The notes beneath the pieces were generated by a model. The model was not told where the DNA came from. It saw only the letters and a program-made list of their open reading frames with translations, and did no database searches. Shown one piece after another: positions 1-32,000 of a stretch of DNA of 32,000 bases. The translations under genes were made by a program, and so were the position numbers. Positions within the stretch are counted from its first letter, which is position 1. Each line of letters opens with the position of its first letter. The stretch is from Bdellovibrionales bacterium (GTDB taxonomy: Bacteria; Bdellovibrionota; Bdellovibrionia; Bdellovibrionales; UBA1609): NCBI GenBank assembly GCA_963692945.1, contig OY843585.1, positions 390,001 through 422,000 on the forward strand, read 5' to 3'.

Positions 1-2460
1 TTCTGCCCAGTCTAAAAAAGGATTATGAGATTCCATTTTTTTAGGAATAGAAATCCCTAAATACTTTCTCAGTTCTAAATTGAATTTTGTAAGAATAGAT
101 CTTCTAGCATGTTCAACCTTTGGATAAGCAAGGGATTTAGAGTTTTTAACAGATAGGATAGAGGAGTTAGGTTTTAAGTTTATAAATTGTAAATTTACAA
201 TTTGTTTTTTTAAATGATCCATTTTTTGATTTTGTTCTTTTTCCCATTGAAAGAAAGGATTCTCTTTTTGATTTAAAGTTTCTTTAGAGAAATTTAAATC
301 CTGAGCCAATTCTACGACTTGATTTTTAAGATCTTCTTCCCATTTTTCAGAGATGGAACTTGTGCAGGCTAAAATTCTTCTCACACCGGATTGAACTCCT
401 GTTTCCATAATGATTTTAAAGTCTTTGATCTCTTGAAGATTTTTAACATGAATACCACCACAGAGTTCCTTAGAGGTGTTTTTTCCAATCTGAATCACAC
501 GAACTTCATGATCATAGTTTTCTCCTCTAAGGGAGAGAGCTCCTTCTTGAAGGGCTTGTTTGTAAGGGAGGAATTTAAAAGAAACCTCCTCTTTATTTTG
601 AATTTTCTCACAAATATCCTTTTCAAGAATCTCTAATTGTTTTTCTGTTAAGGGTTGAGCTTGAGTGAAATCAAATCTTAAGTAGCCGGGTTCCACAAGA
701 GAGCCAGCTTGTCGGACAGTGTTGCCCAGCAGTTTTCTTAAGGAACTGTGTAAAAGATGAGTGGCAGAATGACTGGTAGAAATGAGAGAGCGAAATTCAG
801 AATTGACAATGAGTTTGCAAGAAGAGTTTTGATTTAAAGTTCCCTCAAGCACTTTTATTTTGTGAAAGATGATCTTATTTTTTTTAAGAGTGTCTAAAAT
901 TTCAGCTTCTCCTGTATCTGTTTTTAGGAGACCTCTATCTCCAATAGGACCTCCTCCTTCAGGGTAAAAACAGGTTTTTTCAGTTACCAACCATCCCATT
1001 TTATTTTTTTCTATTTTTTTAACTTCTGAAAAAGATTCTTCCTCTTGAAAAAGAAAAAGAATAGAAGATTCTGCTTGGTCTTTTTCATAACCTGTAAACG
1101 AAGTTTCTTGATGGGTAAGGGTTGGGTTAAAGTTTTTCATAAGACTTTCTAAATGGTTTTTTTCTAAACCCAAAGAGGGTTTTTGATTTTTTTCTAAAAG
1201 AGATTTTTCTTTTTCAAAAGTTTTTTCGTCTATGATTTGACAATGGTTTTCTTTTACAATGAGACGAGTGAGATCAATAGGGAAACCATAAGTGCTATAG
1301 AGATCCCATGCTGTTTTAAAATCTATAAAAGAGTTAGGTGAGGATTTGATTTTTTCTTTTAGTTTTTTACGACCAATTTCTAAACTTTTAGAAAAACGAT
1401 GAGTTTCTTCATCAATCAAAGAGAGAATAAGAGACCTTTCTTTCTTTAAATAAGGATAAACGGATGACATAAGTTCTATCGTTTTCTCCGTGGCTTTTTC
1501 AAGAAGATTGACTTTGGGATTTAATTTTTGATTGTAATAAAGAGCTCTTCGCATGATTCTTCTTAGAACATAATTGGAACCGTCGCTTCCTGGGATCACT
1601 CCATCACTTATGAGGAAAGAAAGAGCACGACTGTGATCCGCTATCACACGGAAGGCCATTTGTTCTTCTTTCAATTGATGCTCCAAAAAATTATATTGAT
1701 AGGGTGAGTGTTCTTCTAAAGATTGAATGATTTCCTTGAATGAATCGGTGTTATAATTGCTTTTTGTTTTTTGGACAAGACAGGTTAATCTTTCTAAACC
1801 CATACCTGTATCCACACAGGGTTTAGGCAGTGGTTTTCTTTCTTGTGTTTCGGTGTCATAAAATTCCATAAAAACAAGGTTCCAAATTTCAATAAGATCC
1901 TCAGGGTTTGGTTTTTTTTCTTTGCCATTGTAATAGTGAATCTCTGAGCAAGGACCACAAGGACCCGTATCTCCCATTTGCCAAAAATTACTTTTTTTTC
2001 CTAAGCGTAAAATTTTGTATTCAGGGATGTGGATATGATTTTTCCAAAGTTCATAAGTCTCCTCATCTTCTTCAAAAACACTGACCCATAAATGGTCTTC
2101 TGAAAAGTGAAGCTCTGTGACTAAAAATCTCCAAGCCAGTTCAATTGCTCTTTTTTTAAAATAATCTCCAAAGGAGAAGTTTCCCATCATTTCAAAGAAA
2201 GTATGATGCCAAGGGGTTTCTCCCACATTTTCTATATCGTTATGCTTTCCTCCCGCTCTAAGACATTTTTGAATGGTTGTTACATTCAAATCTTTAGGAG
2301 ATTCTAAACCTAAAAAAATATTTTTAAATTGATTCATCCCTGCATTTACGAAGAGAAGGGTAGGATCATTTTGTGGAATTAAAGAGGAACTTGGTAACCA
2401 TTTATGGTTTTCATTTTGAAAAAAACGAAGAAATTTTTCCCGAATTTGAAAGCTAGTCAC
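1..2460 (-). CDS. alaS: alanine--tRNA ligase, 3'-partial (820 N-terminal codons; the C-terminus lies left of the window)
   Basis: Missing from the ORF track because it is open at the window edge. My translation from GTG at 2460 reads VTSFQIREKFLRFFQNENHKWLPSSSLIPQNDPTLLFVNAGMNQFKNIFLG..KCLRAGGKHNDIENVGETPWHHTFFEMMGNFSFGDYF, the class II AlaRS core. The same frame was spot-checked at ~1560 (RIMRRALYY) and ~468 (ELCGGIHVKN..GVRRILACTS). Confidence 0.93.
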   Translation of the reverse strand, partial: MTSFQIREKFLRFFQNENHKWLPSSSLIPQNDPTLLFVNAGMNQFKNIFLGLESPKDLNVTTIQKCLRAGGKHNDIENVGETPWHHTFFEMMGNFSFGDYFKKRAIELAWRFLVTELHFSEDHLWVSVFEEDEETYELWKNHIHIPEYKILRLGKKSNFWQMGDTGPCGPCSEIHYYNGKEKKPNPEDLIEIWNLVFMEFYDTETQERKPLPKPCVDTGMGLERLTCLVQKTKSNYNTDSFKEIIQSLEEHSPYQYNFLEHQLKEEQMAFRVIADHSRALSFLISDGVIPGSDGSNYVLRRIMRRALYYNQKLNPKVNLLEKATEKTIELMSSVYPYLKKERSLILSLIDEETHRFSKSLEIGRKKLKEKIKSSPNSFIDFKTAWDLYSTYGFPIDLTRLIVKENHCQIIDEKTFEKEKSLLEKNQKPSLGLEKNHLESLMKNFNPTLTHQETSFTGYEKDQAESSILFLFQEEESFSEVKKIEKNKMGWLVTEKTCFYPEGGGPIGDRGLLKTDTGEAEILDTLKKNKIIFHKIKVLEGTLNQNSSCKLIVNSEFRSLISTSHSATHLLHSSLRKLLGNTVRQAGSLVEPGYLRFDFTQAQPLTEKQLEILEKDICEKIQNKEEVSFKFLPYKQALQEGALSLRGENYDHEVRVIQIGKNTSKELCGGIHVKNLQEIKDFKIIMETGVQSGVRRILACTSSISEKWEEDLKNQVVELAQDLNFSKETLNQKENPFFQWEKEQNQKMDHLKKQIVNLQFINLKPNSSILSVKNSKSLAYPKVEHARRSILTKFNLELRKYLGISIPKKMESHNPFLDWAE

Positions 2461-2702
2461 AATAAAAATAAATATACCTTAAAAAAATGTGGGATTCAAA
2501 GATAGATTTAAAGTTTTTTTGATTTTCAAAGGTGTTCAAAGTTTAGGGCGTAAATTTTATAAAGAATTTGTAAAAACTCTAGAAACAAGGATGGAACACT
2601 TTACAAATTTATAACGAATCATCAGTGGTTTCTTCCTAGTGTATAGAAAAACGAGGAATGCTTTTTTTTATTTTGCGAATTAGGAATTTTTTAAGTCAAA
2701 CT

Positions 2703-3146
2703 TTAGAGCATTCCTTTTGGTAGAACTTCTCTAATGATCTCTTTTTCAAAACCTCTATAGAGGAGAAACTGTCTAGCCTTTTGAAGGTCTTCTAAATTGT
2801 CAAATTCTATCTTTAGGAATTTTTTTAAAAGCCATTGACGACTTTTCTCTATTTCTTTTTCTTTGTTGTATTCTGGTAGAGGTAAGCCTTTTTTTTCTAA
2901 ATGATTTTTGATGTAGTGCCAGCTTTTATTTTTTTTATGAAGAGTGGTTGTGATTTGTTTAGATAAGATCTCTTCAGACTCTAGCCATTTTTTTTCCTGA
3001 GCGACTTTTAAAACTTGAGCCACAGTCTTTGTGGAGTATTTTAAAGAAAGCTTTTGTTTCAACTCTTTTAAGGAGTGAAGTCGTTTGCTTAAAATAGAAG
3101 AGGTGTTTCTTAGAGCTTTTTTAAATTCTGAATTTTGATCTTCCAT
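2703..3146 (-). CDS. recX: recombination regulator RecX
   Basis: 147 aa, helical-repeat protein of RecX size. It ends with ARQFLLYRGFEKEIIREVL, typical of RecX, and sits next to alaS as in many recA-recX-alaS neighbourhoods. Confidence 0.7.
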   Translation of the reverse strand: MEDQNSEFKKALRNTSSILSKRLHSLKELKQKLSLKYSTKTVAQVLKVAQEKKWLESEEILSKQITTTLHKKNKSWHYIKNHLEKKGLPLPEYNKEKEIEKSRQWLLKKFLKIEFDNLEDLQKARQFLLYRGFEKEIIREVLPKGML

Positions 3147-3173
3147 TAGAAAAGAGATTCTATTGTTAAAAAG

Positions 3174-4370
3174 TTAAAAAGTCTTTTTTATTTTTAATTT
3201 TTGAAAAGCCTCTTCCATAGCAGGAAGGTTTTCTTTTATGTTGGGGGTTCCTAACTTAAGGGTGCCACTGTTGTTATCGTTGTTGTGTTCAAGCCCTTCA
3301 AAATACAGTTTTAATTTTTCAGGAGAATAACTGGCTTTCAAAGCCGTTTCTTGAGTTATCAAATCTTCATTTGTCAATTCTATTAAATGTTGGTTAAAAG
3401 ATTGCATTCCCCAAGCTTTTTTACTTGTTTCTATAATTTCATAAAGTACAGAGGTGCTCTTTGTTTCGTCTTCTAAAATAGACCTGACTCGTGGGTTGTT
3501 GTAGAGAATTTCAACAGCAGGAATAAAACCGTTACCATCTTTTTTAAGAAGTAGTTTTTGACAAATGACAGCTCGTAGAGAAGATGCAAACTCCATTCGT
3601 ATCTGTGTTTCTTTTCCCTTTTCAAACATACCTAAAACTCTATTTACAGTTTCTGCAACATTATTTGTATGGAGAGTAGAGATAACTAAATGTCCTGTGT
3701 TAGCGGCATTAAGAGCTGTTTCTGTAGATATTTTATCTCTTAACTCACCAAAAAAAATAATATCAGGGTCTTGACGAAGACAGGATTTTAAAGCCATTTC
3801 ATAATCTATATAATCTGTTCCTAACTCTCTTTGAGTGATAAGACTTTTACGATCTTGAATTAAAAATTCAATCGGATCTTCAATAGTGAGGATATGCCGG
3901 CTTTGAGTTTTATTGATGTGGTTTAACATAGATACAACAGAGGAGGATTTTCCATTTCCTGTAGAACCTGTTATAAGAATCAAACCATCTTGATGTTTTT
4001 CCACCAAACTTTTATAAGCATCAGGAAGAGATAAATCTTGAAAAGTAGGTATTTTGAATGGAATATTACGAGCCACCAATCTCAAAGTGCCTCTTTGATA
4101 AAAAACATTAAACCGGAAACGACCTAACTCAGGGATTCCATAACTGAAATCCAATTGTTTATCTTCTGTAAGTGTAGATTGGTTGAAAGGTGTTAAAATT
4201 TTACTGATAGCGACTTTAATATCTTGTTGAGTCAAACAAGGGTAATCTTTAAATAAAAGAACAAGGGAATTGTTTTTACGAACGATAGGAGGAGCTCCTA
4301 CTTTTAAATGAAGGTCGCTAGCGTTTTTTTCAACCATAACCTGAAGACATTTTTTAAGGTCAAGTGCCAT
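3174..4370 (-). CDS. pilT: PilT/PilU-family type IV pilus retraction ATPase
   Basis: Walker A GSTGNGKSS, DPIEF, Walker B/Asp box LRQDPDIIFFGELRD and His box GHLVISTLHTNN. At 398 aa it is longer than canonical PilT, so PilU or another paralog is possible. Confidence 0.85.
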   Translation of the reverse strand: MALDLKKCLQVMVEKNASDLHLKVGAPPIVRKNNSLVLLFKDYPCLTQQDIKVAISKILTPFNQSTLTEDKQLDFSYGIPELGRFRFNVFYQRGTLRLVARNIPFKIPTFQDLSLPDAYKSLVEKHQDGLILITGSTGNGKSSSVVSMLNHINKTQSRHILTIEDPIEFLIQDRKSLITQRELGTDYIDYEMALKSCLRQDPDIIFFGELRDKISTETALNAANTGHLVISTLHTNNVAETVNRVLGMFEKGKETQIRMEFASSLRAVICQKLLLKKDGNGFIPAVEILYNNPRVRSILEDETKSTSVLYEIIETSKKAWGMQSFNQHLIELTNEDLITQETALKASYSPEKLKLYFEGLEHNNDNNSGTLKLGTPNIKENLPAMEEAFQKLKIKKTF

Positions 4371-4528
4371 ATTTTATTTATCGGAAAAAATCAGGCTCAG
4401 ATTAAATAAGATATGAATTTTAAAAATCTTAAAATAGGGCTGATAAATCCCTTTTAAGAGACACAAAAAGGTCTAAATGAGGTCTTGTTTCTTATCTAAA
4501 AATACAGCAAAATGAGTTCAAAGTAATT

Positions 4529-5014
4529 ATGTCTTCTCTACCTCTTGAACTTTTGGAAACTTTACAAGGAATTTTTCAAAAAAAAGAAGAAACTCTATCG
4601 GTTGCTGAAAGCTGCACGGGGGGGTTGATATCCTATTGGTTAAGTCATCTTCCAGGGGCTTCAACCTATTTTAAAGGTTCTGTCGTCTCTTATAGTGTGG
4701 ATGTTAAGAGAGATCTTTTGGGTCTCAATTCAGAATTTATAAAAAAAGAGGGAGTTATCAATGAAGAAAGTGCTAGAAATATGGCTCAAGGCGTTAAAAG
4801 CCTTTTAAAAACAAACTGGAGTTTGTCAGTAACCGGCATAGCAGGTCCGTATGTCGGTCATTTTGGAGAACCAGTTGGTCAAACAGCTTTTGCAGTGAGT
4901 TCTTCGTTTGCAACTAAAAGTTGTATAAAACATCTAGAAGGAAAAAATCGTGAGGAAATTAGGCATCAATCTGCACTTTTTGCTTTAGATTTTTTAGTTT
5001 CTGAGGTGAAATAA
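4529..5014 (+). CDS. pncC: CinA C-terminal domain protein / nicotinamide-nucleotide amidohydrolase PncC
   Basis: 161 aa with the LSVAESCTGGL motif and GIAGP, typical of the CinA/PncC domain. It lies immediately upstream of recA, the classic cinA-recA arrangement. Confidence 0.85.
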   Translation: MSSLPLELLETLQGIFQKKEETLSVAESCTGGLISYWLSHLPGASTYFKGSVVSYSVDVKRDLLGLNSEFIKKEGVINEESARNMAQGVKSLLKTNWSLSVTGIAGPYVGHFGEPVGQTAFAVSSSFATKSCIKHLEGKNREEIRHQSALFALDFLVSEVK

Positions 5015-5046
5015 CAAGACAAAGATAAAAGTCATAAGGAGGCAAA

Positions 5047-6111
5047 ATGTCCACAGTAGAAAATAAAGAAAAAAATAAAGCTTTAGATCTAGCTATCTCT
5101 TCTATAGAAAAGCAGTTTGGTAAAGGATCTATTATGAAACTAGGAGAGGGAAAGTCTCCTTACGATAAAGTTCCTGTTTTTAGTACAGGGTCTTTAAGTT
5201 TAGATGAAGCTTTAGGGATTCAAGGGTTACCTCGTGGGCGAGTTGTTGAAATTTATGGACCAGAAAGTTCAGGTAAAACAACTTTGGCTTTAAGTACAGC
5301 GGCTCAAGCTCAAAAGGCTGGTGGGACGGTTGCTTTTGTAGATGCTGAACATGCTTTAGATGTAGGTTATGCTGCAAAACTTGGAGTGAAAGTTTCTGAT
5401 ATGCTGATCTCTCAACCTGATACAGGGGAGCAAGCTTTAGAAATTACAGAAACTCTTGTTCGTTCAGGGGCTGTAGATGTTCTTGTTGTTGATTCGGTTG
5501 CGGCGTTAACGCCTAAAGCAGAAATAGAGGGAGACATGGGAGATTCCCATATGGGTTTGCAAGCTCGTTTAATGTCTCAAGCTCTTAGAAAATTAACTTA
5601 CACAATATCTAATACAAACACTTTGGTTATTTTTATTAACCAAATTCGTATGAAAATAGGGTTGGTTTTTGGAAATCCTGAAACGACAACAGGGGGTAAT
5701 GCTTTGAAGTTTTATTCCTCTATTCGTTTGGATGTTCGCCGAATTGCTAGCTTGAAAAAAGGAGATGAAATCATTGGTAATAGAACTTTGGTTAAAGTTG
5801 TAAAAAATAAAATGGCTCCTCCTTTTAAAAGAGCAGAGTTTGATCTTCTTTACAATGAAGGCATAAGTCGCTCAGGTGAACTTTTAGATTTAGCTCTTCA
5901 AGCAGGAGTCATTGAGAAGTCAGGGGCTTGGTTTAGTTTTGAAAATGAGAAAATAGGTCAAGGTCGTGAAGTGGCTAGGCTTGCTATTAAAGAAAATAAA
6001 GATTTAAGAAATAAGGTCATTAAACTTTTGGCAGATAAGAAACGGCAGAGTGCGGTGCCTTCTAAGAAGGAAGCCGCTCAATCTACGAAAACACCTGCTA
6101 AAAAACATTGA
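5047..6111 (+). CDS. recA: recombinase RecA
   Basis: [20 protein letters not shown], Walker [19 protein letters not shown] and [26 protein letters not shown]. Strong SD AAGGAGG upstream. Confidence 0.98.
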
Positions 6112-6125
6112 CCTGATTTTTATAA

Positions 6126-6160
6126 GAGGGAATTAAAAACTCCCTCGTTTATAGTTTTTT
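6126..6160 (+). terminator. putative rho-independent terminator after recA
   Basis: Stem gaggga (6126-6131) / tccctc (6141-6146) with a 9-nt loop, followed by gtttatagtttttt. Confidence 0.4.
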
Positions 6161-6234
6161 AGTGTTCGTTTTTAGCATTTGTTTTTAAAAGGGCTTTCTA
6201 TTTTAACTTTTGTTGGTATCAAGTTTTTTAAAAA

Positions 6235-6687
6235 TTATTTCTTTCGTAGTTTTTTGAAGAAATCTATTAAAATTTCAGAGCATTGTTCGCTTTGTATTCC
6301 ACTTGTTATTTTTAATTTGTGATTCCAAGCAGGGTTTTTTGTGAGTTGGTAAAAAGAATCAAAGCCCTTTTTAGTGTCTTTACAGCCGTAAATTAAATGA
6401 GAGATTCGTGCTTCTAAAATAGCTCCTATACACATCAAACAGGGCTCTAAAGTGACATAAAGAGAGCAATCCTTTAAACGCCAACTGGAAATCTGTTTAG
6501 AAGCCTGTTGAATAGCTTCTATTTCTGCATGTCCGAGTGGGTTTTGCTGGCTTTCTTTTTTGTTAAAAGCTTTTGCTAAAATTTGTCCTTCTTTTAGGAT
6601 GAGAGCACCTACGGGAACCTCTTTTTCCTCAAAAGCTTTTTGAGCCAAATTTAAAGCTTGATCCATATAAAAAATATCGTTTTTCAT
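6235..6687 (-). CDS. tadA: tRNA adenosine(34) deaminase TadA
   Basis: 150 aa with CMP/dCMP-type zinc deaminase motifs HAEIEAI and PCLMCIGAI. N-terminal MDQALNLAQKAFEEKEVPVGALI is typical of TadA. Confidence 0.9.
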   Translation of the reverse strand: MKNDIFYMDQALNLAQKAFEEKEVPVGALILKEGQILAKAFNKKESQQNPLGHAEIEAIQQASKQISSWRLKDCSLYVTLEPCLMCIGAILEARISHLIYGCKDTKKGFDSFYQLTKNPAWNHKLKITSGIQSEQCSEILIDFFKKLRKK

Positions 6688-6734
6688 AGTTTTTTCCTAA
6701 ATTGTTCTAGCAAAGAGATAAAATCTCAGCTTTC

Positions 6735-6763
6735 TTGTCTAAAATGAAAGATTTTGTTATATA
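6735..6763 (+). promoter_or_regulatory. putative sigma70-type promoter of the rpsU operon
   Basis: -35 TTGTCT (6735-6740), 17-nt spacer, extended -10 TGTTATATA (hexamer 6758-6763), about 35 nt upstream of the rpsU start. Confidence 0.35.
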
Positions 6764-6799
6764 TGTAGGTCTGAAGTCAACGAAGGGAGGTGATTTTTT

Positions 6800-6994
6800 A
6801 TGCCAAAAATAAAATTAAGAGAAGGTGATAGCTTAGAATATGCTCTTCGTAGATTTAAGAAAACTTGTGAAAAACTGGGTATTTTATCAGAAATAAAAAA
6901 ACGAGAATATTATGAAAAACCTAGTATTGTAAAAAAGAAAAAATCTATCGCGGCTAGAAAACGATCCAACAAAAAAGTAAGTCGCAGAGTTTAG
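6800..6994 (+). CDS. rpsU: 30S ribosomal protein S21
   Basis: [42 protein letters not shown] plus a basic tail; SD GGGAGGTG upstream. Confidence 0.95.
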
Positions 6995-7020
6995 TGTTAC
7001 TTTAGAAAGAAGGTCTTCTT

Positions 7021-7476
7021 ATGTCTGCCCAAGAAAAAATTTTAAAAGATATAAAGAGCAGTGTAAAAAATAAAGAGAAAAAAGTACTAAAAGTTTTGCG
7101 ATTTTTACAGGCTGCTATTAAAAATAAAGAGATTGAGTTACGTCCTAATCCTTTAAAGGATGAAGATGTTCTGGCTGTTATCAAAAAACAAGTGAAACAG
7201 ATTCAAGAATCTATAGAGTGTTATAAAAAAGCGGAAGGACATCAAGAACAGGTAGAGGAAGAAGAGTATAATCTTTCTGTTGTGAGAAAATATCTTCCTG
7301 AACAAATCTCAGAAGAAAAGATTAAATCTATTGTTCAAGAAGTTATTAACGAGTTGAAGCCTGAATCCATGAAAGATATGGGTTCCGTAATGAAGGCCTC
7401 TATGGCAAAAGCAAAAGGTGGAGCGGATGCTAAACTTTTGTCTCAAATTGTGAGAGATCATCTTCAAAATTTATGA
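7021..7476 (+). CDS. yqeY: GatB/YqeY domain-containing protein
   Basis: 151 aa; L.AAIKNKEIE and the MGSVMKASMAKAKGGADAKLLSQIV tail are typical of YqeY. It sits between rpsU and dnaG. Confidence 0.85.
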   Translation: MSAQEKILKDIKSSVKNKEKKVLKVLRFLQAAIKNKEIELRPNPLKDEDVLAVIKKQVKQIQESIECYKKAEGHQEQVEEEEYNLSVVRKYLPEQISEEKIKSIVQEVINELKPESMKDMGSVMKASMAKAKGGADAKLLSQIVRDHLQNL

Positions 7477-9269
7477 GTTATTTTTCAGATGATTTTATTC
7501 AAAGAGTCCGATTGGCATCAGATATTATTTCTCTCATTGGAGAAGATGTAACTTTAAAAGGTCAAGGTGATCGTCACACAGGTCTTTGCCCCTTTCCCGA
7601 TCACACCGAAAAGACTCCTAGTTTTTTTGTTTCTTCTAGTAAACAAGTTTATCATTGTTTTGGTTGTCAAAAATCAGGTAACATTTACACCTATCTTAAA
7701 GAATTAAGAGGAATGAATTTTGTGGAATCAGTCCACTACCTTGCTCGCCAAGCCCGTATAGATATTCCTACCAGTTACGAGAAAAAAGGACAGGATGTAA
7801 CTGGAGAGTTATTTAATCTGAATGAAAAAGCTTGTCAGTTTTATCAAAAAAAACTTTTTGAATGCTCTATGGATTCTCCAGTTTGGAAGTATTTAAACAA
7901 AAGAGGTTACAGTAAAGAAACAATTAAAAAATTTCGTATAGGTTATGCACCCAAAGGTAAAACCTTGTTAAGGTCTTTAAGTGGTAAGGAACAAAATCAA
8001 GCTGTTCATCTTGGGTTGCTTGCCAAAGATCAAAGTGGAAATGGTTATGATAATTTTCGTAATCGCTTGATTTTTCCTATCGTTTCAACGCGTAAACAGG
8101 TGATAGGTTTTGGAGCAAGAGCCTTAGATGATTCTCTTCCAAAATACATTAACTCAAAAGAGTCTAAAGTTTTTTATAAAGGAACATCTTTTTATGGATT
8201 AAATGAATCGGCTAGATACCTTAGGCAAAAAGGGTTTCTTATTATAGTAGAAGGTTACACCGATTTTTTATCTTTATGGCAAGAAGGGTTTCAAAATATT
8301 GTGGCCACTTTAGGAACAGCTTTAACAGAAGATCATGCCAAATTATTAAAACGATATGTTGATACTGTCATTGTTGTTTTTGATGGAGACGATGCGGGTC
8401 TAAAAGCAGCTGAAAGAAGTCTCCCTCTTTTGCTTTTACAATCTTTAGAGGTCAAATCTATACTCTTACCTAATAAACAAGACCCGGATAGTTTCATCAA
8501 GGAATCAGGAAGAGAATCTTTTGAAGCTCTTTTGAAAAAGAGTAAAGATTTATTTTTTCAAATCTTACAGAGAAAGCAAGTGGAATTAAAAACTCAAGGA
8601 AGGTCTTTGATTTATCTTTTAGAGGAGATGCTCCCTTTTTTAGAATCGACTGCGAAGGAAACCTTAAAAGTTATTTACAAGCAGAGAACTTTAGATTTAT
8701 TTGGAAGTGATAAGAAATCTATGGAAAGAGTATTAGATAAGTTTTTGAAAAACTCATCAAAAACTTTTTCCCATCAACGAAGATCTTCAGAAAATTCAGA
8801 AAAAAAGACTGCTATTGAAAGATTTTCACTTTCTAAAGCCTTAGAGGCAGAACGTCTTTTGCTTGTATTATGTTTGGATTCTCAAAGTTTTCTAGATTTA
8901 TTTTTGAAAAAGTCAGGCATGGAGGTGTTAAAAACTAAAGAGATTATTGCTATTTTTGAAAAAATAGAGACTAGATATAGACAAAAACCTAAAGATTTTG
9001 ATAGAATTCTTCCTGATATTATGCATGAATTGTCTGATAATTTCCTCCTTCTTAAACAGTCTTATCCCGTCTTAAATGGGGCAAAAGAGGAAGATAAAGA
9101 GAAAGTTTTTCAAGATAGTTTATCTTTTCTTAAAAAGAGACAAATATCTGCTAAAGTTCATCAGGTGATTTCAGAAATTAAAATGGATGACCAAGAGGAT
9201 ATGAAACAATTAGAAAAAGTTTTTCAACTCACTAAAGAGAAACTTCGTCAGAAAGATTTTTCTAACTGA
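7473..9269 (+). CDS. dnaG: DNA primase DnaG
   Basis: Zinc ribbon CPFPDHTEKTPSFFVSSSKQVYHCFGCQKSGN, RNRLIFPI, and TOPRIM motifs EGYTDFLS and VFDGDDAG. 4-nt ATGA overlap with yqeY. Confidence 0.95.
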   Translation: MSYFSDDFIQRVRLASDIISLIGEDVTLKGQGDRHTGLCPFPDHTEKTPSFFVSSSKQVYHCFGCQKSGNIYTYLKELRGMNFVESVHYLARQARIDIPTSYEKKGQDVTGELFNLNEKACQFYQKKLFECSMDSPVWKYLNKRGYSKETIKKFRIGYAPKGKTLLRSLSGKEQNQAVHLGLLAKDQSGNGYDNFRNRLIFPIVSTRKQVIGFGARALDDSLPKYINSKESKVFYKGTSFYGLNESARYLRQKGFLIIVEGYTDFLSLWQEGFQNIVATLGTALTEDHAKLLKRYVDTVIVVFDGDDAGLKAAERSLPLLLLQSLEVKSILLPNKQDPDSFIKESGRESFEALLKKSKDLFFQILQRKQVELKTQGRSLIYLLEEMLPFLESTAKETLKVIYKQRTLDLFGSDKKSMERVLDKFLKNSSKTFSHQRRSSENSEKKTAIERFSLSKALEAERLLLVLCLDSQSFLDLFLKKSGMEVLKTKEIIAIFEKIETRYRQKPKDFDRILPDIMHELSDNFLLLKQSYPVLNGAKEEDKEKVFQDSLSFLKKRQISAKVHQVISEIKMDDQEDMKQLEKVFQLTKEKLRQKDFSN

Positions 9270-9305
9270 TTTTATTTTTTAAAGTAAAAATACTGGAGTG
9301 TAATT

Positions 9306-11111
9306 ATGAATGACCAACAACAAATAGGAATTAAAAAATTAAGTCTAAAAGAGCAAAAGGGCTTAATGTTAAATGAGTTTAAAAAACTTGAAGAGAAAGG
9401 TTTTTTTAAAAAAGATATTTTATTTGCAAGAGAACTCAATGAATCTTTCTCTTTAGAAATTGTGCATCCTGAAGTGCTTAATGAACTTATGGATAATGTT
9501 GTTAAAAAAGGTATTAAGATTGTTTTACAAAGTATTGGAGGAAAAACAAAGAATGATCAAGAATTTTTTCTTACCGAATCGGACAACTCTGATTCTGAAA
9601 CAAAACCTATTTTAGATAATAAAGCTCATGACCCTGTTCGTCTTTATTTAAAAAAGATAGGAGGGGTTTCTCTTTTAGATCGTAAAGGGGAAGTTTTTAT
9701 ATCTCAAAATATAGAGAAGGGTGAGAAAAAAATAATGAAATCTATTTTGATGTGTCCTTTAGGTGTGAAAGAAGTCATTAGATTTAAGGAGCATTTGGAT
9801 CGGTCCCGATTGAAAGTGAAAGCCATCATTCGTGGTTTAGAGGAAGAAGAAGAGCAAAAGCACAGTGAAAAAGAATTCATTCAAATTATCAATGAGACAG
9901 TTGTTCATGCTCAAAAGTATTATGATAAAGTGAAGGGTAACTTTCAAATTATTAAAAAATCTTCTAAAGACTCAGAAGATTACCGAAACTCTTTTGTTGT
10001 AATTGAAAAATTTAATAATGATTTGATGGTTAAATTGGAAAAAGTTAATTTTAACCGAAAAGTTATCAACCGTATCAGTTTGAAAATTCGTAACACTTTA
10101 AATAGAATTTATGAATTGGAAAAAAGAATCACAACAGCCATAGAAAAAACAATCTCTAAAGATTTTGCAGATATGGAAGAAAGTTACGGCAAACTGACTA
10201 AAAGTCGTGCAGAAGAGGATAGGATTAAAGAAACAACAGGGCTTTCTTTTTCTAAGTATAAAAAACTCTATCTCTTAGCAAAAGATGCTAGATCAAGATT
10301 GATAAAAATGGATGAGCAAACAGAAATGAATAGAACTTGGTTGTATGATGTTTCCATTCAAATATGGAAAGGGGAGCGAGAGGCTGATAAGGCTAAGTCA
10401 AAATTGGTTCAAGCGAACTTAAGGTTGGTGGTTTCCATTGCTAAAAAATACACAAACAGGGGCTTGCAATTTTTAGATCTTATTCAAGAAGGAAATATCG
10501 GTTTAATGAAAGCTGTTGATAAATTTGAGTATCGTAGAGGTTATAAATTTTCAACTTATGCAACTTGGTGGATTCGTCAAGCCATCACTCGGGCGATTGC
10601 CGATCAAGCCAGAACAATAAGAATTCCTGTTCATATGATTGAGACGATCAATAAATTGGTTAGAACTTCTCGTTATCTATTTCAAGAGTTAGGAAGGGAT
10701 CCAACGCCTGAAGAGATTTCAGAAAAAATGGATATACCAGTAGATAAAGTTAGAAAAGTTCTTAAAATTGCTAAAGAACCTATCAGTTTAGAAACTCCTG
10801 TTGGAGAAGAAGATGATTCTCATTTGGGAGACTTTATTGAAGATCAAAATGTTATAAATCCTTCTTTTGCTATAGCCAATTTAAATTTGGTGGATCAAAC
10901 AAGAAAAGTTTTAGCGACTTTGACTCCTAGAGAAGAAAAAGTTCTTCGTATGAGGTTTGGTATTGGTGAAGAAAGTCATCATACTTTAGAAGAAGTTGGA
11001 CAAGACTTTAACGTCACTCGTGAACGAATTCGTCAGATTGAAGCTAAGGCTTTGAGAAAACTTCGCCATCCAAGTCGCTCTGGAAAGCTAAAAAACTTTT
11101 TAGACAATTGA
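9306..11111 (+). CDS. rpoD: RNA polymerase sigma factor RpoD (sigma70)
   Basis: Region 2 [54 protein letters not shown] and region 4 [30 protein letters not shown]. Confidence 0.96.
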
Positions 11112-11214
11112 TTGCATAAAAAAGAAATACATGAATCACAATAAAAATTTCTTTAATAAAGACAGGGATACAAAAGTTTTAAGTATTTTAAAAGTGTTAT
11201 GGTGATGGTTTTAA

Positions 11215-11291
11215 GGGGGCTTAGCTTAGTTGGTTAAAGCATCCGGCTCATAACCGGAGGATCGAAGGTTCGAGTCCTTCAGCCCCTACCA
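11215..11291 (+). tRNA. tRNA-Met (anticodon CAT), encoded CCA; a lysidine-modified tRNA-Ile2 cannot be excluded
   Basis: Hand-folded cloverleaf. Acceptor gggggct/agcccct (G1-U72 wobble), D stem gctt/aagc, anticodon stem tccgg/ccgga with loop CTCATAA, T stem gaagg/ccttc with loop ttcgagt, then A73 and CCA. It lacks the three consecutive G-C pairs of an initiator. Confidence 0.9.
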
Positions 11292-11294
11292 CTT
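11269..11294 (+). repeat. att-like direct repeat copy A (3' end of tRNA-Met plus 3 nt)
   Basis: ttcgagtccttcagcccctaccactt; identical 26-mer at 13314-13339 and an 18-nt core at 16011-16028. Confidence 0.85.
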
Positions 11295-11435
11295 GCCTCT
11301 TGAAACCCCTATGTTACTTAGCTTTTATGTTCTATTTTTTCACTCGCTGTGATTTGTCTGGAATGAGCGTGAAACTGCGGGAAATTCTGGGGAAAAACAT
11401 GGTTGTTAGTTATTGATTTTACTTAGTTTTTTCCG

Positions 11436-11467
11436 TTTTTCTAGGTTTTTATAAAACCCTTTTGTCA
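11436..11467 (+). repeat. 32-nt direct repeat R32, copy 1
   Basis: tttttctaggtttttataaaacccttttgtca, identical to 15979-16010, where it directly abuts att copy C. Confidence 0.85.
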
Positions 11468-11514
11468 CGTCTAAATAGTAGTGACTGCTGTTACATCCCG
11501 TTACATGTCTTAAC

Positions 11515-11589
11515 CTATTGAAATAACTAGGTTTTTAATGAATTTCTAGCTATAAAAATGTGGAGAAATTACATAAATTATGCCCAAAA
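11515..11589 (+). repeat. imperfect ~75-nt direct repeat, copy a (orphan gene-tail relic)
   Basis: Aligns with 11718-11793 (ctattGaaataaCtagGtttttAatgaatttct..cataaattatgcccaaaa). On the minus strand it ends in ..FWA-stop, like the real C-terminus of the 473-aa gene. Confidence 0.7.
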
Positions 11590-11717
11590 AGACATTTTTT
11601 TATATTTTAAATATTTTTTCTTAAAACCCAGCCTAACTTTCAAAAGCCTATAGCCTATATTTACAGTTAATTTGAATTTAAAGGCTTAAATAACATTGGT
11701 TTCTTACATACTTTGAT

Positions 11718-11793
11718 CTATTAAAATAATTAGATTTTTGATGAATTTCTGGGCTACTATATAAATATAAAATCATATAAATTATGCCCAAAA
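11718..11793 (+). repeat. imperfect ~75-nt direct repeat, copy b (overlaps the 3' end of the 473-aa CDS)
   Basis: See copy a. It covers the stop codon and last codons (..PFWA-stop) of CDS 11782-13203 plus its downstream flank. Confidence 0.7.
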
Positions 11794-13203
11794 TGGAATA
11801 TAAGAGCTATTGTCATTTTTCTTTTTTATCATTTGATATTCTATAGATTCTCTGATTACTTTAGACACCATTGTATATTTTTTTTCTTCTACTCCAAATC
11901 TTTTTCTTAAAGTTGTATTAGTCATTTTTTTATCTGAAACCCATTGCAAACACGCATGTTGGTAACAAGCTCTTACTCGTTCTTCTTTACTCATTTTAGA
12001 AAACGGCTTTGTTGCAAAAAGAGTTGTAATTGTAGAAAATTGAGTTTTACGAAAATCTGGAGCAGGTAACTGATAAAGTTCGGTTTGTGTAATAACTTTA
12101 TCTATACCACTTCCACGTTTTTCAGAGATATTTATTCTCCTCATAAAATCTACAAGTAATTCATTTCTTGATTTAGAAGGTTCATCTATAAAACGAAGAG
12201 TGTCAATAAGTGGTGTACCAGCATTAGAAATATCAATTCTGTTAGAGAATATTTCAATCATTGGGTTAGAACCTTGAAGATAAAAATCTTGATGTATAAG
12301 AGCATTAGCCACAAGTTCTCGAACAGCAGGTAAAGGAAACATTGATACTTCTTGTCTTAAAGCTCTTTTAATTTCTTCATTTTTGGGAACTTGGCTATCA
12401 ATATATTCAACTATGTTTTCAAATTCTATAGCATACCCTCGTTTAAAATGTTTTTCCCTTACTCCCTTAGTTTTATCAGAGCCAGCATAAACAATCACTC
12501 TTGGCACTTTATGCCTAAGAGAGTGAAAATGACCTAAGTCATGGCTGAACAAAAGTGCACCTAAATTTGTTATACTATAATTACTAAAGCTATTTTTTGT
12601 GACGATTTTTTCAGTTTCTAAACGTTCTAATATAGAAGCATGATTTTCTGGAATAGTTTGGTTAATTTTTCTAAAGTAGTTTGAATAGTCAATAAGATTT
12701 AAAACTTCAGAAGGTTCTATATTTCCAAGAGCTATATCTTCTTCAAAAGTTTTAGTTTCAAAGACTTTCCAAAGATTTCTTTCTTTTTCAGGATAATCTT
12801 TTAATTTTTTTGTGTAGCTACCGACACGAATATAATCAGTTTCTTTAAATCTTGTAGGTTGTATTCTTGCTGGGGAAATTTTAAAAATCACAATTCTTTT
12901 TGCATCAATAATTTCTTCGTGAATAGAAAAATTTATCTGAGATCCAAGTAATTTTAAAAGCCAATTTTCTAATTCTTCATTACCAACTTTATATTCTTTA
13001 GGTTTGAAATTAGTTCCAATAAATTGTTTATTATTATCAACACCCCATACTATATAACCCTGACCTTTATTTAATAAAGTTACTGTATTTGAAATAGCTG
13101 ATATGTTTTCTCCTATAGTATCAGGTTCAATATTGTCTTTTTTAAACTCTAACCATTCAGATTCTGAAGATTTAATAAGAGATCTAATTTGTAATTCAGT
13201 CAT
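11782..13203 (-). CDS. AlbA_2 (Schlafen-like) / HATPase_c_4 / C-terminal wHTH putative transcriptional regulator (RecG-like ATP-binding protein family)
   Basis: N-terminal SESEWLEFKKD..IGENISAISNT..GQGYIVWGVDN matches the AlbA_2 pattern. AVRELVANALIHQDFYLQGSNPMIEIFSNRIDISNAGTPL matches the HATPase_c_4 pattern. The C-terminal TNTTLRKRFGVEEKKYTMVSKVIRESIE looks like a wHTH. Confidence 0.7.
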   Translation of the reverse strand: MTELQIRSLIKSSESEWLEFKKDNIEPDTIGENISAISNTVTLLNKGQGYIVWGVDNNKQFIGTNFKPKEYKVGNEELENWLLKLLGSQINFSIHEEIIDAKRIVIFKISPARIQPTRFKETDYIRVGSYTKKLKDYPEKERNLWKVFETKTFEEDIALGNIEPSEVLNLIDYSNYFRKINQTIPENHASILERLETEKIVTKNSFSNYSITNLGALLFSHDLGHFHSLRHKVPRVIVYAGSDKTKGVREKHFKRGYAIEFENIVEYIDSQVPKNEEIKRALRQEVSMFPLPAVRELVANALIHQDFYLQGSNPMIEIFSNRIDISNAGTPLIDTLRFIDEPSKSRNELLVDFMRRINISEKRGSGIDKVITQTELYQLPAPDFRKTQFSTITTLFATKPFSKMSKEERVRACYQHACLQWVSDKKMTNTTLRKRFGVEEKKYTMVSKVIRESIEYQMIKKKNDNSSYIPFWA

Positions 13204-13313
13204 AGCACAATCTTTATACTCTCTTTTACTTTCTAGTTTAAGTTTTATTACAATGGTTTTTCAATTTCTATAAAATCTAATTTTTTGTTTAAAGGGTTAT
13301 TAACTAAAATCTC

Positions 13314-13339
13314 TTCGAGTCCTTCAGCCCCTACCACTT
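13314..13339 (+). repeat. att-like direct repeat copy B
   Basis: Perfect 26-nt copy of 11269-11294. No cloverleaf upstream, so this is a tRNA 3' fragment only. Confidence 0.85.
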
Positions 13340-13383
13340 TGATTTGTAACTTTATTATCTTCATAGATAGAAAAGCAAAAATT

Positions 13384-13713
13384 TTAGTCCAGTACTCCAT
13401 CCATCCAAAGAAAGAATCGCTCGGATATTGTTAAATGGTGAGCAGGGTTATCTTTTAAGAACTGAGCTGTTTTCCGATGACCATTCCAATAAGCCAAATA
13501 AAAAGCTGTGACAGTCTCATCTCGTTTAGCATTCACATCAGCTCCTTCATTAATTAATTTTTCAACAGTGTCTAATTGACCAGTGTAAGAAGCTAATAAT
13601 AAATCTTTGTTTCTATCATTTTGAATAGTATTTTCTTGAATAGTTTGGCGTGATTTAGGAAAAGCTTGAAATATTCCAGAAAAAATAAATAGTAATATCA
13701 ATAGTTTTTTCAT
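13384..13713 (-). CDS. small secreted ankyrin-repeat protein
   Basis: Signal peptide MKKLLILLFIFSGIFQAFP, then LLLASYTGQLDTVEKLINEGADVNAKRDETVTAFYLAYWNGHRKTAQFLKDN, which fits the ankyrin consensus (..G..D.V..Li..GADvNa.. / ..a...Gh...a..L). Confidence 0.7.
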   Translation of the reverse strand: MKKLLILLFIFSGIFQAFPKSRQTIQENTIQNDRNKDLLLASYTGQLDTVEKLINEGADVNAKRDETVTAFYLAYWNGHRKTAQFLKDNPAHHLTISERFFLWMDGVLD

Positions 13714-13763
13714 AAAATCCTCCGTTTTAGAGATAATATTTAGAGGTAATAAATTTTTTTAGC

Positions 13764-14087
13764 TTAGTCTTTTATGCTCTTGAATGCCATGTAACAATTT
13801 CCAACTCCAATTGATAATAATATTGCTCCAAGATAGGGTGAAGCAGAATTCGCCATTTCGAGACCCATAACCGACGCTCCGAGACCAAGATTAAATCCTC
13901 CAACAGTTGCTGCAAATACCCCCACACCAACCTGAAACCCAGGTTTGTCCATAAGTTGGTTAATTGCATCTGTGGTTGATTGATTCTTCTCTATACTTTG
14001 ACTTTCAGATGCATTAGAAAAACCAAGAGTTGGAAATCCAACGGCAAAAACAAAAGCGAATAAATAAGTAAAAAGTTTAAATTTCAT
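13764..14087 (-). CDS. secreted glycine-zipper small protein, paralog 1 (107 aa)
   Basis: Start moved to the ATG at 14087, preceded by SD AAGGGGG. Sec signal MKFKLFTYLFAFVFAVGFPTLGFS, then a Gly/Ala-rich mature part with GxxxG-type spacing (GVGVFAATVGGFNLGLGASVMGLE..YLGAILLSIGVGNCYMAFK). Paralogs at 16484-16828 and 16947-17295. Confidence 0.65.
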   Translation of the reverse strand: MKFKLFTYLFAFVFAVGFPTLGFSNASESQSIEKNQSTTDAINQLMDKPGFQVGVGVFAATVGGFNLGLGASVMGLEMANSASPYLGAILLSIGVGNCYMAFKSIKD

Positions 14088-14199
14088 TGAGAACCCCCTT
14101 TGATTAAATAACTCAATATACATTGAATACTAAATGAAAGTAGAAATGTAAAGCGGAACTTTCAGAAGAAAGCCTTTAAAATAAGGCTTTTTTTAGTTT
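14016..14199 (-). repeat. conserved 5' module of the glycine-zipper cassette, copy 1 (promoter + leader + signal-peptide coding)
   Basis: About 184 nt, near-identical to 16757-16940 and 17224-17406. On the minus strand it holds TTTACA-17 nt-TATTCA and SD AAGGGGG. Its upstream end carries a hairpin, aaagcctt/aaggcttt (14169-14190), which reads as a T-tailed terminator on the plus strand. Confidence 0.8.
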
Positions 14200-14426
14200 G
14201 TGTCCTGAAAATCAGCCCAAAATATGTCAGAAGACTTCAGAAGAAATCTCTCTAAAGTGAGATTGTAAAAAATTGTTTCTCTAAAATCTTTATAGTTTTT
14301 AAAAATGGCAGAATCTGTTTTTTTCTGCCGTATCTCTATTTAACAACGCAACAACTTTAGCATACTTTTCTGTCATATAATTCAGAACAAGATTCAGAAA
14401 TTCATAAAAAAGTACTTTTTTTGTAG

Positions 14427-14451
14427 AAATACCTTAAAAATTAAGGTATTT
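14427..14451. promoter_or_regulatory. perfect palindrome, candidate AbiEi operator
   Basis: aaataccttaa-aaa-ttaaggtattt: 11-bp arms, 3-nt spacer. The half-site taaggtatttt recurs at 14494-14504, overlapping the abiEi SD. A TATAAT hexamer sits at 14476-14481. Confidence 0.45.
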
Positions 14452-14507
14452 TAAAGAAAAATGTTTAAAATAATGTATAATTATATTAAAATCTAAGGTA
14501 TTTTGAA

Positions 14508-15074
14508 ATGAAAGCTTATAAAAAACTACATCAAATCACTTTTAAACAAGGTGGACTTTTTACAGCTAAACAAGCTGAATCTTGTGGATATGCACGAAGC
14601 AATCATCATTATCATATCAAAACAAAAAACTGGATTAAAGAGGGCTGGGGAATTTACCGACTGGCTCACATTCCAGTTGATGAGATGACTTTTTACTGGA
14701 AATGTCTTTTGTGGAGTTGCAACAACAAAAGTGAACCTACAGCTGTTTTTTCCCATAGAACAGCCTTGAGTTTTTATGAGTTATCTGATGTTAATCCCAG
14801 TAAAGTCACAATGATAGTTTCTAAAAAATTTCAAAAACGATCCCAACCTTTTAAGATGCTACGAATATGTAAAAAGGATTTGTCAAAAAAAGATGTTCAA
14901 CAGTTTAAAGGACTTCCTGTTACAACACCTTTAAGAACATTGCTGGATATGTATGAAGAAGAATCTCTTCCTGAGAGTGTTATGGAACAGGCTGTGAAAG
15001 AAGCATTGGAAAAAGGTCTCATTAGAAAATCTGATCTCAAAAAAAACTCTGAACTAGCGAGGTTTTCTCTTTGA
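14508..15074 (+). CDS. abiEi: type IV toxin-antitoxin system AbiEi-family antitoxin
   Basis: N-terminal wHTH pattern GGLFTAKQAESCGYARSNHHYHIKTKNWIKEGWGIYRLA. 4-nt overlap with the downstream AbiEii gene. Confidence 0.75.
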   Translation: MKAYKKLHQITFKQGGLFTAKQAESCGYARSNHHYHIKTKNWIKEGWGIYRLAHIPVDEMTFYWKCLLWSCNNKSEPTAVFSHRTALSFYELSDVNPSKVTMIVSKKFQKRSQPFKMLRICKKDLSKKDVQQFKGLPVTTPLRTLLDMYEEESLPESVMEQAVKEALEKGLIRKSDLKKNSELARFSL

Positions 15075-15940
15075 AACCTGTAGATAAATATAAAACTGCG
15101 GCAGACTTCCGTAGGGCTGTAAAAAACAAATTGAATGAGATCAGTCAGAATACAGGACAGGATATTCAAAGACTTTATCGTCAAACATCCTATGTTCAAT
15201 TTTTAGCAAGGCTATTTTTAGATGATAATGTTTCTTGGGTATTAAAAGGAGGTCACGCTTTAGAGTTAAGATTGCAAAAATCCAGAGCAACAAAAGATAT
15301 TGATTTAGCTATGAAAGATATGGAATGGATTCATTTCAAAAAAGAGGAAAAATCATCTGCTCTTAGAGAACTGCTTTTGGAAAAATCTCAAATAGACCTT
15401 GAAGATTATTTTCAATTTAAAATTTCTAAACCTATTTTATCTTTGTATGGTGCTCCTTATGGTGGAATTAGGTTTCATATTGAAGCAATGATTGATGGTA
15501 AAACATTCAGTAAATTTTTAATAGATATTGGTATTGGGGATGCTTGGATAGAACCTCAGGACACTCTTCAATTATTAAGTCATTTGGAAGAACTAGGTTT
15601 AAAAAACTTTACAATAAAAGTTATTCCTATTGAGCATCATATCGCTGAAAAAATACATGCTTTAACTCTTCCACGAGATGCGGTTAACTCCAGAGTTAAA
15701 GATCTAGTTGATTTATTTTTAATATTTAAATTTGAGAAGTTTTCCAAAGAGAAGACCAAGGATTGTATAAAAGAAACTTTTATTAAAAGGAATACTCATA
15801 AAATTCCTATAAAGCTTCCACTTCCAAATGTATCATGGGAAAAACCTTTTAATAGTATGGTGGATTCGATTGACGAAAAAATCACTATGCATGAAGCTTT
15901 TAAGATCGTTAATCAGTATTTTAAATCTCATTTGTCCTAA
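15071..15940 (+). CDS. abiEii: AbiEii/AbiGii-family nucleotidyltransferase toxin
   Basis: TTG start overlapping the abiEi stop. FLARLF..WVLKGGHALELRL..SRATKDIDLA is the DUF1814/AbiEii nucleotidyltransferase signature. 289 aa is the typical size. Confidence 0.85.
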   Translation: MKPVDKYKTAADFRRAVKNKLNEISQNTGQDIQRLYRQTSYVQFLARLFLDDNVSWVLKGGHALELRLQKSRATKDIDLAMKDMEWIHFKKEEKSSALRELLLEKSQIDLEDYFQFKISKPILSLYGAPYGGIRFHIEAMIDGKTFSKFLIDIGIGDAWIEPQDTLQLLSHLEELGLKNFTIKVIPIEHHIAEKIHALTLPRDAVNSRVKDLVDLFLIFKFEKFSKEKTKDCIKETFIKRNTHKIPIKLPLPNVSWEKPFNSMVDSIDEKITMHEAFKIVNQYFKSHLS

Positions 15941-15978
15941 TTTCATCTTGATCTTAAGAAAATTAAAACCTTTATAGT

Positions 15979-16010
15979 TTTTTCTAGGTTTTTATAAAAC
16001 CCTTTTGTCA
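15979..16010 (+). repeat. 32-nt direct repeat R32, copy 2
   Basis: Identical to 11436-11467; immediately followed by att copy C. Confidence 0.85.
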
Positions 16011-16028
16011 GTCCTTCAGCCCCTACCA
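16011..16028 (+). repeat. att-like direct repeat copy C (18-nt core)
   Basis: gtccttcagcccctacca, identical to 11275-11292 within the tRNA 3' end. Confidence 0.8.
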
Positions 16029-16123
16029 TTTTCAAAACTCTAGTTCTTCTCTTCTTACTTTTTGAGTTTTCATCGTAAGAGGGACACTCTTTTACAAAAC
16101 TCTCGTTCAAAAAAATATTTCCT

Positions 16124-16187
16124 ACTCTTATTCTAACGAGTTTTCATCGTAGGAGGGATACTCTTCAAATCTCGTTAGAATAAGAGT
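16124..16187. repeat. 17-bp perfect inverted repeat (long stem-loop)
   Basis: actcttattctaacgag (16124-16140) and ctcgttagaataagagt (16171-16187), separated by 30 nt. The loop contains the second copy of the gagttttcatcgta(a/g)gaggga(c/t)actctt motif. Confidence 0.8.
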
Positions 16188-16214
16188 TACTTAATAGGTT
16201 TATTGTGTGAACGA

Positions 16215-16380
16215 GAGAAAACCTACTGGTTTTCGCATGAGTGAGGCAGAGAAAACCTACTGGTTTTCTTTCGCATGTAATGAGGTAGGAAAAACTTCTG
16301 TTTTTCGCATGTGGGGACGCTCTTCAAATCTCGTTAAAATAAAAGTTTTAACATAGAGAAAAACTTCTGTTTTTCGCATG
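16215..16380. repeat. array of four short hairpin repeats (GAAAAYC-tNct-GRTTTTC-GCATG)
   Basis: Hairpins at 16217-16234 and 16251-16268 (gaaaacc-tact-ggttttc) and at 16289-16306 and 16358-16375 (gaaaaac-ttct-gtttttc). Three are followed directly by gcatg; in the second, four extra nucleotides precede it. The C-G to A-T change in the stem is compensated. Spacing is irregular (34, 38, 69 nt). Confidence 0.8.
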
Positions 16381-16483
16381 AGTGAGCGAAAGATAAATGA
16401 TTTTAAGAGAAACCTTTTGAGAGCTTAAAAACCCAACTAAAAAGGAACTTACAAACTTAATAAAAATAAAATAATTTACTAAT

Positions 16484-16828
16484 CTACAACGGGAGAGCTT
16501 TTTTAGCTTTCATCCCTTGACCCTTGAATACATTATAACACATCTGTATTCCAAGTGTAGCAAGTAAGGTTCCCATTGTTGCCTGTATTACTGGTAACAC
16601 AACAGGCATGCTCGAACCTAATTCTATTGCTATTACTCCTGCTGTTGCAAAACCCATCGAACCTACCCCTGCACCTATAGCTCCTATCCCTAAAAGTTTA
16701 TTCGCTGTGGAAAGTTTTTCTTCTTTTTCAACTGTATCTTTTTTTTCAGATACATCAGAAAAACCAAGAGTTGGAAATCCAACGGCAAAAACAAAAACGA
16801 ATAGATAAGTAAAAAGTTTAAATTTCAT
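16484..16828 (-). CDS. secreted glycine-zipper small protein, paralog 2 (114 aa)
   Basis: Start at the ATG at 16828 behind SD AAGGGGG. Signal MKFKLFTYLFVFVFAVGFPTLGFS, then a divergent Gly/Ala-rich mature region LLGIGAIGAGVGSMGFATAGVIAIELG..TLLATLGIQMCYNVFKG. Confidence 0.65.
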   Translation of the reverse strand: MKFKLFTYLFVFVFAVGFPTLGFSDVSEKKDTVEKEEKLSTANKLLGIGAIGAGVGSMGFATAGVIAIELGSSMPVVLPVIQATMGTLLATLGIQMCYNVFKGQGMKAKKALPL

Positions 16829-16940
16829 TGAGAACCCCCTTTGATTAAATAACTCAATACACATTGAATACTAAATCAAAGTAGAGATGTAAAGAGGAAC
16901 TTTCAGAAGAAAGCCTTTAAAATCAAGGGTTTTTTAGTTT
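16757..16940 (-). repeat. conserved 5' module of the glycine-zipper cassette, copy 2
   Basis: Near-identical to 14016-14199. Putative promoter on the minus strand: -35 TTTACA (16893-16888), 17-nt spacer, -10 TATTCA (16870-16865). Confidence 0.8.
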
Positions 16941-16946
16941 AGTTTT

Positions 16947-17295
16947 TTATTCCTTGAATGCCAAGTAACAACCTATAGCTCCAGCTGATAATCCTACTGT
17001 TGCTCCAATTGTATAGAATAAAGAAGGTTCCACATGCGGCAGTACGATACCAAGATAGGGTGCAACAGAATTCGCCGTTTCGAGACCAAGATATGCCGCT
17101 CCGAGACCAAGATTAAATCCTCCAAATGCCCCCGCACCCAAAAGAAACAGTTTTTTCCATAAGGTGGTTAATTTCATCTACGGTTGATTGATTCTTCTCT
17201 ATACTTTGACTTTGAGATTCATTAGAAAAACCAAGAGTTGGAAATCCAACGGAAAAAACAAAAACGAATAAATAAGTAAAAAGTTTAAATTTCAT
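16947..17295 (-). pseudogene. glycine-zipper small protein paralog 3, frame disrupted in an A6 run
   Basis: ORF-track entries 17113-17295 (signal peptide + linker) and 16947-17177 (GGFNLGLGAAYLGLE..CYLAFKE) are the two halves of one paralog of 13764-14087. The frames switch at T6/A6 (17151-17156). Removing one A gives a continuous 115-aa ORF (..INHLMEKLFLLGAGAFGGFNLG..). Confidence 0.7.
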
Positions 17296-17406
17296 TGAGA
17301 ACCCCCTTTGATTAAATCAACAACAAAACTATGTATTTAATACTAAATCAAAGTAGAGATGTAAAGAGGAACTTTCAGAAGAAAGCCTTTAAAATCAAGG
17401 GTTTTT
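17224..17406 (-). repeat. conserved 5' module of the glycine-zipper cassette, copy 3
   Basis: Near-identical to the other two modules, except for a substituted ~20-nt stretch in the leader (17318-17338). Confidence 0.75.
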
Positions 17407-17551
17407 CAATATTATTACTCATTAATGCAGGGTGTTTTTATTTAAAAGAGTAGTCTTTCTTAAGAGCTATTTATCCCGATTATCAAAAACAGATATCTTA
17501 AGAATTGAAAAAATATTTTAAGAAATCTTTTTGAAAAAATTAAAATTTATT

Positions 17552-18889
17552 TTATAAAAAATTAGATTTACAACCAGATCTATCTAAAGAAAATAGATCT
17601 TTGATTTGGTTATAAAGTTCTGTCCCTTTTTTATGATTTTGTTGTTTGGATTTTTCTGTCCAATAAAAAGCAGTTTGAAAATTTTGTACAACTCCTTCAC
17701 CATTGTAATACATCAACGCCAACCTGTATTGAGCAAAAGGATAATTTTGCTGAGCCGCTTTTTCAAACCATTTAAGAGATTCTTCTAAATTTTTTGGGAC
17801 ACCTTCGCCATTGTAATACATCAATGCCAATTCAGATTGGGCGATCACATAACTTTGTTCGGCTGCTTTTTTAGTGTATTCAAAAGCGGTTTCTAAATTT
17901 TTTTGGACACCTTTGCCTTTGTAATACATCCATCCCAACCAATGTTGAGCAGGAGCATAATTTTGCTCAGTTGCTTTTTTAATCCATTTAAAAGATTCTT
18001 GAAAATTTTGTGTTACTCCTTCACCAAAATAATACATTATTCCCAAATCATATTGAGCAGGAATATAATTTTGTTCGGCTGCTTTTTTTAAATATTTAAA
18101 AGCTTCTTCTAGATTTTTATTTACTACTGCACCTGCATAATGTATCTGTCCAAGATTGTATGTAGCCAGAACATCATTTTCTTTAACCCTATCTTCTAAT
18201 TGATTTAAAAATTCTTTTTTGCATTGGAGGAAACTTTTATTGCAATCTTGCTTTATCATTTTTGTAATGACTTCTTTGAGACGAATTATTTTTGTCATAG
18301 ACCCTATGTAATTTTCGCTTTTAAAATGCACTCCAACAACTTGCCCTTGCTTGTCTAAAACAGGACTCCCACTTGCCCCCCTTAAAGGATAATGACTTAT
18401 AGGGTAAGAATATAAATAATTATCTTTATAAATAGCATCTCCTGTTTTCCTTACTCTTTTAAAAAGACCATCGGGATAACCAGAGATAAAAAGATTTTCA
18501 TTGGTTTCCACAGGTTCTTCTCTTAGCTTGAGATAGTCGTTGGAAGATTCTTTTGTTTCAATAAGAGCAAGGTCATGTAATGCAAAGACAGCAAGAATTT
18601 TTTTTACATGTATCTTAGAGAGATGATCTTTTTGAGTGAGATGGATTTCTTGTTCCTTAGAGTCTTTTAATAAATAATCTATCACATGAAAGTTTGTGAT
18701 GAAATGATTTGGACTTATAAAGAATCCTGTTCCACCAAAAAGCTTTGAAGTTTTTAGACTCCATATTGCTCTTTCTACTTTTGAAAGATAAGTTTCAAGA
18801 GCTGAGAGTTGAGCCTTTTGAGGTAAAATATTTTGAGCGAAAGATAGAACAGAAAAACTCAACAAAAGAAAAACAATAAAAAATTTCAT
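17552..18889 (-). CDS. secreted trypsin-like (S1) serine protease fused to C-terminal Sel1 (SLR/TPR-like) repeats
   Basis: Signal MKFFIVFLLLSFSVLSFA. Catalytic triad contexts GTGFFISPNHFITNFHV (His), HDLALIE (Asp) and GASGSPVLDKQGQVVGVH (Ser). These are followed by about five Sel1 units (e.g. AQYDLGIMYYFGEGVTQNFQESFKWIKKATEQNY). Confidence 0.8.
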   Translation of the reverse strand: MKFFIVFLLLSFSVLSFAQNILPQKAQLSALETYLSKVERAIWSLKTSKLFGGTGFFISPNHFITNFHVIDYLLKDSKEQEIHLTQKDHLSKIHVKKILAVFALHDLALIETKESSNDYLKLREEPVETNENLFISGYPDGLFKRVRKTGDAIYKDNYLYSYPISHYPLRGASGSPVLDKQGQVVGVHFKSENYIGSMTKIIRLKEVITKMIKQDCNKSFLQCKKEFLNQLEDRVKENDVLATYNLGQIHYAGAVVNKNLEEAFKYLKKAAEQNYIPAQYDLGIMYYFGEGVTQNFQESFKWIKKATEQNYAPAQHWLGWMYYKGKGVQKNLETAFEYTKKAAEQSYVIAQSELALMYYNGEGVPKNLEESLKWFEKAAQQNYPFAQYRLALMYYNGEGVVQNFQTAFYWTEKSKQQNHKKGTELYNQIKDLFSLDRSGCKSNFL

Positions 18890-19029
18890 ATAACAACCTT
18901 TATTAAAAGGAGTTACATAATTAACACATACTAAGATAAAATCAATTTTTTTAGGGAATTATATATGTACTCACCCTAAAAAACCTCTTTTTTTCTAGGC
19001 AAACGATAATAAAATAATAAGCTATTAAA

Positions 19030-20052
19030 CTACAGCTGGTATTCAAAACCGATGGAAACCATCGGATTGCTGCTGAAAGAGTTTCCTTTATAGAAAAGAT
19101 TTTTAGGACATACTACTTTATTTTTTTCTTCAGCTTTAGGAAAAATAGGTCGGTTAATTCCAGAAATAACATTACATTGTGCTTTGGCTCGACTAAATGG
19201 AACAAGACTGACTTCAACTGTTGAAGCAAGATGTTTTGTCCACCAGTATTTAGCTCCAACGAAAACCTGAAAATATTTTAATACAGTTGCTCCAGACCCT
19301 TTTCTGTAGGGGCCAGATAAATCTGTTTCTTCTACTGTTTCATTTTCATCACTCACCTGTAATTCATTGTTCACTTGTAATACATCATTTAATCCTATTT
19401 TTTCTACTCCTACTTCTTCTACTGTTTCTACTGATTCATTATCATGTCGCCAACCTAGATCAGATGATCTTGATGCTTTTCTACCAAAAAAAATGTCAAA
19501 CACTTTAAGGATACTGGAGACACTTTTAACTATACCATCTTCCATATCTTCAAAACTAAACACTTCTGTATGTCTTACTCCCCCAAAGGGTTCAAAGACT
19601 TTCTTATTTTTTAATTTCATTTTATGACTCGCTAAAAGAGCTCCACTGAGATAACCTCTTGCTAATGAAAAAAATAGAGATTCCCCTGTAGGAGGATCTC
19701 CTTTTATATATCCAGTTCCTAAAGAACCCCCAAAAGACCAACCCATTTTTTGATTATTAACAGGAGCATATTTCAATTGAAGTCCTATGTTTTCTGGAGA
19801 TTCCATTTGAATTCCTATATCTACATTATTTAAAACCCCATAATCATATCTTAATTGTCCTATTGCATTGTAGGTTATGTTGTTTGGACCTTGTTTTAAG
19901 GTGGTAGGGAGTGGATTTAACGATGCTCTTACACTGTGATTTCGTTTTCCAAGAGTACGCGCTGTATCTCCGTTTGAAACAGGACCAATGGGTTCTAACT
20001 GAACACAACCTAAAATAAATAAACTTAATAAAATTAAAAGATATTGTTTCAT
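19030..20052 (-). CDS. hypothetical lipoprotein, possibly outer-membrane beta-barrel-like
   Basis: Lipobox MKQYLLILLSLFILGC. Alternating beta-strand-like segments, an acidic insert (DNESVETVEEVGVEKIGLNDVLQVNNELQVSDENETVEETD) and a C-terminal ..VSIGFEYQL. Confidence 0.55.
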   Translation of the reverse strand: MKQYLLILLSLFILGCVQLEPIGPVSNGDTARTLGKRNHSVRASLNPLPTTLKQGPNNITYNAIGQLRYDYGVLNNVDIGIQMESPENIGLQLKYAPVNNQKMGWSFGGSLGTGYIKGDPPTGESLFFSLARGYLSGALLASHKMKLKNKKVFEPFGGVRHTEVFSFEDMEDGIVKSVSSILKVFDIFFGRKASRSSDLGWRHDNESVETVEEVGVEKIGLNDVLQVNNELQVSDENETVEETDLSGPYRKGSGATVLKYFQVFVGAKYWWTKHLASTVEVSLVPFSRAKAQCNVISGINRPIFPKAEEKNKVVCPKNLFYKGNSFSSNPMVSIGFEYQL

Positions 20053-20129
20053 GAATTCTCCTTATTTTTGAAGTTAATCTATTATAGATAGGAGAATGGC
20101 CTTTTTTTGTCAATTGTTTTTTTAAGGCT

Positions 20130-21824
20130 TTAGAAAACTTGTCTACATAAAACTCTATTAGGTGCACCATAATTAGTTTTTCTGTTTTTTGATTTTTGAG
20201 ATAGACTTTGTGTTTCTAAATTTTTTAAGGTTCTTGCTCTTTTAACTAATTTTTTATTTCCAATAGTCCTTAGGAAATAGCTATTTAAGATTTTTAAGAT
20301 ATTTCTACCTTCAGTTTGTTTTTTATTTGATAAAATGGATGTCCATTTTGGAACATGATAGAGATTTTGAGCCAATGTTTGATCTAGTACAAGTAAGAAT
20401 AAAGATTTTACTTGTCTCACTGGTTTCCAGTTTTTATTTATGAGATATAAAAGTTCATTATCTTTAACTTTTAAATTGGAACTGATTTGTGGGGAATAAA
20501 TTTTTTTATGTCTTTTTAAAAGATTGGCAAGAGAAAAATATAAGCTTTCAAGTTCTTCCCCTGTGACATACAAGGTGTGTACATTTTGATTCTTTGGGTA
20601 AAAAGTGCTTATTAAATTAGAATCAATCAATGTTTTTTCCCTAATAAAATCATTTCTTTGATAAAGGTTACTATCTAAAAAAACAGCTATATAGGTTTTA
20701 GTTTGATAAATCTTTTCCATGGGAATTTCTCTATAAGCCCATAGCCTTAATGTCTCTGCTAATAGAGTTCCTAAAATGGTTCTCCGATTTAAAAAGGCTT
20801 TTCTGTTATCCATCAAATGTCTTGGAATGAATTTATTAGATTGAAATCTTTTATATTCAATAGCATGAACAACGGGTTTAATTTTATCAGTGATTATTTT
20901 AGACTCTAAACTTGTCTCATCTATTTTACTAAGTAAATATCTTCTTTTTTCTTGATCATAAAAAGTGCTATCTATAATTTGACCTTCATCATCTAAAAGG
21001 ACAGAAGTGAAATTAAAAAAATCTCCAGAGCTAATCATCCGTGAATTTCTGAATTCTATATTTTTTACAGCATGATGATGTCCTAAAAAGATGGCAGAAA
21101 TTTTATGAGTCATGTCCTCAGAACAACATCTCAATTTACGATCTAATTTTTTAAAATGATTACTTACAGCTGAAGATCCTTCGTGAAAAGCTAACACCAG
21201 AGAAGAGATCAAAGAATTTTTATGAGTCTCTTTGATTACACTGTAAAGTCTTTCTTCAATGGGATAAAAACTTGTAAAAACTTTTGGTTTTAAATATTTA
21301 TTCCATCCACTTTTTTGAGGAAAATTGGATAAAGTGAATCCAGCAAAACGAACCGATTTCTCCCCCAGAGGAATATCTACAAATTTTGCAAAAAGATTTT
21401 TAAATTTGTGAACAAAATTGGCATTGGCGGCTAAAAGGTGTACTCCTGCCTCTTTCAACAAACTCATTTGATTTATAAATAAATTTGTATCCTTCCAGTC
21501 AAAAGCTTCGTGATTTCCAAATACAAAAACCACTTCATATTTTTGAGCCAATTGACTTAGAACCTCATAACCCAGCTGACCTTTGTCTCCCTCAGTCCAA
21601 ATGCTTTTTGAAGAATAGTCCCCGTTAATTAAAATCAGCACTTTACCATTAGGGTAGGAGCTTTTAAACTCCCGAGATAAAACTTCAACAGAAGCTACAA
21701 AACTCATCATTTGTCTGTATTCAGAGTGTTGATCAGAACTTTGGATGACCAACAGTTCAGCAAAGACATAAGAGTGAAAGGAAAATAAGAAATAGAGTAA
21801 AATGCTAATACTAGATAATTTCAA
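20130..21824 (-). CDS. secreted calcineurin-like metallophosphoesterase (5'-nucleotidase-like N-domain)
   Basis: Motifs SDQHS, NGDYS, GNHEAFDW and LGHHH. The ORF-track start (21905) gives an odd N-terminus. TTG at 21824 gives (M)KLSSISILLYFLFSFHSYVFA, a good signal peptide. The start is uncertain. Confidence 0.7.
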   Translation of the reverse strand: MKLSSISILLYFLFSFHSYVFAELLVIQSSDQHSEYRQMMSFVASVEVLSREFKSSYPNGKVLILINGDYSSKSIWTEGDKGQLGYEVLSQLAQKYEVVFVFGNHEAFDWKDTNLFINQMSLLKEAGVHLLAANANFVHKFKNLFAKFVDIPLGEKSVRFAGFTLSNFPQKSGWNKYLKPKVFTSFYPIEERLYSVIKETHKNSLISSLVLAFHEGSSAVSNHFKKLDRKLRCCSEDMTHKISAIFLGHHHAVKNIEFRNSRMISSGDFFNFTSVLLDDEGQIIDSTFYDQEKRRYLLSKIDETSLESKIITDKIKPVVHAIEYKRFQSNKFIPRHLMDNRKAFLNRRTILGTLLAETLRLWAYREIPMEKIYQTKTYIAVFLDSNLYQRNDFIREKTLIDSNLISTFYPKNQNVHTLYVTGEELESLYFSLANLLKRHKKIYSPQISSNLKVKDNELLYLINKNWKPVRQVKSLFLLVLDQTLAQNLYHVPKWTSILSNKKQTEGRNILKILNSYFLRTIGNKKLVKRARTLKNLETQSLSQKSKNRKTNYGAPNRVLCRQVF

Positions 21825-22096
21825 AAAACCTTCTTTTAAGATGAAAGTGCATCTAATTGGAATTCTATTCGGTTTTAGATAGAGTTTAAATAAGATAATA
21901 ATCAAGATGCATCATTTTAAATGAGAATCAGAAAAACGAGATGTTTTTTGAATATTTTGTTAAGTCAGTGCTTATATTTTTGTCTTTTTTTTAAAATATC
22001 TTAAAAAAAGGGTTGAATAAAATAGGAGCTACCTTCTAAGTTTATTTGCATTTGAATAGGGAAAATTCAAAGCAATGATGGATGTTTTTGTATTTC

Positions 22097-22561
22097 TTAA
22101 TCTTCAATTCTAACCCAAAACTTATTTATAGAATTGGAATTATCTTTGAAAGATATTTTTACTTGGATAGGGAAAGATCTCCAAGCGAGAACATTGAGTT
22201 TTTTTATTTCAATCGGAAATTTCTGATGAAGAGGAAGATAGTGACCCTTAAAAAAACTCCATTCCACTTTTTTGACTTGTTTTTCATTGATAGAATCAGA
22301 GACAGAAAGTGTGACCAAGACTTGAGGATAAAGGAGGTGTTTTTTTATCCATTCAGGAAGATATGAACTACGAAGTGACTTTTTTGTGATTTCCACTTCA
22401 TTTCCTTTATAAGTAACAATAGGAGGAGGTCTAATTTTATGACTTAAATCATGAAATGGAGGTACTTTTTGTATAACAGTTACAACTTCTTCTATGGGAG
22501 ATTCTAAACTCAAGCTAGAAAAAGGACTTAAAATAAAAAATAATAAAAGAATGTATTTCAT
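22097..22561 (-). CDS. hypothetical secreted protein, tandem paralog A
   Basis: Start moved to the ATG at 22561 (SD GAGGT; one nucleotide, 22562, separates it from the upstream stop codon). Signal MKYILLLFFILSPFSSLS. The C-terminal half aligns with paralog B (VKKVEWSFFKGHY.P..VLAWRSFPIQVKISFKDNS versus VKAVEWEFFEEYYFP..VTAWQPFAVGMKLSFEDNS). Confidence 0.6.
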   Translation of the reverse strand: MKYILLLFFILSPFSSLSLESPIEEVVTVIQKVPPFHDLSHKIRPPPIVTYKGNEVEITKKSLRSSYLPEWIKKHLLYPQVLVTLSVSDSINEKQVKKVEWSFFKGHYLPLHQKFPIEIKKLNVLAWRSFPIQVKISFKDNSNSINKFWVRIED

Positions 22562-22562
22562 T

Positions 22563-23099
22563 TTACCTCGGATCAAGTTCAATCCAAAGCAGATGTGCTT
22601 CAAAAGAATTGTCTTCAAAACTTAACTTCATTCCAACTGCAAAAGGCTGCCAAGCAGTGACTTCAATTTGTCTGGTGTTAATTGGATGATATTGTGAGCT
22701 GGAAGGAAAATAATACTCTTCAAAAAATTCCCATTCAACAGCTTTCACATGTTTTCCGTTGAAAAAATAAGGAGCTAAAAGTGTGATGATTCTTTTTTGT
22801 TTGTGTATAGTAATATGTTGCCAGAATCTGGTAATCTCTAAAGGTGTTCGATTGATCTTGATAATCCCATCGGGGCTTCTACTCCTTGCTTGCACAAGAT
22901 CTTCTATGAGATTCTTATACGAGTCAGGAAGCAAAGGCTTACCTTGTTTAATCTTAATAATGGGAGAGTCTTTTAAATCCTCTTCGGTTGGATAGAGTGC
23001 AACATAAGAATCTGAAGAATCTGAAACATCTTTAGTTGAATGTACGCCCCAAGAAAAAGGACTTAAAATAAAAAATAATAAAAGAATGTATTTATACAT
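22563..23099 (-). CDS. hypothetical secreted protein, tandem paralog B
   Basis: Start moved to the ATG at 23099 behind SD AGGAG. Signal MYKYILLLFFILSPFSWGVHS. The signal-peptide DNA is almost identical to that of paralog A (22520-22560 versus 23058-23098). Confidence 0.6.
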   Translation of the reverse strand: MYKYILLLFFILSPFSWGVHSTKDVSDSSDSYVALYPTEEDLKDSPIIKIKQGKPLLPDSYKNLIEDLVQARSRSPDGIIKINRTPLEITRFWQHITIHKQKRIITLLAPYFFNGKHVKAVEWEFFEEYYFPSSSQYHPINTRQIEVTAWQPFAVGMKLSFEDNSFEAHLLWIELDPR

Positions 23100-23305
23100 G
23101 GTATCTCCTGTAAATAAGTTTTTATATGTATAAATGTTTTTCTTCACAATATCAAATGAAAATATTATAGTTTTCCTGATTTATAGATGTTTTTTCAATT
23201 TTTTAAGGGTTTTTAAGTCAAAAAATAAAAAAATGTTAAGTAATAGGTTATAATTTTACTATTAACAGGCAGGCTTTTATTCCATTTCTAATTTTTCTTT
23301 TTACA

Positions 23306-23827
23306 ATGGTTGCTTCTTTAGCCTACGGAGAAACGACTTATCTTTCTTGTTCTGTGAATAATGGTGCAGATATGCTTATTTCTTATAAGCAAGAGAAAGA
23401 TAAAATTCTTTATCTTGGAGGTCTTGTTCATTCTCGTAAACCACAGCTTATGGGGAGAAAAGATCATTTTGTGTATTTTATTTGGAAAAATCATCCAGAG
23501 AATCCAAACCATAGCTACACTATTGAAAGAATAGAATTTTCTAAGAAGATCATCTTTATCCGGTCTCATGTTTTCATAGATGATGTGGTCATTCACAAAA
23601 AAAGAAAAGAAGAGGCTAAACACAATCCCTACTCTTTTATTAATCCTAAAAGATATAAAAAAGTTTATAATCCTAATTTATTGAAACTCATTCCCTATCG
23701 TTTGAAAAAAAACGAACGAGCTTTTGCTTTTGACCGAGATCATTATCCCTGTAAAAGACTTTCTTATTTTATATATCTCTTAAGAATCCCTTTGAATATT
23801 TTGGCTCAAATTGGATTTTCAGGTTAG
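23306..23827 (+). CDS. hypothetical protein (start uncertain)
   Basis: 173-aa ORF with no recognised motifs. The in-frame upstream sequence would complete a signal peptide (see findings). Confidence 0.45.
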   Translation: MVASLAYGETTYLSCSVNNGADMLISYKQEKDKILYLGGLVHSRKPQLMGRKDHFVYFIWKNHPENPNHSYTIERIEFSKKIIFIRSHVFIDDVVIHKKRKEEAKHNPYSFINPKRYKKVYNPNLLKLIPYRLKKNERAFAFDRDHYPCKRLSYFIYLLRIPLNILAQIGFSG

Positions 23828-23923
23828 GTAGAGAATTAGTAAAATGAGTTTTAGAAACTGACTTTAGAACAAGAACCTGGATTAAAACAGGCAACCTTTT
23901 TTTAAAGATATAGACAAAAAAAT

Positions 23924-24994
23924 TTAAGACCAAGATTGCCAATAATTTTCAATTTCAAGTTCTTTAAGTTGGGAATGTTGTTTTAAAGATTGTTTTGAGT
24001 CTATCATGACAGCACATTCATTTGTCCAAGTTTTATCTTTTATTTTTTCAATTGCTTTTGGATGAGGTCCATGAGGAAATCCTGGAGGATGAAAACTCAT
24101 CATACCAGCATGAAGATGATCTCGGCTAAAAAAATCTCCGTCATGATAAAAAAGCACTTCATCATAGTCTGTATTTTGATGATAAAAAGGAACTTTTAAA
24201 GCATCTTTATCTTGCTCTAAAGGCCTTGGAAGAAAACTACAAACAATAAACTCTTTTGTTACAAAAGTAGAGTGGATGCTTGGTGGAAGATGAACGCGAT
24301 GACTCATAACAGGCATAATGTCATTCATATCTAGGGTGTAAGGAAATAAATCTCCTTTCCATTCTACAACATCAAATAAGCACTCTTTATAAGTGAATAT
24401 GGTTTTTTGATCTTGATGATGAACAATCATTTTTTTAAACTCTAATTTGTTGTTTTTCAAATAGTTGTTGAGAGATTTTAAATCAGGACGAATCAAAGAA
24501 TCCGAATCATAGAGGCCATGTCGTCCGAGAAGTCCTCTGTCTGGAGATTGAAAATGACTTTTCAAACTTTCTACAACAAAGAAACTTGAATTTTGAGAAG
24601 GTATAAAAACATGGCTAAAAGATTTAGGAATAACAATGTATTGTCCAGAGTGATAGTTTAGTAATCCATACTCTGTAAGAACAACACCTTCTCCTTTGTG
24701 ACAAAAGTACAAAAGATCTCCATTTGCATTTTTAAAGAGTTCTGAGGAGTGTCCCTTGCAATTTAAAAAATTAATTTTTAAATTGTCATTATAGAGAAGT
24801 GGTTTCCATGTTTGTAGATTGTTTTTTGAAACCAAGTCAAACATTCTAGGTTTTAAAGAACCGTCAATATGACTCCATCTTGTACTTGGATTTTTCCGTA
24901 TCAGATGAGAGACAGGTCCATAAAATCCATCTTGTCCTTGTTCCTCTTCAAAGAAACCTTTTGGGATGTTTTTGTGAGGCTGTCTTTTTTTCAT
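23924..24994 (-). CDS. hmgA: homogentisate 1,2-dioxygenase (short cupin-type)
   Basis: PFYHQNTDYDEVLFYHDGDFFSRD and GMMSFHPPGFPHGPHP give the His/Glu/His metal-ligand contexts of HGO. ATGA overlap with hppD; pathway context. Confidence 0.82.
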   Translation of the reverse strand: MKKRQPHKNIPKGFFEEEQGQDGFYGPVSHLIRKNPSTRWSHIDGSLKPRMFDLVSKNNLQTWKPLLYNDNLKINFLNCKGHSSELFKNANGDLLYFCHKGEGVVLTEYGLLNYHSGQYIVIPKSFSHVFIPSQNSSFFVVESLKSHFQSPDRGLLGRHGLYDSDSLIRPDLKSLNNYLKNNKLEFKKMIVHHQDQKTIFTYKECLFDVVEWKGDLFPYTLDMNDIMPVMSHRVHLPPSIHSTFVTKEFIVCSFLPRPLEQDKDALKVPFYHQNTDYDEVLFYHDGDFFSRDHLHAGMMSFHPPGFPHGPHPKAIEKIKDKTWTNECAVMIDSKQSLKQHSQLKELEIENYWQSWS

Positions 24995-26040
24995 TTCAGA
25001 TAACCTCTCTTGATTTGATCTCTTTCTATAGCGTCAAAAAGAGCTTGAAAATTTCCTTCACCAAAACCTTCATGGCCATGTCTTTCTATCACTTCAAAAA
25101 AAATAGGACCAATAACATTTTTTGTGAAAATTTGAAGGAGATAAACTTTGTCGTCTCCATCAGCAAGAATTTGGTTGGATTCTAAATCTTTTATATCTTC
25201 TTTTATGGAAGGGAGCCGATCTTTTAAAACTTCATAATAGGTTGAAGGAATGTCTAAAAATTTCAGACCTTGTTTTTTTAAATGATCAATAGTGTGGACC
25301 ATTTTTTTAGTTAAAAGAGCAATGTGTTGAATGCCTGGTCCGTTGTATTCATCTAAATATTCTTGAATTTGAGATTTTTTGCCAGCTTTATCATTGGATG
25401 GTTCATTGATGGGAATATTTATAGTGTTGCAAGGGGATTGCATAACTTTTGAAACCAATCCTGTTTTTAAACCTTTAATGTCAAAATATCTTCTTTCTGT
25501 AAATCCAAAAATGGTAGAATAAAACTCACTCCAGTGATTCATTTTTCCAGAAGGTACATTATTTGTCAGATGATCCACTGATAATAATCTAGGATTTTCT
25601 GGAGATTCATTAGTAAAAGAAAATTTTTTGTTCCAGTGATTGTTTTCTTTTTGATAGTCTTCCACAAAATAAATCAAAGAATTTCCTACACCATATAGAG
25701 CTGGAAAACTATGGCTTGTTGTATCTTTTTCAACAGGTTTTGCTCCTAAGCTAATAGCAATGTCTAAAACTTCTTGTGCTGGAATATTCACTCTAAAACC
25801 TATAGAACAAACACAAGGTCCTTTTCGTTCTTTCATAAAATCGGAAGCAAAACTATCTTTTTGTTTGTTGATAACAAAGTTGCAATCTCCCAACTGAAAC
25901 AGTTGGACATCTTTTGTTTTATGAGAAGCTGTTTGTATAAAATCAAATTGCTGGAATAAATTTTTTAATTTTTTTGGTTCAGGACTAGCGTACTCAATAA
26001 AGTCTATTCCGTTTAAAGGAATTTTTGGAGTGGCTTTCAT
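24991..26040 (-). CDS. hppD: 4-hydroxyphenylpyruvate dioxygenase
   Basis: GIQHIAL, YLLQIFT and IFFEVIERHGHEGFGEGNFQALFDAIERDQIKRG are classic HPPD C-terminal motifs. The ORF track starts at GTG 26043; ATG 26040 is the adjacent alternative. Confidence 0.93.
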   Translation of the reverse strand: MKATPKIPLNGIDFIEYASPEPKKLKNLFQQFDFIQTASHKTKDVQLFQLGDCNFVINKQKDSFASDFMKERKGPCVCSIGFRVNIPAQEVLDIAISLGAKPVEKDTTSHSFPALYGVGNSLIYFVEDYQKENNHWNKKFSFTNESPENPRLLSVDHLTNNVPSGKMNHWSEFYSTIFGFTERRYFDIKGLKTGLVSKVMQSPCNTINIPINEPSNDKAGKKSQIQEYLDEYNGPGIQHIALLTKKMVHTIDHLKKQGLKFLDIPSTYYEVLKDRLPSIKEDIKDLESNQILADGDDKVYLLQIFTKNVIGPIFFEVIERHGHEGFGEGNFQALFDAIERDQIKRGYLK

Positions 26041-26048
26041 CACGAGGA

Positions 26049-26076
26049 ATTATAACAAAGCTTTTGATTTTTACAA
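26049..26076 (-). promoter_or_regulatory. putative strong promoter of hppD-hmgA, implying a leaderless or near-leaderless mRNA
   Basis: Minus strand: -35 TTGTAA (26076-26071), 16-nt spacer, extended -10 TGTTATAAT (hexamer 26054-26049). Only 5-8 nt separate the hexamer from GTG 26043 / ATG 26040, and there is no SD. Confidence 0.4.
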
Positions 26077-26210
26077 GATTTTATATTAGCGGGGATTGAT
26101 TTTATATATAGAATTTAGAAAAGTTAAAGTTTCCTACTCATTTTATCAACTTGCTTAGGAATCGCTTTTTTAAAGAATGTAAAAAACTTGAGTGAGAATT
26201 TTACAATATC

Positions 26211-26849
26211 TTAGTTTAGGGCATCCGGTTGATTTTCTGGGAGTGCTTTTTGAAAAGCAGGGAGTGCTAGGCAGTTTTTTTCAATTTGACTTAACACTGG
26301 AAAAAGACTCATATCTATTTTAAATCTTTTAGCATTGTAGATTTGAGGGATTAAAAAAACATCGGCACAGGTTAGAGTTTCACCAAAGGCAAATGTTTTG
26401 GCTTTGGGTTTTAAAAGATTTTCTAGAGAAGTGAATCCTTTTTTTATCCATTTTGTCGCCCATTCTTTTTTATCCACTTTTAAATTTTCTTCTAGATGAT
26501 TGAGGACAGAAAAATTTTGAAGGGGTTGAATAAAACTATTGATAATCTCACAAACAGAGAGGACTTCAGCTCGCAAAAAGGTTTTTTGAGGTAATAAAGC
26601 AGGTTTAGGCCAAATCTCTTCTAAATAAAGGATTATAGGAAGGGATTGAGATAAGACTTTATGATTATGTTCTAGACAAGGAACTTGAGAAAAAGGATTT
26701 ATTTTTTTAAACTCTTCTTTGTATTGTTCTCCTCCAGATTGGACTAAGTGAATGGCTTTGTAAGTGAAAGGGATGTTTTTTAAATAAAGGGCAATGCGGA
26801 CACGATAAGAACAAGAGGATCGGAAATAACTATACAATTTGACTTTCAT
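26211..26849 (-). CDS. maiA: maleylacetoacetate isomerase (zeta-class GST)
   Basis: LYSYFRSSCSYRVRIAL is the zeta-GST signature; NP..QVPCL; 212 aa; pathway context. Confidence 0.9.
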   Translation of the reverse strand: MKVKLYSYFRSSCSYRVRIALYLKNIPFTYKAIHLVQSGGEQYKEEFKKINPFSQVPCLEHNHKVLSQSLPIILYLEEIWPKPALLPQKTFLRAEVLSVCEIINSFIQPLQNFSVLNHLEENLKVDKKEWATKWIKKGFTSLENLLKPKAKTFAFGETLTCADVFLIPQIYNAKRFKIDMSLFPVLSQIEKNCLALPAFQKALPENQPDALN

Positions 26850-26913
26850 TATTTAAGAAGTAGTTATAAAAAGATCATTGGTCAACATTTTTAATAGAGA
26901 AAAGGAGAGAAAA

Positions 26914-27888
26914 ATGAAGCTAGGAAGTTTAAAATCTGATTCACGAGATGGTCGCCTTGTTGTGATTTCAAAAGACAATAAAAAAATGGTTTCTGCTAAG
27001 GCGATTGCAGATCATTTGCGTTTAGCCATTGAGAATTGGTCACAGGTCAAAAACGATTTGGAAAGTTTGTATCAACAATTGAATGCAGGAAAAGTTAAAT
27101 CTGAAAATGTTGATGAAAATCATTTTTTATCTCCCTTACCGAGAACTTTTCAATGGATTGATGGGTCTGTTTTTATTCAACACATTCGTTTGGTGCGAAA
27201 ATCTAGGAAAGCTCCTGTCCCAGAAACTTTAACAACCATCCCTCTTGTTTATCAAGGAACAGGGGATAGTTTTTTAGCTCCTAGGGAGGATATTCCTCAG
27301 TTGAATGAATCTTATGGGACGGATTTTGAAGGAGAAGTTGGAGTTGTTGTAGATGATACTCCTATGGGAGTCACACCAGAACAAGCTTTAGACCATATTA
27401 TTTTATTTGTTTTAATCAATGATATTTCTCTTAGAGGTTTAGCACCTGAAGAGCTCAAAAGAGGTTTTGGTTTTGTTCAAAGTAAACCTTCTTCTAGTTT
27501 TGCTCCTTTTGCTGTCACTTGTGATGAGCTAGGTCAAGCTTGGAAAGAAGGAAGAGTCCATTTACCTTTATTAGTAGATTTTAATGGTCAATCTTTTGGT
27601 AAAGCTTTTGCGGGAGAAATGCATTTTCATTTTGGACAAATCATTGCTCATTGTGCTCGGACAAGGCGATTGACAGCAGGAACTATTATTGGAAGTGGGA
27701 CTGTTTCTAATGAAGATCTTTCTAGGGGTAGTAGTTGCTTAGTAGAAAAAAGAACCCTAGAACAAATTGAGACAGGAGTGCCAAAACAGCCTTATATGAA
27801 ACCAGGAGATCAAGTCACTATTAAAATGTTAGATACTGAAAATCAAAATATTTTTGGAACTATTTCACAAAAAGTCATTTCTGTGTGA
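26914..27888 (+). CDS. fumarylacetoacetate hydrolase (FAH) family protein, probable fumarylacetoacetase
   Basis: Start moved to the ATG at 26914 behind AAAGGAGAG. MKLGSLKSDSRDGRLVVISKD is the typical N-terminus of the ~325-aa FAH family, with a FAH fold region ..DFEGEVGVVV..NDISLR.. It is divergent from maiA and completes the pathway. Confidence 0.8.
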   Translation: MKLGSLKSDSRDGRLVVISKDNKKMVSAKAIADHLRLAIENWSQVKNDLESLYQQLNAGKVKSENVDENHFLSPLPRTFQWIDGSVFIQHIRLVRKSRKAPVPETLTTIPLVYQGTGDSFLAPREDIPQLNESYGTDFEGEVGVVVDDTPMGVTPEQALDHIILFVLINDISLRGLAPEELKRGFGFVQSKPSSSFAPFAVTCDELGQAWKEGRVHLPLLVDFNGQSFGKAFAGEMHFHFGQIIAHCARTRRLTAGTIIGSGTVSNEDLSRGSSCLVEKRTLEQIETGVPKQPYMKPGDQVTIKMLDTENQNIFGTISQKVISV

Positions 27889-27899
27889 TAAAATAAGTT

Positions 27900-28331
27900 A
27901 TGATCAAGTGGTTAAAAAATAAAAAAAATCACTTCCCTTTGGTGGCTCTTGTTTTTTTACTTCTATTGAGTTGGATTTATTTACAAAAGACTCAAGAAAA
28001 TTCAAAGGAAGAACTTCATGGATCACTTCAAGAAAAATTTCAAATGGTTATTTCTAACTATGTAGAAAAAAGAAATCCTCATATTACAAGTATTACTTTT
28101 CATAAGGTTTGGACAAAAAAGACGACTTCTCCAACAGATATAAAAATCTTTTTCACTTACTCTTTGGTTACAGAACAAGAGGCTGGAGGTCACCTTCTTG
28201 CAGATGGAGAAGCTCTTTTAAGTCAGTCTGTTGAAGATGAGAATCATTGGATACTCAATAACTTTAAAGTTACAAATAGTTTCTTAGATTTTTCTGAACC
28301 TATGATCATTAAAGCTTTTCCTGAAAATTAA
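27900..28331 (+). CDS. hypothetical membrane-anchored protein
   Basis: 143 aa with an N-terminal TM/signal anchor FPLVALVFLLLLSWIYL. No recognised motifs. Confidence 0.5.
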   Translation: MIKWLKNKKNHFPLVALVFLLLLSWIYLQKTQENSKEELHGSLQEKFQMVISNYVEKRNPHITSITFHKVWTKKTTSPTDIKIFFTYSLVTEQEAGGHLLADGEALLSQSVEDENHWILNNFKVTNSFLDFSEPMIIKAFPEN

Positions 28332-28334
28332 AAA

Positions 28335-28356
28335 GGTTAAGCCCTAGAGCTTAACC
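28335..28356. terminator. bidirectional hairpin terminator between the 143-aa CDS and rnpB
   Basis: ggttaagc (28335-28342) / gcttaacc (28349-28356) with a 6-nt loop. On the minus strand it is followed by tttttaatttt (good terminator for rnpB); on the plus strand by ttt then an A-run (weaker). Confidence 0.6.
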
Positions 28357-28374
28357 TTTAAAAAAACCATCTTT

Positions 28375-28703
28375 TACAGGAAAAACGATAAGCCGGATTC
28401 TGTCTTTCTTTTTCCGATGGTGAGAAAAAAGAGAAGTAATCATCCATCTTGGAGTTTTGTTACCAAAACCCTCTTGCGATCCACCCGAAAGATAAAACTG
28501 TTGGCAGCAGTATGTCTTTCTTATTTGATCTCGCTCCCTATAGAGTTTAGCTGATTTCACCCCAGCCAAACCTTTTGGTTTGCTGGGTATTCTTTCTGTT
28601 CCACTTTTCCTCACCTTTCGGTGGAAGGGTGTTACCCTTTATATTGCCAAAGGAGTCCGGACTTTCCTCTTTACTAAAAAGTAAAGCGATCACTTGTTTT
28701 TCC
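28375..28703 (-). ncRNA. rnpB: RNase P RNA, bacterial type A (ends +/- 10 nt)
   Basis: Minus strand contains GAGGAAAGTCCGGACTCC (P4 5' strand), GGTAACACCC, GTGGAACAGAAAGAATACC, GGGGTGAAATCAG, GGTAACAAAACTCC, CAAGATGGATGATTAC and ACAGAATCCGGCTTATCG (P4 3' strand), in the same order as E. coli M1 RNA. Terminal P1 pairing ggaaaaac (28703-28696) / gtttttcc (28386-28379). Confidence 0.92.
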
Positions 28704-28743
28704 AATTTTGAATGTAATATAAAAAGAATTAAAATTCAATCTT

Positions 28744-29169
28744 TTAATAGGTGTTTTTATCAAGAGCCTCATTGGCTAAAGCATCTGCTTTGGAGTTTTT
28801 CTCTCTTCGTATATGTTCAAAAGTGTATTTAGGAATTTGAGTGAGGAGTTTTTTACAGGTTTCAAAAAGAGGTTTTATATTAGGTGATTTAACTTTATAT
28901 TCTTTATTGAGTTGTCTTATAAGTAATTCACTATCAGAAAAAAGATGCATGTCTTCCACTTTATTTTTAATAGATAATTCAAGAGCATAGATAACGGCTT
29001 TGTATTCCGCAAAGTTATTGGTGTTGTCAGGTTCTAAATATTGGCCTTCTTCATAAAGGATTTCTTTGTTGGAATTAAGGACATAAATCCCTAAAGCACA
29101 ATGGCCAGGATTGCCTCTACAGGCTCCATCTGTATAAATAAAAACTTTTTTTGTCCAAGGTTTAATCAT
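28744..29169 (-). CDS. rnhA: ribonuclease HI
   Basis: 141 aa with IYTDGACRGNPG, NNFAEYKAVIYALE, LFSDSELLIRQL and REKNSKADALANEA, the DEDD residue contexts of RNase H1. Confidence 0.9.
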   Translation of the reverse strand: MIKPWTKKVFIYTDGACRGNPGHCALGIYVLNSNKEILYEEGQYLEPDNTNNFAEYKAVIYALELSIKNKVEDMHLFSDSELLIRQLNKEYKVKSPNIKPLFETCKKLLTQIPKYTFEHIRREKNSKADALANEALDKNTY

Positions 29170-29209
29170 TGTTATTGGGCTCTATGAATCTTATGCTCCT
29201 GTTCGTTTA

Positions 29210-31273
29210 TTAGTCGGTTGCTTCGCATTTTTTCTGTCTTTTTTGAGGTATAGCTTGAGGTAAAGCGTGGGCTTTTCTATATAGATATTGAAAGCATTCG
29301 GTGCTATTTCTCAATGAAGGTATGTCTTCATATAGGATGTTTTTAAAAACAATATTTTCTATTTGAGGTAACCCTCTAGCAGCACTTAAAGCATGCAACT
29401 TAAGATGTACATTGGGTTGTTTGATATAGCTGATGAGAATTTCAGATTGTTTTTCAGGGGCATCAGAATATTGATTGGCTAATGTGTCTCGGATTGTATT
29501 GTGCATGCTGTCTTTCAGAGGTGTCAACCCTTTAACAGCTTTTGATAAATCGATTAAATGGTTTGTATTTTCAGAAGCATTGGATTTAATCAACTCTCTA
29601 ACAGCCAATTGAAATGAGATCTGTTTTTTTAAAATTGGTATTTTAGTATTTTTTAAATCTTCTATAACTTGGTTTGATATTTCTGTTGGATTAGAAAAAT
29701 GATGTTTTAGTTTGTATCTCATTTGTAAACTGAAGATTTCTGAAGAGGTTTTATGATCTATTGTTTCTATTTGGCCTATATCACTTGGAAAAAGAGTTTT
29801 ATTTTCCAACAGCTCTTTTGTTAATAATGGTTTTTCTGTTAATAAATTGTATTGAGAGAGTTGATCTATCGTTATAAGAGATATCATTCTTTTTTGATTT
29901 GTATATTCCTTTTCCCTTTCTTCTTTTTCTTTTTCTGTTTCCTTTTTTAATTCTTTTTTTGTTATATATATATCTTGTAACTTGCTGAAATTATTTTTTA
30001 AATCTTCAAAAACTTCTCCTAGATGTTTATCTATAAAAACTTTTTTAGCTTTTTCTTTAGATGGAGTGGAAGAAGGTATCTCTTTATAAAAATTTATAAA
30101 ATCTACTTTTTCTATGGAGCCTACAACAGGAGATTTGATTCTTTCTTCAATGACTTTAGAGAAAGTGTCTTCTTTAAAAATTTTATTCAACTGCTGATGT
30201 AATTTTTTATCTTTTTTGCTAGAAAAAGCCCATGTTTCATAGATGTTATTAAAAAGTAGGTGAGAGTATTTAAGCTTATTGCTATCAACTTCTTCATCTT
30301 TTTCATTGATTTCTTGTAGTGTAGCTATAATTTGTTTTCTAGCTTTGTCTTTGTCCTCTTTTGAAGATTGAGGATTTTCTAAAATTTGTTTGTTTTGAAT
30401 CAGCTGGCATCCGTAGTTGTAAACATCTGTATAGTCATGGTTATCAATAGCCTTGGCGTTTTTACTATATGATTTCTTTTCCCAAGCTTCTATTGATGAT
30501 ATATCACAATAATCAGTGCTTCTAAGCAATTGGTTTAAACCTTGTATAATAGTATCTTTTTTTTGAGAGCTTGGGTTTAGCTGTTTTAAAGATGCACTTA
30601 CATTGTAAATATGATCATAGATTAAAGAGCTATCTGATTTTTCCTCATCAGTAGGTGCTTTGTTATGGAATCCATAAATTTTAGTATTAGGAAACATTCT
30701 CAGATAGCGTGAGCTAAGAGGAGTTAATTCGTTAATAGAGGCAGAGTAAGATTGTTGAAACATAACAAAATCAGAAATATCGTGTGTCTCAGAGAATCGA
30801 GCGACTTCAGAATTATTATTTTTTTTTGGGATTGTGTTTTCTCCAGTTCTGACTGGTTCAAGGTATTCGTCCGTTGCAGTATTACATCCGAGAAGCCATA
30901 GAGATTTTATATGACTAAACCAATCCCTGTATTCTTCTTTACAAGAGAGTTTTTCCATATCTTTTAAGAAGAGTTTCTTTTTGCCATCTGTCCAATCTCC
31001 TAGATGATGACCTGATAGGATAAGACCATCACATTTAATCCCATCTTCTTTTGTTTTTTTTATCATTCTTTCAAAAGCTTTTTTTCCAAGTTCTCCTTTT
31101 GTTTCTCCCGCATAGAAATTGATAACATTGGCTTTCTTTTTTAATTTATCAGAAAGTTGTTTTTTATTTCTTTCAGATTTTTCTTTATTTAAATAAAATT
31201 GACAAATTGTAGGAGTCTCTGTGGTTGCTTTTATGGGAGTAAGGAATAGGAATAAACTAAATAAAATAACCAT
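29210..31273 (-). CDS. large secreted hypothetical protein with an N-terminal clan-CD-like His/Cys motif pair
   Basis: Signal MVILFSLFLFLTPIKA. CDGLILSGHH (H89/H90) and KSLWLLGCNTA (C130) each follow a hydrophobic strand about 40 aa apart. The remainder is Lys/Glu-rich and helical with no recognised domain. Confidence 0.55.
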   Translation of the reverse strand: MVILFSLFLFLTPIKATTETPTICQFYLNKEKSERNKKQLSDKLKKKANVINFYAGETKGELGKKAFERMIKKTKEDGIKCDGLILSGHHLGDWTDGKKKLFLKDMEKLSCKEEYRDWFSHIKSLWLLGCNTATDEYLEPVRTGENTIPKKNNNSEVARFSETHDISDFVMFQQSYSASINELTPLSSRYLRMFPNTKIYGFHNKAPTDEEKSDSSLIYDHIYNVSASLKQLNPSSQKKDTIIQGLNQLLRSTDYCDISSIEAWEKKSYSKNAKAIDNHDYTDVYNYGCQLIQNKQILENPQSSKEDKDKARKQIIATLQEINEKDEEVDSNKLKYSHLLFNNIYETWAFSSKKDKKLHQQLNKIFKEDTFSKVIEERIKSPVVGSIEKVDFINFYKEIPSSTPSKEKAKKVFIDKHLGEVFEDLKNNFSKLQDIYITKKELKKETEKEKEEREKEYTNQKRMISLITIDQLSQYNLLTEKPLLTKELLENKTLFPSDIGQIETIDHKTSSEIFSLQMRYKLKHHFSNPTEISNQVIEDLKNTKIPILKKQISFQLAVRELIKSNASENTNHLIDLSKAVKGLTPLKDSMHNTIRDTLANQYSDAPEKQSEILISYIKQPNVHLKLHALSAARGLPQIENIVFKNILYEDIPSLRNSTECFQYLYRKAHALPQAIPQKRQKKCEATD

Positions 31274-31496
31274 TTTCTAATGATAACAAAAGCTCTTGAG
31301 ATTTTTGAAAAGATAAGTTTTTTTTAAGGAAAAATAGGCAGAAAGTCTTAAATGTTTCTAAATGAAAAAGAGACTTTATCTTACAACACATACTTTTAAA
31401 CAAATAAGAGACAAACTGAGTGACTTTCTTCTTTCTTTTCTTTTGAAAAATTGATATAGAAACATAAGTTTTTATAGGATAATACTAGGGGTTTGG

Positions 31497-32000
31497 ATGA
31501 AAATTTTTAAAGTTTGTAAAATAAAATACTGGTTTGTATCTATTTTGTTTTTTTCTACAATTGGCTTGGCTCAAGAAAACCCTCTTATTTACTCTAAACA
31601 TTGGTATGGAAATAGGCCTTTGTCTAAAGGAAGTGATAAAAAAGAAATGCTATTGATTTATGATTTATTTACAGTTTCTTTTGATGCCAATAAAAAATTT
31701 GCAAGATGGCTAGCCTACCAATTGTCTCCTAATGTGGTGTGGGGCTTTTTGAAAGAGGAAAGATTTTTTAAAAAAGACTTGCATCTTTTAGACAATTCTC
31801 ATGCAAATCTTGCACTAGGTTCTAAAGTTTATAAAGGAGCGAATCAGTTTAATTATGAAAAGGGGCATTTAGCTCCTTTAGGTTCTTTTAAGGCTTCTGC
31901 TTTCTCTTATCAGTTACAGTATTTAAGTAATATTGTTCCTCAAAAAAGAAGTTTAAATAGAGGGCCATGGAAACATTTAGAATCAAAAGTCAAAAAATTT
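31497..32000 (+). CDS. secreted DNA/RNA non-specific endonuclease (Endonuclease_NS family), 3'-partial
   Basis: Not in the ORF track because it is open at the window end. My translation from the ATG at 31497 reads MKIFKVCKIKYWFVSILFFSTIGLAQE (signal)..FARWLAYQLS..NYEKGHLAPLG..SNIVPQKRSLNRGPWKHLES, giving the (D)RGH-like and N..PQ..N.G.W..LE motifs. Confidence 0.8.
   Translation, partial: MKIFKVCKIKYWFVSILFFSTIGLAQENPLIYSKHWYGNRPLSKGSDKKEMLLIYDLFTVSFDANKKFARWLAYQLSPNVVWGFLKEERFFKKDLHLLDNSHANLALGSKVYKGANQFNYEKGHLAPLGSFKASAFSYQLQYLSNIVPQKRSLNRGPWKHLESKVKKF

Follow-up and report, generated by a model that had tools for sequence, protein, structure and literature searches.

Two integrase-less islets between three copies of a tRNA-Met 3' end in an uncultured Bdellovibrionales lineage, probable relics of serial site-specific integration

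Comparable systems at the 3' ends of small-RNA genes

Classical tRNA-linked islands and prophages are integrated by P4-like and related tyrosine integrases, with crossover in the T-loop sublocation of the Williams 2002 classification. The locus analysed here, a tRNA-Met gene and the DNA downstream of it, resembles these islands in four respects: the identity block extends from the T-loop to CCA, the element rebuilds the tRNA, the far boundary carries a displaced 3' end, and relatives lack the element. In contrast to the classical islands, which are defined by an integrase gene beside the tRNA, no such gene is present.

CIMEs (cis-mobilizable elements), and the tandem accretion of elements at target-gene 3' ends, are defined in a review that covers Streptococcus (PMC5704250). 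Like the two islets at this locus, the Streptococcus CIMEs have kept attL and attR but lack genes for integration or transfer; they are arranged in tandem at a tRNA gene 3' end, where the att copy between elements is a chimeric site. The islets differ from them in being far smaller (2.0 and 2.7 kb), in the lack of a recognisable relaxase or oriT relic or of a parent ICE or IME among the comparison loci, and in their host, an uncultured Bdellovibrionales-like bacterium.

In Dehalococcoides, islands are found in tandem at ssrA, and 15 of them, without integration modules, were proposed as CIMEs (PMC3146451). As at the present locus, multiple islands follow a small-RNA gene in a strain-variable region, each delimited by a direct repeat of about 20 bp of the gene 3' end, and insertion took place within the T-loop. 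On the element side, a short conserved motif adjoins the repeat and may be compared with a 32-nt sequence (32-mer) found here. Many of the Dehalococcoides islands keep a serine-recombinase module (DsiB) and the enzyme is known, whereas none was seen in six genomes here; their target is tmRNA and their cargo rdhA, whereas the present target is a tRNA(CAT) and the cargo consists of defence genes and secreted proteins. The islets are also distinct from integron gene cassettes: IntI is lacking, copies of the tRNA 3' end form the boundaries in place of attC-like imperfect palindromes, both strands carry genes, and AbiE comes with a promoter region of its own. The AbiE pair itself showed no departure from this type IV toxin-antitoxin/abortive infection system, and is cargo and not a mobility mechanism.

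Architecture of the locus

The features identified in the window (the whole 32-kb stretch of DNA that was analysed) are listed in Table 1. A single tRNA was called, and it was 98.8-100% identical to the tRNA in L091-L095, L002 and L084. According to the preliminary description of this DNA, a 26-mer from the 3' part of the tRNA gene recurs perfectly, its core is present a third time, and a 32-nt sequence is repeated beside the third copy and downstream of the first. The 26-mer, TTCGAGTCCTTCAGCCCCTACCACTT, which begins with the first T-loop base and ends 3 nt beyond CCA, did occur exactly twice, as att1 and att2, against 0 in 100 shuffles. The third copy was also found, but its core (att3, AGTCCTTCAGCCCCTACCA) was 19 nt long from 16010, and not 18 nt from 16011 as first described. 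Both copies of the 32-mer were perfect and located as reported, and base 16010, the final base of the second copy, also belongs to the att3 core. The att1 and att2 sequences were identical at 26/26 positions, and att2 and att3 at 19/19, or 22/23 with flanking bases. No further att copy was detected on either strand with up to 6 mismatches in 19, and none past 16028. Chance occurrence is not expected for any of the att repeats or for the 32-mer pair.

Table 1. Coordinates of features in the window
Feature	Position	Strand	Details
tRNA, anticodon CAT (called Met)	11215..11291	+	ARAGORN and Rfam
att1	11269..11294	+	T-loop, 3' acceptor strand, CCA, CTT
Islet 1	11295..13313		2019 nt; GC 28.6%
32-mer copy 1	11436..11467	+	Perfect; 141 nt after att1
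Two-copy repeat	11490..11793	-	11500-11590 and 11703-11793, about 203 nt apart
AlbA_2 (Schlafen-like) and HATPase_c_4 protein	11782..13203	-	473 aa; sole islet 1 gene
att2	13314..13339	+	Perfect 26-nt copy, outside any tRNA
Islet 2	13340..16009		2670 nt
Ankyrin-repeat protein	13384..13713	-	109 aa; N-terminal signal-like segment
Gly-zipper-like secreted protein A	13764..14123	-	119 aa; Gly-rich
AbiE module	14405..15941	+	Promoter with inverted repeats, abiEi, abiEii
abiEi	14508..15074	+	188 aa; PADLOC 5e-56
abiEii	15071..15940	+	289 aa; overlaps abiEi; PADLOC 4e-75; Pfam AbiEii 1e-34
32-mer copy 2	15979..16010	+	Abuts att3; probable element-side arm of attR
att3	16010..16028	+	19-nt core, then TTTTCAAAAC; ancestral tRNA 3' end and flank
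Rest of variable interval	16029..23915		Without att marks
Hairpin-repeat zone	16064..16420
Gly-zipper paralog B	16484..16864		Outside att3
Gly-zipper paralog C	16947..17295		Frameshifted; outside att3
Trypsin-Sel1 protein	17552..18889

For att1 and att2, the identity block opens with the first T-loop base, and for att3 with the last three bases of the T-loop; in each case it continues through CCA, the pattern expected for crossover in the T-loop. No T-stem-like symmetry around the T-loop was found in the sequence left of att2. Following CCA, the trinucleotide was CTT at att1 and att2 and TTT at att3. As the flanks of the three att copies are unrelated to each other, tandem segmental duplication was excluded as the source of att2 and att3. 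Similarity of the two 32-mer arms ran approximately 14 nt further left, to about 11415, with an 8-nt indel. A function of the 32-mer as a terminator was considered and rejected (weak hairpin, z = -0.6, no significant fold).

The 19-mer is not a dispersed repeat, a possibility that had been raised for the 26-mer in the preliminary description: a metagenome-wide scan located it essentially in tRNA-Met genes only. One match (L082) was dismissed as chance, being inside a long ORF without tRNA context. In one further genome (L083), a 29-nt direct repeat was present 222 nt downstream, and in L084 the stretch from the tRNA to a degenerate tRNA copy holds a toxin-antitoxin pair. Neither the 19-mer nor the 32-mer occurred in viral contigs.

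Relatives, recombinase searches and cargo

Five close relatives (L091-L095, uncultured Bdellovibrionales with RpoD 77-89% identical) were obtained from an RpoD homolog search. A scan of RpoD in GTDB representatives returned distant genomes only (59% or less), which are useless for empty-site comparison. The left flank, alaS to rpoD plus tRNA-Met, was collinear up to the tRNA in all five relatives, and the right flank, hmgA to rnhA, was collinear from hmgA onward in L091 and L092; the contig edge of L095 reaches only the start of hmgA. Nucleotide identity in the collinear flanks was 80-86%. In every relative the att core was present as a single copy (the tRNA itself), the islet genes were absent from the tRNA-Met locus, and CCA was followed by TTT, as it was also in L002 and L084. 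The presence of TTT in the relatives and at att3, and of CTT at att1 and att2, identifies att3 as the displaced original tRNA end, in agreement with the prediction of the attL/attR model. These observations favour the earlier reading of the repeats as boundaries of attL/attR-type integration.

Alignment with related genomes had been proposed in the preliminary description as a check, and its outcome supports integration: the islets were absent and the core single in 5/5 relatives. As a qualification, the right flank was variable and no exact empty site was found among them, because the DNA right of att3 (up to hmgA) is also strain-specific. The tRNA plus flank of L091 matched window positions 16010-16037 with 96.6% identity over 29 nt, with only about 10 nt of the flank right of att3 included in the match. 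Between L093 and L094, which are one species (97.3% identical), homology ended 4 nt past the tRNA. Homology of the window to the relatives restarted at approximately 23916, in hmgA. The tRNA-Met to hmgA interval is 12.6 kb here and 3.4-9.6 kb in the relatives, and in L092 it holds a stray 64-nt hmgA fragment. The whole interval is hypervariable. The islets adjoin a tRNA gene, have direct-repeat copies of its 3' end as boundaries and show presence/absence polymorphism among relatives, with an immediate right flank that is itself variable beyond about 10 nt. Beyond att3, the interval also encodes a lipoprotein-like 340-aa ORF, which begins with a lipoprotein-type signal, a metallophosphatase and small unknown ORFs.

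No recombinase domain was detected in any ORF of at least 90 aa in the window (Pfam, PHROGs, NCBIfam, PADLOC), consistent with the preliminary description of the islets, and no relaxase or transfer domain in any ORF searched. The non-coding gaps of the islets (487, 110, 44, 50, 384 and 69 nt) are so short that there is no room for an integrase pseudogene. PHROGs and PDB sequence searches for a recombinase hidden among the unknown ORFs were negative, and for the 340-aa ORF a single-sequence AlphaFold model was of no use (pLDDT 31). The integrase that marks one end of tRNA-linked islands was lacking in the islets, in the 12.6-kb interval and in the 32-kb window. It was likewise absent from the tRNA-Met intervals of all six genomes (window plus five relatives) and from the L100 islets described below, so that the recombinase can only be inferred.

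The gene content of both islets was as first described. The composition of islet 1 was atypical (tetranucleotide distance 0.298, compared to 0.197 +/- 0.022 for equally long core chunks), and that of islet 2 was indistinguishable from the core (0.182, compared to 0.169 +/- 0.02). Homologs of the AlbA_2 protein with 61-65% amino acid identity were found in L097 and L098, in defence or transposon contexts. Each copy of the repeat in islet 1 combines the final 12 nt of the AlbA_2 gene with a conserved motif of about 50 nt, which accompanies AlbA_2 genes in other genomes.

In islet 2, an AbiEi antitoxin/regulator adjoins an AbiEii nucleotidyltransferase toxin (Pfam, PADLOC). The AbiE span showed 83% nucleotide identity to L099 and L100 within exactly the limits given in Table 1, which differ from those of the islet, and in L100 the module lies within islets that lack an integrase and have three copies of a tRNA-Val 3' end as boundaries. 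AbiEii was 76-81% identical in genomes with RpoD only 62-72% identical. Apart from the AbiE module, no arm sequences were common to the window and the L100 islets. AbiE behaves as a discrete and independently mobile module. No AbiEii relatives were found among viral contigs, no homolog of the Gly-zipper, ankyrin or other variable-region proteins in any comparison locus, and no Rfam match in the islets or the hairpin-repeat zone. Neither islet was found elsewhere as a unit among the comparison loci; only modules recur, and the islets are mosaics of independently mobile modules. The Gly-zipper gene of islet 2 had 86-94% nucleotide identity to its two paralogs beyond att3; integration from outside would then need either a donor that is closely related or a later duplication or gene conversion. 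The hypervariability of the interval, the modularity of the cargo and the two Gly-zipper paralogs outside att3 are additions to the preliminary description.

Origin of the two islets

The islets are probably CIME-like relics of two serial site-specific integrations at the tRNA(CAT) 3' end. This 3' end would serve, in an uncultured lineage of the Bdellovibrionales, as a hotspot of site-specific integration at which two integrative elements, each with an attP carrying the tRNA T-loop-to-CCA segment, would have been inserted one after the other. Each integration would have remade the tRNA from the copy of the element and displaced the earlier 3' end outward, to give the order tRNA/att1, islet 1, att2, islet 2, att3 and native flank. 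The part of the tRNA from the T-loop onward would now be supplied by islet 1 (attL), and att3 would be the original tRNA end. What remains are two small att-bounded segments without integrase or transfer gene, with modular defence and accessory DNA as cargo: a Schlafen/AlbA_2-HATPase protein, the AbiE abortive-infection toxin-antitoxin system, a secreted ankyrin protein and a Gly-zipper protein. We infer that the junctions were made by a site-specific recombinase, of the tyrosine type (T-loop sublocation) or another, whose gene may have been lost or may always have acted in trans; the order of the two events is likewise deduced. The atypical composition of islet 1 speaks for two serial integrations. 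Points against them are the lack of an integrase, of an exact empty site and of either islet as a unit elsewhere, the mismatch of module and islet boundaries, the host-like composition of islet 2, the close Gly-zipper paralogs outside att3 and the missing T-stem-like symmetry left of att2.

An unlikely alternative to two integrations is that a pre-assembled composite (islet 1, att2 and islet 2) was integrated once, with att2 already inside it as a relic from the donor. Whole tandem CIME/ICE composites are known to move (PMC5704250), the 32-mer is found close to each outer end (141 nt inside att1, and next to att3), like the arm-type sites of one attP, and CCACTT is present at both element-derived flanks. 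However, the 26 nt common to att1 and att2, against only 19 shared with att3, fit pairwise events better, the composition differs between the two islets, and none of the relatives has a one-islet or two-islet state. Homologous recombination following DNA uptake, in the conserved flanks to the left (rpoD/tRNA) and right (hmgA), with the att copies incidental, for example as local duplications of the tRNA end, is highly improbable. It would accord with the good conservation of the core flanks, with the variation of the entire 12.6-kb interval, most of which is without att marks or integrase, and with the hmgA fragment inside the L092 interval. Yet such replacement makes no serial direct repeats of the exact T-loop-to-CCA segment, the unrelated sequences around the att copies exclude tandem segmental duplication, and the L093/L094 breakpoint lies 4 nt after the tRNA and not within the flanking genes; by itself, flank recombination already fails to account for the att repeats.

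It is quite unlikely, though in keeping with several features, that the islets are functional integrase-less cassettes, still excised and reinserted at tRNA 3' ends by a recombinase whose gene lies elsewhere (on the chromosome, a phage or an ICE), and so shuffling defence modules between tRNA sites. The att copies are perfect over 26/26 and 19/19 nt though att2 and att3 are free of tRNA constraint, the AbiE-bearing tRNA-Val locus of L100 has a like architecture without integrase, and the tRNA-Met intervals of six genomes lack an integrase yet turn over even within a species. In addition, the 32-mer is shared by the arms on either side of a hypothetical att1 x att3 excision product. Against this, neither islet recurs whole, the window and L100 having only AbiE and no arms in common; the viral contigs lack the 19-mer and 32-mer; no circular or alternative-site copy was seen among metagenome matches; and a recent event would also leave perfect short repeats. 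The broader proposal, that tRNA-end cassettes without integrase are a working system in the Bdellovibrionales lineage, in which one or a few recombinases acting in trans would insert, stack and swap defence modules, AbiE among them, at several tRNA genes (tRNA-Met here, tRNA-Val in L100), is very doubtful. If true, this cassette system would act like an integron with tRNA ends as attachment sites.

As relics of serial integration, the islets would be the ordinary scar of a double integration at a known type of hotspot, and the known picture of how such islands form is unchanged by this locus. The att copies supply exact coordinates for annotation and for excision tests. The locus would represent a cleanly delimited case of tandem accretion behind a tRNA gene, from an uncultured and little-studied lineage that is predatory or host-associated and in which the tRNA-Met to hmgA interval is a strain-level hotspot that gathers defence genes (AbiE and the Schlafen-like ATPase).

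The tRNA gene and its repeated 3' end

A single tRNA was called at the locus by ARAGORN and Rfam, and the 'Met' label assigned by ARAGORN was based on the anticodon alone. In this gene G1 pairs with U72 and position 73 is A; the anticodon stem does not have the three successive G-C pairs that are typical of initiator tRNAs. It could be an elongator tRNA-Met or a tRNA-Ile2 (lysidine).

Three direct copies of the 3' end of this tRNA (att1, att2 and att3) bound two segments, islet 1 (AlbA_2/HATPase_c_4 gene) and islet 2 (ankyrin, Gly-zipper and AbiE genes). The perfect 26-mer described previously at att1 and att2 was confirmed, with two copies in the window vs none in 100 shuffles. The third copy, given in the preliminary description as 18 nt, was also present, with a length of 19 nt (one base more). 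No further copies were detected on either strand when up to 6 mismatches in 19 were permitted. A 32-mer, reported to occur twice, was perfect at both positions: one copy adjoins att3 on the element side, and the other lies 141 nt inside att1. The likeness between the two reaches approximately 14 nt more to the left if an 8-nt indel is permitted. A conserved motif abutting the repeat is comparably found in Dehalococcoides islands (PMC3146451). As a terminator, the 32-mer was not convincing in folding analysis; it is possibly a protein-binding site of the arm type, or else the remnant of an element end.

Coordinates of features at the locus and on related contigs (window positions unless a contig is named)
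Feature	Position	Strand	Remarks
tRNA, anticodon CAT	11215-11291	+	ARAGORN; Rfam tRNA, 73 bits
att1, 26-mer TTCGAGTCCTTCAGCCCCTACCACTT	11269-11294	+	begins with the first base of the T-loop, ends in CCA and CTT
att2, 26-mer TTCGAGTCCTTCAGCCCCTACCACTT	13314-13339	+	second exact copy
att3, 19-nt core AGTCCTTCAGCCCCTACCA	16010-16028	+	
32-mer	11436-11467 and 15979-16010	+	perfect copies
Hairpin-forming repeat array	16064-16420		immediately right of att3
Gly-zipper-like small secreted protein, three paralogs	13764-14123, 16484-16864, 16947-17295		
AlbA_2-linked motif, ~50 nt	11490-11547, 11703-11750	-	
AlbA_2-linked motif, ~50 nt	L097 7701-7736, 9572-9607; L098 6542-6588, 6627-6666		
RNase P RNA, bacterial class A	28373-28705	-	Rfam, 212 bits; adjoins rnhA
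tRNA-Val 3' end, three direct copies	L100 479-496 (18 nt), 5791-5803 (13 nt), 11029-11105		

The CCA is followed by TTT(T) in five related uncultured Bdellovibrionales (contigs L091-L095), and likewise in the more distant contigs L002 and L084; in both att1 and att2 it is followed by CTT. The att3 sequence is TTTTCAAAAC and its L091 counterpart TTTTACAAAAG, and the tRNA end and flank of L091 were 96.6% identical to window positions 16010-16037 over 29 nt. The integration model predicts that attR, the distal repeat, retains the tRNA end and chromosomal flank that were there originally, and that the proximal copies carry sequence from the element. The flanks of the CCA, with att3 like the relatives and CTT at att1 and att2, fit this model, and sequence comparison identifies att3 as the ancestral tRNA end. 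Within the array to the right of att3, strong folds were predicted for 16110-16200 (-28.7 kcal/mol, z = -5.1) and for 16205-16300 (-29.3 kcal/mol, z = -3.0), and Rfam gave no hit. This array is probably the native terminator zone, because the tRNA of relatives (L084, L002 and L091) likewise directly precedes large hairpins. This is consistent with the islets having separated the tRNA from the structures that natively follow it.

Variability downstream of the tRNA

Among GTDB species representatives, the nearest RpoD was only 59% identical, in MAGs labelled Bdellovibrio or Bdellovibrionia. Closer relatives were obtained from a large protein collection (RpoD identity 89, 89, 83, 83 and 77%), and contigs L091-L095 were fetched via these RpoD proteins. 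Core genes precede the tRNA (alaS, recX, a pilT-like ATPase gene, cinA, recA, tadA, yqeY, dnaG and rpoD), and the downstream core starts at hmgA (23924), followed by hppD, a GST/maiA-like gene, FAH, a 143-aa ORF, the RNase P RNA and rnhA, the last two being collinear in relatives. L091 and L092 aligned to the window at 80-86% nucleotide identity up to the tRNA (positions 1-11291) and beyond approximately 23916. The intervening span is 12.6 kb in the window, 3.35 kb in L091 (a Fic protein and two unknown ORFs), 5.46 kb in L092 (one 1389-aa ORF) and approximately 9.6 kb in L095 (Sel1, ankyrin, trypsin-like and others). The interval DNA of these three contigs had no homology to that of the window, and trypsin/Sel1-type proteins were the only ones to recur between intervals (35-49% amino acid identity). 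The alignment to relatives proposed in the preliminary description supports the integration model: none of the five loci encodes a homolog of the islet proteins, and each has exactly one att core, within the tRNA.

L093 and L094 were 97.3% identical over 3.9 kb (dnaG, rpoD and tRNA-Met), with homology lost 4 nt past the tRNA. The tRNA 3' end thus acts as a breakpoint even between members of one species, and the downstream DNA has been replaced at strain level. Inside the variable interval of L092, 4.6 kb from the real hmgA, a 64-nt piece of the hmgA 3' end (12710-12772; 81% to window 23944-24005) records an earlier rearrangement at the right-hand boundary. Close to the right end of the window's interval, two neighbouring unknown ORFs (173 and 194 aa) contain a perfect 42-nt direct repeat (22517-22558 and 23052-23093, 535 nt apart).

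The 19-mer had no match among 2.9 million viral contigs and matched 10 metagenome contigs, 8 of which were tRNA-Met genes, several with rpoD upstream. The repeat is therefore tRNA-derived and not a member of a dispersed family, the alternative that had been named as fatal to the earlier interpretation. The match in L082 sits within an ORF and was discarded as due to chance. Other lineages likewise show repeated insertion at this tRNA. In L084, the tRNA is followed by a ParE/HTH toxin-antitoxin pair and then by a degenerate copy of the whole tRNA. In L083 (134-432), from a GC-rich organism, a 203-nt segment follows tRNA-Met, and a 29-nt direct repeat 222 nt past the tRNA closes it. The remaining matching contig, L088 (1-272), is related to L083 and carries the same segment and an att core without the tRNA, adjoining toxin-antitoxin-like genes. 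GTTACCTATGTCTYCGG-type repeats beside the segment are in opposite orientation on the two contigs, and the segment is a candidate mini-element or attP-like junction. Inverted partial copies of the tRNA-Met 3' end were observed 150-200 nt downstream of the tRNA in related contigs (L002 12148-12166, L081 1616-1634, L090 2175-2193 and L084 2708-2726), the L002 repeat covering 33 nt, of which 17 nt are past the CCA. No such copy was found in the window. Such copies could represent an inverted att, an insertion of MITE type or a long-range hairpin.

Cargo of the islets

The islet gene list of the preliminary description agreed with domain and gene searches, and its failure to find a recombinase in either islet was reproduced with Pfam, NCBIfam, PADLOC and PHROGs for all ORFs of at least 90 aa across 32 kb; non-coding gaps within the islets were at most 487 nt. 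Compared with equal-length core chunks, the tetranucleotide distance was atypical for islet 1 (0.298 vs 0.197 +/- 0.022) and not for islet 2 (0.182 vs 0.169 +/- 0.02). The right-hand variable region (16029-23915) was also atypical (0.139 vs 0.084 +/- 0.009).

AbiEi and AbiEii were identified by PADLOC (5e-56 and 4e-75). AbiEii was 76-81% identical in genomes whose RpoD was merely 62-72% identical, both proteins being assumed to share a contig from equal sizes (1,892,547; 2,054,090; 1,546,870; 1,894,270; 1,628,343). This greater likeness of AbiEii than of RpoD points to horizontal spread within the clade. Positions 14405-15941 were 83% identical to contigs L099 and L100, with homology ending at the AbiEii stop codon. 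The module lies away from any tRNA in L099, and 158 nt from a tRNA-Val 3' end in L100. The three tRNA-Val-end copies of L100 delimit two segments of approximately 5 kb without an integrase, the module being in the tRNA-proximal one. The copies at 479-496 and 5791-5803 each have 60-65 nt of similar arm sequence, and the similarity between the left arms of copies two and three is 77%. Directly upstream of abiEi, inverted repeats and a 52-nt tandem duplication (14414-14525) are conserved in L099 and L100. AbiEi binds inverted repeats, and this region is probably the autoregulated AbiE promoter/operator.

The AlbA_2/HATPase_c_4 protein belongs to a very widespread family (best matches 61-65% identical, approximately 50% across several phyla), with its closest homologs among HsdR, DarT and transposases in L097, and among GmrSD, NYN and IS481 in L098. 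A motif of approximately 50 nt, AAAAACCTAGTAATTTCAATAGTTTAAnCCATGTAACGGGAnTGTAACTGGAG, accompanies these genes in all three genomes, and its conservation (87-89%) exceeds that of the genes (73-75% nt). The window has two copies, each with the last 12 nt of the AlbA_2 gene, and in L097 the motif occurs on either side of the gene. A role as regulatory site or as cassette boundary is conceivable.

The Gly-zipper paralogs, one in islet 2 and two beyond att3 (the third frameshifted), share 86-94% nucleotide identity, including approximately 76 nt upstream, with conserved N-termini and diverged C-termini. Pfam gave no match for their proteins, and none of the fetched loci contained a homolog. Given this identity across att3, either the donor of islet 2 was a close relative, or islet 2 and the host exchanged sequence once it had integrated.

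Mode of insertion and significance

The att identity blocks begin at the T-loop and end directly past the CCA. In the Williams sublocation scheme, such a footprint is reportedly that of recombinases whose crossover point is the T-loop of a tRNA or tmRNA gene. The insertion position is the same in the Dehalococcoides ssrA islands (PMC3146451). Two insertions would give the order tRNA/att1, islet 1, att2, islet 2, att3, and either segment could have arrived first, or both may have arrived together as a composite. The integrase genes might have been deleted, or the segments might always have been moved in trans. The earlier proposal of two site-specific integrations in series at a tRNA 3' end is supported by the att footprint, the ancestral flank at att3 and the relatives. 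Cis-mobilizable elements (CIMEs) are defined by the absence of integrase and transfer genes and the retention of both att sites (PMC5704250), and by this definition each islet, with no integrase or transfer gene and with both att sites kept, is CIME-like.

The repeat-bounded islets are real, and they are of a well-described kind: CIME-like islands that lack an integrase and have accreted in tandem at a tRNA or tmRNA gene. What is added here is the 12.6-kb hypervariable interval, the assignment of the ancestral tRNA end to att3, a modular AbiE cassette that appears to have spread horizontally, and a parallel tRNA-Val architecture in a related genome. Stacking of integrase-less defence cassettes at tRNA ends by a system acting in trans is a candidate reading that we consider improbable; if true, it would be the sole route to a wider significance of this locus.

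Follow-up and report, generated by a model that had tools for sequence, protein, structure and literature searches.

Three minus-strand cassettes in the genome of a low-GC, Bdellovibrio-like bacterium, distantly related to Bdellovibrionia MAGs, are on balance best read as paralogues, two intact and one recently frameshifted, which encode small exported hydrophobic proteins and whose 5' ends have been homogenised by gene conversion. An initial annotation had described three such cassettes with a common 5' module, and all three are present in the window, which is the whole 32,000-nucleotide stretch of DNA that was analysed. The cassettes and their neighbours are arranged as follows:

11215..11291, plus strand: tRNA-Met gene, its 3' end being a repeated attachment-site-like sequence
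13314..13339, plus strand: first copy of the tRNA-Met 3' end (26-nt match), at the border of island remnants A and B
13384..13713, minus strand: small ankyrin-repeat protein (109 aa) that has a signal-like N-terminal sequence of its own
13764..14087, minus strand: copy 1 CDS, type A, intact, 107-aa precursor (from open reading frames and codon usage); signal residues 1-24 at 14016-14087, mature part of 83 aa at 13767-14015
14088..14199, minus strand: copy 1 upstream module (hairpin, putative -35, putative -10, Shine-Dalgarno site); terminator-like hairpin AAAGCCTT-ATTTT-AAAGGCTTT at about 14165-14194, putative -35 TTTACA at 14147-14152, putative -10 TATTCA at 14124-14129
16010..16028, plus strand: second repeat of the tRNA-Met 3' end (exact over 19 nt), at the outer border of remnant B
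16484..16828, minus strand: copy 2 CDS, type B, intact, 114-aa precursor; signal at 16757-16828, mature part of 90 aa ending in the K-rich tail KGQGMKAKKALPL
16829..16940, minus strand: copy 2 upstream module, beginning about 10 nt past the copy 3 stop codon; putative -35 at 16888-16893, putative -10 at 16865-16870
16947..17295, minus strand: copy 3, type A', frame disrupted
17296..17406, minus strand: copy 3 upstream module; putative -35 at 17360-17365, putative -10 TATTAA at 17337-17342
17552..18889, minus strand: secreted trypsin-like peptidase carrying five Sel1 repeats, the immediate upstream neighbor of copy 3

Each unit runs in the same order, from a terminator-like hairpin through a putative promoter and a strong Shine-Dalgarno site to the ORF. 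As first annotated, the Shine-Dalgarno sequence AAGGGGG is found 6 nt before the ATG. The proposed promoter TTTACA-17-TATTCA (or TATTAA) is also present, but its -10 hexamers are poor, lacking the terminal T, and were not listed by a consensus scan; the promoter in each unit is putative. The copy 3 module carries a 5-nt insertion plus substitutions between the -10 and the Shine-Dalgarno site, and the 5' edge of the copy 2 module, AACCCTTGATT, is complementary to the Shine-Dalgarno region. In the database model copy 1 starts at 14123, which is 12 codons earlier than the ATG preferred here; we favor the later ATG because AAGGGGG (14094-14100) stands 6 nt 5' of it and because the upstream ATG is missing from copy 3. 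The junction ...CTAAAAAA precedes the copy 1 module and also that of copy 2, which starts just past the copy 3 stop codon.

The module common to the three cassettes spans 184 nt, comprising 112 nt of upstream sequence and the 72-nt part that codes for the signal peptide. Two exact-match probes, 45 nt and 27 nt long, gave three matches each compared with 0 expected by chance. Pairwise identity is 84-93% in the 112-nt upstream part and 97% in every pair in the signal-coding part. Past the signal, identity is 47-52% between copy 2 and copies 1 and 3, and 78-91% between copy 1 and copy 3. These segment identities bear out the view that the sequences diverge past the signal peptide and locate a sharp break right after the predicted cleavage site. 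Synonymous divergence of copy 2 from copies 1 and 3 behaves in the same way, with a dS of 0.064 over the signal part (one change among ∼16 synonymous sites) as opposed to 1.3–1.6 in the mature part (∼31–36 changes in 46–58 sites). The payload of copy 2 does differ strongly, as had been proposed, but it is not unrelated to the others: its mature part retains weak homology to those of copies 1 and 3 (BLASTP E values of 4e-4 and 4e-5), all payloads have a common layout, and the ending G...CY..FK is invariant.

This jump in dS from 0.06 to 1.3–1.6, together with the 84-93% identity of an upstream region that is non-coding, points to recent gene conversion or recombination between old paralogues as the probable source of the near-identical module. 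Selection on the protein alone would not yield such a module/payload pattern. In line with the shared junction before the modules of copies 1 and 2, we propose that the units multiplied head to tail, with one unit now inside a tRNA-Met island remnant, and that the conversion tract would end ∼15 nt beyond the signal-peptide cleavage site. The evidence for conversion comes from three sequences of a single genome. As the payloads share both ancestry and architecture, partial gene conversion would explain the pattern without a mechanism for payload exchange. The modular system with swappable payloads that was initially suggested is not upheld, since it draws on three copies in one genome, one of them a pseudogene, with payloads of common ancestry.

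The motifs quoted in the initial annotation, the signal MKFKLFTYLF[AV]FVF[AS]VGFPTLGFS and the C-terminal CY..FK, are present; however, copy 3 had been treated as an intact ORF and its motifs fall in two different frames. Copy 3 carries one extra A (a +1 frameshift) in an A6 run at 17151-17156, which splits it into a 60-aa ORF (17113-17295) and a 76-aa ORF (16947-17177). This leaves only copies 1 and 2 intact. Removal of one A from the run gives a copy 3 precursor of 115 aa with 73% identity to copy 1, and the 15-nt and 48-nt indels separating the two copies are then in frame. Codon-usage log-odds lie between +0.33 and +0.43 bits per codon in the reading frame (+0.35 for copy 1) and are negative off frame, resembling those of bona fide genes of the window. 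With host-like codons, in-frame indels and one common architecture, the cassette reading frames look truly coding.

The N-terminus reads as a canonical-looking n-h-c signal with no lipobox Cys, in agreement with the Sec-type signal without lipobox described initially. The n-region is MKFK, the h-region comprises ∼14 residues and the c-region is PTLGFS, in which positions -3 and -1 are small residues. The precursor would be directed to the Sec translocon and then cut by signal peptidase I after ...LGFS, which would release an 83–91-aa protein whose first ∼22 aa are polar and acidic. After this polar linker comes a Gly/Ala-rich hydrophobic region (55–65 aa) that would fold into two helices with a short E/S/P loop between them. 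The helices would sit in the membrane as a hairpin, self-associating through their small-residue faces, and the single conserved Cys of the terminal CY..FK motif would be available for a disulphide bond. Under such a hairpin topology the K-rich C-terminal tail of copy 2 is periplasmic, contrary to the positive-inside rule. An AF2 model is entirely helical, yet its confidence is low (pLDDT 44) and it is unreliable. KD19 maxima are 1.35–1.81 in the mature part compared with 1.84–1.97 for the signal; because this mature-helix hydrophobicity is borderline for stop-transfer, the protein might pass to the periplasm or beyond and not stay in the inner membrane. A role in the cell's own envelope appears most likely, with action on another cell's membrane less likely.

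The "tRNA islet" of the initial annotation is also recovered: the terminal 19 nt of tRNA-Met have exact repeats at 13318-13336 and 16010-16028. Copy 1 and the ankyrin gene are flanked by these repeats, whereas copies 2 and 3 are outside them, downstream of the trypsin-like/Sel1 gene. Island remnant B contains copy 1, the remnants have no integrase, and copy 1 lies in this mobile-element remnant beside an AbiE toxin-antitoxin pair. The ankyrin gene follows copy 1 in the same orientation, with 50 nt between them, and the two may be co-transcribed; its product has no detectable relatives beyond itself. The association of the protease-Sel1 gene with the cassettes is not conserved in relatives, and no transporter, immunity gene, toxin hallmark or conserved partner was found near the cassettes.

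No relatives beyond the trio were found in 5.8 billion proteins or by scanning 1.84 billion representatives with a profile. The family likewise has no match in Pfam, NCBIfam, PHROGs, the PDB, plasmids or phages, nor in genome, metagenome and viral contig collections, and is unseen in every other genome searched, including relatives of the host. The database and profile searches agree with the earlier remark that this is not a recognized named family. The leader was found on no other protein and the module is thus not joined to anything else. As judged from sequence, the cassette proteins are a lineage-restricted family of small, putatively exported hydrophobic proteins.

Could the trio be a Sec-dependent bacteriocin-like or predation-related membrane toxin, maybe a two-peptide one made of type A (copy 1, or copy 3 before its frameshift) and type B (copy 2)? 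We consider this possible but unsupported, and unlikely. Glycine-zipper helices would in that case insert into and depolarize a target membrane, with the adjacent periplasmic ankyrin protein as a candidate self-protection factor. The size, cleavable leader, Gly/Ala-rich core and short charged C-terminus fit CdzC/D-like and class IIb features (PMC5380434), and self-protection by an ankyrin protein is known from Bdellovibrio (Bd3460; PMC4686830). The host is itself Bdellovibrio-like, genes for the two peptide types adjoin each other (copies 3 and 2), a single intact gene of each type, A and B, is kept in the genome, and copy 1 lies in the mobile-element remnant near the AbiE pair. However, the cassettes and their surroundings lack a double-glycine leader, an ABC/T1SS exporter and a small membrane immunity ORF; no bacteriocin or glycine-zipper model matches the cassette proteins; and the mature peptides are not cationic (net charges of -2, -5 and +2). 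The small-xxx-small spacing noted initially is real in that small residues at i/i+4 are enriched, but only weakly above chance (P 0.03–0.13 versus shuffles), with glycine making up 13% of the mature part in an irregular zipper. The absence of the family from the other genomes searched also weighs against a toxin; the candidate ankyrin partner has no detectable homologues. The polymorphic toxin or bacteriocin pattern claimed initially is not supported, with no immunity gene, transporter or toxin hallmark nearby.

It is quite unlikely that the N-terminal segment remains as an uncleaved signal anchor, giving three-helix small inner-membrane proteins (accessory, stress or holin-like) that are not secreted. 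That segment is long and very hydrophobic, the proteins of ∼107–115 aa have three hydrophobic stretches and a charged C-terminus, and the copies adjoin mobile-element remnants. This is countered by a textbook signal peptidase I site conserved in all three copies (Pro, Gly and Ser at positions -6, -3 and -1, with a polar acidic stretch after the cut) and by the lack of phage genes, endolysin or PHROG match.

We give little credence to young or decaying orphan genes without maintained function, island cargo drifting to loss whose module likeness reflects recent duplication. One copy is already frameshifted, no homologue was found elsewhere, and the genes adjoin integrase-less island remnants. 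The dN/dS of 1.39 between copies 1 and 3 is compatible with relaxed constraint too; with only ∼8 synonymous changes and a pseudogene as one partner it is no evidence of diversifying selection, and the diversifying effector family claimed earlier is not established by it. Copy 2, on the other hand, is synonymously saturated (dS 1.3–1.6) and yet has kept its ORF, length, architecture and CY..FK motif, with a dN/dS of 0.45–0.62 against the other copies, and host-like codon usage and in-frame indels likewise speak against decay. A variable surface or envelope family, in which a common expression-export module would serve alternative payloads for phase or antigenic variation with the copy 3 A-run as an on/off switch, recalls the Mycoplasma vpma/vsp layout of conserved 5' UTR and signal with divergent mature parts (PMC2268961) and has a frameshift within a homopolymer in its favor, but is highly improbable given only three copies, no lipobox, recombinase or inverted recombination sites, an A6 run that is short for slipped-strand switching, and mature parts largely membrane-buried in character rather than surface-exposed repeats.

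Among known systems, CdzC/CdzD of Caulobacter crescentus form a contact-dependent glycine-zipper bacteriocin of 84–86 aa within a Cdz-like set of 60–151 aa, with a leader ending in G[G/A/S], a dedicated type I secretion system (CdzAB) and an immunity protein, CdzI (PMC5380434). Like CdzC/D, the cassette proteins are small (107–115 aa), with a removable N-terminal leader, a core of Gly and small hydrophobics and a short charged or polar C-terminus, and the genes for two different peptides are adjacent. Unlike Cdz, the cassettes encode a Sec-type leader with GFS at its end, neither an exporter nor an immunity gene was found, the 13% glycine forms an irregular zipper, and no similarity to bacteriocin-type models was detected. 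Class II bacteriocins are unmodified small peptides whose GxxxG-type helices are thought to enter target membranes, some using a Sec signal; the class IIb two-peptide and Sec-dependent (enterocin P-type) members are Gram-positive, usually 25–60 aa, cationic and paired with an immunity gene. The cassette proteins resemble these as small unmodified peptides with putative GxxxG-type helices and a Sec-type signal instead of a double-glycine leader, but are 83–91 aa after cleavage, mostly acidic, from a Gram-negative Bdellovibrio-like host and without an immunity gene, and no Pfam bacteriocin model matches them. Bd3460 of Bdellovibrio bacteriovorus is an ankyrin self-protection protein that neutralizes DD-endopeptidases (PMC4686830). 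By description the present locus is similar, with a periplasm-directed ankyrin-repeat protein beside a secreted factor in a Bdellovibrio-type bacterium; Bd3460, however, targets DD-endopeptidases and not peptides, and the ankyrin protein here lacks detectable relatives. Pfam glycine-zipper envelope families gave no HMM match even at E<=1 and are mostly lipobox lipoproteins, unlike the lipobox-free cassette proteins, which share with Gly-zipper_Omp, Gly-zipper_OmpA, Gly-zipper_YMGG and Rick_17kDa_Anti/SlyB-type 2TM proteins a small, exported form with predicted paired Gly-rich helices. In the Mycoplasma vpma/vsp/vlp families the 5' untranslated and signal-coding regions are highly conserved among paralogues while the mature parts diverge (PMC2268961). 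Those families encode lipoproteins whose surface domains are rich in repeats, with switching by recombinases or promoter homopolymers, as opposed to three copies with hydrophobic payloads, no lipobox and no recombinase; what the cassettes have in common with them is the conserved 5' untranslated and signal-coding region joined to diverged mature parts.

Three cassettes on the minus strand encode small, Gly/Ala-rich hydrophobic proteins that are predicted to be exported. ORF listing and repeat finding delimited them as follows, and we call copy 1 type A, copy 2 type B and copy 3 type A':

13764-14087, minus strand: coding sequence of copy 1, with its upstream module extending to 14199
16484-16828, minus strand: coding sequence of copy 2, with its upstream module extending to 16940
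16947-17295, minus strand: copy 3, with its upstream module extending to 17406

A three-way DNA alignment shows that the copies have in common a 5' module composed of 112 nt of upstream sequence and the first 72 coding nucleotides, which specify the signal peptide. Exact probes of 45 nt and 27 nt each gave three matches where none were expected, so alignment and probes agree with the initial annotation on three minus-strand cassettes sharing a near-identical 5' module. Compared pairwise by segment, the upstream 112 nt are 84-93% identical and the signal-coding 72 nt are 97% identical in all pairs. Beyond the signal, copies 1 and 3 are 78-91% identical and copy 2 is 47-52% identical to either of them, its identity break lying ∼15 nt past the Ser24 codon, just beyond the predicted signal-peptidase site. 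The units are arranged head to tail: the copy 3 stop codon is followed by ∼10 nt and then by the copy 2 module, and the ...CTAAAAAA junction 5' of the copy 1 module is the same as the copy 3/copy 2 junction. A terminator-like hairpin is located at the start of the module. Inspection by eye gave no match to a sigma-28-type promoter, and an Rfam scan matched only the tRNA, so we rejected a reading of the module as a known RNA family. In copies 2 and 3 (16829-16940 and 17296-17406, minus strand) AACCCTTGATT at the module's 5' edge and AATCAAAGGGGGTT around the SD are complementary, and the predicted folds reach minimum free energies of -26.0 kcal/mol (z-score -2.9) and -24.6 kcal/mol (z-score -2.6), respectively. 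Two substitutions at this edge in copy 1 yield a local terminator-like hairpin. On the basis of these three sequences, pairing of the module edge could occlude the SD in read-through transcripts.

Copy 3, first listed as a cassette alongside the other two, is not intact. The ORF listing shows two frames, a 60-aa ORF (17113-17295) that ends prematurely and a 76-aa ORF (16947-17177) in a different frame, with the shift located in an A6 run at 17151-17156. Deletion of one A from copy 3 gives a precursor of 115 aa with 73% identity to copy 1. Because the housekeeping genes recA, dnaG, rpoD and pilT are intact in the window, the shift is plausibly a real mutation; a homopolymer assembly error is possible as well. 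Database models of copies 1 and 2 (119 and 126 aa) begin at an upstream ATG that is absent in copy 3. With the SD AAGGGGG located 6 nt before it, the methionine of MKFKLF is the likelier start, and the database starts of copies 1 and 2 are likely 12 codons too early, burying the signal peptide.

Using a codon model trained on the large genes of the window, we found that the annotated frames of the three copies score +0.33 to +0.43 bits per codon, with other frames negative and bona fide genes at 0.42-0.64. After removal of the extra A, the indels that separate copy 1 from copy 3 (15 nt and 48 nt) both keep the frame. Copy 2 is saturated at synonymous sites relative to the others (dS 1.3-1.6, dN/dS 0.45-0.62) and despite this saturation keeps the length, the layout and the terminal CY..FK motif. 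Its mature part also shows weak homology to types A and A' (BLASTP E values of 4e-4 and 4e-5). Taken together, the codon scores, the in-frame indels, the conservation of copy 2 under saturation and the weak homology of the payloads argue that the three reading frames are real genes.

The precursors of copies 1, 2 and repaired 3 comprise 107, 114 and 115 aa. Their leaders have a basic n-region (MKFK), a Phe-rich h-region (LFTYLF[AV]FVF[AS]VGF) and a c-region (PTLGFS) with Pro at -6, Gly at -3 and Ser at -1, and cleavage is predicted before N/D. None of the three signals contains a Cys, hence there is no lipobox. By inspection these are the features expected of Sec export and SPase I processing (basic n-region, hydrophobic h-region, small residues at -3 and -1, no lipobox), in keeping with the Sec-type, non-lipoprotein signal originally proposed. 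The mature parts of 83, 90 and 91 aa begin with a ∼22-aa polar, mostly acidic stretch, followed by 55-65 aa containing 13% Gly and 11% Ala, and each carries one conserved Cys and a short, charged C-terminus that is K-rich in copy 2. Two hydrophobic stretches in the mature parts have Kyte-Doolittle 19-residue means of 1.35-1.81, which is below the 1.84-1.97 of the signals and on the borderline for a stable membrane anchor. Enrichment of small residues at i/i+4 spacing is modest: the mature parts contain 7, 7 and 4 small-xxx-small triples where shuffles give 3.0, 2.9 and 1.9 (P = 0.03, 0.03 and 0.13), and true GxxxG pairs number only 1-4. AlphaFold2 run on the three-sequence alignment returned an all-helical model that is unreliable at a pLDDT of 44. 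A candidate PEP-CTERM or other C-terminal sorting signal in copy 3 ("VEPS + hydrophobic + K") was rejected, as NCBIfam gave no match and neither copy 1 nor copy 2 has the motif.

We compared synonymous divergence in the two parts of the genes. Values for the signal part are 0-0.064 in every pair; the mature part gives 0.165 for copies 1 and 3 and 1.3-1.6 for copy 2 against the others. Conservation extends to the non-coding 112 nt upstream. Since synonymous and non-coding differences are out of reach of purifying selection on a signal peptide, the similarity of the module is best explained by gene conversion or recombination among the copies. The head-to-tail units, the hairpin-led module and this contrast in divergence fit a tandem family that is old but has recently undergone conversion at its 5' end; no mechanism for exchanging payloads behind a constant export module is required. 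Copies 1 and 3 give a dN/dS of 1.39, a value derived from ∼8 synonymous changes with a pseudogene as one partner, and diversifying selection cannot be deduced from it. The synonymous versus non-synonymous comparison of module and payload proposed earlier, as run on these three copies, thus points to gene conversion or recombination and provides no evidence for diversifying selection. In addition, the leader was found on no other protein among 5.8 billion. With conversion accounting for the layout, the leader absent elsewhere and the payloads homologous, present evidence does not support the proposal that a new, modular toxin system with swappable payloads is encoded here.

The cassette family is an orphan. 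A full-length phmmer-type search with copy 1 against 5.8e9 proteins and a profile of the mature parts against 1.84e9 representatives both recovered only the window's own ORFs, as did back-translated leader patterns run on genome, metagenome and viral contigs. No relatives were found in Pfam, NCBIfam, PHROGs or PDB sequence searches or by six-frame tblastn of plasmids and phages; an exact 31-nt stretch of module DNA was not found in metagenome and viral contigs; and no homologue of the peptides was found in the 80 loci of the synteny comparison. Protein, profile, domain and DNA searches therefore bear out the first impression that no named family is involved. Since the proteins of the source genome (a 1,561,448-bp contig) are in the searched databases, this genome seems to have no further annotated members.

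The window carries recA, dnaG, rpoD and tRNA-Met and has a G+C content of ∼32%. Its nearest RpoD sequences, from Bdellovibrionia or "uncultured Bdellovibrio" MAGs, are only 57-59% identical, and synteny with these MAGs is kept upstream of tRNA-Met with nothing retained downstream. The last 19-26 nt of tRNA-Met (11215-11291) are repeated at 13314-13339 and 16010-16028, bounding two tandem island remnants, A (11292-13336) and B (13337-16028), neither of which contains an integrase. Their cargo is as follows:

11782-13203, minus strand: in remnant A, a 473-aa Schlafen AlbA_2 + HATPase_c_4 protein
14508-15940, plus strand: in remnant B, an overlapping AbiEi-like/AbiEii nucleotidyltransferase toxin-antitoxin pair; remnant B also holds the ankyrin gene and copy 1

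The repeats of the tRNA-Met 3' end thus enclose both copy 1 and the ankyrin gene, as first annotated; the latter lies 50 nt downstream of copy 1 and its product has no relatives. The island cargo looks defence-related. Two tandem 52-nt repeats (14422-14525, 71% identical) directly upstream of the AbiEi-like gene each contain a short palindrome of the type CCTTAAAAATTAAGG and are a possible operator through which the antitoxin regulates itself. In the spacer that separates copy 2 from the outer tRNA repeat, degenerate tandem units with a period of 34-38 nt (16155-16420) contain the hairpin motif CATGCGAAAAACAGAAGTTTTTC three times and TAACGAGATTTGAAGAG..TCCC twice, and have no Rfam match.

Copies 3 and 2 follow a gene for a secreted trypsin-like/Sel1 protein (17552-18889, minus strand), and the domain scan agrees with the earlier placement of these copies downstream of a protease-Sel1 gene. 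Homologues of this protein are abundant and form a large, highly paralogous family in Bdellovibrio-like MAGs; the neighbourhoods of four of them in other assemblies contain no related peptide. At least four more paralogues of the fusion (46-50% identity) occur in the same genome, and on one ENA assembly contig 10 of 12 other called genes match trypsin or trypsin-Sel1 families in an array, a striking lineage-specific expansion. Elsewhere in the window, a tyrosine-catabolism-like cluster (23924-27888) encodes 4-hydroxyphenylpyruvate dioxygenase and a GST-fold protein together with two weaker assignments, one to a homogentisate dioxygenase-like protein and one to the fumarylacetoacetase model; its presence would be notable if the 1.56-Mb contig reflects a small genome. 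Three large minus-strand ORFs (19030-20052, 20130-21905 and 29210-31273; 340, 591 and 687 aa) have no or marginal family assignments, the only match over a curated cut-off being a calcineurin-like phosphoesterase domain in the 591-aa protein.

We consider it slightly more likely than not that the cassettes encode small proteins that are exported by Sec and cut after LGFS, with a 5' end shared through a gene-conversion tract. The Gly/Ala-rich region would then form a self-associating helical hairpin within a membrane, most likely that of the producer's own envelope. A Sec-dependent bacteriocin-like or predation toxin, possibly composed of two peptides (A + B) with the ankyrin protein as protector, is unlikely: each type, A and B, persists in the genome in exactly one intact copy, and Cdz (PMC5380434) and Bd3460 (PMC4686830) offer precedents, but every partner gene and any homology are absent. 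The fullest form of this proposal is doubtful, namely a new Sec-exported two-component glycine-zipper membrane toxin (copy 1 as A, copy 2 as B) directed at prey or competitors by a reduced-genome Bdellovibrio-like host, with the adjacent, periplasmic ankyrin protein as self-protection and the terminator-promoter-leader module as a recombination-portable expression and export cassette. We also give little credence to an uncleaved three-helix inner-membrane protein. Functionless orphan genes in decay are very improbable: copy 3 is split, but copy 2 is conserved under saturation. A phase-variable surface family similar to vpma/vsp (PMC2268961) is the least probable reading, since such vpma/vsp/vlp systems combine a lipobox-Cys lipoprotein signal with a switching device (a recombinase or promoter homopolymer), whereas the cassettes have no lipobox, no inverted recombination sites lie among them and no recombinase was found among the surrounding ORFs scanned.

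What is new here is a real, sequence-novel small-protein family, one more orphan added to the small exported proteins. The case serves mainly as an example of partial gene conversion making old paralogues mimic a conserved module with swappable payloads, and genome scans should discount this pattern at small copy number without partner genes. If membrane activity is shown for the proteins, glycine-zipper bacteriocins would gain a sequence-novel counterpart that depends on Sec and comes from a poorly known predator-related lineage, and a possible ankyrin partner would echo the self-protection logic of Bdellovibrio.

Regarding known systems, hmmscan of copies 1 and 2 against Pfam-A (E≤1) gave no match to the glycine-zipper families PF13488, PF13436, PF13441 and PF05433, and the best matches (ETRAMP, DUF1206 and Polysacc_synt) were noise far under cut-offs. 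The comparison with glycine-zipper and class II bacteriocin families suggested earlier gave no match in Pfam or NCBIfam, and class II bacteriocin homology was likewise absent from PHROGs, PDB and both large protein sets. Polymorphic toxins of the Rhs, CdiA and LXG types join a large, conserved delivery domain to a C-terminal toxin domain that varies, and are encoded together with a cognate immunity gene. The cassettes, in contrast, encode ∼110-aa proteins in which the signal peptide is the sole conserved part, with no toxin-domain match and no immunity ORF, so the likeness drawn to this class does not hold. [quoted passage not shown] The precursors fall within this length range, but their Sec-type leader ends in ...PTLGFS and the secretion and immunity neighbours are not present: no ABC transporter, HlyD-type protein or C39 peptidase occurs among the large ORFs scanned, and around the cassettes we found neither an exporter or recombinase nor a phage gene or a small membrane ORF of the immunity type. 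The cassettes thus resemble glycine-zipper bacteriocins in outline only, and their conserved 5' UTR and signal joined to a divergent mature part is a layout already known from several bacterial gene families.

Follow-up and report, generated by a model that had tools for sequence, protein, structure and literature searches.

We propose, at a little short of an even chance, that the non-coding stretch 16029-16400 is a lineage-specific and partly decayed tandem repeat, minisatellite-like in character, which lies in an old tRNA-Met trailer and has no dedicated partner or specific function. Coordinates refer to the window, the whole 32,000-nt stretch of DNA that was analysed. The stretch carries clustered repeats with perfect short palindromes between the ends of two convergent genes. 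No partner gene was found for it in the window, and no relative of its units was found in the collections searched.

Results

Anatomy of the array

Four perfect 7-4-7 hairpins of two types, each in two copies, were detected in the array (Table 1), where 0.12 matches to the pattern were expected and no shuffle reached four. The word GCATG lies directly 3' of three of them and, in the second copy, behind a TTTC insertion, just as the first-pass annotation had described. A second motif noted there was likewise recovered: 16064-16091 and 16138-16165 are 93% identical over 28 nt, and the right part of the motif at 16155-16188 returns as a partial third copy at 16314-16347 (88% over 34 nt). The inverted repeat enclosing the second of these copies (arms 16124-16140 and 16171-16187) is perfect over 17 bp, and its extended arms reach 21 nt at 95%. 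The GAGTTTT/AAAACTC 7-mers reported earlier were found at 16034, 16064, 16096, and 16138, in local excess, and CTCGTT/AACGAG is also locally enriched, with five occurrences within 235 nt as compared with 16 in the whole window. Overall, the repeat motifs are far above chance. Folded as single-stranded DNA, the 64-nt palindrome of A2 reached -15.6 kcal/mol (z = -7.4), and the single hairpins gave modest values of -5 to -7 kcal/mol.

Table 1 Repeat units, hairpins, and tRNA-Met copies, with positions in the window
Feature	Position	Strand	Detail
tRNA-Met	11215-11291		
Islet-bounding tRNA-Met 3'-end repeats	11269-11294, 13314-13339, 16006-16031		
att3, third copy of the tRNA-Met 3' end	16006-16031	+	19-nt core 16010-16028; left edge of the array
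Unit A0, tRNA trailer TTTTCAAAACTCTAGTTC, quasi-palindrome	16029-16046	+	16/18 positions match the right part of A1
Unit A1, GAGTTTTCATCGTAAGAGGGACACTCTTTTACAAAACTCTCGTTC	16064-16108	+	nhmmer E = 4e-12
Unit A2, in the 64-nt palindrome	16124-16187	.	Arms 16124-16144 and 16167-16187; motif copy 16138-16176
Unit B1	16214-16247	+	Hairpin 16217-16234, GCATG 16235-16239, tail AGTGAGGC; -6.1 kcal/mol
Unit B2, head to tail with B1	16248-16286	+	Hairpin 16251-16268, insertion TTTC 16269-16272, GCATG 16273-16277
Unit B3, running into unit A3 (GGGGACGCTCTTCAAATCTCGTTAAAATAAAAGTTTT)	16287-16349	+	Hairpin 16289-16306, GCATG 16307-16311
Unit B4	16355-16392	+	Hairpin 16358-16375, GCATG 16376-16380
Hairpin type GAAAACCTACTGGTTTTC	16217-16234 and 16251-16268		
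Hairpin type GAAAAACTTCTGTTTTTC	16289-16306 and 16358-16375		

Tandem Repeats Finder reported 2.6-2.8 head-to-tail copies at 16214-16312, with a period of 34-38 and 78-81% matches. Units B1, B2, and B3 adjoin with 1-nt gaps, and B3 continues straight into the A-type right half GGGGACGCTCTTCAAATCTCGTTAAAATAAAAGTTTT. Both profile models matched at 16287-16349 (A model, nhmmer E = 2e-12; B model, E = 5e-8), and we infer that this is the sole full-length copy of an ancestral unit of about 65-70 nt. The kinship of the two unit types is also seen where the left part of A, GAGTTTTCATCG, aligns with GCATG and the right B arm that precedes it, and in the 70% match over 91 nt between the stretch from the right part of A2 through B1 and that from the right part of A3 through B4. 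Autocorrelation within the array peaked at 34, 69-72, 99, and 141 nt. The modules follow each other in the order A-A-B-B-B/A-B, the B units contain indels, and the condition of the units ranges from perfect to barely recognisable. Judged from these alignments, the four items that the first-pass annotation had listed look like variants of one repeat unit and not independent features. We read the array as about seven or more copies, in the same orientation, of a unit of ~35 or ~70 nt that would have decayed unevenly.

At the left end, A0 aligned with the right part of A1 with a local score of 26, which 0/1000 shuffles reached, and the same trailer sequence weakly resembled the B hairpin (p about 0.05). 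At the right end, B4 is overlapped by an alternative weak terminator-like stem, TTTCGC/GCGAAA. A near-repeat of 11-12 nt, AAAACCCTTTTG (15996-16007) and GAAACCTTTTG (16409-16419), brackets att3 together with the entire array and may be a chance occurrence in AT-rich DNA.

The view that the region has no credible open reading frame was borne out for 16029-16440. Stops are abundant in all six frames, the longest frames have 49 and 40 codons, and no Shine-Dalgarno sequence was seen upstream of these two when the sequence was inspected by eye. Small protein genes and a recent pseudogene were rejected on the same grounds and for the further reason that the repeat is read in differing frames.

Position in the tRNA-Met trailer

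The 19-nt 3' end of tRNA-Met occurs in the window only at 11273, 13318, and 16010, with up to 3 mismatches allowed. The third copy, att3, is followed by TTTT; the tRNA-Met of six out of six relatives, one in each, is followed by TTT or TTTT; att copies 1 and 2 are followed by CTT. Because the flank of att3 matches the trailers of the relatives, the sequence from 16029 onward is the ancestral tRNA-Met trailer, which lies beyond the last att copy on its chromosomal side. The att3 copy is, as these flanks indicate, the displaced ancestral 3' end of tRNA-Met. The earlier placement of the array directly outside the last att copy is thus correct. No further att copy was found to the right with up to 3 mismatches, and the idea that the array lies inside an element was rejected. 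Decayed att scars were also rejected as a source of the units, since only the trailer 16029-16046 resembles A1 and the 3' half of the tRNA aligned no better than shuffles.

The array is located between the convergent 3' ends of abiEii (+, ending at 15940) and of a gene for a 126-aa protein (-, ending at 16484). No gene start adjoins it, both neighbours terminating there, and the 400 nt past the array are the antisense of a real gene with paralogs. These are three paralogous small genes (13764-14123, 16484-16864, and 16947-17295), one of which is frameshifted; their proteins have a signal-peptide-like start and glycine-rich segments, and the genes share 86-94% identity at their 5' ends and in the DNA upstream of them. 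A search of 5.8 billion proteins with the flanking 126-aa protein found no homologue outside its own genome, the only match being the paralog encoded there.

Two islets separate the tRNA-Met gene from att3. Islet 1, between att copies 1 and 2, encodes a Schlafen AlbA_2/HATPase_c_4 protein, and islet 2, between copies 2 and 3, an ankyrin protein, a small glycine-rich secreted protein, and a complete AbiEi/AbiEii pair. No integrase gene was found in either islet (2.0 and 2.7 kb), and they look like cargo-only cassettes that were moved by an integrase encoded elsewhere, or relics.

Several other repeats were observed in the neighbourhood. Two tandem 52-nt units at 14422-14525, each with the palindrome ATACCTTAAAAATTAAGGTAT, overlap the start of abiEi and look like putative autoregulatory operators of AbiEi. 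A perfect 32-nt direct repeat (11436-11467 and 15979-16010) contains the palindrome GGTTTTTATAAAACC, whose half-sites are the arm words of the B hairpin in opposite order; its two copies are found 145 nt into islet 1 and, immediately adjacent to att3, at the right end of islet 2. Downstream of the Schlafen-like gene, a 93-nt direct repeat of 76% identity with internal palindromes (11501-11589 and 11704-11793) is present in non-coding DNA at the left end of islet 1. Further away, a perfect 42-nt direct repeat (22517-22558 and 23052-23093) lies inside two adjacent overlapping open reading frames of 173 and 194 aa on the minus strand. The window also contains a bacterial class A RNase P RNA (28373-28705, minus strand, 212 bits) and, at 28335, a hairpin GGTTAAGC...GCTTAACC that is conserved in two of the relatives (L001 and L002).

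Searches for relatives of the units

A search with nhmmer --max revealed no copy of the units outside the array in the remaining 31.6 kb of the window, which include about 18 intergenic spacers, nor did nhmmer find any in six syntenic loci of relatives (L001, L002, L003, L033, L034, and L036). The possibility raised earlier that the units are scattered like generic repeats was therefore not borne out within the 32-kb window, and the conservation in relatives that was to be looked for was not found either. Two seed scans of GTDB genomes gave 0 hits and 18 scattered chance hits, none of which extended. A seed scan of JGI metagenomes gave 11 unrelated single hits, which are gene starts carrying the form ATGCGAAAA on the other strand, and four scans of IMG/VR viral contigs gave no relatives, two hits being a phage gene start. 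Blastn in distant mode against phages and plasmids returned nothing useful. By its RpoD, the window belongs to an uncultured lineage that public records label Bdellovibrionales or Oligoflexia. The closest RpoD shows 89% identity, and at 90% the RpoD of the window forms a cluster with a single member. Because even the nearest relatives are distant, the absence of the units from them is weak evidence on constraint. As far as these searches can tell, the array is lineage-specific, and its absence elsewhere says nothing firm on constraint.

The six relatives keep recA-rpsU-dnaG-rpoD-tRNA-Met on one side of the locus and, where the locus reaches that far, hgmA on the other. The interval from tRNA-Met to hgmA (11215-23923 in the window) is hypervariable, and its cargo is unrelated in each relative: a Fic protein; a 1389-aa open reading frame; two trypsin-Sel1 genes with Mrr; ankyrin with trypsin; and ThiF with HATPase_c_3, a methylase, and RVT_1. 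The tRNA-Met downstream of rpsU-dnaG-rpoD is, by this comparison of loci, a hot spot of island insertion. One relative has tandem repeats of ~45 nt with palindromes (ATATTCTTGTTTAATAGAATAAATGCGAATAA...) between tRNA-Met and the Fic gene (L001, 11985-12110). They show no sequence relationship to the present array and are probably operators of the Fic gene.

Partner genes and RNA families

The open reading frames of the variable interval 11782-24994 and three flanking genes were scanned with Pfam, PADLOC, and NCBIfam. Among the scanned frames, no integrase, Rep, Par, reverse transcriptase, ToxN-like or other type III toxin, Cas, or RAYT protein was found. The Rfam comparison proposed in the first-pass annotation was made with Rfam 15 and yielded no family in the region at the gathering threshold. 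In E-value mode the lowest values were 0.12 and 0.15 (a betacoronavirus 5'UTR and a miRNA model), which are noise, with 15-21 bits against thresholds of 64-112.

Folding, base composition, and the paired change

The G+C content of the array is 34.5%, and that of its B part 38%, as compared with 20-30% in every other intergenic spacer of the window, about 21% in the spacers flanking the array, and 32% in the window. Where a genome is AT-rich, such a rise in G+C classically hints at a non-coding element under constraint. Within each hairpin type the copies share an identical core (21 and 23 nt), whereas the flanks on its 5' and 3' sides have diverged or carry indels. This combination looks like the outcome of purifying selection, gene conversion, or the insertion of a mobile hairpin, and not of uniform neutral decay. 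The high G+C and the perfectly kept cores are the sole hints of constraint.

The fold of the whole region was compared with shuffles and gave z = -7.6 on the plus strand and -4.7 on the minus strand, values which are weak evidence because internal direct and inverted repeats inflate both strands. The better fold of the plus strand would fit a plus-strand RNA. For the paralogous A units, the RNAalifold consensus reached only -4.6 kcal/mol, and the covariation term was a penalty.

The B1 hairpin is identical to that of B2 and the B3 hairpin to that of B4, and the two types differ at three positions, namely both partners of one pair and one loop base. The C-G to A-T change is, as far as the copies tell, a single event, with effectively two lineages. 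Its pair count was reached by 95/500 shuffles and is not significant, and by our own arithmetic three independent substitutions in an 18-mer have a ~5% chance of hitting one pair in a complementary manner. Template switching at replication in quasi-palindromes alters both arms at once without selection on structure; it turns imperfect palindromes perfect and is a source of multi-base compensatory changes (PMC8794818). The earlier argument that the change reveals selection on the hairpin is not upheld by these figures, and template switching can also produce such a change.

Discussion

Origin of the array and rival explanations

The reading that we tentatively favour is that a tandem repeat arose within the tRNA-Met trailer itself. 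The array would have a base period of ~35 nt and a higher-order period of ~70 nt in one orientation, starting in the ancestral trailer. All of its motifs could derive from a single quasi-palindromic ancestor, GAGAAAAC-CTNCT-GTTTTC-GCATGAGTGAGGGAC-CTCTTCAAATCTCGTTA. Local duplication, by slippage or unequal exchange, would have made the array grow, and intrastrand template switching at replication, which alters the two arms together, would have made or kept the short palindromes perfect. Two islets that lack an integrase would have inserted at tRNA-Met and so parted the tRNA from the array. At most, the units may act as generic 3' hairpins in read-through transcripts of the converging genes, abiEii on the plus strand and the 126-aa frame on the minus strand. 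We infer that the array arose through duplication and template switching and that it serves no function, and take it most probably for ordinary repeat DNA. If this is true, the array is of little importance in itself. It would illustrate the conversion of a tRNA trailer into a repeat array at a hot spot of island insertion, and the risk of reading selection into one 'compensatory' change in a palindrome.

The hints of constraint keep three other explanations alive: a low-copy dispersed palindromic family, a transcribed repeat RNA, and a relic binding-site array. The array could be a cluster of low-copy dispersed palindromic elements of the REP/BIME, BOX, or MITE type, whose mobile or amplifiable modules also occur elsewhere in the genome, which we consider unlikely. 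Such a cluster would have gathered between convergent genes, the usual site of such elements, where they can stabilise the upstream mRNA. The position between convergent 3' ends fits this explanation, as do the perfect short palindromes with sharply bounded identical cores and unrelated flanks, the 64-nt palindrome with its 17-21-bp terminal inverted repeats, and the A-A-B-B-B/A-B mosaic, an order that resembles BOX or BIME mosaics. Against it stands the lack of a further copy in 31.6 kb of the same genome and of any match in genome or metagenome collections. No RAYT or transposase gene was found in the window, a 5' GTAG stands at only one of the four hairpins, and the A2 palindrome has no target-site duplication. 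A transcribed tandem-hairpin RNA, either an orphan or relic type III antitoxin in the style of ToxI or antiQ or a sponge or decoy in a defence hot spot, is also an unlikely candidate. It would account for the three head-to-tail units of 34-38 nt, which are within the range of toxIN (PMC3401426), and for the raised G+C, the better plus-strand fold, the weak terminator-like palindrome after B4, and the defence-rich surroundings with AbiEi/AbiEii immediately upstream. A promoter-like site is present at 16091-16119, but such sites are common in AT-rich DNA (6 found, 2.9 expected). The same-strand downstream toxin gene that defines these systems is absent, the next 400 nt being antisense to a real gene, and the nearby open reading frames have no toxin match in PADLOC, Pfam, or NCBIfam. 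The units are merely 78-81% alike and carry indels. The structured small RNA considered in the first-pass annotation faces similar objections: no Rfam match and no homologue was found, the relatives show no conservation, and the paralogous A units share no fold. That a plus-strand RNA has been kept in the hot spot for use, as an orphan type III-like antitoxin or decoy against endoribonuclease toxins or as a protein sponge, is decidedly unlikely; if true, it would be a class of repeat RNA without a described family.

It is quite unlikely that the array is a relic of sites to which a dimeric DNA-binding protein attached (operators, iterons, or a sopC-like centromere) and which belonged to an older integrated element whose genes were lost or replaced. 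The four perfect 18-bp palindromes would suit this idea, the change between types is symmetrical in both half-sites, and the tRNA-hgmA interval is island material in all relatives, which would allow the DNA right of att3 to be that element's left arm. However, the operator or iteron role put forward earlier finds no gene start at the array, where both neighbours end, and no rep, par, repressor or other regulator, or integrase gene in the window. With centres 34, 38, and 69 bp apart, the palindromes are not in helical phase, and this speaks against cooperative binding by a protein. A protein site would be expected to keep its sequence and not symmetry alone, and the A-type units do not share this form of palindrome. 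A role as arm-type or accessory recombination sites, for an integrase acting from elsewhere on the tRNA-Met islets, is highly improbable. In its favour, the array adjoins the att core with no gap before the first unit. Tyrosine integrases have their arm-type sites in attP, which belongs to the element, whereas the array lies beyond the last att copy on the chromosomal (B') side, and the flank of that copy matches the tRNA trailers of six relatives; nothing similar follows att1 or att2, and the window has no integrase or other recombinase gene. The recombination site suggested in the first-pass annotation is unlikely for these reasons. Its option of decayed MITE-like repeats comes closest to our favoured reading of a decayed tandem repeat.

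To our knowledge, defence islands have yielded few tandem-repeat RNAs, of which type III antitoxins are an example, and these are defined only in combination with their toxin. The array would matter more if genome or transcript data showed it to be a discrete repeat RNA. Of greater interest, arguably, is the locus around the array, a tRNA-Met hot spot of uncultured Bdellovibrionota/Oligoflexia with defence-like cargo that differs in each relative.

Comparison with known repeat systems

Several families were rejected on specific features. CRISPR arrays alternate repeats with unique spacers at a regular period and are accompanied by cas genes; here the periods are 34, 38, 69, and 74 nt, the 'spacers' have motifs in common, and no cas gene was found. 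Integron attC sites are imperfect palindromes that terminate in R'' (RYYYAAC) and R' (GTTRRRY) and have an intI gene close by. In the array, GTTAGAA, GTTAAAA, and GTTCAAA fail at the final Y and TTCTAAC at the first R, the AAC and GTT of the A2 palindrome are inside the stem and not at its ends, and no intI is present. A MITE was considered for A2, whose terminal inverted repeats are 17-21 bp long, and was rejected for the lack of a flanking duplication and of a second copy in the window. A CsrA sponge was considered for the GGA in the inner-hairpin loops of A1 and A2; about 6 GGA were counted in 412 nt as compared with ~3.6 expected, and the inner hairpin is broken in A3.

Iteron, operator, and sopC arrays likewise comprise several 18-bp dyad-symmetric sites, which in the array lie within about 160 bp. 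Plasmid or phage iterons and a centromere (sopC/parS) were nevertheless rejected: the spacing is irregular, the hairpin centres being 34, 38, and 69 bp apart (3.2, 3.6, and 6.6 helical turns), and there is neither a rep, par, or repressor gene in the window nor a promoter to be controlled.

REP/BIME share with the array the short palindromes and the extragenic position between convergent genes. Like REP/BIME of Enterobacteria and Pseudomonas and BOX of Streptococcus pneumoniae, the array combines a few types of module in a clustered mosaic that could fold into hairpins in the 3' untranslated part of a transcript. REP/BIME have tens to hundreds of dispersed copies per genome; in the 32-kb window, no unit was found outside the array. 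REP/BIME also have a conserved 5' GTAG, which in the array precedes B3 only, the other three hairpins being preceded by GAGAG, CAGAG, or TAGAG. Moreover, REP/BIME units alternate and are associated with a RAYT transposase, whereas the units of the array appear all in one orientation, head to tail, and no Y1/RAYT-like open reading frame was found in the window.

In toxIN, the antitoxin repeats are 31-62 nt long (mean 38) and present in 1.9-5.6 copies (mean 2.8), so that the period of 34-38 and the 2.6-2.8 copies of the array are within the range of type III antitoxins (ToxI, antiQ, CptI, TenpI); a small palindrome after the repeats and a neighbourhood of defence genes are also shared (PMC3401426). 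In type III toxin-antitoxin systems a same-strand toxin gene follows the terminator, whereas no plus-strand gene follows the array, ToxN, CptN, and TenpN were not found in the window, and the units are degenerate and located between convergent genes.

Template switching is a mutational mechanism and not an element family, and it would explain the compensatory change but not the amplification of the units. Like the hairpins described for it, the array has perfect palindromes and a two-arm change that preserves pairing (PMC8794818), and an imperfect proto-palindrome, the trailer CAAAACTCTAGTTCTTC, lies beside the perfected copies.
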